From Kineococcus radiotolerans SRS30216 = ATCC BAA-149 (GTDB taxonomy: Bacteria > Actinomycetota > Actinomycetes > Actinomycetales > Kineococcaceae), in contig NC_009806.1 of assembly GCF_000017305.1 (NCBI RefSeq), positions 90,001-122,000 of the forward strand: a stretch of DNA of 32,000 bases. Reading direction: 5' to 3'. Each line of letters begins with the position of its first letter. Position 1 is the first letter of the stretch. The position numbers were made by a program, and so were the translations under genes. Of this stretch, positions 1-32,000 are shown piece after piece. Under the pieces are notes generated by a model. It did not search any database. It had not been told where the DNA came from and saw only the letters and a program-made list of their open reading frames with translations.

Positions 1-85
1 GCTGTGTGCGCCGTCGTTGCGGCTGACACCCGCTCCATTCTGCGACTGTCACCGATGTCCTACGACATGACAAACCTGGTGGCCT

Positions 86-517
86 TCACCCGCCTGGGCA
101 GTCCGGATCGTTAGGCACGCCCATCGACTGGCAGTTCGGCGACACGATGCGCGGCCCATCGGACGTGACGGCCGGCTGCGGCGCCGGCAGCGACCGCACG
201 CCCGCGATGTCGAACACCCACGTCCATCCGCAGTAGATCAGCGCGGCCACGACGAAGAAGGTCAGCCACCGGCCACGTCGTAAGCCGCTGAGCACCACGC
301 CCACCATGGGGATGCCGACACCTGTGACAATCGCCCACCACTCCCAGCGGTTCGCCTGCTCCGCGCTCTCGGCACTCAGCGATGCCCCGAAAAAGGTCAG
401 CCGGGACATGACGGCTTGGACCACGAGAAAGGCCGGCACGACGAACCACGCCACCGCCAGCAACGCCAGACCCAGCGAGCGCTGTCCGTCCTCGGCACCG
501 GACCGCTGACTAGCCAC
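86..517 (-). CDS. hypothetical integral membrane protein (143 aa)
   Basis: ORF with 3-4 hydrophobic helices (LALLAVAWFVVPAFLVV, WWAIVTGVGIPMVGVVL, LTFFVVAALIYCGWTWVF). No family recognised. Confidence 0.45.
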   Translation of the reverse strand: MASQRSGAEDGQRSLGLALLAVAWFVVPAFLVVQAVMSRLTFFGASLSAESAEQANRWEWWAIVTGVGIPMVGVVLSGLRRGRWLTFFVVAALIYCGWTWVFDIAGVRSLPAPQPAVTSDGPRIVSPNCQSMGVPNDPDCPGG

Positions 518-600
518 AAGCGTGGATCGTACTGCGGCCAGGACGATTCGGGCGGATACGCAACCGCCGGAGATAGCGACCCGCCGGCCTGATGAGGCAC

Positions 601-2076
601 CTATCCCAGGGCGCTCCTGCCTTCACCCGCGAGCGCCGGGGCCTCCAGATCCCGGAGATCAAGAGGGGCGTGTGCATCGCCCCCGAAGGGACGGGGGCCT
701 CGCGCGGGAGTGGCTTCTGGTGCCTGCGAGCGGCGGGGGCGCAGACGCGAACGCAGTGACGCCAGGAGCAGCGGCGGGGTGAACAGCGCAATCGGGTGTG
801 ACATCAGGTGCGTCACGGCCTGCATGACGTCCGCGGCCCGATCATTGCCCTGGCCAGCAAGGCGGGCCACCTCCGAACCCCACCATCCGACGACCGCCTC
901 GACCGGGCGTGCGCGTTGGGGAGTGGTGAGCAGCTGACGATCCTGCGACGTCGCCATCGTCCACGGCAGGTCAGCGGTACGCGCCAAGCCGCGCTGGAGG
1001 CGACGGGTGTTCAGCCGGCCCCCCTGGGCCTTCATGAACGACCGCTCCAGCAGCAGCCCCTGGCAGGCCGCCACGGTGATGCCGGAGCCGTAGACGGGGT
1101 TCAGCGCGCAGAGAGCGTCGCCGGTCACGAGCAGCCCCGCGGGCCAACGACGCGACTTGCCGTAGTGGTGGCGGACGTTGGCGGTCTGTCGGTGGACGAC
1201 GACGTCGCTGACGGGGGTCATGCCCTTGACCATGTCCAAGGCCATCGGGTCCGGCAGCTTGGCCAGGTGCTCCAGGAACTCCTCACCGTCACGGCTGGGC
1301 CGGTCCTCACCGCGGCCCACGGTCGTGACCTGCCAGTAGCCGTCCTCGACGGGACTCACGATGCACCCGCGGCTCTGCCTGGCCGAGGCGAGCATCAGGA
1401 CTCCGGGCCCTGGAGGACGGGGGCTGGTGAAGCGTCGGGTGGCGTAGCCGACGCGGGCGTCGATCGTCGTAGTCGGCACCGGCGGCAGGCCGAGTCCCTT
1501 CAGCCACGTCGGCAGCCGGGAGGAGCGTCCCGAGGCGTCGATCACGAGGTCGGCGGCGAGGGAGTGCTCACCTCCAGGTGAAGAGGAATGGTCCGTCGGC
1601 TGCAGCTGGATGGTCCAGGCGCCTGACGGGTCCTGGTGCAGGGCCTGCACGCGCGTCTGCTCGAGGACCCGCACGTTGGGCAGGGCCAGGACGCGCTTCC
1701 TGATCACGTGCTCCAGCAGGGTCCTCGAGGAGCAGACCAGGGGGTAGCCGTAGTCGCCGCGTGGTGCCCAGCCGTCGGCGCTGAGCAGGGCCATGCGTCC
1801 GACCTTGAACTCCGGGGCGCCGCGCTGGATGAGCTCATCGTGCAGGCCGGGGAGCAGGTGCTCGGCGGAGAGCAGTCCGCGGTGCAGCAGGATGTGGGTC
1901 TGCTCGCTCTGCGGCACCCCTCGTCGTGCTTGTGGGGTGGTCGGGATGCCGTCGCGTTCGATGATCGTCACCTGGTGACCGGCGTTCGCGGCTGCGGCGG
2001 CGGCGAACAGGCCGGCCAGGCTCGCTCCGATGACGCTGGTGCTGAGGGGCTTGGGGTGGGGCTGGGGGTGCTGCAT
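601..2076 (-). CDS. FAD-dependent monooxygenase/oxidoreductase (class A flavoprotein-like)
   Basis: N-terminal Rossmann fingerprint VIGASLAGLFAAAAAANAGHQVTIIERD. Also LVIDASGRSS, and the C-terminal motif GDALCALNPVYGSGITVA. ATG at 2076 is preceded by GGAGG (2086-2090). The ORF stays open up to GTG 2139, which overlaps the upstream stop. Confidence 0.8.
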   Translation of the reverse strand: MQHPQPHPKPLSTSVIGASLAGLFAAAAAANAGHQVTIIERDGIPTTPQARRGVPQSEQTHILLHRGLLSAEHLLPGLHDELIQRGAPEFKVGRMALLSADGWAPRGDYGYPLVCSSRTLLEHVIRKRVLALPNVRVLEQTRVQALHQDPSGAWTIQLQPTDHSSSPGGEHSLAADLVIDASGRSSRLPTWLKGLGLPPVPTTTIDARVGYATRRFTSPRPPGPGVLMLASARQSRGCIVSPVEDGYWQVTTVGRGEDRPSRDGEEFLEHLAKLPDPMALDMVKGMTPVSDVVVHRQTANVRHHYGKSRRWPAGLLVTGDALCALNPVYGSGITVAACQGLLLERSFMKAQGGRLNTRRLQRGLARTADLPWTMATSQDRQLLTTPQRARPVEAVVGWWGSEVARLAGQGNDRAADVMQAVTHLMSHPIALFTPPLLLASLRSRLRPRRSQAPEATPARGPRPFGGDAHAPLDLRDLEAPALAGEGRSALG

Positions 2077-2135
2077 CGTTGCCTCCGAGGTGGGGGTCGA
2101 CAGCGGGCGGGGATCCAGGGCCACGTCCATCGCCA

Positions 2136-3605
2136 TCACTCGACCATCTCAACGAAACCGGCGGTGCCGGCTTCGAGAACGTCGTGGTCTTGAACCTCAC
2201 GCCACAGCAGGCGCAGGTAGGCGACCGCCTCGTCCACGTCACGAGGGCTGAGCGTTAGAACCGGCGTCGCCTGCGAGGAGATGCCGCGCTCGTCCCGCAG
2301 GTCCGACCCAGCGGTGTGGAACTGCAGGGCGGCGCTCGCGGACGCTGCGTCGGCACGTGCGTTGCGCTGCAGCGGCTTCTCTGTGATCTGACGCCACCAC
2401 CGGCTCGCCAGGATAGGTGCGAACCCGCCGACGACCGACAGGACTGATCGTGCGGCGGCGGCCGTCACGCGGCCGGTCCGCTGACGGACGGTGGACTTCG
2501 ACCGGCGACCCAGGAGCTGCTCGATGCGTCGACGGGCTTGGGGGGTGAGGTCGTCCGCGGCCTGGATCAGCGCCTCCATGATGTCGCTGGCCATGCGGGC
2601 GCGCTGGGCGTACAACTCGTCACGGCTGGTCTTGGTGGTCTGGTCGGTCTCTAGCTCGTAGGCGGTTCGGTAGACGCCTTGAAGCAGCCGCCACGGCGCT
2701 CTCATCGCCACCACGTCCTCCCGCCACAGCTGCGTGAAGAACTCCGCGCTTCGGGCTCGGACGTTCTCTACGAAGGGGGCTGTGCTGGAGCCCAGGAGCA
2801 GCAGGAGCGGCGTGGCGATCTGACACGCCATCTGGGCTACCGCGGCTTGCTTCGGCGTCCACCTGGGCCGCCCCTGCATCCAGGTGTAGGCCTGCACGGT
2901 CTGGATGAGGATGACGCCCTGGTTGACCACACTGCCGATGGCGACCAGGCGCAGGCTGACCCGTACGGCCGGGTCTGGCTCGCGGCGGGCCTCGTTCCAG
3001 CACGAGAAGAACAAGGTGGCGGCCTGGAAGGGCCCGCAGATCTGCGGGCCGAGGGCAGCCACGAAGCCTGCGACGTCTGGGGAGTAGTAGGTGACGTACT
3101 CCTGCAGGTTGCGCGGCCGAGGTCGCGGCCGCTGCACCAGCCACGGCACGATGGTCAACAGCGAGCACCCGATGACCGAGGCGTGGTTGATCCGTGTGAG
3201 GCGGGTGGTCCAGCGCCCGGTCCGGCGTGGGGGCTGCAGGGTGTGGATGATCGCGTCGGTCGCGCTCATACCCGCCGCGGTCATCAGGACGGTGCTGATG
3301 ACCCAGGGCACCCCCGGCGCGGTGAGTCGCTCCACCCGCTGCACGACGGGACGGACGTTGAAGAACGAAGCGGTAGTGACGCCCGCGATGGCGAACCACT
3401 GCGCCCGCTGAGCTCGGCGGCCGATGGCCACCAGGTCGTCTTCGCTGACGGTCTCGCTCGGACTGGGCTGAGCCAGGGACACAGCCCGCAGCTGCTCCGG
3501 GGTCATCTTCCCCGTCAGCAGGTCACGCAACGCGATGCCGGCTCCGACCCCGAGCACGAAGGCGCCGGCCGGAGCCCAGCCGATGACCTTAGCCAGCCGA
3601 CTCAT
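2136..3605 (-). CDS. polytopic membrane protein with cytoplasmic helical C-terminal domain (MAB_1171c/DUF6545-like putative transporter)
   Basis: About 8 hydrophobic segments are followed by a charged helical tail (FFTQLWREDVVAMRAPWRLLQGVYRTAYELE...). ATG 3605 has a GGGGGAG Shine-Dalgarno and overlaps the upstream stop by 17 nt. The family call is from memory of actinobacterial annotations. Confidence 0.6.
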   Translation of the reverse strand: MSRLAKVIGWAPAGAFVLGVGAGIALRDLLTGKMTPEQLRAVSLAQPSPSETVSEDDLVAIGRRAQRAQWFAIAGVTTASFFNVRPVVQRVERLTAPGVPWVISTVLMTAAGMSATDAIIHTLQPPRRTGRWTTRLTRINHASVIGCSLLTIVPWLVQRPRPRPRNLQEYVTYYSPDVAGFVAALGPQICGPFQAATLFFSCWNEARREPDPAVRVSLRLVAIGSVVNQGVILIQTVQAYTWMQGRPRWTPKQAAVAQMACQIATPLLLLLGSSTAPFVENVRARSAEFFTQLWREDVVAMRAPWRLLQGVYRTAYELETDQTTKTSRDELYAQRARMASDIMEALIQAADDLTPQARRRIEQLLGRRSKSTVRQRTGRVTAAAARSVLSVVGGFAPILASRWWRQITEKPLQRNARADAASASAALQFHTAGSDLRDERGISSQATPVLTLSPRDVDEAVAYLRLLWREVQDHDVLEAGTAGFVEMVE

Positions 3606-4263
3606 CGGTGCTCCCCCGCCGGGTGACGAACAGGCCCAGACCCGAGGCGGGAGGAAGCTCCCTCTGCTGCATCCACGGCGCCATGTAGTGCTGCAGGAGG
3701 CCGGCGGTCCACTCGACCTCTCGCTCCTCATCGTCTTCGACGTTGCAGTGGAACTGGATGGCCTTCTCGTCGTAGAGGTCAACGCCCTCGGGGAGGTCGG
3801 CGTTGACGGGCAGGTTCAGGCCGTCGAGACGCTGTTCACCATCTGCGGCCCTGACGGGGATCACCTGGGAGACGACCCGGAGCTCATCGCGCGGGGTGAC
3901 GATGAGGTGGGCCAGCTCGTGCAGCAGGACGCGTTTGCCGCGCATCGAGCGCTTGGGGTCCTCAGGGATCCAGACGAGGATGCTCCGGCGCTCCGGGTCG
4001 CGGTCCACGAGGGCGGAGACCTTGGCGGGCAGGTGCAGCAGTCGGCCGTGCTGGCCTCGCTGGGTGATCTTGATGGGGCGCCCTTCCTGCTTGCGCAGGG
4101 TGGTCAGCAGGCGGCGCAGGGAGATACCAGGGTGCACACCCAGGTCCTCCAGGCGCTGCACGCACCGCTGATCGCGTGCCGCGGTGCTGTCGTCGACGCT
4201 GCTTCTTGCTGCCGGCCCGAGGGGAGACGGCTCGTCGAGGTCTCGGCCCGTGAGCTCGTCCAC
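3589..4263 (-). CDS. HExxH zinc-metallopeptidase-like protein (ImmA/IrrE, COG2856-like)
   Basis: HELAH is encoded at 3907-3921. It lies immediately downstream of an XRE-type regulator, the classic COG2856 context. GTG 4263 is preceded by GGAGGGA; the ORF is open up to GTG 4293. Confidence 0.6.
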   Translation of the reverse strand: MDELTGRDLDEPSPLGPAARSSVDDSTAARDQRCVQRLEDLGVHPGISLRRLLTTLRKQEGRPIKITQRGQHGRLLHLPAKVSALVDRDPERRSILVWIPEDPKRSMRGKRVLLHELAHLIVTPRDELRVVSQVIPVRAADGEQRLDGLNLPVNADLPEGVDLYDEKAIQFHCNVEDDEEREVEWTAGLLQHYMAPWMQQRELPPASGLGLFVTRRGSTDESAG

Positions 4264-4426
4264 GCGTTGATCCCTCCAGGTCGTCGAGGCCACGTCAGCC
4301 CAGTTCGCACTGAAGGCGGCGTGGTCAGCTCTGTCCTTCTACGCGGACATCCTGGCACCGACCGGTGACGCCGCCCACTCAACTGCTTGATGCTTGAAGC
4401 AGCGTTGCGAGACGGGAGCCGCGGAA

Positions 4427-5242
4427 CTAGCGATCCCGCGGCTCGTCCTTGCCGAAGTCCTCAGCGTCTCGAAGGGCACTGTCGATGAGTGCGTTGACCA
4501 TGTTGAGTTCTCGCTGACTGAGGTTGCGCGCCCGCATAGCGATGCTGGCCACACGGTCATTTTCGAGAGCATCAAGAGTCCTCAACCGCCTGTTCATCTC
4601 TTCCAGCGTTTTGTCGTCTTGGAAGAAATACCCGGGCCACACACCGAAGATTTTCGCCAGGCATTCGATCTGCTGCATGTTGGGACTTTTTTTGATTCCG
4701 CGCCGCAGGTCGTGCAGGTAACCCACCGACAGCGCGACGCCATGCTCTTTCGCAGCCGCACTGACCTGGCGCATGCTCCATGGCTGCCCGTCAGGGCGGA
4801 CCCTCAGGTTGAACAGGTACTCGAGGCGGGCCGCGAGGTTGGCCTGAGAGTCGACTGCGTACACGACCCCGTCCGACACGTTCGAGGGATCAGGCCCACC
4901 ATGGGCCGAGTCCGCAGCTTGCTCGTGATCGGCAGCGGCAGACGACGTCTGGTCGGGAATGGGGTCGAAGAAGAACCCAGCTTTGACCCCAAAGAAGGCG
5001 GCCAGAGCCCGAAGGGTGTCCGCCGTCGGGTTGCGTTTGGTGCCCTCGCGCAAAGCGGTGATGTACTCGGCACTGAGCCCCTCGACCTGAATCGCAGTGG
5101 CGACCTGTTCTTCGGTGACGAGATTGCCCTCACCGTCGCGGTAGCCGCGCAGCAGATAATCGAGGGCGCGAGCAATTGTCGGCCGATCCTGGTCATTCCC
5201 GCGTTGCGCCACTGTTTTCCCCCGCCATTGTGACTTGTTCAT
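4427..5242 (-). CDS. tandem (2x) HTH XRE-family regulator, EspR-like modules
   Basis: There are two consecutive HTH modules. The second (LAARLEYLF...SVGYLHDLRRGIKKSPNMQQIECLAKIFGVWPGYFFQDD...VASIAMRARNLS) aligns along its length with remembered M. tuberculosis EspR (FAARLNRLF...SAPYLSQLRSGNRTNPS...LANFFRIKAAYFTDD...RIAQRAHGL). The first has the same core (LSAEYITALREGTKRNPTADTLRALAAFFGVKAGFFFD). Confidence 0.8.
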   Translation of the reverse strand: MNKSQWRGKTVAQRGNDQDRPTIARALDYLLRGYRDGEGNLVTEEQVATAIQVEGLSAEYITALREGTKRNPTADTLRALAAFFGVKAGFFFDPIPDQTSSAAADHEQAADSAHGGPDPSNVSDGVVYAVDSQANLAARLEYLFNLRVRPDGQPWSMRQVSAAAKEHGVALSVGYLHDLRRGIKKSPNMQQIECLAKIFGVWPGYFFQDDKTLEEMNRRLRTLDALENDRVASIAMRARNLSQRELNMVNALIDSALRDAEDFGKDEPRDR

Positions 5243-5371
5243 CGGCGCCTATGACCGGTCGCGTCCATCGTCGTCGATTCTTGAGCAGCACGGTGCCGGA
5301 ACCGTATCGGATCGACCTCGAGCCCACCCGTTGCAGCGACAAGCCGCCTCCACCGACCAGGGCGCCGCGGT

Positions 5372-5414
5372 CCACCAGGCCCGACGGGCCCACCAGGCCC
5401 GACGGGCCCACCAG
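5372..5414. repeat. 18-bp tandem repeat CCACCAGGCCCGACGGGC x2.4 in the divergent control region
   Basis: Exact copies at 5372-5389 and 5390-5407, with a partial third copy to 5414. It lies in the 458-bp gap between divergent starts 5242(-) and 5701(+). Confidence 0.85.
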
Positions 5415-5700
5415 CGGAGGCGGCAGCAACGTCGACTCCCTCCAAGGCGTTCGCGATGCGAACACGCAGACTAGGCGTGTGGTCCACACCATGGTTTCAT
5501 AGCTCCGTGGCTCACGGAAGCAGGACGCTAGACACCGACCCAGAGTCGTCGCCGCCGGCGCGCTGAGACCGGGGCCTGCGCCGCTGAGCGGTCGACGAGC
5601 AGGCCGAGATCCGATCTGCACTCGGCAGACACCAGACCACGCCTCCTCCCCGCAGGACCAGGAAGCCCACAGTGGGAACGCCAGGAAGGATCACCGCCTC

Positions 5701-6315
5701 ATGTCGTTGCCTACCGCGTTGCCCAGCTCATCGACGACCGGGGACCCGGCGACCGCGACGTCGGCGGCCGCAGAGCCCCTCCAGAGCGTCGCCACCCAGG
5801 GCGGGACGGCCAGCACCGCAGACTTCACCCTCGACAGCGGCGTGGCTGAGCAGTGCCGGCAGATGGTCCAGTCCATCCAGCTGCCCCGGCCGCTGACGAT
5901 GCGCAACCTCATCCAGTCCGTGGCGACCCAGCTCGGCGTGCGCATCCGCGCGCACGAGCAGTCCTTGACCGACCCTGAGGTCTCAGGGGTCATCACCCAG
6001 AAGAAGTCCGGTCTCATCATCGTCAGCTGGCCCCAGGACTACGAGAAGACCCACCCCTGGTGGACGGCCCTGTGCGTGGGTCACGAGCTGGGTCACCTGA
6101 TGTGCAACCACCTGGCCAAGAAGCCGCAGTACAGCCGCTGCCAGATCGGTGTGAGTGTCGCCGACAACGCCGATGAGGCTGCGGCGGAATACTTCGGCAC
6201 CCTGCTGGCCGAACGTATCGAAGCGCAGGAAACCACTACCGGTTGGCGCCGGGTCATCGACCTGCGCGACCAGGACAACGTGGCAGGCAACTTCACCCGG
6301 CTGCTGCGTGGGTGA
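5701..6315 (+). CDS. HExxH zinc-metallopeptidase-like protein (ImmA/IrrE-like), paralog of 3589-4263
   Basis: GHELGHLMCNH is encoded at 6079-6111. The upstream pattern (L..L....G..I...I.W.P.D....L.HEL.HL) matches the other HExxH protein. GGAAGGA lies upstream of ATG 5701. Confidence 0.6.
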   Translation: MSLPTALPSSSTTGDPATATSAAAEPLQSVATQGGTASTADFTLDSGVAEQCRQMVQSIQLPRPLTMRNLIQSVATQLGVRIRAHEQSLTDPEVSGVITQKKSGLIIVSWPQDYEKTHPWWTALCVGHELGHLMCNHLAKKPQYSRCQIGVSVADNADEAAAEYFGTLLAERIEAQETTTGWRRVIDLRDQDNVAGNFTRLLRG

Positions 6316-7822
6316 CCTGGGCTCGCTCAACGTGACCGGGATCGTCTCCGTCCTGGCCGTCACAGCCCTCGCCGCCTGGCTGCTCGCCGATACCTACCGC
6401 GCTCGCGTCCACGTCAAGCGGCAACGGCGCCCCTCAGAGCACCCCGCCAGCGAGCAGCTCACCGGCAACCAGGGTGCGGGCGATGGGCGCGCCATCGACC
6501 TGCACGGCAGCTCCTCCATCGCGGTCGCCCCCGAGTCCAAGATCGCGCATCGCGGATCCGAGAACGGAACCACGGCCACGAAGCGCCGCGACAGCGGCAG
6601 CGACCAGGGACACGTCGCCGATCACCAAGCCCGACGCATGCTGTGGTGGACCGTGGGTGCCCTCACCCTGGGAGCCGTGGTTCAGACTGGCCCGATCCGC
6701 GCCGTGATCGACCAGGCCTACCTGGGATGGAGCAAGGCGCTCATGCACCTGTTCGGCGCCTTGGCCGCCGGGTGCCTTCTGCAGTTGCTGCGTCTCCTGC
6801 TGGGCCTTTGCCCCCGGCGCCGTCGCTGGCTGAACAACGCCATGGCCATCACCACCGTGCTGGTGGTGATGCCCCTTCTCCTCCAGCCCCCACGCACTCC
6901 ACACCTGTTCGAGCCCACCTGGGCCGCGGTCGCGCACTGGGTCGCCTCGCTGGCCCTGCTCTCCTGGTCTCTGGGCGCTACCTCAACCGCGTGCTTCGGC
7001 ATCGCCGCGCGCGCTGAAGCCCGCGCCGCCGGAGTGGGCATGCGCCTGGTCGCCTCCGGTTGCCTGATCGGTCTTGGCTACGTCGCGACCTGCTTGGCCC
7101 TGCTCGCCTACGCCCTCATCACCGGCAGCACGCCACCCCTGGCGCACGGCACCGGGCTGGATGTCACGCTGCAGCAGCTCGCCGAGGTCGTCATCGTGAT
7201 CGGTCTCGTGTGGACCAGCTTCGACCGCCTCCTGCACCGCTTCCTGGGCCGAGAACGACGGCGAGCGGGCCGGGCCGAACGCAAGCGCTGGCTGGTCGAG
7301 CACATCCACCTTGTCGTGGGCCGGCGCCGTCAGGAACGCCACTTCCACCGGCTGCTGCTCGAACTGGAGGACATCCGGCCGTGGTGGTCGGCGCTGGCCG
7401 AGTCGATGCCTCAGCTGGTCCACTTCCCCCAGCAGACGGCCGCCGCGCCGGCCAACGCCACCGACGCCGGGTTCCAGCGTCGGCGCATGATGTCGGAGAT
7501 CCACGACATCGAGCGAATCGCCGTGGCCTACGTCGACCACGACGACCACGAGCAGATTCGCTCGCTGGCTCTTGCTCATGGCCTGCGTGCCGGGGCCCAG
7601 CTCGACATCGTGGTGTGGCAGGCCTGCGTGCTACTCGGCCTCGAGCGCTACCGCGCTCGCGCACCGCGCAGCCCCCTCCCCCTGGAAGTCCCCGCCCCGC
7701 GCGGGGCCAGCCTGGCCGAGGCCACCACCATGCTCAGCCACGCCCTGCACGGTGTGCACCCCCTACGTGAGCGGCTCCTGCAGGTCCTGCACGACAACGC
7801 GATGATCACTTCCCGGAGGTAA
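6308..7822 (+). CDS. polytopic membrane protein with helical C-terminal domain (MAB_1171c/DUF6545-like), paralog of 2136-3605
   Basis: Multiple TM segments (TGIVSVLAVTALAAWLL, LMHLFGALAAGCLLQLLRLLLGL, AMAITTVLVVMPLLL, and others) are followed by a charged helical tail (RKRWLVEHIHLVVGRRRQERHFHRLLLELEDIRPWW). GTG 6308 overlaps the upstream TGA (6313-6315). An alternative GTG lies at 6332. The ORF is open from 6155 but overlaps the upstream CDS there. Confidence 0.6.
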   Translation: MGDLGSLNVTGIVSVLAVTALAAWLLADTYRARVHVKRQRRPSEHPASEQLTGNQGAGDGRAIDLHGSSSIAVAPESKIAHRGSENGTTATKRRDSGSDQGHVADHQARRMLWWTVGALTLGAVVQTGPIRAVIDQAYLGWSKALMHLFGALAAGCLLQLLRLLLGLCPRRRRWLNNAMAITTVLVVMPLLLQPPRTPHLFEPTWAAVAHWVASLALLSWSLGATSTACFGIAARAEARAAGVGMRLVASGCLIGLGYVATCLALLAYALITGSTPPLAHGTGLDVTLQQLAEVVIVIGLVWTSFDRLLHRFLGRERRRAGRAERKRWLVEHIHLVVGRRRQERHFHRLLLELEDIRPWWSALAESMPQLVHFPQQTAAAPANATDAGFQRRRMMSEIHDIERIAVAYVDHDDHEQIRSLALAHGLRAGAQLDIVVWQACVLLGLERYRARAPRSPLPLEVPAPRGASLAEATTMLSHALHGVHPLRERLLQVLHDNAMITSRR

Positions 7823-7827
7823 CGATC

Positions 7828-8772
7828 ATGAACGCGCCTCAGTCAGCCGATGCCCGCCAGACGTCCACCGGCTCCACTCGCGCCCAGGACGCCCAGGACG
7901 CCCAGGACACCCAGGACCTGCGCAGCGGCCAGCACCCCGACGGGCTCGTCACCCCGCAGGTCCTGAGCCCGCAGCGGCTCGCCGAGGTCAACGAGGTCTA
8001 CCGCCGCCTGGCGCTCGCGGAGTTCGCCACGGAAAGCCGCATCGGCTTCCACCTGGCCTACTTGCGCACCTTCGCCTCCCCTCGCGTAGCCGGCTTGCTC
8101 AGTCACACCGGGCAGATGCAGAAGGAGCCGCGTCGGCGCGGCACCGACACCGGCCTGTTCATGTACGAGTTGATCCACCACGGCCTGGGCAGCGAGGTGG
8201 GTGATGAGGTGGTGCGACGGCTCAACGGGATGCACCACCGCTTCTCCATCCGCAACGAGGACTACGTCTGGATCCTGGGGACCTTCGTGGTGCTCGGGGT
8301 GCGTACGATTCGCCGCTTCGGGTGGCGAGAGCTGACCGTCTTCGAGGAGCAGGCCAGCATCGACTGGTACCGCGAACTGGCCGCTCGCATGGACCTGACC
8401 GACGTGCCGGAGACCTTCGAGGAGTTCGACCGCTGGTTCAGCGACTACGAACAGACGCAGCTGCGCTCTTCTCCGGCCGGTCGACAACTGATTGCAGCGA
8501 CTCTGGACACCGTCTTCGACCCCGTACCGACTCCTTTGCGCCCCTTGGCGGTACGGGCAGCGGCGGTGCTGCTAGAGGAGCCGGCGCGTTCCGCGCTCGG
8601 GTTCGCAGCGCCCGGGCCGATCGTGCGGACTGCAGTGCACGCGCTGTTCCGGTTGCGAGCGCTGCGACGGCGGCGACAGCCGACACCGCCGAGCTGGTTC
8701 AAGCCGGGAGCAGCCACCAGCGTGTACCCGCAGGGGTACGGGCTGAACGACTTGGGGCCCCGCACGCAGTGA
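7828..8772 (+). CDS. MpaB/DUF2236-family oxygenase-like protein
   Basis: LAYLRTFASPRVAGLLSHTGQM...RRGTDTGLFMYELIHHGL...RRLNGMHHRFSIRNEDYVWILGTFVV...GWRELTVFEEQA...DVPETFEEFDRWF matches the remembered consensus of oxygenase MpaB-family proteins. GGAGG lies 8 nt upstream, and the gap to the upstream gene is 5 nt. Confidence 0.55.
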   Translation: MNAPQSADARQTSTGSTRAQDAQDAQDTQDLRSGQHPDGLVTPQVLSPQRLAEVNEVYRRLALAEFATESRIGFHLAYLRTFASPRVAGLLSHTGQMQKEPRRRGTDTGLFMYELIHHGLGSEVGDEVVRRLNGMHHRFSIRNEDYVWILGTFVVLGVRTIRRFGWRELTVFEEQASIDWYRELAARMDLTDVPETFEEFDRWFSDYEQTQLRSSPAGRQLIAATLDTVFDPVPTPLRPLAVRAAAVLLEEPARSALGFAAPGPIVRTAVHALFRLRALRRRRQPTPPSWFKPGAATSVYPQGYGLNDLGPRTQ

Positions 8773-9407
8773 CCATCGCCTGCGTCGTCCGTCACCGAGG
8801 ACGACGATGACTACGCAAGGCGGCACAGCACGCGCGTCGCATCCCGCACGTCGGGTCCGGCACGCGGCATCCGCAGCGTGTCCTCCCACAGGTCCCCGCC
8901 TCGGACACGCCTGGAGGACTCGGAGAGGGCATCTCAAGGCCGGTGACGTGCTGTCGCCACCCACCGGGAGAACCTCATGCCCCAGCACCTCGTCATCAGC
9001 GCGTCACTGAACGGAGCAACGAACGCGCTACCTCCCCGGGGGACGAACCCTGCCCAGTCTGGCCACCCGCATAAGGACGGACCCCTCGAAGCGGTCCACC
9101 TCAACAGCCACGGCCGCGACGAGGACAGGCCAGCGGACCTCGAGTCGGTGGGCACGGAGCGGGCAGTGTTTACTGACCCACGACGACCCGGCGGCGCGCA
9201 AGGCGTGGTGATCCAACCTCCGACCCATCCACACCGGGGGCCCTATGGCCGGGTGCATCTGCCAGCATGGCTGTCAGCACTTCCCGCACCCTCGCTGATC
9301 GCTCTTCGCACCACCTCGCCGACGTTGACAGCGACCGCCGCCGGCGCATCCACCAGGACGGCGTCGACCCCCACCACGGCGACGTCACGACCGACAGGAG
9401 TTCCCCG

Positions 9408-11099
9408 ATGAGGCCAGCACCGTGGAAGGTCCGCCCCGTCCCGACCGTGTGGCTGGACTACGCCACCGGCGTCGGGGTCACCGACAGCGGTGCCCGGATC
9501 ACCCCGAAGATCACCGGACGACGCAAGCGGCCTGTCCTGGTCGACCTCCTCGACACCGCCCACAACCTCTCTGCCGAGCGGATCATGCTGACCGGGAGGA
9601 TTCCCCAGCAGAGCCTAGGCGAGCAGCACTGGCTCATCACCGAGACCCCCGGCTGGAGCGCCGGCGGGCACTGGCTCTCCAGCCCGCCCACCGGCCGCTT
9701 CACCCACGGCATCACCGGCCGCAAGCTGGAAGTGCGCCTGGCCTCGGAGTGGTTCACCTCCCCTGACGACTCGCTGACCCCTGACGAGGCGCGCCAGGCC
9801 TGGGTGGCTACGTCCGAAGCGTTGAAGTCCGTCGCCCGCGACGCGGAGCTGCTGAAGTCCCCCGCTGCCACGGGGACGCAGATGTGGGCGCAGTCCCTGC
9901 CCCGCACCCTGGACCCCGAACCCCTCGACCCCGACACCGCCGAGCTGCTGCACCGCACCGCCGGGCAGCACCGCATCGAGCACCTCACCACCGGCGCCGC
10001 TGCCTGCGCGTGTGGGGCCTGCCGCCCGCTGGTGGACGTGGGTGAGCAACCCCGCGGTGGGTTCGCCTACGTCGACGGCCGGTTCATGTACGCCTCCTTG
10101 TGCCGTGAGCTCGGCACCGGCCCCGCGCGGCGGTTGACCGGGGACCAAGCCGAGGACCTGCTGCAGTCCAACCCCTACGCCCGCGCCCGCTTCCACGTTC
10201 GCTTCACCGTTCCCGAGGGCTGGAACACGCTTGGAGCGCTCCCCGTCGCCCATGACGACGCAGACGAGGGGTGGCACTACCCCAACGTCCCCGGCGCCGG
10301 CGGGCAGACCTGGGTCGACGGGGTCGAACTGAAGATCGCCCTCGACCATGGCTGGGGCATCGAGTTCCTCGAGGGCATCGAGTTCACCAAGGCCCGCGTC
10401 CTAGACACCTGGGCCGACCGGCTGCGCCGCGCCCGCGAGCGCCTGGCCCAGGCCCAAGACCTGCCGCCGACGGTGCGCGGGGCCGCCGTCAGCGCCATGC
10501 GCGCCATCCTCATCCAGGGCATCGGTGCGTTCGCCTCCCGCGGCCGGGAGACCACGCAGGTGGTGTGGTCCGCGCGGGAGGTGCCCGCCGAGGCCGCCTC
10601 GACGCTGGTGCGGCACGGGGAGGCGTTCGTGTTCCGCACCCGCGCCCCGCGTCCGCAGGGCCAGGCCGCGGCGCTGTACCGACCGGAGCTGGCTGCGCAG
10701 GTGTGGTCGCGCGGTCGGGCGCGGGTGCTGGAGTGCCCCACCGCGCTGTCGAAGCGTCTGCCCGGGGTCGGCCTGACGCGCCTGGGAGGTGCGTTGGAGG
10801 TCGACCCCGCGACGTTGCTGGCGGTCAACGGCGACGCCATCTACACCACCGAGATCCCGACGTGGTCGCTGCCGGTCGCCACGGGTGGTGGCGACGACGG
10901 TGAGGTCGGGCGGATGCGCCTGCAGGGGTGGCTGCCGGCGGTGAAGCTGCCGACGACGGTAGCGGAACGCAACCGGCTGCGGCAGCGCGCCGAGGCAGCC
11001 GGGCCGGGAACGGCCACCTCGCCGCAGTCCGCTGCGATCACGGCCGACACGGCCGGGGATCCGGCTGTCGAGGTCGTCGCGGAGGTGGCCGGTGCCTGA
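9408..11099 (+). CDS. orphan protein with family-B (protein-primed type) DNA-polymerase-like motif series
   Basis: AGGAG (9396-9400) lies 7 nt before ATG 9408. Motifs occur in polymerase order. ExoI-like WLDYAT at 9450-9467. ExoII-like HNLSAE at 9561-9578. ExoIII-like TPDEARQAWVATS at 9777-9815. Pre-A HRTAGQHRIE at 9951-9980. Motif A-like YVDGRFMYAS at 10068-10097. VELKIALDHGWGIEF at 10323-10367. Motif B-like MRAILIQGIGAFAS at 10497-10538. Motif C-like VNGDAIYT at 10824-10847. Coding status is solid. The functional call is an eye alignment against remembered phi29/PF03175 motifs. Confidence 0.45.
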   Translation: MRPAPWKVRPVPTVWLDYATGVGVTDSGARITPKITGRRKRPVLVDLLDTAHNLSAERIMLTGRIPQQSLGEQHWLITETPGWSAGGHWLSSPPTGRFTHGITGRKLEVRLASEWFTSPDDSLTPDEARQAWVATSEALKSVARDAELLKSPAATGTQMWAQSLPRTLDPEPLDPDTAELLHRTAGQHRIEHLTTGAAACACGACRPLVDVGEQPRGGFAYVDGRFMYASLCRELGTGPARRLTGDQAEDLLQSNPYARARFHVRFTVPEGWNTLGALPVAHDDADEGWHYPNVPGAGGQTWVDGVELKIALDHGWGIEFLEGIEFTKARVLDTWADRLRRARERLAQAQDLPPTVRGAAVSAMRAILIQGIGAFASRGRETTQVVWSAREVPAEAASTLVRHGEAFVFRTRAPRPQGQAAALYRPELAAQVWSRGRARVLECPTALSKRLPGVGLTRLGGALEVDPATLLAVNGDAIYTTEIPTWSLPVATGGGDDGEVGRMRLQGWLPAVKLPTTVAERNRLRQRAEAAGPGTATSPQSAAITADTAGDPAVEVVAEVAGA

Positions 11100-11856
11100 C
11101 CAGTCGACGCCCACCGCGGCCGACCTGATCGCCGATCTGCGCGCCTACGGGCTCAGCATCAGCGAGATCGCCCGCGAGCTCGGCCGCTCGCCCCGCATGG
11201 TCCGCAAGGTGGTGCAGGGAGAGAGCAGCGGGCAGCTGTACGTCGCCGCCCTCAGCGAGCTGGCCCGGACCGGACGCGCTCAGGCGCAACCGGCGCGCCG
11301 ACGCGGGCGGGATGGCCAGCTCATGCGCGTGCGCGCACCGCGAGGAGCTTCCGAGCCGACTCGCCGTCCAGAGGAGGGCACGGAAGCCCAGAAGTCCGGG
11401 ACTGCTGGGCAGCCTCCGGCGTCCCGCGCTGGCGCTGGTGCGGGCCAGCCCTCGCCGACTCCAGGTGGACGAGCGGGGCGGTCCGGGGGCTTCAGCGACA
11501 GCACGACGTACTTGCCGGGTGGGGTGCGCCAGCACACGGTGACGGCACCTCGCAGTGAGGGAACCGGCCGGGAGAGGGCCCGCCAGCGACTGCTCGAGAC
11601 GTTGCGCCGTGCCGCGCGCAGCCAACGAGGGGGTCGCAAGAACGTGCGCTTCCGCGTCACCTTGAAGAACGGCACGACGGTGGAGGTCGGCGCCAAGGGC
11701 GGCTACGCCGTCTCGAAGGCGCTCGCGCGCTCGCGCAGCGAGGGTGACGACCCATTCGCCTGGTTGGCCGGAGAGGTAGCGGATCGGCAGTACCTGCAGA
11801 AGGCGCTGTCGCGGGAGGACCTGAGCATCGTTGGAGTCGAGGCCACGATCTACTGA
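11092..11856 (+). CDS. HTH DNA-binding protein with arginine-rich central region
   Basis: GTG 11092 overlaps the upstream TGA (GTGCCTGA) and has GGAGG 6 nt upstream. HTH-like LSISEIARELGRSPRMVRKVV at 11152-11214. A basic, low-complexity middle is followed by a structured C-terminus (RFRVTLKNGTTVEVGAKGGYAVSKAL...) that ends in Tyr. Confidence 0.6.
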   Translation: MPDQSTPTAADLIADLRAYGLSISEIARELGRSPRMVRKVVQGESSGQLYVAALSELARTGRAQAQPARRRGRDGQLMRVRAPRGASEPTRRPEEGTEAQKSGTAGQPPASRAGAGAGQPSPTPGGRAGRSGGFSDSTTYLPGGVRQHTVTAPRSEGTGRERARQRLLETLRRAARSQRGGRKNVRFRVTLKNGTTVEVGAKGGYAVSKALARSRSEGDDPFAWLAGEVADRQYLQKALSREDLSIVGVEATIY

Positions 11857-12084
11857 CTACTCAAGCGGGTCAGCTGTCCTGGGGTGCGCGCCGCGCCGTC
11901 CTGCTCCTGAGGCGAAACAGTTAGAGGTCAAGACCCAGCAGTTCTCCATCAGCTCGAGTGCCGTGTTCCGGTCCTACCCGTCTTGGACGCGCCGGCTTGC
12001 GGCACTGCGGGCCGGGGTGGGCGCCGCCGGCGGGGACAGTCAATCTGCGTCGCGCGGCGGCTGGTCATCCTGGCCGTGTCATGA

Positions 12085-12885
12085 TCAGTACGGGTTGACC
12101 GGTTGCATGCTTCCAGGGTCCAAGCAGACGAGATTTCCGTCGTTCTTCCAGTCCAGGCAGACGGGGTCTGCCTCCTCGGGCTCGGGTTCGGGTGCCATGT
12201 CCTGAACGCCTTCTGCCCAGCTGTTCCCTAGCCAGCCGACGCCCTTGGCGACCCCGGCGAGGCCAGCGCCCACACCTCCGACGATCACGAGGGGGACGGC
12301 GACCATCACGAGCACCGTAATGACGGCGACGATGCCCATGAGGGCCCAGCCCAGCACTTTGCCAAGGCCGCCGAACAACGCGGCGAGTAGTCGGCGAAGC
12401 GGACCACACACCTTGATGAGGGACACGACCAGGAAGAGACCCCAGTAGGCGACGGTCAGCTTGGCGTCCCATTGCCAGGCCGTCGTCCAGCTGGTGGTGA
12501 AGCCCATGATGAGCGTGAAGATGCCCAGGGGAATCAGCAGGAGGATGCCCCCACCGAACCAGTCCAGGCAGAGATCACCGAGGCCAGTGGGGGCCTTCGG
12601 AAGATCAGCAGGTGAAAGGGTTGAGGGGGTCGCGGCCGGGCCACCGACCGGGGCTTTCGACCGACGCTCAGCCCGGTCTTCGACTTCGGTGATCTTGGTG
12701 CACCGATCGCACATGTCCCAGCCGTAACGCGGGAGGTTGGTCTTGCACCGGTGGCATCGGTGCTCCCTGTTCGCCGTCTCGAGCGAGCACGCCGTGCAGA
12801 ACGTTGAGTCAAGCTTTCGCGGCTTGGTGCTGCATCGGGCACACCGGGGCGCGGTGGACACGAATGCGCCAGGCTGGGAGGGCAT
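12085..12885 (-). CDS. zinc-ribbon (4x CxxC) plus multi-TM membrane protein, hypothetical
   Basis: N-terminal Cys pairs CARC, CTAC, CHRC and CDRC. These are followed by a Pro-rich linker and about 4 hydrophobic helices (ILLLIPLGIFTLIMGF, YWGLFLVVSLI, WALMGIVAVITVLVMVAVPLVIVGGVGAGLAGV). Confidence 0.55.
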   Translation of the reverse strand: MPSQPGAFVSTAPRCARCSTKPRKLDSTFCTACSLETANREHRCHRCKTNLPRYGWDMCDRCTKITEVEDRAERRSKAPVGGPAATPSTLSPADLPKAPTGLGDLCLDWFGGGILLLIPLGIFTLIMGFTTSWTTAWQWDAKLTVAYWGLFLVVSLIKVCGPLRRLLAALFGGLGKVLGWALMGIVAVITVLVMVAVPLVIVGGVGAGLAGVAKGVGWLGNSWAEGVQDMAPEPEPEEADPVCLDWKNDGNLVCLDPGSMQPVNPY

Positions 12886-13152
12886 AACGGAAGGTCGACG
12901 TAGTCCTCAAGGGCCCTGAGGAGTGGTCACCCGTTCGCGGGGGATGGCCTATCCGTGGCAAGCCAGCCAATCCTGCGACCAGAAGCCGCGGCGTGGACCG
13001 GGGTGGGCCGGTTGCGCTGGCGGCGAGCGAAGGGCACCGGTACAGCGTCACGAGCGTCTGCTTGACCAGCTACTGCCTCCGGCTGAGCGCACGACGGATG
13101 GCGACGGGTCATGATGCTCAAGAGCTGAAGACCAAGGGTCGATGTTCAGTCG

Positions 13153-13623
13153 GTGACCTCAACCTTGCTGGACCAAGCGCGCCGCGCCCACGAGACCGGG
13201 GTATGGAGCGATGGGCTTGTTCGTGAGGTGCAGACCAACGCCTACCACAGCTTCAAGATCCTCAAGCAGACACGGGCGACTGGCAGCGGTCATCAGGCGT
13301 TGGAGGAGCTGCGTGAGGCGTGCCGACTGACCTACCTGGCCCGGCCGTCGTTCCGCTACCTCTTGGAGGTGCTGCCGGCGGGCCCCCTGGTCGAGGTCCC
13401 GCTGACCGGAGCAGCCATCCAGTCTGGAGCTCGCCCAGTCGTCATCGAGACGCGCAGGACAAGCCCCCTTGTCGCCGCGGCGTGCATCGCCGTGATCTTG
13501 TTCGTGGCCGTGTTTATGATCGACGGCTTCATGAAGGCGCATGCGGAGCAGGAACGGGCATCGGAGAAGGTTCAGTGTGCCCTGCGCCTGCAGCCAGGTG
13601 ACGACGTAACGGCCTGCGACTGA
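13153..13623 (+). CDS. hypothetical protein with C-terminal TM helix (156 aa)
   Basis: ORF with a GTG start. One hydrophobic helix (LVAAACIAVILFVAVFMIDGF). No family recognised. Confidence 0.4.
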   Translation: MTSTLLDQARRAHETGVWSDGLVREVQTNAYHSFKILKQTRATGSGHQALEELREACRLTYLARPSFRYLLEVLPAGPLVEVPLTGAAIQSGARPVVIETRRTSPLVAAACIAVILFVAVFMIDGFMKAHAEQERASEKVQCALRLQPGDDVTACD

Positions 13624-13632
13624 GACCTGAGT

Positions 13633-13660
13633 GCCCCGCTCACCGGGATGGTGGCGGGGC
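13633..13660. terminator. GC hairpin between convergent genes
   Basis: GCCCCGC (13633-13639) pairs with GCGGGGC (13654-13660) around a 14-nt loop. It sits between the 3' ends of 13153-13623(+) and 13773-16208(-). There is no U-tract. Confidence 0.3.
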
Positions 13661-13772
13661 AGGGCGGGGACCGGAGCTCAGCGGTCGCGTTCACGAGGTA
13701 GGGGGCCTAGCTGCGCAGGCTGGTCCGCCTCGCGTGCCTGGTGCTTACGTCGCGGCCGGCACTGGGTAGGTC

Positions 13773-16208
13773 TCAGCTGCCTTGGTAGTGCGGGAGCTCA
13801 GCGAAGGCGGATGGCGCAGTGGCCTGCCCGTCCTTGCGTCGTCCTCGACCGTACTTGCTCTTGGTGGTCACGCTTGGTGCAGTCGCCGCCGCAGCGGGGC
13901 GGATCGTCGGAAGCTGCGCGGGACCGTTGTCCCCCGAACCTGCGGGCGTCGCATGGCGGTCGGGGGTGGGTCGGAACCCGTTGGCGAGGAAGCCGGCGAT
14001 GCGCAGGTAGGCCTCGTTCACGTCGGCGTCCAGGGTTTCGTAGTCGACGTGCACGCCGTCGGCGAGACGCGCGGAGTACGGAATGAGAACCGTCGCCCGG
14101 CAACGCCTCTGGAAGTGACCGATGAGGGTCTCCACGTGCACTCCCCCGTTGCGGGCCGCCTTGGCCAGTGTCCCGTCCTTGGTCGTGCGGGTGACCATGG
14201 CGACCACGGCTTCACGTGCGAGGCGTTCATGGCCCAGGTCCTCCAGACGGTCTAGGACCTTCCGGCTGCGATCCACGGCGTCCATGCTGGTGCCGGTGAC
14301 TACGACGACGTCGGTGGCGGTCTGAAGCACCTCGGGCATGTCGCGTAGCCCGGAGCTGCCCAGGTCGGTGATGACGACGTCGTGGAACTTGCTGAGCAGT
14401 TCGAGGGCCTCGCGGTGCTGCTGAGCGGTGAACGAGCGGCTGTGGTCGGCGCTGTAGATGTCCAGCCGCTTGGCGCTGCGGGCGTAGCGGCGCAGCTCGA
14501 CGACGGAGTCCACCGCGCCGTGCTGGTGCTCGTCCAGCAGGTCTTGCAGGAACCGGTCGGCGGGGGTGGCGAAGCGATCTGCGAGGTTGCCGGCCGTCTG
14601 GTCGGCGTCGATGACGGCGACGCGGTCGTCTCGGTGCTCGGCGAACTGCAACCCGATGGCGCCGGTGGTCAGCGTCTTGCCCACGCCCGTCCCGTACGCC
14701 AGGACGACGATGTGCCGGTTGCCGTCCAGCGGGGTCCGGACACGGTAGATCTCGTGGTCGCGTTCGGCCTGGCGGGCGCTCGGGGGCGGCTGGACTCGTC
14801 CCAGGGTCAGCTTCATGACGGCGCTGCGCCACCCCCCGTCGGGCATGGCGTGCACCGGGGAGAGGACAGGGGCTGCATCGCGCAGCTCGGCGTCACGGAC
14901 CTGCTGCACGAAGGTGGCGGTGTCGATGACGGCACCCGGGACACTCGCCTGAGGCGCTACCACCTCGCGGCCGGGAGCACTGACCACCGCCTCCCCGGCG
15001 GCCTGGGCTGCAGGTACCGCGGTCTTCGGGGTGTCCGGGGTGTCCGGACCCTTCGGGGCGGGCGTGGACGCCGGCGACGAGGCGGCGCTGACGATGGCCT
15101 GCGTCTCCTCCGGATGGATGGAGGGGCCTGACGCCGCGGGGGTGTCGGAGGCGGCTTCAGCGTCGGTGGAGCCAGCCGGTGCGGGCATCACCGGCGTGGC
15201 GGGTTCGTCGAGGTCGTCGGTGGCACCCGGAGCAGTCGGGGCCGGAGTCGTGGGGGGCGGCGTGGGCACCTGAGCCGGGAGCAGCGTCGCACCCTGCCAG
15301 AGGAAGACCGGGGCTGGCGGCAGCGGAGCAGGTTCGTGGGCCTCGCTCACCGATGGAGCGAAGAGCGGTCCGGTGGGCTGCTGCAGCTGGTGGGCGCTGT
15401 CAGAGGTGGTGGCCGTTCGGCCGCGTCGCGCACGTGTTCGAGAGGCGGGCAGACTCTCCGCCGCGAGGGCGCTCGCCGGATCGCTCTGCTCGCCGGCCTC
15501 CTCCTCGGCCTGCTCATCGGCCTGCGCCGTGTTGACCGCCTGAGTGGGCAGGTGAGCGCGTGCCCCGTTGAGGCCGGCCCGCTCCCCACCGTGCGCGTGA
15601 TCCTGGACGTCGGTAGTGAGGCGCTGCTCCACCGCCGGCGGGGTGCCCTGGGGCTCACCGGTCTCGATCGGTGCGTCCTCCTCGCCCGCGTCTTCCTCGC
15701 CCGCGTCGGAAGCGATCATGTCGCGGCCGCTGGCGGCGATGGCGGGGCCCTTGTCGACGCCGTCAACGACGTCGACGACATCGACGACGGTGGCGATGCT
15801 GCGGGCGCTCATTGCCTCGGCGGCTTCCTGAACCGATGAGGCTCCGTCGGCGTCCTGGAGCCGTCCGGGCTGGCCCTCCTCATCGCTGAGGAACGATGCG
15901 AGCAGCTCGTCGTACTCGAGGTCGCCGGCCGTCCAGTCCGCCGATGCGGGTGTCGACGACTGCGCCGAGGCGACCTCAGCGGTCACCTGGACTGCAGACG
16001 CTGTCGTGGGGGTGTCCGATCCGGCTTCCTCGGCTGGCGTCCGCAGCGTCTCCGTCGCTCCTGCGTCCTCCTCGGTCGCCGGGGGACGCAGCGGGGTGCC
16101 ACGCCGGAGACGACGGACGGGGCGCTCAGGGCGCGTCCGTGCAGGCGCTCGCTGCTCGGTGACGGTGATCGCGTCGACTTCGGTGGTGGCGTTGCTCAAG
16201 TGGTTCAT
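13773..16208 (-). CDS. ParA/MinD-family ATPase with long Pro/Ala/Thr/Glu-rich disordered N-terminus (EspI-like architecture)
   Basis: The C-terminal domain reads GGWRSAVMKLTLGRV...HIVVLAYGTGVGKTLTTGAIGL...RVAVIDADQTAGNL...VVITDLG...HFQRRCRATVLIPYSARLADG...AYLRIAGFLANGF. This parallels the remembered EspI/Rv3876-type MinD/ParA family. The first 430 aa or so are low complexity. Confidence 0.8.
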   Translation of the reverse strand: MNHLSNATTEVDAITVTEQRAPARTRPERPVRRLRRGTPLRPPATEEDAGATETLRTPAEEAGSDTPTTASAVQVTAEVASAQSSTPASADWTAGDLEYDELLASFLSDEEGQPGRLQDADGASSVQEAAEAMSARSIATVVDVVDVVDGVDKGPAIAASGRDMIASDAGEEDAGEEDAPIETGEPQGTPPAVEQRLTTDVQDHAHGGERAGLNGARAHLPTQAVNTAQADEQAEEEAGEQSDPASALAAESLPASRTRARRGRTATTSDSAHQLQQPTGPLFAPSVSEAHEPAPLPPAPVFLWQGATLLPAQVPTPPPTTPAPTAPGATDDLDEPATPVMPAPAGSTDAEAASDTPAASGPSIHPEETQAIVSAASSPASTPAPKGPDTPDTPKTAVPAAQAAGEAVVSAPGREVVAPQASVPGAVIDTATFVQQVRDAELRDAAPVLSPVHAMPDGGWRSAVMKLTLGRVQPPPSARQAERDHEIYRVRTPLDGNRHIVVLAYGTGVGKTLTTGAIGLQFAEHRDDRVAVIDADQTAGNLADRFATPADRFLQDLLDEHQHGAVDSVVELRRYARSAKRLDIYSADHSRSFTAQQHREALELLSKFHDVVITDLGSSGLRDMPEVLQTATDVVVVTGTSMDAVDRSRKVLDRLEDLGHERLAREAVVAMVTRTTKDGTLAKAARNGGVHVETLIGHFQRRCRATVLIPYSARLADGVHVDYETLDADVNEAYLRIAGFLANGFRPTPDRHATPAGSGDNGPAQLPTIRPAAAATAPSVTTKSKYGRGRRKDGQATAPSAFAELPHYQGS

Positions 16209-16268
16209 GGCGACCTTCGCATCAGAGACGGCGACCGGAGCGGATCGTGTGCAGCACAGGCGGTGACA

Positions 16269-16570
16269 GTCACGCTGAGTACATCTGAGTTGACGCGGGC
16301 GCAGCCACCATTACCCCCATAGTGTAATGGGGTCGCGGTCCCCGTACAGGAGGCTGTGGACAGCCCTCCCCGGCGTCCGCCCGGGCCCCTTGGATCAGCG
16401 GCCGGCCGCCACAGTCCTGCGCACCGCCTCCCCGCACATCAGAGGGCAGCCGCCGACTGCGCTGCGATGCGAACCGGCGACGGATCGTGCCGAAGGTGTG
16501 CGCAGGGCGTGGATCAGCCGGTAGACAGGTCACGCTCTGAGCACGGCAGGGGGCCACGGGCGCAGCCACC
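16269..16570. promoter_or_regulatory. pair of about 41-bp imperfect direct repeats 260 bp apart plus a CCATTAC/GTAATGG inverted repeat in a divergent intergenic region
   Basis: Unit 1 is 16269-16309 and unit 2 is 16529-16570. Both begin with GTCACGCT and end with the exact 13-mer GGGCGCAGCCACC (16297-16309 and 16558-16570). ACCCCAT(16313-16319)/ATGGGGT(16327-16333) forms a hairpin or palindrome. Confidence 0.5.
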
Positions 16571-16654
16571 CGATAGCCTCCATGCGTCGCACGAGCACGG
16601 AGCGACCGGCGCAACGACGTGCGACGGCAGAGGATCAGACCCGGGGGGGCGTAC

Positions 16655-17125
16655 ATGAGCACGGCATCCGCGACGCCTGAGGATCCTGACGCCCAGGCGG
16701 CAGCCGCCGACGACGGCCTGGTAGGCCGCCGCAACGACCTCATCATCCAGCGGATCAGCCAGCTCCTGAACAGCCCCCATCCAGAGACCGGCACGGTGCT
16801 GCAGGGCAAGGAGGTCACCGCCCGCGCCCAGGCGCGTGGGCAGAGCCTCAGCACCAGCTACGTCCTCGGCCTGCGATCGGCTAACCGCGGGGTCCCCAGC
16901 GTGCACGTCCTCCAACTGCTGGCCGACATCTACGGCGTCAACCTGAACTTCTTCGCCTCCCAGCGCACCCCCGACGACTTCCGCGCAGACCTGAAGCTGC
17001 AGGCAGTGCTCGACGACCACGAGGCCCGCGCCCTGTTCCTCCGCGCCGCCGACCTCAGCGCTCCCGCCAAGGAGAACCTCGCAGCCATCATCGAGGACAT
17101 GCTGCGCGAGAACCCCGACGAGTAG
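16655..17125 (+). CDS. EspR-like HTH (XRE-family) DNA-binding protein
   Basis: LIIQRISQLLNSPHPETG...SLSTSYVLGLRSANRGVPSVHVLQLLADIYGVNLNFFASQ...ARALFLRAADLS...IIEDMLRE follows the EspR pattern. ATG 16655 follows a G-rich Shine-Dalgarno. The ORF is open from 16619. Confidence 0.75.
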   Translation: MSTASATPEDPDAQAAAADDGLVGRRNDLIIQRISQLLNSPHPETGTVLQGKEVTARAQARGQSLSTSYVLGLRSANRGVPSVHVLQLLADIYGVNLNFFASQRTPDDFRADLKLQAVLDDHEARALFLRAADLSAPAKENLAAIIEDMLRENPDE

Positions 17126-17331
17126 GCCTGACCGCTCACCACCAGCTCCGGCGACGCGGGCCCATCTCTCAACCCATCGCTACCGCCAGCTTCGTCCTCT
17201 ACGACGTTGTCCACAGGACGACGTGACCTCGAACTCGTCTAGCGCTCGCGACCTAGAGTGGACGCACCCTTCGACCGGACAGCGACCCGGGCGATCGGTG
17301 ACCCACCAGTCACTCGCGAGAGGCATGGTCA

Positions 17332-18024
17332 ATGCCCACCGACCCCCTGAGCTCCCCCCATGTCCTGGCCCTGAACACAGGGCCTCAGGAACCGCAGAAC
17401 AGTCGACCTCTGCTGGTCACCACTCACGACACCGCCCGCCTCACGTACCGGCACCTCACCGCGCAATGGACTGATACCTCGTTCTTGGTGAGCGCCGCCA
17501 CCTCGCTCGACACTGTGCGAGACACGTTGCGTCACAGACTGAGTGTGGAGCGCCGTCGAGAACTGGGCGGTGAGGAACCGCGATGCCCCCATGTTCGCGT
17601 CCGGTGGACGAACGGACCAACGGTCGCCACCGTCGCCGCCACGTGCTCCCTGTTCCACGGCGCAGAGTTCCATCCCGCCCTCGGCCGCTGGATGGCACAG
17701 GAAAGTTTGCTGGCACTGCCTCCCCGAGATGGCCATGAACCGATTCCTGTCCTGGTGCAGTACGACGCCGGCAGCGCCAGACTCCACCGATCGCTCAGCC
17801 GGGGCTACCGCGATGACCTGTTGCGTTGCGCGAGCGCATTCGGGTTCCACGGCACCGGCGGCTTGCTCTCCACCCCGTGGGGTCTTGCGGTGGACCACCC
17901 CGCGGTGGTCGCCGAGCTCCTCAGTACCCTCCTGTCCCGGCGCGCCGCGCGCGATGGGGCCCAGCTGGTGGACTCGATCGCACGCCGCGACTTCGTCCTG
18001 GCCGCTACTGGGCTCTCACGGTGA
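17332..18024 (+). CDS. hypothetical protein (230 aa)
   Basis: ORF with GAGAGG upstream. The stop overlaps the next start (TGATG). No motif recognised. Confidence 0.5.
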   Translation: MPTDPLSSPHVLALNTGPQEPQNSRPLLVTTHDTARLTYRHLTAQWTDTSFLVSAATSLDTVRDTLRHRLSVERRRELGGEEPRCPHVRVRWTNGPTVATVAATCSLFHGAEFHPALGRWMAQESLLALPPRDGHEPIPVLVQYDAGSARLHRSLSRGYRDDLLRCASAFGFHGTGGLLSTPWGLAVDHPAVVAELLSTLLSRRAARDGAQLVDSIARRDFVLAATGLSR

Positions 18025-18878
18025 TGGTGACCGCTTGGCACGCACGCCCAGCGGCGTGGCGGGCCTCTGCACCGGAACAGGGGGGAAGTGCAAACGACGT
18101 CGAGGCGACCTTGCCTGAGCTGCTGCGCCACGTCGTGATCAAGCACCGATGCGCGCCGGACCTGCCGCCGGGGTCGGTGCTGCTCGGCCTTGATCGCGGC
18201 GAGCCCGATCACGGTGACAGCGTCGATCGGCAGCGTCCATCCCGCTTGCTGATCACAGCTACGCCCGGGATCGGCCGCGGCCTCGCGAGGGCCGCGGCCC
18301 CCGTCACGATGGCAGACACGCAGTGGCGCGCCCACCAGCTGCGACTGCTGACTGCCGCCGTCTCTCACGCCGTGGACCTCATCGTCTACCTCCCCGAAGG
18401 CACCGATGCCCTGCGCGCGCTGCTGGAGCCGAGCGCCGGCAGTGATCGGTACGCGCGGCTGCGCCCTTCTCCCCGCCAGCTCGACTTGGCGTCGCGGTGC
18501 CTGCGCGAGGCTAGTGAGGGCGGCTCCACCGTCGACCAGGCGGTGCTGCCGCTGGCGCTGCCTGGCCGTCCTCGAGGTCCTTGGCCCATCGGTCAGCCGG
18601 TGGAGCCGGTCGGGGCGTGCTGGCTGGCTGACTCACGGTTGGGCACGGCCGCGTCGGGCTCCAGCCTGGCTCGTGGTCTGGCACGACAAGCTGGTCTGGA
18701 GCAGCTGCACGGCCGTGAGGGGGGCGTGGCGCTGGTGGTCGTGGATGCGCAGGGTGCCTGGCAGGTCTTCGACGACCCTCTTCTGTCGGCGGCACCCTTG
18801 GCTGAGGAGGTGGGTGATGGAGAAGGCCTGGTCGCCGCAGCTGGCAGTCTGGGCCACTCACGGCTTGCAGGCACCTAG
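18024..18878 (+). CDS. hypothetical protein (284 aa)
   Basis: ATG 18024 shares one nt with the upstream TGA (18022-18024). The ORF is open from 17826, but that stretch overlaps the upstream CDS. No motif recognised. Confidence 0.45.
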   Translation: MVTAWHARPAAWRASAPEQGGSANDVEATLPELLRHVVIKHRCAPDLPPGSVLLGLDRGEPDHGDSVDRQRPSRLLITATPGIGRGLARAAAPVTMADTQWRAHQLRLLTAAVSHAVDLIVYLPEGTDALRALLEPSAGSDRYARLRPSPRQLDLASRCLREASEGGSTVDQAVLPLALPGRPRGPWPIGQPVEPVGACWLADSRLGTAASGSSLARGLARQAGLEQLHGREGGVALVVVDAQGAWQVFDDPLLSAAPLAEEVGDGEGLVAAAGSLGHSRLAGT

Positions 18879-19099
18879 GATCGGCGATGGTGATGGTGGG
18901 ACCGGCGGGGGTGCGAGTCGGTGCTCGACGGCTTACTGGTTGGCCTCGAGGACGGGCGAAGCGCAGCATCCGACGAGGTGCTGTCAGCTGATGCGGGGAC
19001 GTGGCAGTCGCTGGCCGTTTTGATCCGCGTCCGCACCCCCGTCGGCCCCACCATCATCACCGCCGATCGATCCGACGAGCCTCAGTCCAGGAGGACTTG

Positions 19100-19747
19100 G
19101 TGACTCCGCACTCCTCACCCACCCCTGAGGTGCCTAGGCCCGCTGGCTCCCCTGCACCGCGTGCGTCCGGGAGCCGGGCTCCGCGGGAGGCGGCGCAGTC
19201 GTCTGGTCCTGGTGAGGTCGGCCAGCAAGAGGTGAGCCCAGCGGAAGTCACCCCGACGCAGGTAGCTGCTGAGGCTGAGCGTCTGGCGGGGCAGAGCAAC
19301 CGGGTCTTCGCCGCCGACTTGGCTGATCACCTGTGGTGGATGGCCGGGGCGGTAGCTCCGACGGGGGGTGAGCAGCACCCCATCTCGCACGAGGATCGAG
19401 TCCAGCAAGCTGCCTACCGCACGCCGCTCCTGGCCGCGAAGTCGCTGCGCGCTCTTCGCCAGGCACGAGCCCAAGGTGCGGACTTCGCGCCCCGCCTTGC
19501 GACCGACTCCGACGCCGAGCACAGCGCCCGGCGCGGCCGCTTCCTCCGGCACCTGACTCATGAAGAGCAGCTGCTGGAGATCATCGTCGCTGGTCTCGCC
19601 GCCCAGCAGGGCGTCCTGCGCACTCCCCGCAACGCGTGGAAGAGGGCCAAGGACAGGCTGGCGCAGTTGAACATGGAGGCCGACGTGCCGCGAGGAACCA
19701 TCACCCGCCTCGTCGAGGAAGAGCGTTCAGGCGGCAGAGCCAAGTAG
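19100..19747 (+). CDS. hypothetical protein, Pro/Ser-rich N-terminus and helical C-terminus (215 aa)
   Basis: GTG 19100 has GGAGGA (19090-19095) 4 nt upstream. The ORF is open from 19001. A strong hairpin follows. Confidence 0.5.
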   Translation: MTPHSSPTPEVPRPAGSPAPRASGSRAPREAAQSSGPGEVGQQEVSPAEVTPTQVAAEAERLAGQSNRVFAADLADHLWWMAGAVAPTGGEQHPISHEDRVQQAAYRTPLLAAKSLRALRQARAQGADFAPRLATDSDAEHSARRGRFLRHLTHEEQLLEIIVAGLAAQQGVLRTPRNAWKRAKDRLAQLNMEADVPRGTITRLVEEERSGGRAK

Positions 19748-19795
19748 CCCCCGCACAGCCCGTGTGATCAAGGCGGGCAGCCGATCAACGGCGAG

Positions 19796-19827
19796 GGCGG
19801 GCCCGACCTCAAGAGGTCGGGCCCGCC
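19796..19827. terminator. perfect 15-bp-arm GC hairpin, probable bidirectional terminator
   Basis: GGCGGGCCCGACCTC (19796-19810) pairs with GAGGTCGGGCCCGCC (19813-19827) and is followed by GTTGTTCT. It lies between convergent 3' ends 19747(+) and 19853(-). Confidence 0.65.
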
Positions 19828-19852
19828 GTTGTTCTGCGTGCAGAACGTTCAG

Positions 19853-22465
19853 TCAGGTCGACTGCGCCAGCTCGACTGCCTGCTCGACCCAGAAGGTGCC
19901 GGCCGCCGGCCCGCCGTTGCAGGTGCCGTCGGACTCTCCCACCCGCTTGATCCACAAGCGCGCGTCCTGGTGCGAGTCGTCATCGACGGCGGCGGGGGTC
20001 TTACCCAGGGTGCGCCCTTCGGGGTTGCACCACTCTCCGTTGCCGCCAGAGCCGTTGCGGCTGGTGTCCACGACGTAGTGCGCGCCGTCGAGCTCCTTCG
20101 ACAGCGCTTCGGCGTAGGAGCGTTCGGCCGCGTCGGCGTTGAAGTTGGACACGTTGGTGGCGAACCCGCGGGCCTGATCGACCCCGGCCTTCCGCAGCCG
20201 CTGCGCGATGGTGTCGACCTGCCCACCGGTCCACGAGCTGTTGCCGGCGTCGAGGTAGACCGCCGCCCCGGCCTCGTCGAGGACCTGCACGGCCTTGCGC
20301 AGCAGGGCCAGGCGGTCGCCTTGCCCGTCGCACTGCCCGACCTGGGCGATGGCGTCCGGCTCGACGATGACCGCGGCACCGGTGCCGCGCAGGCCGTCCG
20401 CGACCTGCTCGACCCAGCCGGGATACTCCTGCGGGGAGAGACCACCGGCGGAGTAGGACCCGCAGTCGCGGCCCGGCGCGGCGTAGGTCACCACCACCGC
20501 GGTCTTGCCCGCCTTCTGGGCGGCGGTGGCGTAGTCGCGCACCGTGGCGGTCACGTCGCGGGTCCAGTCCCCGACCCACAACGCCACCCCGCCCTTCGCG
20601 ATTCGTTCCAGCGCTTGAGCGGCGTCGGGGTCGCTGCCGCGCACGTCGTCGATCTCCTGCGCGGCATAGCTCGGGTCGGCGTAGGGCGCGGCGGCGGCGA
20701 ACGGGTTACCGCCCGCCCCTGTCTCCTCCTCCGCTGCCTCGCCGCCGGTGTCGGTGCGGGTGTCGGCGTCTGCGTTCTCGGCCGCGGTCTCACCGTCCGC
20801 CTCATCCTCAGGCGACTGCGCGGCGTCGTCGGTGCCGCCGGTGGGCGCGAGGACGACGATGGTGGGCGCAGCCTGGCTGGTCAGGTTCAGCGTGCTGACC
20901 CCCTTCTCGCTGTCCAGGGCCTTCGCGCTCTGACCCGGGACGAAGACCTGAGCGTCGACGTCCTCGCCCACGTCGAGGGTGACCTCCCGGTCGGGGACGT
21001 CGAGGGGCTTCTCTCCGTCCTGGTCCCACACCGGGGCGGCCTCCCACACCGCGACGACGGTGGATCCGTCGGCGCGAGGCAGAACCAGCGTGGTCGTGTC
21101 GTCGCTGCCGCCGTTGACCTCCACCTCCGCTGGGGAGGCACTGCCGGTCGCGGACGGGCCCCCATGCTCGACCGTGGCGATGAGGTTCTTCAGCGCCGTG
21201 GCGACCGGCTTGGGGGATCCGTCGGAGTGGTACAGCCCGAACCGGTCCTCGGCCTCGGCGTTGTTGGAGCCCTCGTCCAGCAGCTCGTAGATGTAGCTGC
21301 GGTCCACGCCGTTCTGGAAGTTGGCGAGGAGCTGCTGGAGCTGGAGCACGGCCTGGGCGTCTTCGGAGACGTGGGGCTGGACCCCGTTGCCGGCGGTGGA
21401 GTCGGTGGCGGTGTGGAAGCCCAGCTCCGTCGCCCACATCGCCCCGCCGTCCTCGACCGCGCTGGACAGGGTGGTCCGCGCGTCGGCGGCCTGCGGGGTG
21501 GAGGTGTCCACGCCGGGGGTCACCTCAGCAGCCATCTGCACCTGGTGCTCGGTGTGCTCAGCGGTCTGCATCGCCCCCCCGGTGTAGGGGTGGCTGTTGG
21601 CGATGTCGGAGGGAACCTCACCCAGCTCCGCCCTCGACTCGTCGAAGACCAGAGACGGCGCGACCACGGCGACGTCCTCGCCCAGGGTGTCCTTGACCGC
21701 GGTGTAGAGCTCCCTCTGGTGGGCGCGGACCTTGCCCGCCCAGTCGCTGACCCCGGCGTTGTCGCGCTCGTTCACCCCCTCCACCGAGGTGACGTTGAGG
21801 TCGTTGTCCTTGATGAGCTGCAACTGGTTCTCGATGGTGAAGGACGAGGTCTCCGGCTGCGCGACCCAGTTGATCGAGATGCCGGCCTCGCTGAGGCGCT
21901 TCATCGACTCCAGGGGCACGGAGTCGGTGGAGCCCAGACCGTCGCGGACGTGCTTCACGCCCAGGTCCTCGGCCAGCTTCACCGAGTCCACGTCCCCGTA
22001 GGCGCGGTCGAGGTAGGCGACGTGCATCCCGACGCCGATGGAGTTCACGAAGCCCCCCGCGGTGAGGACGGTGTTGTTCGCGCCCGCGGGGAGGGCCGCG
22101 GCGTCCTTGCCGGTTGTCGTAGAGGGGTGGGGCTGGTCTTGGTCTTCTCGACCCTCATCCTCGGTTGCCTCGTTGCTCTCGCCGACGCCGGTGACCCAGC
22201 GCTTGAGCTTCTCCCAGAGGCTGTCCACCTCGTCCTGGTCGGCCGGGTCGGCGGCCTTCGGCGTCCGTGCGTCGGGGTCGATCGAGGCGGGGTCTTCCGA
22301 CTCGGTCGGTGAGGCCGACGAGGTGGGTGCCGGTGCGGCGCCGGCTGCAGCCTGCGCCGGTAGCGGGGCGAGCAGCGCACCGCCAGCAGCCAGGGCCGCG
22401 GCCAGGGCGAGGCTGCGGCGGTAACGAGGGGAGGGGCGGGACGACGGTGCGGTGGAGCTGGTCAT
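19853..22465 (-). CDS. secreted two-catalytic-domain glycoside hydrolase: N-terminal clan GH-A-like (beta/alpha)8 domain plus C-terminal GH6 domain
   Basis: Signal peptide RRSLALAAALAAGGALLAPLPAQAAAG. GH6 signature 1 is VVTYAAPGRDCGSYSAGG (about 20441-20494) and signature 2 is AVIVEPDAIA (20345-20374); both fit the PROSITE patterns exactly. Also YLDAGNSSW, GFATNVSNF, VVDTSRNG, WCNP and WIKRVGESDG. The N-terminal domain has NE (GVNERDN) and ATELGF, typical of GH-A acid and nucleophile positions. ATG 22465 has a GGAG Shine-Dalgarno. Confidence 0.85.
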   Translation of the reverse strand: MTSSTAPSSRPSPRYRRSLALAAALAAGGALLAPLPAQAAAGAAPAPTSSASPTESEDPASIDPDARTPKAADPADQDEVDSLWEKLKRWVTGVGESNEATEDEGREDQDQPHPSTTTGKDAAALPAGANNTVLTAGGFVNSIGVGMHVAYLDRAYGDVDSVKLAEDLGVKHVRDGLGSTDSVPLESMKRLSEAGISINWVAQPETSSFTIENQLQLIKDNDLNVTSVEGVNERDNAGVSDWAGKVRAHQRELYTAVKDTLGEDVAVVAPSLVFDESRAELGEVPSDIANSHPYTGGAMQTAEHTEHQVQMAAEVTPGVDTSTPQAADARTTLSSAVEDGGAMWATELGFHTATDSTAGNGVQPHVSEDAQAVLQLQQLLANFQNGVDRSYIYELLDEGSNNAEAEDRFGLYHSDGSPKPVATALKNLIATVEHGGPSATGSASPAEVEVNGGSDDTTTLVLPRADGSTVVAVWEAAPVWDQDGEKPLDVPDREVTLDVGEDVDAQVFVPGQSAKALDSEKGVSTLNLTSQAAPTIVVLAPTGGTDDAAQSPEDEADGETAAENADADTRTDTGGEAAEEETGAGGNPFAAAAPYADPSYAAQEIDDVRGSDPDAAQALERIAKGGVALWVGDWTRDVTATVRDYATAAQKAGKTAVVVTYAAPGRDCGSYSAGGLSPQEYPGWVEQVADGLRGTGAAVIVEPDAIAQVGQCDGQGDRLALLRKAVQVLDEAGAAVYLDAGNSSWTGGQVDTIAQRLRKAGVDQARGFATNVSNFNADAAERSYAEALSKELDGAHYVVDTSRNGSGGNGEWCNPEGRTLGKTPAAVDDDSHQDARLWIKRVGESDGTCNGGPAAGTFWVEQAVELAQST

Positions 22466-22477
22466 GGCTCGTCTCCA

Positions 22478-22510
22478 GACAAGGGGATGACAAGGGGATG
22501 ACAAGGGGAG
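22478..22510. repeat. 3 head-to-tail copies of 11-bp GACAAGGGGAT/G in the 5' leader of the GH6 gene
   Basis: Copies at 22478-22488, 22489-22499 and 22500-22510 (the last base differs). They lie between the terminator hairpin and the RBS/ATG of the minus-strand gene. Confidence 0.85.
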
Positions 22511-22545
22511 ACCGCCCACCGCAGAGGCTGCAGGTGGGCGGTCTC
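22508..22545 (-). terminator. 13-bp-arm hairpin downstream of the GH26-like gene
   Basis: GAGACCGCCCACC (22508-22520) pairs with GGTGGGCGGTCTC (22533-22545). The loop GCAGAGGCTGCA can extend the stem. It lies 41 nt after the stop at 22586 (minus strand). Confidence 0.55.
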
Positions 22546-22585
22546 AGTGGATGCGAGGCAGAGCGCCTCGCGCCCGCGGTCGAGC

Positions 22586-24628
22586 TCAGCCGACGTCGCT
22601 GAACGCCTTGCCGTAGGCAGCAGCCGACTCCGGGACCTTGCCGGAGTTCAGCCGCCAGTTGTCGTTGTCCTTGTCGATGTTGAACAGGGACTCCGCGAAA
22701 ACGTCACCAGCGCCGGGTCCGGCGTTGCTGGAGAAGGTGTCGTGCATCTCGGTGACGAACACGCCTGCGTCGCCATCCTTCGCGCTGACCGACCACTCCC
22801 CGAACTCGATGGGCAGCCCCGCCGAGCGGGCCGCGGCGAGCCAGGTCTTGATGCCCTTCGGGCCGCCGCCACCGTCGAGCATGGTGGCCCGCTCGTCGAA
22901 CTCGGCCTTGCTGGCGACGTAGGGGTAGGCGTTGTAGTAGGACGCGCCCAGGAAGTCGATGCTGCCCTTGACGGCCTGGATCAGGTCGTGGCTGTCGCCG
23001 TCGTAGCCGTTGGACTCGTGGTTGAACCGGACGCCCAACCGCGCGTCGGGGAACTCCTCCTGCTGGATCGACCGGGCCCGCTGGAACGCCTTGGTCCAGG
23101 CGTCCTCCTGCCCGGCCTGAACGTGCCACGACATCCAGTAGCCGTTGGCCTCGTACCCGTACTCGATGTAGGCGGTCCCGTCACGACCGGCCCACTTCGA
23201 CTTCATGGTCGAGAAGGCGTGGCGCAGGTACTCGTCGTTCTGGCCGTCCGCGGTGGCTTCCCAGGAGGACCCATCCGGGAACGGCGGCATGGCGATGATG
23301 AGCGACTTGTCCCACTTGTCCGGGCCGAACTCCGCGCCCGGGTTGAGCTGGTCGGCGTTGCCGGAGTAGTCAGTCCATGTCGTCGCCACCTCGGCGGGGA
23401 CGCCGCGCAGCTTCTCGATGGCGGGGCGGTCCCCGGAGATACCGGAGAGCCAGTCCCCGGCCGCGACCTCAACCTTGCCCTTGCCGCTGCTGGTTGAGGC
23501 CGGCGTGGCGTCCACCTCGTCCCGCCCCTCTTCGCTGTCCTGCTCGCCGGCCTGGTCCTCGGCCGGGTCCTCGTTGTCACTGCTGGAGCCTTCGCCGCAG
23601 TCAGACGCCCGCTCGGCGGCCTTCTTGCGGACCTCGTCACTGAACGTCGGCGCCGCGCTGGGGCCGTCCTCCAGTGGGGCGTCGACCGTGTTGTCCTCGA
23701 CGCTGGTGGTGAGCTGGGCATCGGCCTGCGTGACGTCGCAGGTGTCCCCGCTGGTGTCCCCGCTGCTGTCATTGTCGTTCTTGCTGTCGTCTTCGTCCGT
23801 CGTCTCGGTGCTCGAAGGCGGGGAGCTGGTCGACGAGCTCGACGGGGAGCTCGTCGAGGAGGCCGCCGCGCTGGACGTCGCGTTGGAGGTCGGGGAGCTA
23901 GTCGGCGCGGCCGTCGGGGTGCTCTCCTCGTCCCCGCTGCCTTGCTCCTCCTTACCGTCCTGGTCGTCCTGGTTGTTGGAGTCCGGGGCGTTGTCGCTGC
24001 TCTCGGCGCTGTCGTTGCCGGTGATCTTGTCGACGAGGAGGTGCCAGGTGCGGGTGACCCAGGACTGGTCGTCGGGATCGGCTGCGGCCGGGGCCTGCTC
24101 GGGCAGGACCCACACCGTCTGCACGCCCTCGGTGCTGGCCTGGAGGGTGACCTCGGTGGAGTCTTCCGACGCCTCCTGGTCGACGACGGCACCGGTCGCG
24201 GCGGCGGCAGAGGCCGATCCGCTGCTGGTCTCGTCGCTGCTGCTGGACTTGGTGGCCGGCACGATCGCGTCGCCGTCGTCGGTGACCGTCTGGGTGGCGA
24301 TGGCCTTGGCGTCGACGGTGACGGTGAAGTCCTTGGACTGCGTCTCGTCCTTGCCGGACTTCTCTCCTGCCGCCTCGTTGGGGACGTAGACGAAGCTCAC
24401 CTGGACGCCACCGCCGGTGAGGCTGGCGACGCTGTAGCGGATGCTGCCGCCGGTCCCGGTGACGGTGGGGTGCAGGACGGTGGTCTCGACGTCGCCGTTG
24501 TCGGTCTTCTCGGCGGCGGTCGCTGCTCCGGGCTGGGCCAGGACGAGCAGACCGGTCATAGCCGCAGCCGCGGCGAGGGTTGTGGGGCGGCGTCTAGCGG
24601 AACGCGTCGTACGGGGCGGTGTGGGCAC
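22586..24628 (-). CDS. secreted protein with C-terminal GH26-like (clan GH-A) glycosidase domain, Ser/Asp/Thr-rich linker and N-terminal beta-rich domain
   Basis: GTG 24628 has AAGGAG 6 nt upstream. Arg-rich signal peptide (RSARRRPTTLAAAAAMTGLLVLAQPGAATAAE). YGYEANGYWMSW (about 23126-23165) resembles the GH26 HEMNGxWFWW acid/base motif. PIEFGEWSV is a candidate nucleophile. Confidence 0.55.
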   Translation of the reverse strand: MPTPPRTTRSARRRPTTLAAAAAMTGLLVLAQPGAATAAEKTDNGDVETTVLHPTVTGTGGSIRYSVASLTGGGVQVSFVYVPNEAAGEKSGKDETQSKDFTVTVDAKAIATQTVTDDGDAIVPATKSSSSDETSSGSASAAAATGAVVDQEASEDSTEVTLQASTEGVQTVWVLPEQAPAAADPDDQSWVTRTWHLLVDKITGNDSAESSDNAPDSNNQDDQDGKEEQGSGDEESTPTAAPTSSPTSNATSSAAASSTSSPSSSSTSSPPSSTETTDEDDSKNDNDSSGDTSGDTCDVTQADAQLTTSVEDNTVDAPLEDGPSAAPTFSDEVRKKAAERASDCGEGSSSDNEDPAEDQAGEQDSEEGRDEVDATPASTSSGKGKVEVAAGDWLSGISGDRPAIEKLRGVPAEVATTWTDYSGNADQLNPGAEFGPDKWDKSLIIAMPPFPDGSSWEATADGQNDEYLRHAFSTMKSKWAGRDGTAYIEYGYEANGYWMSWHVQAGQEDAWTKAFQRARSIQQEEFPDARLGVRFNHESNGYDGDSHDLIQAVKGSIDFLGASYYNAYPYVASKAEFDERATMLDGGGGPKGIKTWLAAARSAGLPIEFGEWSVSAKDGDAGVFVTEMHDTFSSNAGPGAGDVFAESLFNIDKDNDNWRLNSGKVPESAAAYGKAFSDVG

Positions 24629-24691
24629 CAGGAGCTCCTTGAGACGTGAACTAGAAAGGGAAGGTCAGGGAGGGCATCAACTGCTGCAAGC

Positions 24692-24747
24692 GCCGCTACC
24701 CATTACCCGCAGCGGGTAGTGACTCATTACCCGCGCAGGGTAGCGGC
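24692..24747. promoter_or_regulatory. nested direct and inverted repeats built on 5 TACCC/GGGTA cores
   Basis: GCCGCTACCC (24692-24701) is the inverted partner of GGGTAGCGGC (24738-24747). CATTACCCGC is a direct repeat at 24701-24710 and 24725-24734. Between them, GCGGGTAGTG (24713-24722) is its reverse complement with one mismatch. Confidence 0.5.
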
Positions 24748-24802
24748 CTGGGCTCGTTGTTCCAACAGGCACCGCGGAGGACCCCGGGACCGGTGCTGCA
24801 CG

Positions 24803-25135
24803 TCAGCGCACCTGCCCCTGCTCCTCGTGGGCGCGACGGGCCCGGCGCTTCGCGATGGCACTGACGGCGAAGGCAAGCAGGAGCAGGCCGGCAGCGACCG
24901 CGACCAGGAGGCGCGTCAGATCCAGTCCCGCTCCGCCGCTGGCTGGAAGGGTCACCACGAGCTCAGCGCTCGCGGGGAGGATGACGTCGTGGCCAAGGAG
25001 CCAGGCGGTGATGCGCCTCCAGGCGACACCTATCCCACCGAAGGCGACGAAAGCTGCAGCGATCAAGAACAGCTGACCCCGCTCGTCGTCGCTGACTGCG
25101 CCCGACGGAGGGGTGTTCTGGGCGGGGCGTTCCAT
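24803..25135 (-). CDS. small two-TM membrane protein (110 aa)
   Basis: ATG 25135 has AGGAG 5 nt upstream (ORF open to GTG 25171). Helices LFLIAAAFVAFGGIGVAW and LLVAVAAGLLLLAFAVSAI. It starts 85 nt after the stop of the translocase gene (25220). Confidence 0.5.
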   Translation of the reverse strand: MERPAQNTPPSGAVSDDERGQLFLIAAAFVAFGGIGVAWRRITAWLLGHDVILPASAELVVTLPASGGAGLDLTRLLVAVAAGLLLLAFAVSAIAKRRARRAHEEQGQVR

Positions 25136-25219
25136 GGTGTCTCCTGACACTGCTCGGGTGGTGGTTGGCACGGTGCGCTCTGCGCTGTGCTGGCTTGCTC
25201 GGCAGACGGATCGATGCCG

Positions 25220-28021
25220 TCAGCGCACGACGTGCAGGTGCGCGCGCTCCCCGGCCTCCGCCTGCGAGGGGTTGGTCACCGCTGGCGCGGTGGGAGGTCG
25301 GCGGCTGGTTGCTCGGACCCGCTGAGGCCGGCTCGGCCTGGGCGCAGCCTCGGCTCCGCGTGGGGCATTCACCTTGGAAGTGACCCGAGACCCGCCGGCG
25401 CGGGGCGAGCTTGCACGTGAGGGAGCGCGACGAGCCGGAGAGTCCTCCGCCTCGAGGTCGTCGTCGCGAGGGATGCGGGCGGTGATGAGGGTGCCGGCAT
25501 CGACCGTCAAGGACGCCGCGTCGTCTTGGTCGTCGCGCCACTCCAGGCTGCGCAGGTCCGGTTCGTCGAAGTCTTCTTCGGGGTCGCCCTCCAAGACGGC
25601 CCAGTGATCAGTCCCGTCGTCGACGAGCACCAGGTAGCCGGCCGCCAGCTCGTCGACGTCCAGATCGACCGGATCCCCGTAGCCGTCAAAGGGGTCACCC
25701 GCCGACCCGTCGAGCTCCCCCGCCTCGCTGAGGTCTTCACCGGAGTCGTCGTCCGCATCGATTTCCCCGCGGCCGAGGAGGTCAGCAGCTCTGGTCCTAC
25801 TGGCCTGGCCCTGACGCGGTCCTCGTCCGGCCGGCTCGATCGAAACGAACCGGCCAGCGCGCGGGTCGGGCTCGACGATCACGATTCCGTCGGTGTCTGC
25901 GGGGTCATGCTCGGCGGCGACGTTCGGCGGGAGCCATTCCGCGGCCAGGGCCGGGGACAGCAGGGATCGCGTCGCCAGGTCTGGACGCAGCTTCAGCGGG
26001 ATGATGCGGGCGACGTCTCGGAGGTGCTCGCTGGGTCGGGCTCCGACGCCGGCGGTCAGGGACGGTTGGAAGTAGGGACGGGACCACTGCGAGTACCGCA
26101 CGTCTTCTTCCTCATCGTTCTTCCCCTGACGCGGCTCGGGGGGAACGATGACCAGACGCTCGTGGGCAGCTTCACTGGGCCTGAGAGCACGCAGGATGTC
26201 CAGGTCGTCGTGCTGGCCTTCGCGGACCTTGCGGGGGTCGGGGGTCCAGAAGGTCTGGACCTCGATGACGTTGCCGGCCGGTCCCAGCGTGGTGCCGCGG
26301 CCGCGGATGCGGGGGACGCTGACGCCGGCGGTGTAGCTGTCCCACATCATGTTCGCGCCCTGCGGGGAGAGGCGTCCCAGAGCGACGCGTGCCCGGAAGT
26401 TGTCTCGTGCCTCACCGCTGAGGAAGTCCGCGTCGGGGCGCTGGGTACCCAGGACCAGGTGGACGCGGGAGCTGCGGCCCTTGCGGGCGATGGACTTCAC
26501 CGCTTCCAGTACGGGCGGTTTGCTGGGGTCTCCTCCACGGCCGGTGACGCGGATGTCGGCGTACCAGGGCAGGACGTTGCCGTAGAAGTCGCGGAACTCG
26601 TCCAGGATGAGCACGACCGGCTCGAAGTCGGTCTCGGTGGCTTCGCCGGCGATGACGGCGGCGTAGCGGTCCTCCATGATCTGCCAGACGGCGTGGATGA
26701 GGGCGACCTGCTCATCGACGTAGGTGGCGACGGTCTGGACGTTGGGCCATTCCCGGAATCCGAGGAACTCGATGCCCTTGCCGTCGACGATGTGAACGGG
26801 CCATCCCCACTTGGCGAAGCGGGCGACGATGTTGTGCAGCAGCACCGTCTTACCGGTACCGGTGGGGCCGACGACCATGAGCATCGGGTCGATGGCGGGA
26901 CGCCAGGCGATGGTGGCCCCGTCCTCGTCGACGGCGTAGGGGATCTCGACCCGGTCGTAGTTCAGCAGTGGATCCATGTCGTGCTCACGCGGGGCCGGGG
27001 AAGGTACCCGCGTTGGCAGCGTGGGGCGAAGCTCGAAGCGGACGAAGTCCTGGTGCAGCTGGAACCGCGCTCGCCAGCGGCCCGCCATCATCGCGGACAT
27101 GCTGCGCTCGACTCGTGCTCGCTGAGCGGCGGTGGCGACGCGAGTGCCGGCCTGGTGGTGGACGTTGAGGGCGACGATCTGGCGGGTGACCGCGGTCGCC
27201 TCTTCCGAGGGTGAGGAGGTACCCGCGGCGGGGGCCTGGTCGAAGTCGTCGGACTCGAGAGACGCCTGCATCTCGTCGAACTCCGGGGTGAGGCGGGCGC
27301 CGGGGCCCAGCAGGGACCGCACGAGACGTTCCGCGCGCAGGACTTCCAGCTCCAGGTAGGGGGCGAGGGAGGCGTCGCGGTACTTCCTGCGCAGCTGCAC
27401 GACTCCCTTGCGGGTGTCGTGGCGCACGATCACGTAGTCGCAGCCCAGCAGACGCGACACGGTGTCGAGCACGGACGTCTTCCACTTGGGATGGTCGGCG
27501 TTGACCACGCCTCGGGCGTAGGCGAGCTTCAGGCGCAGCGGCGTCCCGACCCACCATCCGTTCCATCGGGAGGCGATGACCCCCGCGCCGCCCTCCCCCG
27601 CCTCGCCCTTCTCGGGACGTTCCGGCTTCCAGCGGCTGGCTTCGACGTGACGGCGCGAGGGCTTGCGCAGTCCCAGCAGCGGGGTCAGGGCTTCGGTCAG
27701 GTCGTCGGCGAGCGCCGCTCGGCGTGCGCTGCGGACGCCGTGGACGGCTTCGTGCAGCGAGGCTGCTCCGCCGAGGACGGCGGCGACGGCTGAGAGCTTG
27801 GGGTAGCCGACCTCGGGAGCTGCGGCGTAGCCGGCCACGGCACCGGCCAGGCACACCAGCGAGCGCGTCGGCCAGGTCGTAGGCCGAGGAGGGAGCGCCG
27901 CAGTCCGGGTGAGCATCGTCGTGCCCGGCTCGCTGAGCAGCCCCGAGCCTCCGGGGTCGGTGCCTCCCAGCGAGGGTGGGCGTTCCTGCGTCGCAGCCGC
28001 GGCTTGCGCGAGGGAGGGCAT
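25220..28021 (-). CDS. FtsK/SpoIIIE-family DNA translocase (TraB/TcpA-like conjugative type), 933 aa
   Basis: Walker A VVGPTGTGKT (26846-26869). Walker B VVLILDEF. HLVLGTQRPD is typical of FtsK/SpoIIIE. There is only one P-loop domain. AGGAG lies 6 nt upstream of ATG 28021. The C-terminal 330 aa or so are acidic or low complexity. Confidence 0.85.
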   Translation of the reverse strand: MPSLAQAAAATQERPPSLGGTDPGGSGLLSEPGTTMLTRTAALPPRPTTWPTRSLVCLAGAVAGYAAAPEVGYPKLSAVAAVLGGAASLHEAVHGVRSARRAALADDLTEALTPLLGLRKPSRRHVEASRWKPERPEKGEAGEGGAGVIASRWNGWWVGTPLRLKLAYARGVVNADHPKWKTSVLDTVSRLLGCDYVIVRHDTRKGVVQLRRKYRDASLAPYLELEVLRAERLVRSLLGPGARLTPEFDEMQASLESDDFDQAPAAGTSSPSEEATAVTRQIVALNVHHQAGTRVATAAQRARVERSMSAMMAGRWRARFQLHQDFVRFELRPTLPTRVPSPAPREHDMDPLLNYDRVEIPYAVDEDGATIAWRPAIDPMLMVVGPTGTGKTVLLHNIVARFAKWGWPVHIVDGKGIEFLGFREWPNVQTVATYVDEQVALIHAVWQIMEDRYAAVIAGEATETDFEPVVLILDEFRDFYGNVLPWYADIRVTGRGGDPSKPPVLEAVKSIARKGRSSRVHLVLGTQRPDADFLSGEARDNFRARVALGRLSPQGANMMWDSYTAGVSVPRIRGRGTTLGPAGNVIEVQTFWTPDPRKVREGQHDDLDILRALRPSEAAHERLVIVPPEPRQGKNDEEEDVRYSQWSRPYFQPSLTAGVGARPSEHLRDVARIIPLKLRPDLATRSLLSPALAAEWLPPNVAAEHDPADTDGIVIVEPDPRAGRFVSIEPAGRGPRQGQASRTRAADLLGRGEIDADDDSGEDLSEAGELDGSAGDPFDGYGDPVDLDVDELAAGYLVLVDDGTDHWAVLEGDPEEDFDEPDLRSLEWRDDQDDAASLTVDAGTLITARIPRDDDLEAEDSPARRAPSRASSPRAGGSRVTSKVNAPRGAEAAPRPSRPQRVRATSRRPPTAPAVTNPSQAEAGERAHLHVVR

Positions 28022-28397
28022 GCCGATCTCCTGTCGGGTGAGCTGTCCCCTGGTGGGGCCGGTTCACTCCGGTAGGTGGCTCAACCGCGCACGGTGTGAC
28101 AGGTCCGGAAGAGCTTTCTGCCCGCGCCGCGCTACCGCGCCGATGTGGAGGTGTGGCTTGCGGCGCTCGCTGGTCGTGGGGCACCCGGCCGCGGTGGCGT
28201 CGCCTCAGCCGTCGGTCTGGATGACGTGGCGCCCGAACAGGGCGGGCCCCTTCAGCGAGGACGGGCGATCGGAGGTGTCGACGACCTCCTGGTCATGCTG
28301 GCGAGCGAGCACTTGCGCATGGTGACGATGCGCCTGTGATCCAGAGGCGACCGCATGGTGACCTCTGGGCCGTCAGTAGCCGTGAGCTCATCCCGAC

Positions 28398-30284
28398 CTA
28401 CTCGGTCACTTCGGTCGAGTCCTCCGACGCGGCGGCAGAGTCCTCTGAAGCGGTGGCGCCCTGTTGGGCCATGTTCTCGGTGTTGACTGCCCCAGCCCAT
28501 GGTGGCTGAGCACGACCGGCGATCGAGGCACCCGGGGCGACCTGGATGACGTCGTCCGCTTCAGCGGCAGTCCGCCCTTCGATGCGGGCGCCCAGTCCCA
28601 GCCTGAGGTTGCCCTCGATGTAGGCGTCCTGCCCTAGCTCGAGGTCACGGTCGCTGTGTGCGTCCTGCGCCAACTGAAGGTGGCCATCGATGTGGGCGTC
28701 CTGCTCCAGCTGAAGATGGCCGCCGATGTAGGCGCCCTCCCCCAGCGTGAGGTGGCTGCCGATGTGGGCGCCCTCCCTCAGCCAGAGGACGCCGTCGATG
28801 TGGGCGTGCGGCCCCAGCCAGAGGTCGCCGCCGATGTGGGCGCCTGGCCCCAGCGTGAGGTCGCCGCCGATATGGGCGCCCAGCCCCAGCCAGAAGACGC
28901 CGTCGATGTGGGCGCCTGGCCCCAGCGTGAGGTCGCCGCCGATGTGGGCGTCCGACCCCAGCCGGAATTCGCCGCCGATGTGGGCGCCTGGCCCCAGCTG
29001 GAGGTCGCCGCCGATGTGGGCGCCCAGCCAGAACTTGCCGCCGATGTGGACGCCTGGCCCCAGCTGGAGGTCGTCGTCGATGTGGGCGCCTTGCCCCAGC
29101 GTGAGGTCGCCGCCGATGTGGGCGTCCGACCCCAGCCAGAGCTTGCCGCCGATGTGCGCGCCTGGCCCCAGCCAGAAGACGTCGTCGATGTGGGCGCCTG
29201 GCCCCAGCGTGAGGTCGCCGCCGATGTGCGCCCTCGACCCCAGCCGGAAAACACCGATGTGGGCGCCTTCGACGAGCGCGAGGTCGCCCGAGAGGTAGAA
29301 GTTGGTGAGGTCGATCTTCCCGAGGCGCTGCCCGGTGAGGGTGAAGTCGTCCAACAGTTGGGCGCCCCGCAGGTTGACCTCGATCGGTGGGGTGTTCCCG
29401 TCGATGAGGGGAAGCATTGCGGTGATCAGGCGCTGGGCGGTGCGGCGCACCTCGGCTTCGGCGTCTCGAAGATCACGAACTACCTCATCACTGGGCTGCC
29501 AGGCGCGAGGGCGCGGCTGGTGGGGACCGGTCTCGGCAACGTCGGCGGTTGCATCGCCGTCGCCCGTCGTCTCGTCTGAGTCGGCCGGTGCGTCGTGGTC
29601 GGGGTGGTGGAACGGCTGCCGCAGGTAGGCGCAGAGGATGTCGACCACCGTCGGCACCCGGCCCCGGTCTTCGTCGGCGAGGCGGAACAGGCTGTGCATG
29701 CCGCCGAGTCGAACGGCTGCGGCGGTGTGGCCGAGCTGCTCGACGGCTTTGCCGAAGCGGTCGTCGCGGGCGCCGGTGACGTCGCGCTGGTCGGTCAGGT
29801 CGTTGGCGCGGCGGGTCTCCTCGAGGGCGGCTCGGGTCAAGCTCGCGGTGTGGTGACTGACGACGACACCGATGCCGGCGGCAGCGGCAGCCATCACCGC
29901 CCCGGACAGGACGCCTAGCGGCGACCGGGCGGAGATCTCCGCGGTGACGCGGGCGTTCGGGTCGGCCGGCGTGGGCTGCACGTTGTCGGGGACGAACAGG
30001 TCGGGTAGGTACACCCAGATGCCGACGATGACCGCGACGGCGACCACGATGATGCCGACGATGAGCCAGATCAACCTGGGCGGCAGGCCGCCTGCGGTGT
30101 TCGTCGGGGAGACGTTGCTGGCCTTACCGGCTCGGTCCGGATCGCGGTCTGCGATCGGTGGAGATTTCTTGGCCGACTTGTCGACGGCGCTCTCTGGATC
30201 GGCCATGCCAAGGGATCTTGCCGCTCGCTCGTTGATCCGTCTCGTGGACGCTGGCACAGAGTGCACTACCGCGTCGCGGCGCAC
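28398..30284 (-). CDS. membrane-anchored repeat protein: TM, then helical domain, then pentapeptide-like segment, then about 20 x 12-residue xAHIGGDLxLGx repeats
   Basis: TM LIWLIVGIIVVAVAVIVGIWVYL. RFGKAVEQLGHTAAAVRLGGMHSLFRLA...PTVVDILCAYLR resembles the N-terminal module of actinobacterial pentapeptide-repeat proteins (from memory). The repeat block spans about aa 339-575. Start is uncertain (GTG 30284 or ATG 30206). Confidence 0.8.
   Translation of the reverse strand: MRRDAVVHSVPASTRRINERAARSLGMADPESAVDKSAKKSPPIADRDPDRAGKASNVSPTNTAGGLPPRLIWLIVGIIVVAVAVIVGIWVYLPDLFVPDNVQPTPADPNARVTAEISARSPLGVLSGAVMAAAAAGIGVVVSHHTASLTRAALEETRRANDLTDQRDVTGARDDRFGKAVEQLGHTAAAVRLGGMHSLFRLADEDRGRVPTVVDILCAYLRQPFHHPDHDAPADSDETTGDGDATADVAETGPHQPRPRAWQPSDEVVRDLRDAEAEVRRTAQRLITAMLPLIDGNTPPIEVNLRGAQLLDDFTLTGQRLGKIDLTNFYLSGDLALVEGAHIGVFRLGSRAHIGGDLTLGPGAHIDDVFWLGPGAHIGGKLWLGSDAHIGGDLTLGQGAHIDDDLQLGPGVHIGGKFWLGAHIGGDLQLGPGAHIGGEFRLGSDAHIGGDLTLGPGAHIDGVFWLGLGAHIGGDLTLGPGAHIGGDLWLGPHAHIDGVLWLREGAHIGSHLTLGEGAYIGGHLQLEQDAHIDGHLQLAQDAHSDRDLELGQDAYIEGNLRLGLGARIEGRTAAEADDVIQVAPGASIAGRAQPPWAGAVNTENMAQQGATASEDSAAASEDSTEVTE
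28575..29270. repeat. 36-bp coding tandem repeat array (about 19-20 units)
   Basis: Repeated blocks such as GCCGCCGATGTGGGCGCCTGGCCCCAGCGTGAGGTC occur within CDS 28398-30284. The periodicity also produces several spurious overlapping ORFs in other frames. Boundaries are approximate. Confidence 0.85.
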
Positions 30285-30589
30285 ATCGGTGATGCCGCGA
30301 TCTGCGTGGCTTCGGGGACGGGAAAGACGCGGGCACTGAGGAGGCCCTCAGCCGCGCTTGGTCGCAAGGAGACGTCAGTGGCCGTCGGGGCGCGAACTGT
30401 GCGTACTCGACGCGCCGGGCTCACGTTAACCCTTGCCGCTCGCTTGACAGTAGGGGTACGCTCAAGCTGAGGTTCCCGGCGTAGCCCTCGGATTCGAGCG
30501 ATCCCAAACCGTCGCTCACACATGTCACACACCCCCGCCTGTGTCACAGCGAAGACGCTGGCCTCGGAAGCGGTTCTTCACCTCGCGCT

Positions 30590-31192
30590 TCAGGCCCCCA
30601 GAGCGGCGCTGGGGGGTTCTTCTCCCCCGGCACTGCTACCGAGCGAGCCCTCGATGGTGAGGGGGCTGGCACTCGCGGCTGGTGCTGGATCGGCGCCACC
30701 TTGGGGCTCCTGATCGGGGGTGCGGCGACGGTTCCAGTACGCGCGCATCGCCTGGCTCTGGCGAGCGCTACCGGCCGGGCTGGGTCCGCGCCGGGTCTGC
30801 TCGGGCGCGGGCGGGAAGAGCTGGCCGTCGTTGTACTGCTCCTCCAGCAGCTCGCACATCAGCGTCATCCCGGCGATGACCAGCTCGGACTTGGTGTTGA
30901 AGCCGTCCACCTCCAGCTGGGTCCAGTACCAGGCGTTCTTGGCCCGCTCCTCCAGCTCCTTCGGGGTGTAGTGGCTGTGCGCTCGCAGCCCCGTCGAGCG
31001 GTCAGGGTTGTAGCGCCCGCCGCGGCGCGCTTCGGCAAGGGGTGCCGCCGGGGACTCCACCGACTCCTTGCCAATGTGTCCTGCCTTGCCGTTGCGGGGT
31101 TCGCTGCCGAACGGATCGGCAAGGGGGCTGTCGTGGGTCTCCGGGTCCTCGCTCACCGGCCCGCCTCTCGGCTTCGTAGCGGGTAGTGACAT
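30590..31192 (-). CDS. putative ribbon-helix-helix-type DNA-binding protein (ParG/CopG-like centromere-binding or repressor protein)
   Basis: Disordered N-terminus, then LRAHSHYTPKELEERAKNAWYWTQLEVDGFNTKSELVIAGMTLMCELLEEQYNDGQLFP. This fits a strand-helix-helix pattern seen in small actinobacterial partition or repressor proteins (from memory). The tail is basic. The gene is flanked by repeated GTGACA half-sites. Confidence 0.4.
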   Translation of the reverse strand: MSLPATKPRGGPVSEDPETHDSPLADPFGSEPRNGKAGHIGKESVESPAAPLAEARRGGRYNPDRSTGLRAHSHYTPKELEERAKNAWYWTQLEVDGFNTKSELVIAGMTLMCELLEEQYNDGQLFPPAPEQTRRGPSPAGSARQSQAMRAYWNRRRTPDQEPQGGADPAPAASASPLTIEGSLGSSAGGEEPPSAALGA

Positions 31193-31226
31193 GCCACATC
31201 GGGACGGCGTGGCTGTGACATGTCAC
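31186..31226. promoter_or_regulatory. GTGACATG repeats including the perfect 12-bp palindrome GTGACATGTCAC
   Basis: GTGACATG at 31186-31193 overlaps the start codon of 30590-31192. GTGACATGTCAC lies at 31215-31226, 23 bp upstream of that start. Confidence 0.5.
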
Positions 31227-31258
31227 TACTGCCGGCTGCGCAGGGTGCCTCGTTCACA

Positions 31259-31954
31259 TCAGCTCCCGTCGGAGGCGGTGGTGATCTTCCCCGGCGCCCA
31301 CGAGCCGCTGCCCTTGCTGACGCGGACTGTCGACAGCTCGCGTTCGGTGCGCTCCCCCTGACCGTCGAGGGCCGCCCACATGACGACGACGTCGACGACG
31401 ATGGGCAGATCCTGGGTGTCGTCGCGGCCGGTGCGCAGGACGGCGTGCGCCTGCTGGTGCGGTTGCGTCCACCCACCGGCTTCCACATCGGAGGCAAGGG
31501 CCTGCCAAGCGACCTCGAGCAGCTCCTGACCATCAGTCGACCCCAGCAGGGCCGGGTCGGTGATGGCGCGGTCCCGCGGCAGCGAGCTGTTGAGGAGGTC
31601 CTGCAGGACCTGGTCGCTGACCGGCCCTGCCAAGGTGTCCTCGGGCGTGGGGATCGAGGATGCGTCCTCGCCCGCCGCGGGCGTGGGCGGGGAGGGGGCG
31701 ACGCTGTCGGTGGTGGATGCGGCCGGCGGAAGCACGGGATGTGGAGCTCCTGCGGTCGTCGTGAGCGCCGGCGGCGCCGGGGACGACGCGCTGCCGCCCT
31801 CGACGTTGCCCGTGGGAGGCGTGGTGGCTTGCCGTTCGGTGGCGGTCGTCGAGGTGGCGGCAGGCGTGGGCGCCTCCCACGGCAAGGGAACAGGCAGCAA
31901 GCAGAGTGCCCCGACCACCGCCAGCAGCGCCGCGGCGCACGACGGCAGCAGCAC
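31259..31954 (-). CDS. membrane-anchored Pro/Thr/Ala-rich protein with small C-terminal alpha+beta domain (possibly 5'-incomplete)
   Basis: N-terminal hydrophobic helix LLPSCAAALLAVVGALCLLPV, then an extended PT-rich linker, then the C-terminal domain (LLEVAWQALASDVEAGGW...IVVDVVVMWAALDGQG...LSTVRVSKGSGSWAP). The frame stays open upstream of GTG 31954 to the window edge. Confidence 0.5.
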   Translation of the reverse strand: MLLPSCAAALLAVVGALCLLPVPLPWEAPTPAATSTTATERQATTPPTGNVEGGSASSPAPPALTTTAGAPHPVLPPAASTTDSVAPSPPTPAAGEDASSIPTPEDTLAGPVSDQVLQDLLNSSLPRDRAITDPALLGSTDGQELLEVAWQALASDVEAGGWTQPHQQAHAVLRTGRDDTQDLPIVVDVVVMWAALDGQGERTERELSTVRVSKGSGSWAPGKITTASDGS

Positions 31955-32000
31955 GCTCCGACCGGGGACTGCGCGTTCGGGGCCTTCGACGTCGTCTCCG

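Follow-up and report, generated by a model that had tools for sequence, protein, structure and literature searches.

Two anciently diverged copies of a repressor, peptidase, membrane protein and oxygenase operon lie back to back in Kineococcus radiotolerans

What kind of system do two divergent gene strings encode when each joins an HExxH peptidase, a polytopic membrane protein and an oxygenase, and did the pair arise by duplication in place? The question is raised by a 32,000-nt stretch of DNA (the window), in which the replicon carrying both strings is most likely the linear plasmid of Kineococcus radiotolerans. The strings, here sets A and B, represent a single operon type in two copies that diverged long ago; it consists of an XRE repressor, an M78 peptidase, a MAB_1171c/DUF6545 membrane protein and an oxygenase. 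As to function, we tentatively favor, at somewhat below an even chance, a protease-gated repressor switch that receives its signal via the co-translated membrane protein and controls an oxygenase of hydrophobic C=C bonds.

All seven genes were sited as in a preliminary description of the locus (Table 1). Six are reproduced by a GC3-based gene caller and by public gene calls (identical assemblies). For the remaining FAD gene the previously given end stands, while the start is probably the upstream one of the public calls, 5 nt past the stop of membrane gene A. The overlaps are also as first described, with the 3′ end of the peptidase gene running 17 nt into the membrane protein gene in set A and 8 nt into it in set B. 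The set B oxygenase gene begins 5 nt past membrane gene B.

Table 1. Features of the two operon copies and their surroundings (window coordinates)
Feature	Coordinates	Strand	Remarks
Set A gene 4, FAD-dependent monooxygenase	601..2130	-	alternative start 2076; 509 aa in public assemblies
Set A gene 3, polytopic membrane protein	2136..3605	-	489 aa, divergent MAB_1171c/DUF6545
Set A gene 2, HExxH (HELAH) zinc peptidase	3589..4263	-	224 aa, divergent M78/ImmA-IrrE type
Set A gene 1, XRE-family regulator with two HTH copies	4427..5242	-	271 aa
Divergent intergenic region, 458 bp	5243..5700	.	presumed promoter/operator
Set B gene 1, HExxH (HELGHLMCNH) zinc peptidase	5701..6315	+	204 aa, divergent M78 type
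Set B gene 2, membrane protein of about seven helices with DUF6545 tail	6308..7822	+	504 aa
Set B gene 3, MpaB/Lcp-type oxygenase	7828..8772	+	314 aa
Third XRE regulator, single HTH, same tail	16619..17125	+	local XRE profile 9.7e-18

Neither HExxH protein gives a direct Pfam match, and both miss the Pfam M78 model. Their family profile matches 141 representative clusters, and Peptidase_M78 is matched by 20 of 61 relatives. The HExxH and a downstream Glu motif are invariant, and the catalytic His and Glu residues are kept in both window proteins; the invariant positions are H115, E116, H119, C173, E180 and E184 in HExxH-A and, for the family, H128, E129, H132, E159 and E163 in HExxH-B. For the AF2 model of HExxH-B (pLDDT 77, disordered N-terminus) the best Foldseek matches are CapP (7t5t, E 9.8e-4), PprI (IrrE; 8slm) and PrpR, and PADLOC matches the protein to capP at 5e-4; the HExxH-A model, at pLDDT 64, is of low quality and yields no significant fold match. 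HExxH-A is 100% identical to a Kineococcus radiotolerans protein annotated as hypothetical. Because of the relatives that match Peptidase_M78 and the structural matches of the set B model, both proteins are classed as divergent ImmA/IrrE-type (M78) peptidases, in line with the earlier COG2856-like guess. They have some 160 ordered residues (AF2) and no GAF-type sensor domain of the kind found in IrrE and CapP. A loop cysteine near the position of the CapP cysteine switch occurs in 29 of 61 family members, about half, and in both window proteins; in set B it is Cys147, in a predicted strand 15 residues past the second His, compared with 13 residues for CapP Cys113.

Membrane proteins A and B match MAB_1171c_fam (NF042915) at 8.7e-9 and 1.9e-8, but at 34-35 bits against a curated cut-off of 100 they are outliers. 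Membrane B exceeds the gathering score of DUF6545 (PF20182; 3.2e-6), membrane A is matched by a local family profile at 2e-9, and hhalign aligns the two families across 280 columns (probability 95.9%, E 6.4e-9). Both are divergent MAB_1171c/DUF6545 members, the family proposed at the outset. Hydropathy indicates about seven helices and a cytoplasmic tail (about 215 aa in membrane A), and for membrane B, together with the positive-inside pattern, an outside N-terminus and an inside C-terminus. The cytoplasmic domain, about 190 aa, bears an invariant charged motif (W360, R393, E397, I398, D400).

We infer that within the switch the membrane protein is either what the signal passes through or the output itself. 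In the latter case a generic stress or DNA-damage XRE/M78 switch would induce an envelope transporter or exporter along with a modifying enzyme for the hydrophobic compound that is transported; we regard this as possible but rather unlikely. The NCBI name of the family, 'putative transporter', points this way, as does a MAB_1171c Tn mutant of M. abscessus with lower clarithromycin and cefoxitin MICs and ~50% less biofilm (PMC8707978), beyond which a literature search found no experimental data on MAB_1171c/DUF6545. The characterised M78 switches all answer cytoplasmic signals such as ssDNA or RapI, and the operon core occurs in some loci without the oxygenase. The window peptidases, however, lack the ssDNA-binding GAF domain, and the large cytoplasmic domain with its charged motif comes with no similarity to solved transporters; a stray MFS match was seen in just one of 17 membrane proteins.

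The paralogy claimed for the two strings is borne out, though it is distant. HExxH-A and HExxH-B align at E 0.002 by BLASTP (24% identity across 93 aa, HExxH in register) and at E 2.3e-4 by hhalign, and a set-B-like family profile built without any set-A sequence matches HExxH-A at 1.4e-10. BLASTP found no match between the membrane proteins, which meet in the hhalign comparison above. Each pair are distant paralogues, seen only at profile level at ~20% identity. The mirror-image duplication first proposed is not one made in place: identity is this low, and related plasmid contigs carry each set without the other (L004 and L006 set A, L001 set B). The sets were seen juxtaposed only in the window and in L002/L003. 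Membrane B and the set B oxygenase are 55-72% and 80-83% identical, respectively, to their counterparts in L001 and L002.

A census seeded from the peptidase side only recovered 14 actinobacterial loci with flanks (10 genome, 4 metagenome), and in all 14 an XRE gene is followed by the HExxH peptidase gene and then the DUF6545 membrane protein gene; a stop/start overlap of 8 nt is shared by nine loci. Since the linkage of peptidase, membrane protein and, usually, oxygenase is kept elsewhere, as had been suspected, the arrangement is not due to chance. Streptomyces, Kitasatospora, Allokutzneria and Kibdelosporangium genomes carry the operon, and the window system is a plasmid version of it, not a peculiarity of this locus. 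The chromosomal relatives of the membrane proteins are full MAB_1171c/DUF6545 members (best match 5.3e-89). A literature search found no paper describing an XRE/peptidase/DUF6545/oxygenase operon, which agrees with the earlier remark that no function is characterised for the triad.

Could the operon be a three-component toxin-antitoxin, abortive-infection or plasmid-stabilisation module, with the membrane protein as toxic effector, the XRE protein as antitoxin/repressor and the peptidase as trigger? We think this improbable. Both sets do reside on plasmids or conjugative elements (L004 has genes for a T4SS, a relaxase and a coupling protein), GmrSD_C, DUF3644 and AAA_21 genes lie a few kb from set B in L001, the closest structural and PADLOC neighbors are CapP and CapH, and XRE-COG2856 cassettes have been suggested to belong to three-component TA systems (PMC2701414). 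PADLOC nevertheless matched only the capH/capP pair and neither the membrane proteins nor the oxygenases, and an IMG/VR search found no relative. Chromosomal copies lie in the core region (in L019 at 4.20 Mb of a 9.36-Mb chromosome), with XRE proteins ~90% identical across Streptomyces and Kitasatospora, which suggests vertical inheritance and not a defence island. It is not obvious what an oxygenase would do in such a module, and a conserved seven-helix protein of 400-500 aa is unlike the known small pore-forming effectors.

In the fourth slot, the set A enzyme matches FAD_binding_3 (2.7e-11) and, in a PDB sequence search, MonCI (1.1e-58) and LasC/Lsd18 (2e-51), and is a homologue of these polyether alkene epoxidases; its gene is kept 3′ of membrane A in L002, L004 and L006. 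The set B enzyme matches MPAB_Lcp_cat (PF09995) at 7.1e-17 and a profile of chromosomal fourth genes at 7.6e-44. Both families had been guessed correctly. PF09995 spans MpaB, which cleaves a prenyl chain, and the rubber oxygenase Lcp. Overall the fourth position is mostly taken by an oxygenase, from one of three unrelated classes: MpaB/Lcp-like (10 sets), MonCI/Lsd18-like FAD epoxidase (four) or cytochrome P450 (L020). About 30% of loci have no oxygenase there (L010, L011, L015, L018, L024).

The slot's occupants also allow a biosynthetic or remodelling unit, in which membrane protein and oxygenase would jointly form or break down a lipid-derived signal or a component of the envelope (for example an isoprenoid, quinone or carotenoid that is epoxidised or cleaved) and XRE/M78 would serve for feedback only. 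MpaB and Lcp belong to the set B enzyme's family, three unrelated oxygenase classes fill one position, and MonCI and Lsd18 are biosynthetic epoxidases acting on polyene chains (PMC10560226, PMC12144862). We give this little credence: no gene for a PKS, a terpene synthase or another pathway step lies within the 32-kb window, the oxygenase is dispensable in the loci just listed, and no enzyme motif is recognisable in the membrane protein.

The 4427-5242 regulator matches HTH_3 (1.3e-7), a local XRE profile (1.8e-42) and, in PADLOC, capH (2.1e-7). Each half matches a single-HTH paralogue (1e-10, 8e-7), giving two HTH copies. By alignment the C-terminal half corresponds to the repressor, with its single HTH, of the widespread operon, and the two have the tail motif ALxxxRVxxIAMRAxxL in common. 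The regulator belongs to the set A operon, as it lies on the same strand and is kept with set A in L004-L006. Set B, unlike its chromosomal relatives, has no adjacent repressor; the 16619-17125 XRE protein, of the same subfamily, is a possible partner. Its counterpart L001:18776-19288, with 55% identity, is equally far from the lone set B there. Between the sets, a core at ~5430-5530 is conserved with L002 (72-78% identity in alignment with L002/L003, versus 33-55% in the flanks). It contains the palindrome GTTCGCGATGCGAAC (5449-5463), although chance alone would give one palindrome of this kind; palindromes are kept upstream of chromosomal XRE genes. No sigma-70 consensus was found in this region, and no clear operator is common to the two divergent promoters.

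In the favored switch, the XRE protein would repress its own operon from the upstream region while the peptidase stays latent, perhaps held inactive by the loop cysteine. The seven-helix protein would pass a signal to the peptidase through its DUF6545 tail, like a split BlaR1/BlaI circuit, and the activated peptidase would cut the repressor in its conserved C-terminal tail and so induce the operon. The oxygenase would then oxidise C=C bonds in a hydrophobic compound associated with the membrane, for example an isoprenoid, a polyene or an unsaturated lipid. Sets A and B would be two such channels with a common control region. Several observations weigh against this scheme. Overlapping stop and start codons are frequent in high-GC operons and are no proof of a complex between peptidase and membrane protein, and the transporter name and M. 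abscessus phenotype suit a sensor no better than an effector or exporter. The missing oxygenases, the lone set B, the Pfam M78 misses, the poor HExxH-A model and the absence of a clear common operator count likewise.

Among known systems, MonCI/Lsd18 and MpaB/Lcp oxidise C=C bonds of long hydrophobic chains; the window enzymes match them by sequence and lack a polyketide, mycophenolate or rubber-degradation context. BlaR1/BlaI and MecR1/MecI, a working analogy only, likewise combine a polytopic membrane sensor with a cytoplasmic HExxH zinc protease that inactivates a repressor and so induces a detoxifying enzyme. BlaR1, however, includes its M56 protease domain in one chain and has an extracellular domain for sensing beta-lactams, whereas the window peptidase is separate and shows no detectable homology to BlaR1 (8exq) in Foldseek (probability 0.16); the BlaI/MecI repressors are winged-helix and not XRE proteins. 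ImmR/ImmA, of ICEBs1 and phage-like elements, also place a small single-domain COG2856 peptidase beside an XRE repressor on a mobile element, with similarity to the window peptidases beneath detection. There another protein supplies the signal in trans, the genes controlled are for excision and transfer, and we know of no membrane partner or oxygenase for ImmA. CapH/CapP, regulators of CBASS and other immune operons, and DdrO/IrrE (PprI) of Deinococcus likewise pair an XRE repressor with an HExxH M78 peptidase. CapP cleaves CapH, IrrE cleaves DdrO and ImmA cleaves ImmR (sources include PMC2701414), and CapH and DdrO are cut in the protein part corresponding to the conserved C-terminal tail of the window repressor. 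CapP and IrrE have three domains (peptidase, HTH-like linker, GAF) and are ssDNA-activated; the window proteins consist of the peptidase domain only and, unlike CapP/IrrE, fall short of the Pfam M78 threshold. The genes under control are oxygenases here and immune or DNA-repair genes there, and, unlike in either of those systems, window-type peptidases are always followed by a DUF6545 membrane protein.

Two gene strings lie back to back in the window: minus-strand set A (a regulator, the HExxH protein HExxH-A, membrane protein A and an FAD enzyme) and plus-strand set B (HExxH-B, membrane protein B and an MpaB-like oxygenase). An ORF list, a GC3-based gene caller and the public gene calls all agree with the layout of the preliminary description, which saw here a mirror-image cassette around a double-HTH regulator. 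Its overlaps between peptidase and membrane genes (17 nt in set A, 8 nt in set B) hold, as does its 5-nt gap between the membrane B and MpaB-like genes; for the FAD gene the end at 601 stood, and the start, placed at 2076, is at 2130 in the public calls. The same strings, identical, occur in three public read assemblies.

The window has a GC content of about 70% and carries genes typical of plasmids (ParA-like, FtsK/SpoIIIE, PolB-like). HExxH-A is 100% identical to a hypothetical protein of K. radiotolerans. Since this K. radiotolerans strain bears a 0.18-Mb linear plasmid (PMC2587704), the window is most likely part of pKRAD01. Nothing relevant was found in PLSDB, which evidently does not include the source plasmid, by megablast with the locus or by tblastn with both membrane proteins. 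Directly 3′ of set B, the PolB-like protein has a weak DNA_pol_B_2 match (1.5e-3); its gene is overlapped by that of an HTH protein, and both proteins share 72-92% identity with counterparts on three related plasmid contigs (L001, L002 and L006), exceeding the conservation of the set-B genes. The pair may function in replication or at the telomeres in a family of linear plasmids. Further right are a large protein that ends in a glycosyl hydrolase family 6 domain (GH6, 8.4e-56) and three genes that are a probable transfer or backbone block; the first of these encodes a 680-aa protein, unassigned to a family, with 62% identity to the product of a gene adjoining the type IV secretion system (T4SS) genes of L004, another related contig. 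On contigs identical to the window, which extend its replicon to the left, a DnaE-type gene for a DNA polymerase III alpha subunit (PHP, DNA_pol3_alpha) lies about 6 kb past the FAD gene.

Features of the window and of related loci, with coordinates in the window unless a contig or locus (L number) is named
Feature	Location	Strand	Remark
FAD enzyme	601 to 2076 or 2130	-	set A
Membrane A	2136-3605	-	set A
HExxH-A	3589-4263	-	set A
Regulator	4427-5242	-	set A
Divergent control region	5243-5700		458 bp
Tandem 18-bp repeat	5377-5412		in control region
HExxH-B	5701-6315	+	set B
Membrane B	6308-7822	+	set B
MpaB-like oxygenase	7828-8772	+	set B
PolB-like protein	9408-11099	+	
HTH protein	11092-11856	+	overlaps PolB-like gene
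ParA-like protein	13773-16208		
Third XRE	16619-17125	+	single HTH
GH6 protein	19853-22519	-	
680-aa protein	22586-24628	-	
FtsK/SpoIIIE ATPase	25220-28021	-	TraB-like
Hexapeptide-repeat + bactofilin protein	28398-30284	-	
DnaE-type polymerase subunit	L025:15426 onward		
255-aa HExxH protein and overlapping 165-aa protein	L006:6041-7296	-	opposite set-A regulator
Fourth gene, MpaB-like	L007, L008, L012, L013, L017, L019, L021; set B of window, L001, L002		
Fourth gene, MonCI/Lsd18-like FAD epoxidase	four set-A copies		
Fourth gene, cytochrome P450	L020:6957-8141		6.2e-30
Fourth gene absent or unrelated	L010, L011, L015, L018, L024		

Neither HExxH protein has a Pfam match at E <= 0.1, PF06114 included, or an NCBIfam match. 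A word-index homology search gave 4 HExxH-B and 13 HExxH-A relatives, to which a joint profile of the two families added none; searched exhaustively with HMMER (E <= 1e-3), the joint profile found 141 representative clusters, mostly of 165-200 aa. Peptidase_M78 (PF06114) is matched by 20 of the 61 relatives scanned (best 1.6e-5) and not by the window proteins themselves, so the M78 membership guessed at first inspection holds via intermediates. All 61 sequences keep H128, E129, H132, E159 and E163 (set-B numbering), and H115, E116, H119, E180 and E184 are invariant in the set-A peptidases. The consensus C-terminal to HExxH is ExEAExxAxLL (helix form ExEA(N/E)xxAxxLL), the COG2856 signature, whose Glu is a zinc ligand by the family criterion. 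When an AlphaFold2 model of HExxH-B (pLDDT 77) was searched with Foldseek, CapP was the best match (E 9.8e-4, probability 1.0), with PprI/IrrE at probability 0.97 and the M78-like domain of M. tuberculosis PrpR at 0.94-0.96; with the HExxH-A model (pLDDT 64) the same fold matches (CapP, PprI, PrpR) appear below significance. PADLOC likewise calls HExxH-B as capP (5e-4), and the regulator as capH (2.1e-7). Attempts to link single sequences or profiles A1, A2, A4 and A5 directly to solved structures returned BepA, snake-venom metalloproteases and others, all non-significant. From sequence and modelled fold we conclude that HExxH-A and HExxH-B (224 and 204 aa, each folding as a single domain of about 160 residues) should be classed as divergent single-domain M78 peptidases, and they are probably active. 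Both, and 29 of the 61 relatives, have a Cys 7-13 residues N-terminal to the Glu motif, which in the HExxH-B model lies on a short strand.

The hydropathy of the membrane proteins indicates about seven helices and a cytoplasmic tail of about 190-215 aa, and a strongly basic stretch after the last helix points to an N-out, C-in topology. The DUF6545/MAB_1171c affiliation suggested at first is borne out by a DUF6545 match of membrane B (28.1 bits; gathering score, 24.4) and by matches of both proteins to MAB_1171c_fam (NF042915) at about 1e-8, which fall below its curated cut-off of 100 (A, 34.9 bits; B, 33.8 bits). Among 17 related proteins, 16 match MAB_1171c_fam (best 5.3e-89) and 12 match DUF6545 (PF20182; best 1e-37). 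The membrane family profile matched nothing in the PDB, and nothing on DUF6545 was found in the literature; the only data on MAB_1171c come from an M. abscessus transposon mutant in which the MICs of clarithromycin and cefoxitin were lower and biofilm was reduced by about 50% (PMC8707978).

Pairwise BLASTP finds weak similarity between the two peptidases (E 0.002) and no match between the two membrane proteins. Profiles detect the mutual similarity claimed for both pairs, which amounts to about 20% identity. The two peptidase families align in hhalign at E 2.3e-4, and a set-B-like peptidase profile without any set-A sequence matches HExxH-A at 1.4e-10. Membrane A has no direct DUF6545 match, and its family aligns with the set-B/MAB_1171c family (hhalign probability 95.9%, E 6.4e-9, 280 columns) over a stretch that takes in the RRxxEIxD motif and the start of the cytoplasmic domain. 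Similarity at this level makes the strings paralogous but ancient. The terminal enzymes of the two strings are not related.

The related plasmid contigs hold the sets in several combinations. The entire mirror layout is present in L002 and L003, set B alone in L001, and set A alone in L004, where the element also bears genes for a T4SS, relaxase and coupling protein; the short contig L005 has the same set-A start (regulator and HExxH-A), and in L006 set A is accompanied by a different, divergently placed HExxH gene. They share with the window a backbone of a PolB-like gene (71-92% protein identity) together with HTH, ParA-like and XRE genes. The different HExxH protein of L006 (255 aa) matches Peptidase_M78 at 9.5e-4, and a gene overlapping its own encodes a 165-aa soluble protein with a DUF6545 match (3.1e-4) that is below gathering score and that family profiles do not confirm; this hints at a possible membrane-less form of the peptidase/membrane pair.

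Beyond the plasmids, at least 13 loci emerged when one genome of each species was scanned with a 16-sequence set-B-like alignment. Among the matches listed, the order XRE, HExxH, MAB_1171c/DUF6545 was present in all 10 actinobacterial loci with flanks (from Streptomyces, Kitasatospora, Allokutzneria, Kibdelosporangium, Streptantibioticus and one Actinomycetota MAG), and an 8-nt peptidase/membrane gene overlap in nine loci, the window counted. At least four independent high-GC metagenome loci have the same gene order; a search of IMG/VR found no relative. The proposed peptidase-membrane linkage is thus kept in 10 genome and 4 metagenome loci, with the oxygenase usual and not constant. Chromosomal XRE proteins share 87-93% identity across Streptomyces, Kitasatospora and a MAG, and one locus (L019) lies at 4.20 Mb in a 9.36-Mb chromosome; the chromosomal copies of the operon look vertically inherited.

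The gene in the fourth slot varies. The set-B oxygenase matches PF09995, the MpaB/Lcp catalytic domain, with 62.7 bits (cut-off 23), and the set-A FAD enzyme matches MonCI over residues 9-456 (1.1e-58) and LasC/Lsd18 (2e-51); Pfam supports the FAD_binding_3, HTH_3 and PF09995 guesses made for the FAD enzyme, the regulator and the MpaB-like gene. The P450 of locus L020 adds a third, unrelated oxygenase class. In L011 and L015, minus-strand 308-aa genes past the membrane gene were considered as MpaB-like and rejected, having a weak HhH-GPD match instead. No PKS or epoxide-hydrolase genes were found in the window or adjoining the set-A copies of L004 and L006. That the locus is a small lipid-modifying biosynthetic unit seems to us improbable. 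We give equally little credence to a toxin-antitoxin or defence module, with which the plasmid setting agrees, and with which the core-chromosome copies, the oxygenases and the outcome of PADLOC do not fit: only regulators match its defence models (capH, capP and, weakly, RmrA), and the membrane proteins and oxygenases match none.

An XRE gene is found directly 5′ of the peptidase gene in set A (same strand) and in 14 related loci, whereas set B is without an adjacent repressor of its own in the window, where there is only the divergent set-A regulator, and in L001. An XRE profile that excludes this regulator matches it at 1.8e-42; the single-HTH repressor of the widespread operon aligns with its C-terminal half (about 133-271), including the conserved tail ALxxxRVxxIAMRAxxL, and its N-terminal half contributes an additional copy of the HTH. 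Because set A on its own (L004, L005) already has the double HTH, an origin by fusion of the repressors of both sets was rejected. A third XRE of the same subfamily, with the same C-terminal tail, is encoded divergently from the ParA-like gene, and L001 has a 55% identical copy in the corresponding position and, like the window, a set B with no adjacent repressor.

Two palindromic boxes, TCAACnnnnGTTGA and CAACGATCGTG, are kept about 100-250 bp 5′ of the chromosomal XRE genes in six loci (L007, L008, L012, L013, L019 and L021), in upstream DNA that has otherwise diverged, and a conserved GTTCTATGATCCG block also precedes the XRE genes there. They provide candidates for the operators and the promoter of the chromosomal operon, and the boxes fit autoregulation. 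Within the control region of the window, identity to L002 is 72-78% in a core at about 5430-5530 and 33-55% in the flanks. No sigma-70 consensus was found in the region, nor any motif common to it and the 163-bp gap 5′ of HExxH-A, and the palindrome GTTCGCGATGCGAAC occurs in it once, no more than expected by chance. Each unit of the tandem repeat contains the palindrome GGCCCGACGGGCC; the repeat is not conserved in L002 and L003, and a 99-aa ORF called across it in public assemblies is probably spurious.

On core Streptomyces-type chromosomes and on plasmids alike, then, an XRE gene accompanies the gene for an M78 peptidase with intact catalytic residues and no sensor, a seven-helix DUF6545 protein is always next, and an interchangeable oxygenase usually follows. 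We offer a tentative model, plausible in our judgment and short of probable as a whole. The XRE repressor would keep the operon off, with the peptidase latent, possibly via its loop cysteine. Because the peptidase has no sensor domain, we infer that the co-expressed membrane protein would activate it via the cytoplasmic tail, in a split form of BlaR1/BlaI logic. The induced enzyme would then oxidise C=C bonds of a hydrophobic substrate, as proposed because MonCI and Lsd18 are epoxidases of polyene chains (PMC10560226, PMC12144862) and PF09995 takes in prenyl-chain and polyisoprene cleavage (Pfam).

The main rival, which we consider somewhat unlikely, makes the membrane protein the output, an exporter or envelope factor, with the switch reading a cytoplasmic signal. 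Less likely again is the fullest version of our model: that XRE, M78 and DUF6545 form an unrecognised actinobacterial transmembrane ‘split BlaR1’ pathway, in which the membrane receptor would free a cysteine-switch-latent peptidase to act on an XRE repressor and sense membrane-embedded alkenes (isoprenoids, polyenes, unsaturated lipids), the interchangeable C=C-attacking oxygenases would be the output, and plasmids would add further, orthogonal channels. If the membrane protein does feed the protease, this would be a new transmembrane signalling route in the main antibiotic-producing phylum and a first function for DUF6545/MAB_1171c, a family tied to drug susceptibility and biofilm in M. abscessus; if it does not, the locus is still a conserved inducible oxygenase cassette with a substrate worth finding.

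Protease switches of the M78/XRE kind control prophages, ICEs, the Deinococcus radiation response and immune operons, and to our knowledge the signal is cytoplasmic in all of them. The XRE/M78 pair is itself a known kind of switch: according to sources that include PMC2701414, characterised M78 peptidases cleave within the C-terminal part of the XRE partner, which induces the controlled genes. CapP and IrrE have three domains, with an HTH-like linker and a C-terminal GAF sensor, both of which the window peptidases lack. The Cys of the window peptidases is at the position equivalent to CapP Cys113, the zinc-binding ‘cysteine switch’, a parallel by position alone. MonCI and Lsd18 act in the context of polyether polyketide clusters, whereas the set-A enzyme resembles them in sequence without that context. 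In open-access full text, searched without the name of a model-organism orthologue, we found no description of the obligatory DUF6545 partner, the oxygenase cargo or the doubled divergent plasmid arrangement. The operon is a real, conserved and uncharacterised system whose core logic is probably the familiar protease-gated repressor.

What the first reader, a model, noticed from the sequence alone, without database searches (positions are those of the whole stretch)
9408..11099. Orphan 563-aa protein with the motif series of protein-primed family-B DNA polymerases but degenerate catalytic residues
Read against remembered phi29-type/PF03175 landmarks, the protein shows the landmarks in the correct order and with plausible spacing. 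WLDYAT lies 17 aa from the N-terminus (compare ExoI xDFETT, with Glu replaced by Ala). HNLSAE compares with ExoII HNLKFD. TPDEARQAWVATS compares with ExoIII ITPEEYAYIKND, with Tyr to Trp and Asp to Ser. HRTAGQHRIE compares with the pre-motif-A RxxYxGGRxE. YVDGRFMYAS compares with motif A DxxSLYPS, keeping Asp and Tyr. VELKIALDHGWGIEFLEGIEF compares with the ELxxALxxGYxI block. MRAILIQGIGAFAS compares with motif B KLMLNSLYGKFA. VNGDAIYT compares with motif C YxDTDS, with the first Asp replaced by Asn. This would make it a very divergent PolB relative, apparently exonuclease-dead with a non-canonical motif C. Primer-independent piPolBs are reported to carry TTD at that position. Together with a DNA translocase and a ParA-type ATPase in the same window, it could mark a new self-replicating element or a polymerase-derived accessory protein.
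Basis: inference. Interest (0 to 1): 0.8.

Follow-up and report, generated by a model that had tools for sequence, protein, structure and literature searches.

The report
Hidden phi29-type polymerase for bacterial telomeres
The gene encodes a very divergent, proofreading-dead relative of the phage phi29 DNA polymerase that belongs to the Tac family of actinobacterial telomere proteins and sits in an operon with a Tpc-like terminal protein, so it most likely primes DNA synthesis on a protein to finish the ends of a linear replicon.

Summary
The ORF is real (9408-11099, +, 563 aa, AGGAG ribosome-binding site). It is not an orphan: more than 600 clusters of homologues exist in Actinomycetota. An AlphaFold model (pLDDT 88) matches phi29 DNA polymerase (Foldseek E 2e-11), and its 41 viral matches are almost all DNA polymerases, largely of protein-primed viral groups. 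Profile alignment maps motif A (D223), motif B (R365..G373), Tx2GR (W433..R437) and motif C (N-G-D476).

The two metal-binding aspartates are invariant in about 240 diverse relatives. Three of the four exonuclease carboxylates are lost. So the exonuclease is dead, but the polymerase site looks intact rather than degenerate.

The protein is a full-length homologue of SCP1 Tac (BLASTP 1e-32). Tac is the telomere-associated protein that adds dGMP to the terminal protein Tpc in vitro and was described as having no polymerase motif. The overlapping downstream gene (11092-11856) is a full-length Tpc homologue (hhalign E 1e-11).

The gene pair recurs on terminal-protein-capped linear plasmids (Micrococcus pLMV7, Clavibacter pCSL1, Streptomyces pSCO2). 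It also occurs in a 4.85-Mb Kineococcus contig, a genus whose type genome is linear with unexplained telomeres.

Verdict: a new member of the Tac/Tpc telomere system, here recognised as a cryptic protein-primed family-B polymerase.

The parts
9408..11099 (+). tac-like gene: 563-aa exonuclease-dead protein with the fold of a protein-primed family-B DNA polymerase (a telomere-associated polymerase)
   Evidence: ORF. AlphaFold model pLDDT 88, pTM 0.87. Foldseek: phi29 DNA polymerase, E 2e-11, prob 1.0; 41 viral hits at E<=1e-3, almost all DNA polymerases, largely of protein-primed groups. BLASTP against SCP1 Tac E 1e-32, 30% identity over aa 15-486. Family HMM against Tac 176 bits.
9394..9398 (+). 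AGGAG ribosome-binding site, 9 nt upstream of ATG 9408
   Evidence: Read directly from the sequence. Homologues start at the same residue.
9456..9458 (+). codon of D17, the only surviving exonuclease carboxylate (aligns with phi29 D12, ExoI)
   Evidence: Global hhalign. Invariant in the 39-sequence alignment. Partners E14, D66 and D169 are replaced by A/T, Q/G and A.
10074..10076 (+). codon of D223, motif A aspartate (aligns with phi29 D249), in YVDGRFMY
   Evidence: hhalign. 240 of 240 family members keep Asp. It lies at the end of strand 216-224, which is followed by a helix.
10500..10538 (+). motif B equivalent, R365-AILIQGIG373-AFAS (aligns with phi29 K383-LMLNSLYG391-KFAS)
   Evidence: hhalign. 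R/K365 and G373 are kept in 240 of 240 members.
10704..10718 (+). W433-S-R-G-R437, equivalent of the Tx2GR motif (phi29 T434..R438)
   Evidence: hhalign. W433 kept in 233 of 240 and R437 in 224 of 240 members.
10827..10835 (+). motif C equivalent, N474-G475-D476 (aligns with phi29 D456-T-D458), at the turn of a beta hairpin
   Evidence: hhalign. Strands 470-474 and 477-480 in the model. D476 kept in 239 of 240 members. Position 474 varies (N/R/A/Q) and position 475 is T or G.
11081..11085 (+). GGAGG ribosome-binding site for the downstream gene, inside the end of the tac-like gene
   Evidence: Read directly from the sequence.
11092..11856 (+). tpc-like gene: 254-aa putative terminal protein (N-terminal HTH, basic RRR..VR block, conserved C-terminal domain). 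Its GTG start overlaps the tac-like stop by 8 nt.
   Evidence: ORF. Weak HTH hits. Co-occurs with the tac-like gene on plasmids and in 67 of 70 genome loci, usually with a 1-, 4- or 8-nt overlap. hhalign against the Tpc family: prob 97.4%, E 1.4e-11, aa 1-249 against Tpc 15-255. Pairwise BLASTP against Tpc is not significant.

Best explanation
Genes 9408-11099 and 11092-11856 form a two-gene telomere-patching module of the Tac/Tpc type. The first gene encodes a highly divergent protein-primed family-B DNA polymerase. It keeps the phi29-like fold and the polymerase active site: motif A Asp223, motif C Asp476, motif B Arg365/Gly373, and the Tx2GR-like W433..R437. It has lost 3'-5' exonuclease catalysis and the KxY motif. 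The second gene encodes the terminal protein.

[quoted passage not shown] The polymerase, bound to a free terminal protein, recognises the overhang. It uses a hydroxyl side chain of the terminal protein as primer and adds the first nucleotide(s) templated by the 3' end, probably dGMP opposite a terminal C-run, which would allow sliding back. It makes only a short oligonucleotide, which a host polymerase then extends. [quoted passage not shown]

Shown here: the fold, conservation of the motifs, homology to Tac and to Tpc, the operon structure, and the distribution on linear replicons.
Shown by others for the homologue: Tac alone deoxynucleotidylates Tpc and extends it by a few nucleotides.
Inferred: that this particular pair does the same, the identity of the priming residue, and the nature of the replicon ends.
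For: - Fold. The AlphaFold model (pLDDT 88, pTM 0.87) has phi29 DNA polymerase as its seven best PDB matches (E 2e-11 to 1e-9, prob 1.0). It has 41 viral matches at E<=1e-3, almost all DNA polymerases and largely of protein-primed groups (tectiviruses, GA-1, His1, adenoviruses, adintoviruses, mavirus). A Streptomyces Tac-clade member (pSCO2, P0270) modelled separately gives the same result (E 6e-14, best hit 'phi29 DNA polymerase bound to terminal protein').
- Active site. D223 is kept in 240 of 240 relatives at <=50% identity, D476 in 239 of 240, R/K365 and G373 in 240 of 240, and Y/F228 in 240 of 240. The mapping comes from hhalign.
- Family. BLASTP against SCP1 Tac (CAC36646, L090:3585-5759) gives E 1e-32 over nearly the whole protein. 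The family HMM scores Tac at 176 bits and pSCO2 Tac at 242 bits.
- Partner. The downstream ORF is a full-length Tpc homologue by profile-profile comparison (E 1.4e-11). It is present after the polymerase gene in 67 of 70 genome loci, mostly with overlapping stop and start codons.
- Replicons. Homologues lie on 55 plasmids. These include pLMV7, which is linear and terminal-protein-capped (PMC3869321); pLMA7 and pJD12, recorded as linear; pCSL1; and pSCO2, which has SCP1-type telomeres (PMC8743542).
- Ends. The deposited ends of pLMV7 (CTA-G8-CAGCGG) and pSCO2 (G6-CAGAGG) both show a G-run followed by CAG, like SCP1's 4-6 G (PMC3064793).
- Kineococcus. In K. aurantiacus the pair lies 311 kb from one end of a 4.85-Mb contig. 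The K. radiotolerans chromosome is linear, and no ResT or Tap/Tpg orthologues were found (PMC2587704).
- Biochemistry of the homologue. Tac is necessary and sufficient to add dGMP to Tpc on an SCP1 telomere template and to extend it by a few nucleotides (PMC4513846).
- Replication link. The same domain is fused to primase-helicase modules in proteins of 1100-1540 aa. It matches the C-terminal segment of the pAL1.101 replicase (22.5 bits, aa 1522-1600).
Against: - No experiment exists on this protein or on any close (Micrococcales or Kineococcus) homologue.
- The window shows no replicon end, inverted terminal repeat or G-run/CAG motif, so linearity of the source replicon is not shown.
- Pfam PF03175 is below its gathering score (18 vs 25.8 bits). 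Sequence searches of the PDB, NCBIfam and PHROGs find nothing.
- The first Asp of motif C, the Asn/Ser/Tyr of motif B and the KxY motif are missing, so catalysis could be impaired or unusual.
- The window protein has E499 where most relatives have K/R in GGGDDG(K)xGR.
- Some Streptomyces plasmids with archetypal Tap/Tpg ends also carry a Tac homologue, so the family need not always be the sole telomere system.
- Similarity of the terminal protein to Tpc is detectable only with profiles.
Confidence: 0.78

Rival explanations
1. It is a true replicative protein-primed polymerase, like that of phi29. It starts at both ends and copies the whole replicon by strand displacement, rather than only patching the telomeres.
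For: It has the same fold as phi29, PRD1 and adenovirus replicases. A terminal protein gene is adjacent. Relatives are fused to primase-helicase modules. pAL1.101 has been proposed as a replicase (from my own knowledge of Kolkenbrock et al. 2010, J Bacteriol). Some carriers are small, such as pSCO2 at 19 kb.
Against: There is no proofreading exonuclease, and the KxY motif has no counterpart, while the phi29 polymerase extends well beyond the end of the alignment. Tac extends Tpc by only a few nucleotides in vitro (PMC4513846). Streptomyces linear replicons replicate from internal origins. The pair also sits in a 4.85-Mb chromosomal contig of K. aurantiacus, and in K. radiotolerans dnaA is central (PMC2587704).
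Confidence: 0.1
2. It is a catalytically inert, polymerase-derived adaptor. It only binds the telomere overhang and recruits the terminal protein, and a host polymerase does the chemistry.
For: The exonuclease site is degenerate. Motif C lacks its first Asp, motif B lacks N/S/Y, and KxY is absent. Tap was originally described as a recruiting factor (PMC4513846, introduction).
Against: Both metal-ligand aspartates and the motif B basic residue are invariant across about 240 sequences that are otherwise only about 30% identical. This is hard to explain without catalysis. Purified Tac needs no other polymerase to label Tpc (PMC4513846).
Confidence: 0.07
3. It is a piPolB-like primer-independent polymerase, or the polymerase of a new self-synthesising mobile element.
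For: The window has plasmid-like content.
Against: The exonuclease is dead here, whereas piPolBs, as I recall, keep theirs. No integrase, tRNA gene or flanking direct repeats were found. The conserved unit is polymerase plus Tpc-like terminal protein, not a pipolin or casposon gene set. Tac does not extend the DNA ends offered to it and uses only its terminal protein (PMC4513846).
Confidence: 0.03
4. The motif resemblance is chance in an eye alignment, and the protein has an unrelated fold.
For: Sequence-only searches of the PDB and NCBIfam find nothing. The Pfam hit is below threshold.
Against: Two independent high-confidence models match phi29 polymerase with probability 1.0. There are 41 viral polymerase matches. 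The profile-profile alignments are consistent with each other. Weak PF03175 hits appear in 16 of 39 members and in pSCO2 Tac.
Confidence: 0.01

Closest known systems
Tac/Tpc of Streptomyces coelicolor plasmid SCP1 (atypical telomere system; tac = CAC36646, tpc = CAC36648)
   Same: Homologous over the full length (Tac: BLASTP 1e-32, HMM 176 bits; Tpc: hhalign E 1.4e-11). Same gene order, polymerase then terminal protein, in an operon. The terminal protein has the same N-terminal HTH plus basic block: window MRVRAPR aligns with Tpc ARVRRR. Carriers whose ends are known start with a G-run.
   Different: Only 30% identity. The window protein lacks Tac's ~170-aa N-terminal coiled and low-complexity extension. 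It has a GGGDDG..GR..R segment that Tac lacks. Motif C is NGD rather than RTD. There is no 78-aa Cys/His ORF between the two genes. The host is Kineococcus-like, not Streptomyces. No biochemistry exists for this clade.
Protein-primed family-B DNA polymerases (phi29, PRD1, Bam35, adenovirus; Pfam PF03175)
   Same: Overall fold. Order and spacing of ExoI, pre-motif A, motif A, the ELxxA..GY block, motif B, Tx2GR and motif C. Both catalytic aspartates. A neighbouring terminal protein gene.
   Different: About 10-14% identity. Below the Pfam threshold. Exonuclease carboxylates E14, D66 and D169 are lost. Motif C is xGD or xTD rather than DTD. Motif B is Rx3(I/L)xxIG rather than Kx3NSxYG. No KxY. 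The terminal protein gene is downstream rather than upstream. The homologue Tac makes only short products rather than replicating a genome.
pAL1.101 / pAL1.102 of Arthrobacter plasmid pAL1 (1,707-aa 'telomere-associated protein' and its terminal protein)
   Same: A linear Micrococcales plasmid with the polymerase-like gene immediately followed by an HTH terminal protein gene. The C-terminal segment of pAL1.101 (aa 1522-1600) matches the family profile in the block preceding motif B (22.5 bits). Other relatives carry the whole domain fused to Toprim, DnaB-N or D5 primase-helicase modules.
   Different: pAL1.101 is three times longer and matches only locally. pAL1.102 is not detected by the terminal protein profile. 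The pAL1 end is CCTGC..., not a G-run. tblastn did not list pAL1 among the 55 plasmid hits.
Tap/Tpg (archetypal Streptomyces telomere proteins)
   Same: Same logic: an operon of a telomere-associated polymerase and a terminal protein, with Tap adding dCMP plus 12 nt to Tpg (PMC4513846).
   Different: No sequence similarity has been reported (PMC4513846) and none was seen here: NCBIfam found no family. Whether Tap also has a PolB fold was not tested.
piPolB of pipolins
   Same: A divergent PolB on a bacterial mobile element, with the first Asp of motif C replaced.
   Different: No terminal protein partner is known for piPolBs, which keep an active exonuclease and prime de novo (my recollection of PMC5695915; not compared directly here). 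The window shows no pipolin features.

Membership tests
Tac (telomere-associated polymerase of SCP1-type telomeres) | Full-length sequence homology to SCP1 Tac | tested here: met
   BLASTP E 1e-32, 30% identity, query 15-486 against Tac 185-680. Family HMM against Tac 176 bits, HMM positions 2-511.
Tac (telomere-associated polymerase of SCP1-type telomeres) | Operon with a tpc-type terminal protein gene directly downstream | tested here: met
   8-nt overlap of stop and start. Downstream product against the Tpc family: hhalign prob 97.4%, E 1.4e-11, full length. The pair is conserved in 67 of 70 loci.
Tac (telomere-associated polymerase of SCP1-type telomeres) | Encoded on a linear, terminal-protein-capped replicon whose ends start with a G-run | not testable with these tools
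   The window holds no replicon end. Indirect support: pLMV7 (terminal-protein-capped; end G8-CAG) and pSCO2 (G6-CAG) carry homologues (PMC3869321).
Tac (telomere-associated polymerase of SCP1-type telomeres) | Deoxynucleotidylates its terminal protein; required for linear replication | not testable with these tools
   Shown only for SCP1 Tac/Tpc (PMC4513846, PMC3064793).
Protein-primed family-B DNA polymerase (PF03175) | Pfam PF03175 match at or above the gathering score | tested here: not met
   18.1 bits against a cut-off of 25.8, E 1.3e-3, aa 262-349 only.
Protein-primed family-B DNA polymerase (PF03175) | phi29-like fold (exonuclease domain plus palm and fingers, with insertions) | tested here: met
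   Foldseek against the PDB: the top 7 hits are all phi29 polymerase, E 2e-11, prob 1.0, TM 0.45, over 480-610 columns. BFVD: 41 polymerase hits.
Protein-primed family-B DNA polymerase (PF03175) | Two catalytic aspartates (motif A Asp, second Asp of motif C) | tested here: met
   D223 and D476 align with phi29 D249 and D458. They are invariant in 240 of 240 and 239 of 240 relatives. Spatial proximity was not checked.
Protein-primed family-B DNA polymerase (PF03175) | Canonical motif B Kx3NSxYG, motif C YxDTDS and KxY | tested here: not met
   Motif B is Rx3IQxIG. Motif C is VNGDA (first Asp becomes N; R/T elsewhere in the family). No K..Y counterpart.
Protein-primed family-B DNA polymerase (PF03175) | 3'-5' exonuclease motifs ExoI (DxE), ExoII (Nx2-3F/YD), ExoIII (Yx3D) | tested here: not met
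   Only D17 (= D12) is kept. E14 becomes A/T, D66 becomes Q/G/other, and D169 becomes A128.
Protein-primed family-B DNA polymerase (PF03175) | Adjacent terminal protein gene | tested here: met
   A Tpc-like gene overlaps the 3' end. In the phages examined the terminal protein gene is upstream instead.
piPolB (primer-independent PolB of pipolins) | Active exonuclease motifs, a pipolin context (recombinases, att repeats, often next to a tRNA gene) and no terminal protein | tested here: not met
   Exonuclease motifs are lost. No recombinase domain, tRNA gene or flanking direct repeats in the window. A terminal protein gene is present. No direct sequence comparison with piPolBs was made.
pAL1.101-type multidomain telomere replicase | Zn-finger/Toprim/helicase N-terminal modules fused to the PolB-like C-terminus | tested here: not met
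   The window protein is the stand-alone 563-aa domain. Fusions exist elsewhere in the family. pAL1.101 matches only at aa 1522-1600.

The most novel reading that the evidence does not exclude
Tac-type 'telomere-associated proteins' were described in 2015 as a new class of DNA polymerase without any polymerase motif. On this reading they are an unrecognised, exonuclease-less branch of protein-primed family-B polymerases. Together with Tpc-type terminal proteins they would form the general telomere machinery of many non-Streptomyces actinobacterial linear replicons: Micrococcus, Clavibacter, Curtobacterium, Microbacterium and Cutibacterium plasmids, and Kineococcus chromosomes. The terminal proteins and end-replication enzymes of these replicons have remained unidentified. 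A terminal G-run would serve a phi29-like sliding-back initiation. This would mean that bacterial chromosomes can depend on a virus-type protein-primed PolB for their ends.
Probability: 0.6. Interest if true: 0.72.

Novelty: new member of a known kind. Interest (0 to 1): 0.62.

Why it matters
Three points.

1. It gives a structural explanation for a published puzzle. Tac (and Tap) polymerise on a protein primer, yet were said to have no polymerase motif, and Streptomyces was said to encode no family-B polymerase (PMC4513846, PMC5449611). Here Tac's family is shown to have the phi29 fold with both catalytic aspartates invariant. The only hint I found in the searchable literature is an unsupported passing phrase in a 2024 preprint (10.1101/2024.11.13.623437).

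2. It names concrete candidates for unidentified terminal proteins and end-patching enzymes. This applies to the terminal-protein-capped linear plasmids of Micrococcus, where tpg homologues were 'not found' and the mechanism is 'still unknown' (PMC11707576). It also applies to the linear chromosome of Kineococcus, for which 'unique mechanisms must protect the telomers' (PMC2587704).

3. It supplies testable residues (D223, D476, R365) and a minimal two-gene module. Such a module could serve for engineering linear replicons or orthogonal protein-primed replication in high-GC hosts.

If the inference is wrong, the finding is still an annotation fix for hundreds of 'hypothetical' or 'Mucin-19' genes.

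Tried and rejected
- Sequence-only searches gave nothing for the polymerase: phmmer and a profile against PDB chains, NCBIfam and PHROGs. SCP1 Tac itself has no Pfam hit.
- Exact look-ups of the window protein, with either start codon, found no record. The source genome therefore stays unidentified. The closest named relatives are Kineococcus at 73-79% identity, and the closest contigs are metagenomic.
- SCP1 is not in the plasmid collection under NC_003903 or AL589148. A search from the pSCO2 protein did not surface SCP1 Tac. Supplements of two papers did not list tac locus tags.
- The link was finally made through Tpc. The S. canus protein is in the same 90% cluster as CAC36648, and from there the SCP1 locus was obtained.
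- Pairwise BLASTP of the window terminal protein against Tpc is not significant; only profiles connect them. pAL1.102 was not recovered by the terminal protein profile.
- The longer 610-aa ORF from ATG 9267 was rejected.
- An upstream ORF seen in close relatives is not intact in the window.
- A search of the window for a telomere-like G6-CAG, tRNA genes or long inverted repeats was negative.
- piPolB, casposon-like and 'accessory pseudo-polymerase' readings were considered and rejected; the reasons are given under the rival explanations.
- One local hhalign run put motif B in a shifted register at the very end of its alignment. I preferred the register, which aligns IGAFAS with YGKFAS.
Full report
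**1. The observation**

The ORF exists as described: ATG 9408 to TGA 11099 on the + strand, 563 aa. The window has 64-74% G+C, and the ORF has the codon-position G+C profile of a real actinobacterial gene (GC3 0.89). AGGAG at 9394-9398 precedes the ATG, and all homologues begin at the same MRP.... The longer in-frame reading from ATG 9267 is therefore not the gene.

The protein is not an orphan. A first search returned at least 210 homologues. They come from Kineococcus (73-79% identity), Oerskovia, Curtobacterium, Clavibacter, Arthrobacter and Micrococcus. All are 'hypothetical' and none has a Pfam domain. An exhaustive profile search found 678 clusters at 50% identity.

**2. Is it a family-B polymerase?**

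Sequence evidence alone is weak but consistent.
- Pfam PF03175 (DNA_pol_B_2) scores 18 bits, E 1.3e-3, below the 25.8-bit cut-off. It covers aa 262-349.
- 16 of 39 family members give the same sub-threshold hit. So does the Streptomyces collinus pSCO2 relative, over a longer stretch (19.7 bits, aa 291-475).
- PDB sequence searches, NCBIfam and PHROGs find nothing.

Structure settles the question.
- An AlphaFold2 model built on a 39-sequence alignment has pLDDT 88.3 and pTM 0.87.
- Its seven best Foldseek matches in the PDB are all phi29 DNA polymerase (E 2e-11 to 1e-9, probability 1.0, TM about 0.45, 480-610 aligned columns). Other family-B polymerases follow far behind.
- Against predicted viral structures, 41 matches reach E<=1e-3. 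Almost all are DNA polymerases, largely of protein-primed groups: tectiviruses, GA-1, His1, Rhodococcus phage Toil, Streptomyces phage WheeHeim, adenoviruses, adintoviruses, bidnaviruses and mavirus.

**3. Motif mapping**

I aligned nine protein-primed PolBs taken from phage records: phi29, Av-1, Squall, Cp-1, PR3, AP50, pGIL01, DLc1 and a Vibrio autolykivirus. I compared this alignment with the family by hhalign. With the 39-sequence set the E-value is 0.0057. With 240 sequences it is 4.7e-4 in local mode, and a global alignment was also obtained.

Correspondences, in canonical phi29 numbering:

| Window residue(s) | phi29 equivalent | Status |
|---|---|---|
| D17 in VWLDYAT | D12 (ExoI) | kept |
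| A19 | E14 (ExoI) | lost |
| RIMLTGRIPQ (aa 58-67) | YFHNLKFD (ExoII) | D66 lost |
| A128 | D169 (ExoIII) | lost |
| HRTAGQHRIE | pre-motif A (YxGG) | kept in outline |
| D223, Y228 | D249, Y254 (motif A) | kept |
| VELKIALDHGWGIEFLEGIEF | block before motif B | kept in outline |
| R365, G373, F375-A-S | K383, G391, F-A-S (motif B) | kept |
| W433-x-x-G-R437 | T434-x-x-A-R438 (Tx2GR) | R kept |
| V-N474-G-D476-A-I-Y | Y-C-D456-T-D458-S-I-H (motif C) | second Asp kept |

The model puts D223 at the end of strand 216-224, before a short helix. It puts NGD at the turn between strands 470-474 and 477-480. These are the positions expected for motifs A and C. KxY has no counterpart.

HNLSAE as ExoII is not: that string is not conserved in the family.

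**4. Conservation**

I examined 240 relatives: 39 close ones, 200 representatives at <=50% identity, and SCP1 Tac.
- D223 is present in 240 of 240.
- D476 is present in 239 of 240.
- R/K365 is present in 240 of 240.
- G373 is present in 240 of 240.
- Y/F228 is present in 240 of 240.
- W433 is present in 233 of 240.
- R437 is present in 224 of 240.

The position of phi29 D456 is free (N, R, A, Q, Y, S) and the next residue is T or G. The family's motif C is therefore x(T/G)DA.

Of the four exonuclease carboxylates only the D12 equivalent survives. My reading is that the exonuclease is dead and the polymerase centre is under strong purifying selection. 'Degenerate catalytic residues' is therefore only half right.

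**5. What family is it?**

tblastn against plasmids found homologues on 55 records:
- Micrococcus pLMV7, pLMA7 and pJD12.
- Clavibacter sepedonicus pCSL1.
- Curtobacterium, Microbacterium, Paenarthrobacter, Glutamicibacter, Rothia, Kocuria and Cutibacterium plasmids.
- About 27 Streptomyces or Kitasatospora plasmids at roughly 30% identity, several mis-named 'Mucin-19'.

pLMV7 is experimentally linear, carries 5'-bound terminal proteins and has a 732-bp inverted terminal repeat (PMC3869321). Among the Streptomyces hits is pSCO2, which has SCP1-type telomeres and is reported to carry tac and tpc (PMC8743542).

I reached SCP1 itself through the neighbouring gene.
- The protein downstream of the S. 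canus homologue contains ARVRRR...RRRKEWT. This matches the published bipartite signal of Tpc, ARVRRR / RRRKKWT (PMC2425503).
- That protein lies in the same 90% cluster as CAC36648, which is SCP1 Tpc.
- This gave the SCP1 locus (L090): a 724-aa Tac, a 78-aa Cys/His ORF and the 259-aa Tpc, together 3.2 kb. That agrees with the published 3.2-kb tac-tpc fragment (PMC3064793).

The window protein aligns with SCP1 Tac at BLASTP E 1e-32, 30% identity, aa 15-486 against 185-680. The family HMM scores Tac at 176 bits and the pSCO2 protein at 242 bits, both end to end.

A separate AlphaFold model of the pSCO2 Tac-type protein (pLDDT 88.4) again matches phi29 polymerase. Its best hit is 'phi29 DNA polymerase bound to terminal protein', E 6e-14.

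**6. The partner gene**

ORF 11092-11856 encodes 254 aa. Its GTG start has GGAGG 6 nt upstream, and it overlaps the polymerase stop by 8 nt. It has an N-terminal helix-turn-helix.

It co-occurs with the polymerase gene in three settings:
- on the Micrococcales and most Cutibacterium plasmids (25 records);
- in 67 of 70 loci from species-representative genomes, typically with 1-, 4- or 8-nt overlaps;
- in K. aurantiacus.

Pairwise BLASTP against Tpc is not significant. A profile built only from the non-Streptomyces proteins, however, aligns with a Tpc-family profile at probability 97.4%, E 1.4e-11, over aa 1-249 against Tpc 15-255. The alignment includes the HTH, the basic block (window RRRGRDGQLMRVRAPR against Tpc RLTKSGEVARVRRR) and the C-terminal GGY/GF...GGD...W...IVGVE segment.

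Tpc is the protein found covalently on SCP1 ends (PMC3064793). The window therefore carries a tac-tpc-type operon.

**7. Mechanism**

For SCP1, purified Tac is necessary and sufficient to add dGMP to Tpc on a 49-nt telomere overhang and to extend it by a few nucleotides. The authors stressed that Tac has no polymerase motif and that Streptomyces encodes no family-B polymerase (PMC4513846; likewise for Tap in PMC5449611).

The present results give a simple explanation: Tac-family proteins are cryptic protein-primed PolBs.

I infer the following for the window pair.
- The pair patches the 3' overhangs left at the ends of a linear replicon.
- The terminal protein serves as primer and remains on the 5' end.
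- Loss of the exonuclease and absence of a KxY counterpart fit a short, non-processive product that is handed over to a host polymerase.

Deposited ends support a common template rule. pLMV7 starts CTA-GGGGGGGG-CAGCGG and pSCO2 starts GGGGGG-CAGAGG. SCP1 has 4-6 G (PMC3064793). A homopolymeric terminus is what sliding-back initiation by protein-primed PolBs uses; this last link is my inference.

Two further observations tie the domain to replication. Relatives exist in which it is the C-terminal module of 1100-1540-aa proteins with D5-type primase-helicase, DnaB-N or Toprim domains. It also matches aa 1522-1600 of the 1,707-aa pAL1.101 'telomere-associated protein'.

**8. Where the window comes from, and limits**

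No exact record was found. The closest contigs are metagenomic and syntenic with the window: DUF6545, then an MpaB-like oxygenase, then [an ORF], then tac-like, then tpc-like.

In K. aurantiacus the pair lies 311 kb from one end of a 4.85-Mb contig. K. radiotolerans has a Southern-confirmed linear chromosome. It has no ResT or Tap/Tpg orthologue, and its telomere mechanism is unknown (PMC2587704).

The window contains no end, tRNA gene, long inverted repeat or G6-CAG. Linearity of its replicon is therefore inferred, not shown. Apart from the pair, neighbours differ between genomes. The ParA-type (13773-16208) and FtsK/SpoIIIE (25220-28021) genes are not part of the module, although FtsK/SpoIIIE genes also lie near it on pLMV7 and pCSL1.

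**9. Comparison and novelty**

As a system this is a new member of the known Tac/Tpc kind. It is diverged (30% identity), lacks Tac's N-terminal extension and sits in a new host range. By fold it works like a phi29-type polymerase, but it fails several formal membership criteria of PF03175: the gathering score, the exonuclease motifs, canonical motifs B and C, and KxY.

Two things appear not to be in the literature I could search. One is a demonstration that the Tac family is a PolB fold; only a passing, unsupported phrase, 'a specialized B-family polymerase', occurs in preprint 10.1101/2024.11.13.623437. The other is that this pair is the obvious candidate for the unidentified terminal proteins and telomere enzymes of Micrococcus linear plasmids (PMC11707576) and of Kineococcus chromosomes.

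**10. Scores**

I score interest at 0.62. The finding is solid and explanatory, and it opens testable questions. However, it extends a known system rather than revealing a new one, and specialists with access to predicted-structure databases may already suspect it.

Confidence:
- that it is a Tac-family protein with a PolB fold: about 0.95;
- that it acts as a terminal-protein-primed telomere polymerase: about 0.78.

Noticed in passing
window 28525-29328 (inside ORF 28398-30284, - strand): At least 17 tandem copies of a 36-nt (12-aa) period within a 628-aa protein that has hexapeptide-repeat and bactofilin domains. It looks like a long regular beta-helix or filament protein.
   Followed up: no
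window 8773-9407; L097:9336-10004, L098:3910-4578, L099:201-914: Close relatives carry a 222-237-aa ORF with an N-terminal HTH-like segment (GGTRAQALLGINPTQLHRLRDAGLL). It ends 4 nt inside the tac-like start, which suggests a three-gene operon there. In the window only weak remnants remain, and the overlapping 144-aa ORF 8977-9411 has no coding-like codon bias.
   Followed up: partly
L090:5768-6004 (SCP1, between tac and tpc): SCP1 has a 78-aa Cys/His-rich ORF (CAC36647) between tac and tpc, with no Pfam hit. It is absent from the window and from the Micrococcales loci, where the two genes overlap.
   Followed up: no
P0184, P0192, P0194, P0244; L004:10982-16105 (pAL1.101): The tac-like domain also occurs as the C-terminal module of 1100-1540-aa proteins. 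Their N-termini carry D5_N/DUF5906/RepB-primase, DnaB-N or Toprim domains. pAL1.101 matches the family only at aa 1522-1600.
   Followed up: partly
L091:1-20 (pLMV7 left end); L095:1-15 (pSCO2 left end): The deposited termini share a G-run followed by CAG: CTA-GGGGGGGG-CAGCGG and GGGGGG-CAGAGG. The leading CTA of pLMV7 may be a cloning remnant. The ends of pLMA7, pJD12, pCSL1 and the C. acnes plasmid look incomplete.
   Followed up: partly
L014:5428-7623 and other Streptomyces plasmid hits (H97-H119): RefSeq names many Streptomyces Tac homologues 'Mucin-19'. In S. canus a transposase separates tac from tpc. Some carriers (CP109502, CP134205) are listed with archetypal Tap/Tpg-type ends, so they may hold two telomere systems.
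   Followed up: no
window 10884-10928 (aa 493-507, GGGDDGEVGRMRLQG): A GGGDDG(K/R)xGRxR segment is highly conserved: D496 and D497 are invariant in close relatives and kept in 184 and 168 of 201 representatives. It is missing from SCP1 Tac and has no named phi29 counterpart. The window has E where most relatives have K/R.
   Followed up: no
window 13773-16208 (-), 25220-28021 (-), 19853-22519 (-): An 811-aa protein with a ParA/CbiA-type domain only at aa 500-619, a 933-aa FtsK/SpoIIIE-domain protein (possibly a TraB-like conjugative translocase) and an 888-aa protein with a C-terminal GH6 domain. Many neighbouring ORFs have no Pfam match, so the content is plasmid-like.
   Followed up: no
L018 (Kineococcus sp. 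SYSU DK025), + strand from 2070: In this locus the ORF that matches the terminal protein profile lies upstream of the tac-like match (3781-5361) rather than downstream. This could be a rearrangement or a second copy.
   Followed up: no

Follow-up and report, generated by a model that had tools for sequence, protein, structure and literature searches.

A membrane-anchored 12-residue repeat protein of Kineococcus radiotolerans and its kinship with pentapeptide-type solenoids

The window analysed here is a stretch of 32,000 nucleotides from Kineococcus radiotolerans. The gene under study, plasmid-borne in a Kineococcus-like actinobacterium, occupies positions 28398..30284 on the minus strand. This open reading frame encodes 628 amino acids from a GTG codon and is the frame with coding-type GC3 (0.86); the frames that overlap it elsewhere, those of the opposite strand included, owe their existence to the repeat and the high G+C content. 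Where does translation begin? The probable start is the ATG at 30204-30206, giving 602 amino acids, since both the database entry for the protein (P0001, the 602-aa form) and its ortholog P0002 begin there. After a gap of 377 bp the gene is followed by that of a 933-aa FtsK/SpoIIIE-like ATPase (25220..28021, minus strand). The sequence-only reading, which had placed it directly upstream of a DNA translocase in the same orientation, was right in this. Two small genes of 200 and 231 aa (30590..31954, minus strand), which match no family, lie upstream and are syntenic with locus L001. In L001 a VirB4-like ATPase and an NlpC/P60 hydrolase stand further upstream, followed by the repeat gene and the FtsK-like gene. 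The repeat protein is 70% identical to its syntenic ortholog and the FtsK-like neighbour 88%. A consensus scan for terminators and promoters between the repeat gene and its neighbours gave nothing usable.

The protein begins with a basic tail (pI 10.4), followed by hydrophobic helix 1, PRLIWLIVGIIVVAVAVIVGIWVY (aa 69-92; 30009..30080, minus strand), which is identified by a Kyte-Doolittle peak of 3.0, by charge counts and as a helix in the AlphaFold2 model. Helix 2 (aa 123-146; 29847..29918, minus strand) is hydrophobic, rich in Ala and Gly, and strongly conserved across the family. The protein had been described as anchored by one transmembrane helix; the anchor stands, with two helices instead of one. 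The N-terminal tail is basic, the loop between the helices acidic, and an Arg-rich stretch follows helix 2. Read by the positive-inside rule, this charge pattern suggests that the two helices probably cross the membrane as a hairpin whose two ends lie on the cytoplasmic side, and that the solenoid probably faces the cytoplasm too. Next comes a helical module (29385..29846, minus strand), defined in alignments A1 and A3 by ERFxKAVEQLGH..VRLGG.H.L.RLA, VVD.LCAYLR.P and E.EVRRTA.RL. Within it the invariant columns of A1 include the motif AYLRQPFHHPDHD (aa 219-231; 29592..29630, minus strand), confined to those relatives that share the 12-residue repeat; FHHPxHD is unchanged throughout this 12-mer clade in the alignment. 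Junction coils with a spacing of about five residues (NLRGA QLLDD FTLTG ...; 29268..29384, minus strand) lead into the repeats. Behind these lie a C-terminal cap, formed by a short helix and a final pair of strands, and then a tail, acidic and disordered (together 28401..28556, minus strand), whose DNA carries a 21-bp tandem duplication at 28417-28457.

The array itself (28557..29267, minus strand) repeats a unit of about 12 residues, xAHIGGDLxLGx, 20 times between aa 340 and 576. Tandem Repeats Finder reports 28580-29248 with a period of 36, 18.8 copies, 75% matches and a score of 559, and reports the array also with a period of 72 (score 623). A repeat search found 17 in-register copies at a spacing of 36 nt, with one step of 30 nt. 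The original estimate of some 20 such units from a 36-bp array is thus borne out. The same reading had called the DNA units near-identical. This holds for the best pairs, at 92-97% identity, and the array DNA does contain perfect direct repeats 40 nt or more in length, but over the whole set the mean pairwise identity is 74%. Seventeen units are full 12-mers, one is an 11-mer (aa 340-350), one a 10-mer (aa 411-420), and the last is degenerate. Position 3 is His in 17 of the 20 units, exactly as first counted, Tyr in two and Arg in one. Nearly invariant in the 17 full units are A2, L10, I4 (16/17), Leu or Phe at position 8, and G11 (14/17). The array is acidic, with 21 His, 22 Asp and a net charge of -20 when His is left out of account.

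What kind of solenoid do these units build? The Hexapep model of Pfam (PF00132) matches five stretches (64.1 bits, cut-off 27, E 6e-18); the pentapeptide models (PF00805/PF13576) leave the protein unmatched at E <=1. These scores argue for a genuine left-handed parallel β-helix of the hexapeptide superfamily, with 18 residues per coil, that replaced the pentapeptide domain on the anchor. Such a helix may trimerise like those of the transferases, here without a catalytic domain; a Pfam search for one found it absent. NCBIfam adds partial matches to LpxD, LpxA and NeuD, which speak for this reading; that they cover the repeats only and that none comes near its cut-off (53 against 207, for example) speaks against it. 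A profile of the repeat domain, run against PDB sequences, returned only left-handed β-helix acyltransferases (E 2e-8 to 1e-3); structures of pentapeptide-repeat proteins were absent. The 36-residue super-repeat visible in units 2-7 would equal two 18-residue coils; over the array, super-periods of 24 and 36 residues are not separated by unit-distance identity or by lag autocorrelation.

Bactofilin (PF04519) is the other Pfam model to pass its threshold, with 33.1 bits against 27.9, and NCBI names the paralog P0017 a 'bactofilin family protein'. The protein might then be a polymerising, membrane-tethered scaffold that organises the transfer apparatus. However, the match is limited to the degenerate end of the array (aa 513-591), where it overlaps stronger Hexapep matches. 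The bactofilin domain measures about 100 aa and has short tails; here a transmembrane hairpin and a helical module of 150 aa precede an array of 240 aa. We regard this reading as very improbable.

AlphaFold2 predicts a regular β-solenoid with a pLDDT of 91.5 (above 90 in the array) and a pTM of 0.88, values obtained from an input of one or eight sequences and open to over-confidence on idealised repeats. The predicted strands, H-I and L-x-L, are strictly periodic at 12 residues, and at three places an unbroken strand of six to eight residues crosses the supposed corner between hexads. Foldseek searches of PDB and BFVD with two confident models listed no left-handed β-helix and no bactofilin structure among the top 50 matches. 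Only weak right-handed solenoids appeared, such as MpAFP, LRR and curlin-like proteins. The match to the pentapeptide-repeat protein EfsQnr, the only one to bear on a right-handed quadrilateral β-helix, was also weak (E 1.3-2.2), as would be expected if the modelled coil has 24 residues instead of 20. Of the proposed left-handed β-helix or bactofilin-like solenoid, the regular solenoid is confidently predicted, and neither fold is represented among the Foldseek matches listed. It is from these Foldseek negatives and from DSSP strings that we infer handedness and residues per coil.

Do the residues themselves obey the left-handed rules? These prescribe a small residue (V, A, S, T or C) at B1, an aliphatic one at B3 and Gly at B4 (bioRxiv 10.1101/2023.06.27.546660). 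The array agrees at B3 and B4, and its Gly at B4, Pro at T1 and Asp in the turn are all consistent with a left-handed helix. At B1, however, it breaks the rule of a small residue in every hexad: in all 17 full units Ala fills one hexad and Leu (14) or Phe (3) the other. We consider the left-handed reading rather unlikely, given this large residue in alternate hexads, the absence of such a fold from the Foldseek matches of both models, and the alignment of the units with the 11-mers of the protein's own family. Two further lines of reasoning were set aside. A coil of 12 residues was ruled out on geometry, since a four-residue turn could not close an eight-residue strand and four large inward-facing side chains would be too bulky to fit. 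An argument on coil size from Phe at position 8, which by eye seemed to occur in odd units only, was dropped because K. rubinsiae has Phe-8 in consecutive units.

The family to which the protein belongs is defined by its other parts. Through the N-terminal membrane and helical module we gathered 82 relatives; the module alone retrieves them with HMMER E-values down to 1e-13 to 1e-25. The 82 proteins show no variation at G159, R166 and R196, and hardly any at L158, V165, C192, Y194, L195, P198, V253 and R254. The repeat protein has the transmembrane hairpin and the helical module with VRLGG..L.RLA, CAYLR.P and EVR.TA.R by which membership is recognised. PF13576 matches 54 of the 82 and PF00805 15, while Hexapep or LbH models match only three or four. 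The module had thus rightly been called typical of actinobacterial pentapeptide-repeat proteins. Databases name members of the family variously as acyltransferase, carbonic anhydrase-like or bactofilin.

The repeat period is 11 in the pentapeptide-type relatives and 12, with some 11-mers, in the clade considered here, which so far is known only from Kineococcus and similar metagenome contigs. When GAHFHGDASLD of P0032 from Motilibacter, a protein 38% identical overall, is set against GAHIGGDLTLGP, the first 10 columns align without a gap. The two repeat-domain alignments match in hhalign with 92.7% probability (E 4e-7, 170 columns), an alignment that begins in the junction coils. These coils, with the A3 consensus DLTGAxL, are homologs of the coils that open the solenoid in the pentapeptide-type relatives. 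BLASTP with the repeats alone finds such relatives at E 1e-4. The alignments thus point to homology between the 12-mer units and the 11-residue Pentapeptide_3-type units of the same family. The 12-mer had been put forward as an undescribed repeat; with two Pfam thresholds passed and its units aligned to Pentapeptide_3-type repeats, it is now assigned, at least in part, to described families.

We favour, with moderate confidence, an expanded pentapeptide-type solenoid on a membrane anchor, specific to Kineococcus and evolving fast. The family plan runs from a basic tail at the N-terminus through a probable membrane hairpin of two helices, the helical module and a β-solenoid to an acidic tail. 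In most members the solenoid consists of Pentapeptide_3 repeats, whose double unit has 11 residues (6+5). In the small clade this double unit would have gained one turn residue, and the small inward Ala at position 8 would have become Leu or Phe, so that the resulting 12-residue (6+6) unit converges on the hexapeptide motif of bacterial transferases. The fold would then most likely be of the expanded pentapeptide type, with two units (about 24 residues) per coil, rather than a left-handed helix of the acyltransferase type. The array evolves through gain and loss of units, and the residue at its outward position 3 wanders between His, Tyr, Arg and Ser.

How does the histidine column behave among homologs? 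It is not conserved, which tells against the first interpretation: position 3 is Ser in P0004, P0005 and P0007; in the syntenic ortholog P0002, where 3 of the 12 units have His, it is Arg, Tyr or His; other homologs have His/Tyr or His/Arg. The unit number varies from 12 to about 27, in keeping with the copy-number variation that was foreseen. A single edge of some 17 stacked histidines, as first pictured, is not to be expected. If the coil were left-handed with 18 residues, His and the variable position 9 would take turns on each of the three faces; with 24 residues per coil there would be two ladders of about nine His each. Given the variation at position 3, we conclude that the His rows of this copy are a lineage-specific surface decoration and do not define the family.

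The His rows, the aspartates and the HHPxHD motif may nevertheless be seen as a metal-binding or pH-responsive device, for example one that sequesters or senses Cu, Zn or Ni at the membrane. The 21 His and 22 Asp of the array speak for this, as do the invariant FHHPxHD and the His-rich repeats (A-H-F-H) of the nearest pentapeptide-type relatives, such as P0032 with 33 His in 199 aa. K. radiotolerans is reportedly a copper accumulator, which also counts in its favour. Against it, about half of the clade, the syntenic ortholog included, has Ser, Arg or Tyr in place of the position-3 His; homogenisation of repeats can by itself spread one residue through a whole column; and the neighbourhood contains no metal-homeostasis genes. 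We think such a device improbable. Equally improbable is a broader combination: a right-handed coil of about 24 residues, unseen in solved structures, derived from the pentapeptide type by lengthening of its faces and deceiving HMMs by its convergence on the hexapeptide motif, whose two rows of about nine His would form, with HHPxHD, a metal-binding or pH-switched surface at the membrane, in the transfer apparatus of a conjugative plasmid.

What does the neighbourhood add? The translocase gene accompanies the repeat gene only in the closest ortholog. It is not shared by loci L002-L008 of the 12-mer clade, so the suggested link between the two does not extend through the clade. The neighbour analysis found no conserved partner gene, and most family members do not stand beside a translocase. 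In Micromonospora the 55 loci belong to syntenic regions of the chromosome that also encode an M48 peptidase, EACC1, TetR, MFS and a SEC-C/TPR protein; these neighbours carry no functional hint. In PLSDB, megablast matched nothing beyond 170 bp of FtsK in a Curtobacterium plasmid. No PADLOC defence model matched the repeat protein, and the FtsK-like gene matched only mad8/SspH-type ATPase models. PHROGs gave repeat-level matches alone, to families of unknown function. Searches of the literature on a conjugation role of pentapeptide proteins and on histidine ladders in β-helices brought up nothing relevant. Soluble pentapeptide-repeat proteins offer protein-binding or DNA-mimicking surfaces. 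By analogy, and with low confidence, the expanded solenoid could offer a surface of either sort, as a rigid acidic rod of about 5 nm tethered on the cytoplasmic side of the membrane. With similarly little confidence, the gene could be an accessory, separately transcribed part of a conjugative-transfer region by the FtsK-like translocase.

If the expanded-pentapeptide reading is true, the coil size of a solenoid can shift one residue at a time, and simple repeat HMMs can then misfile such a solenoid. The natural series of rods lined with His, Tyr, Arg or Ser, from 12 to 27 units long, may be of use in solenoid design. The plasmid copy adjoining a DNA translocase gene offers a tractable test site for a large actinobacterial family of membrane-anchored pentapeptide-repeat proteins.

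How does the protein compare with known systems? Nothing points to a system of a new kind. With bactofilin it has in common a weak HMM match and a β-helical repeat with Gly-rich turns, but its array is much longer, its flanks differ and no bactofilin stands among the structural matches listed by Foldseek. With the hexapeptide, left-handed β-helix proteins (PF00132; LpxA, LpxD, GlmU) it shares the six-residue [LIV]-G periodicity and the Pro and Asp turns. Unlike them it has no transferase domain or active-site region; it is membrane-anchored and of a different family, carries Leu or Phe at the small-residue position in alternate hexads, and in its predicted structure matches no left-handed helix among the Foldseek entries listed. 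The same inward-facing pattern recurs in the 12-residue 'G-x-x-A-x-[IV]-[GS]-x-x-L-x-[VL]' arrays of P0019, P0027, P0030, P0038 and P0039, found with E-values of 1e-49 to 1e-15, which Pfam also calls Hexapep/LbH. These, however, are giant surface or tail-fibre-like proteins, secreted or phage-like, of 750 to over 6000 aa, with Thr, Ser or Asn exposed, without the His and without the membrane/helical module.

The Pentapeptide_3-type membrane proteins, for example P0032 of Motilibacter aurantiacus, P0011 of Nonomuraea and those of the Micromonospora loci L009-L063, have the same transmembrane hairpin and helical module. The module motifs VRLGG..L.RLA, CAYLR.P and E.QVR.TA.R are held in common, the junction coils and domain order are alike, and the unit aligns column for column as G-A-H-[FI]-x-G-D-x-x-L. 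The differences are that the repeat is 12 residues long (6+6) here and 11 (6+5) there, that the inward position 8 is Leu or Phe in place of Ala, and that the central residues are Ile or Leu in place of Phe. Pentapeptide HMMs miss the present protein while Hexapep matches it, and the FHHPxHD motif is a feature of its own clade.

How regular is the repeat, and where does its gene begin? The open reading frame at 28398–30284 (minus strand) has a coding-type codon composition (GC3 0.86), and the frame proposed in the sequence-only reading stands. The start probably does not. Read from the GTG at 30284 the product has 628 aa, but in the closest ortholog, as in the database entry P0001 (602 aa), the protein begins at the ATG at 30206, 78 nt further in. 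This ATG is therefore probably the true start, and the GTG an over-extension (30204–30284, minus strand). A 622-aa annotation, P0161, uses a further, different start. Tandem Repeats Finder gives two periods, one of 36 bp at 28580–29248 (18.8 copies, 75% matches, score 559) and one of 72 bp (score 623); a repeat search of the DNA found 17 in-register copies at 36-nt spacing, with one 30-nt step. The translated array (aa 340–576) has 20 units, of which 17 are full 12-mers; the others are an 11-mer, a 10-mer and, at the end, a degenerate unit. At position 3, 17 units have His, two have Tyr and one has Arg; A2, I4, L/F8, L10 and G11 show almost no variation. The array is acidic, with a net charge of −20 without His. 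It is a real and tidy feature, accurately described from the outset except that its DNA units, called near-identical, average 74% identity, though some stretches of 40 nt or more recur exactly. In the acidic C-terminal tail a 21-bp tandem duplication (28417–28457, minus strand; two copies, 85% match) encodes ASEDSAA twice.

To which fold does the unit belong? Sequence profiles make it a hexapeptide repeat: the Pfam Hexapep model reaches 64 bits (cut-off 27) and the Bactofilin model 33 bits (cut-off 27.9), the latter on the degenerate units at the C-terminal end; the Pfam pentapeptide models give no match to the protein. Among PDB sequences, the repeat-domain profile matches left-handed beta-helix acyltransferases only. 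Divided into hexads, the unit reads A-H-I-G-G-D / L-x-L-G-P-G. Its B4 Gly, T1 Pro and turn Asp agree with the rules published for type I left-handed helices (bioRxiv 10.1101/2023.06.27.546660). The same rules call for a small B1 (V, A, S, T or C), but in every second hexad B1 is Leu or Phe.

The predicted structure conflicts with these profiles. AlphaFold2 predicts a regular solenoid with very high confidence, from the single sequence with pLDDT > 90 across the array; for the repeat domain with an eight-sequence alignment the mean pLDDT is 91.5 and the pTM 0.88. Foldseek against 350,542 PDB chains returned no match at E ≤ 0.001, and neither a left-handed beta-helix nor a bactofilin is among the best 50 matches for either model. 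The best PDB matches are weak and are right-handed solenoids (MpAFP 3p4g, ice-binding proteins, SufD, autotransporters, a phage tail fibre, EfsQnr); the best BFVD matches are LRR and curlin-like models. DSSP assigns strands to H-I and L-x-L in each unit and, in three places (RLGKID, HIGVFRL, HIDDVFWL), a strand of 6–8 residues that runs unbroken across the would-be hexad corner. From these strands and the Foldseek results we infer that each unit of the model contributes one long side and a four-residue turn, two units (about 24 residues) making one coil. The solenoid expected earlier is regular in the model, but probably not of the left-handed or bactofilin-like kind. That the repeat is nevertheless a true left-handed helix, as the profile matches and the three agreeing positions would have it, we consider rather improbable in view of B1 and the Foldseek results.

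Where, then, did the 12-mer come from? A word-indexed search yielded no more than about ten relatives over the full length, from Kineococcus genomes and metagenomes. An exhaustive search with HMMER brought up 4,806 proteins at E ≤ 1e-3, of two kinds: those matching the N-terminal module and giant proteins matching the repeat only. Of 82 N-terminal-module proteins, 54 carry Pentapeptide_3 (PF13576) and 15 Pentapeptide (PF00805), which confirms the earlier statement that the helical module is typical of actinobacterial pentapeptide-repeat proteins; Hexapep, LbH or Bactofilin matches among the 82 are confined to the Kineococcus clade. When a single genome was scanned for each species, the 12-mer clade appeared only in three Kineococcus species, and pentapeptide-type relatives in 55 Micromonospora genomes. 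The double unit of the pentapeptide-type relatives has 11 residues (6+5), not 10; that of the Kineococcus clade has 12, with 11-mers now and then. The nearest pentapeptide-type relative, P0032 of Motilibacter aurantiacus, is 38% identical overall. Its unit GAHFHGDASLD aligns without gaps over ten columns with GAHIGGDLTLGP (G, A, H, G, D and L identical), in which the turn is longer by one residue and Ala at position 8 is replaced by Leu. Aligned by hhalign, the 12-mer and 11-mer repeat domains match with 92.7% probability (E 4e-7, 170 columns), starting in junction coils common to both groups.

In the simplest history, which we moderately favour, each double unit of the family's own solenoid gained one residue, and the solenoid became wider. 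The larger inward residue would fill the larger lumen, and the widening would have brought the six-residue periodicity that the Hexapep HMM recognizes. The 12-mer, at first taken for an unrecognized family, passes that model and is akin to the family's own 11-mers; it is a variant of a known repeat type. Long 12-residue arrays, such as GASATVSNNLTV, GNNANIGNQLTV and GSDVSLGSKLYV-VNDASLNSKLFV, also occur in the giant proteins (750 to > 6000 aa; P0019, P0021–P0031 and others), which are probably surface or tail-fibre proteins. They have the same inward-residue pattern and Hexapep/LbH_EIF2B assignments in Pfam, and the fold of these arrays may pose the same question.

What role might the histidines play? 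Position 3 faces outward, flanked by the inward A2 and I4. It is not conserved; in homologs it is Ser in 11 of 14 units (P0004), 15 of 18 (P0005) and 9 of 13 (P0007), R/Y/H in the syntenic ortholog P0002 (His in 3 of 12), H/R in P0008, H/Y in P0006 and in K. rubinsiae (L006), and mostly His in P0009 (10 of 17). The ladder is lineage-specific. Since the nearest 11-mer relatives are likewise rich in His (A-H-F-H), His may have been present in the ancestor of this branch and lost more than once; repeat homogenization raises its count inside one protein. Nor is either fold expected to stack 17 histidines on one edge: an 18-residue coil would place them on three alternating faces, a 24-residue coil in two ladders. 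A metal- or pH-related role for these rows is very unlikely, given the Ser of P0004, P0005 and P0007. Another His cluster is better conserved: the motif AYLRQPFHHPxHD (29592–29630, minus strand; aa 219–231), at the end of the helical module, is invariant in 10/10 clade members, Ser-repeat paralogs included, and is possibly a metal or ligand site. At this position pentapeptide-type relatives have AYLRMPY, without the cluster.

The window has a G+C content of about 70%. As first described, the repeat gene lies directly upstream of a DNA translocase, a 933-aa FtsK/SpoIIIE-like ATPase (25220–28021, minus strand) 377 bp away. The C-terminal half of this ATPase is long, acidic and of low complexity, and two ATPase models of PADLOC, mad8 (E 6e-16) and SspH, recognize the protein as well. 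A metagenomic contig, L001, is syntenic: VirB4-like ATPase, 768-aa protein, NlpC/P60-SLT hydrolase, two small proteins, repeat gene and FtsK-like gene. With this set of genes the region resembles a conjugative-transfer cluster of actinobacteria. Between window and contig the FtsK-like protein is 88% identical, the repeat protein only 70%, with 12 units in the contig against 20. Gaps of > 300 nt on each side suggest that the repeat gene is a separate transcription unit. The translocase is absent beside the repeat gene in the other clade loci (L002–L008), and neither these loci nor the Micromonospora neighbourhoods, the latter uninformative, revealed a conserved partner gene.

Other genes deserve mention. 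Within the apparent transfer cluster, an 888-aa frame (19853–22519, minus strand) has a C-terminal domain of glycosyl hydrolase family 6 (PF01341, E 8e-56), a hydrolase type unusual in clusters of this kind. Downstream of the FtsK-like gene, a 680-aa frame (22586–24628, minus strand) has a homolog in L001 (60% identity) and another in Kineococcus sp. SYSU DK006 (37%; L007 19626–21323), about 8 kb from a repeat-gene paralog, which hints at a related mobile element. An MpaB/Lcp-type oxygenase gene (PF09995) occurs at 7828–8772 (plus strand) and, on the metagenome contig L005 (1629–2462), directly upstream of P0004; this may be coincidence.

How might the protein act? Two hydrophobic helices are found where a single transmembrane helix had been described. 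The basic N-tail (pI 10.4), the acidic loop between the helices and the Arg-rich stretch after helix 2 suggest a membrane hairpin with the solenoid on the cytoplasmic side. No defence-system model matches the protein. The mechanism we propose, with low confidence in its functional part, is that of a stiff, acidic rod held by its anchor on the cytoplasmic side of the membrane, where it would serve the plasmid's transfer region as an accessory. MfpA and Qnr, which are soluble pentapeptide-repeat proteins, present a protein-binding or DNA-mimicking surface, and by analogy the acidic rod would offer a surface of the same kind.
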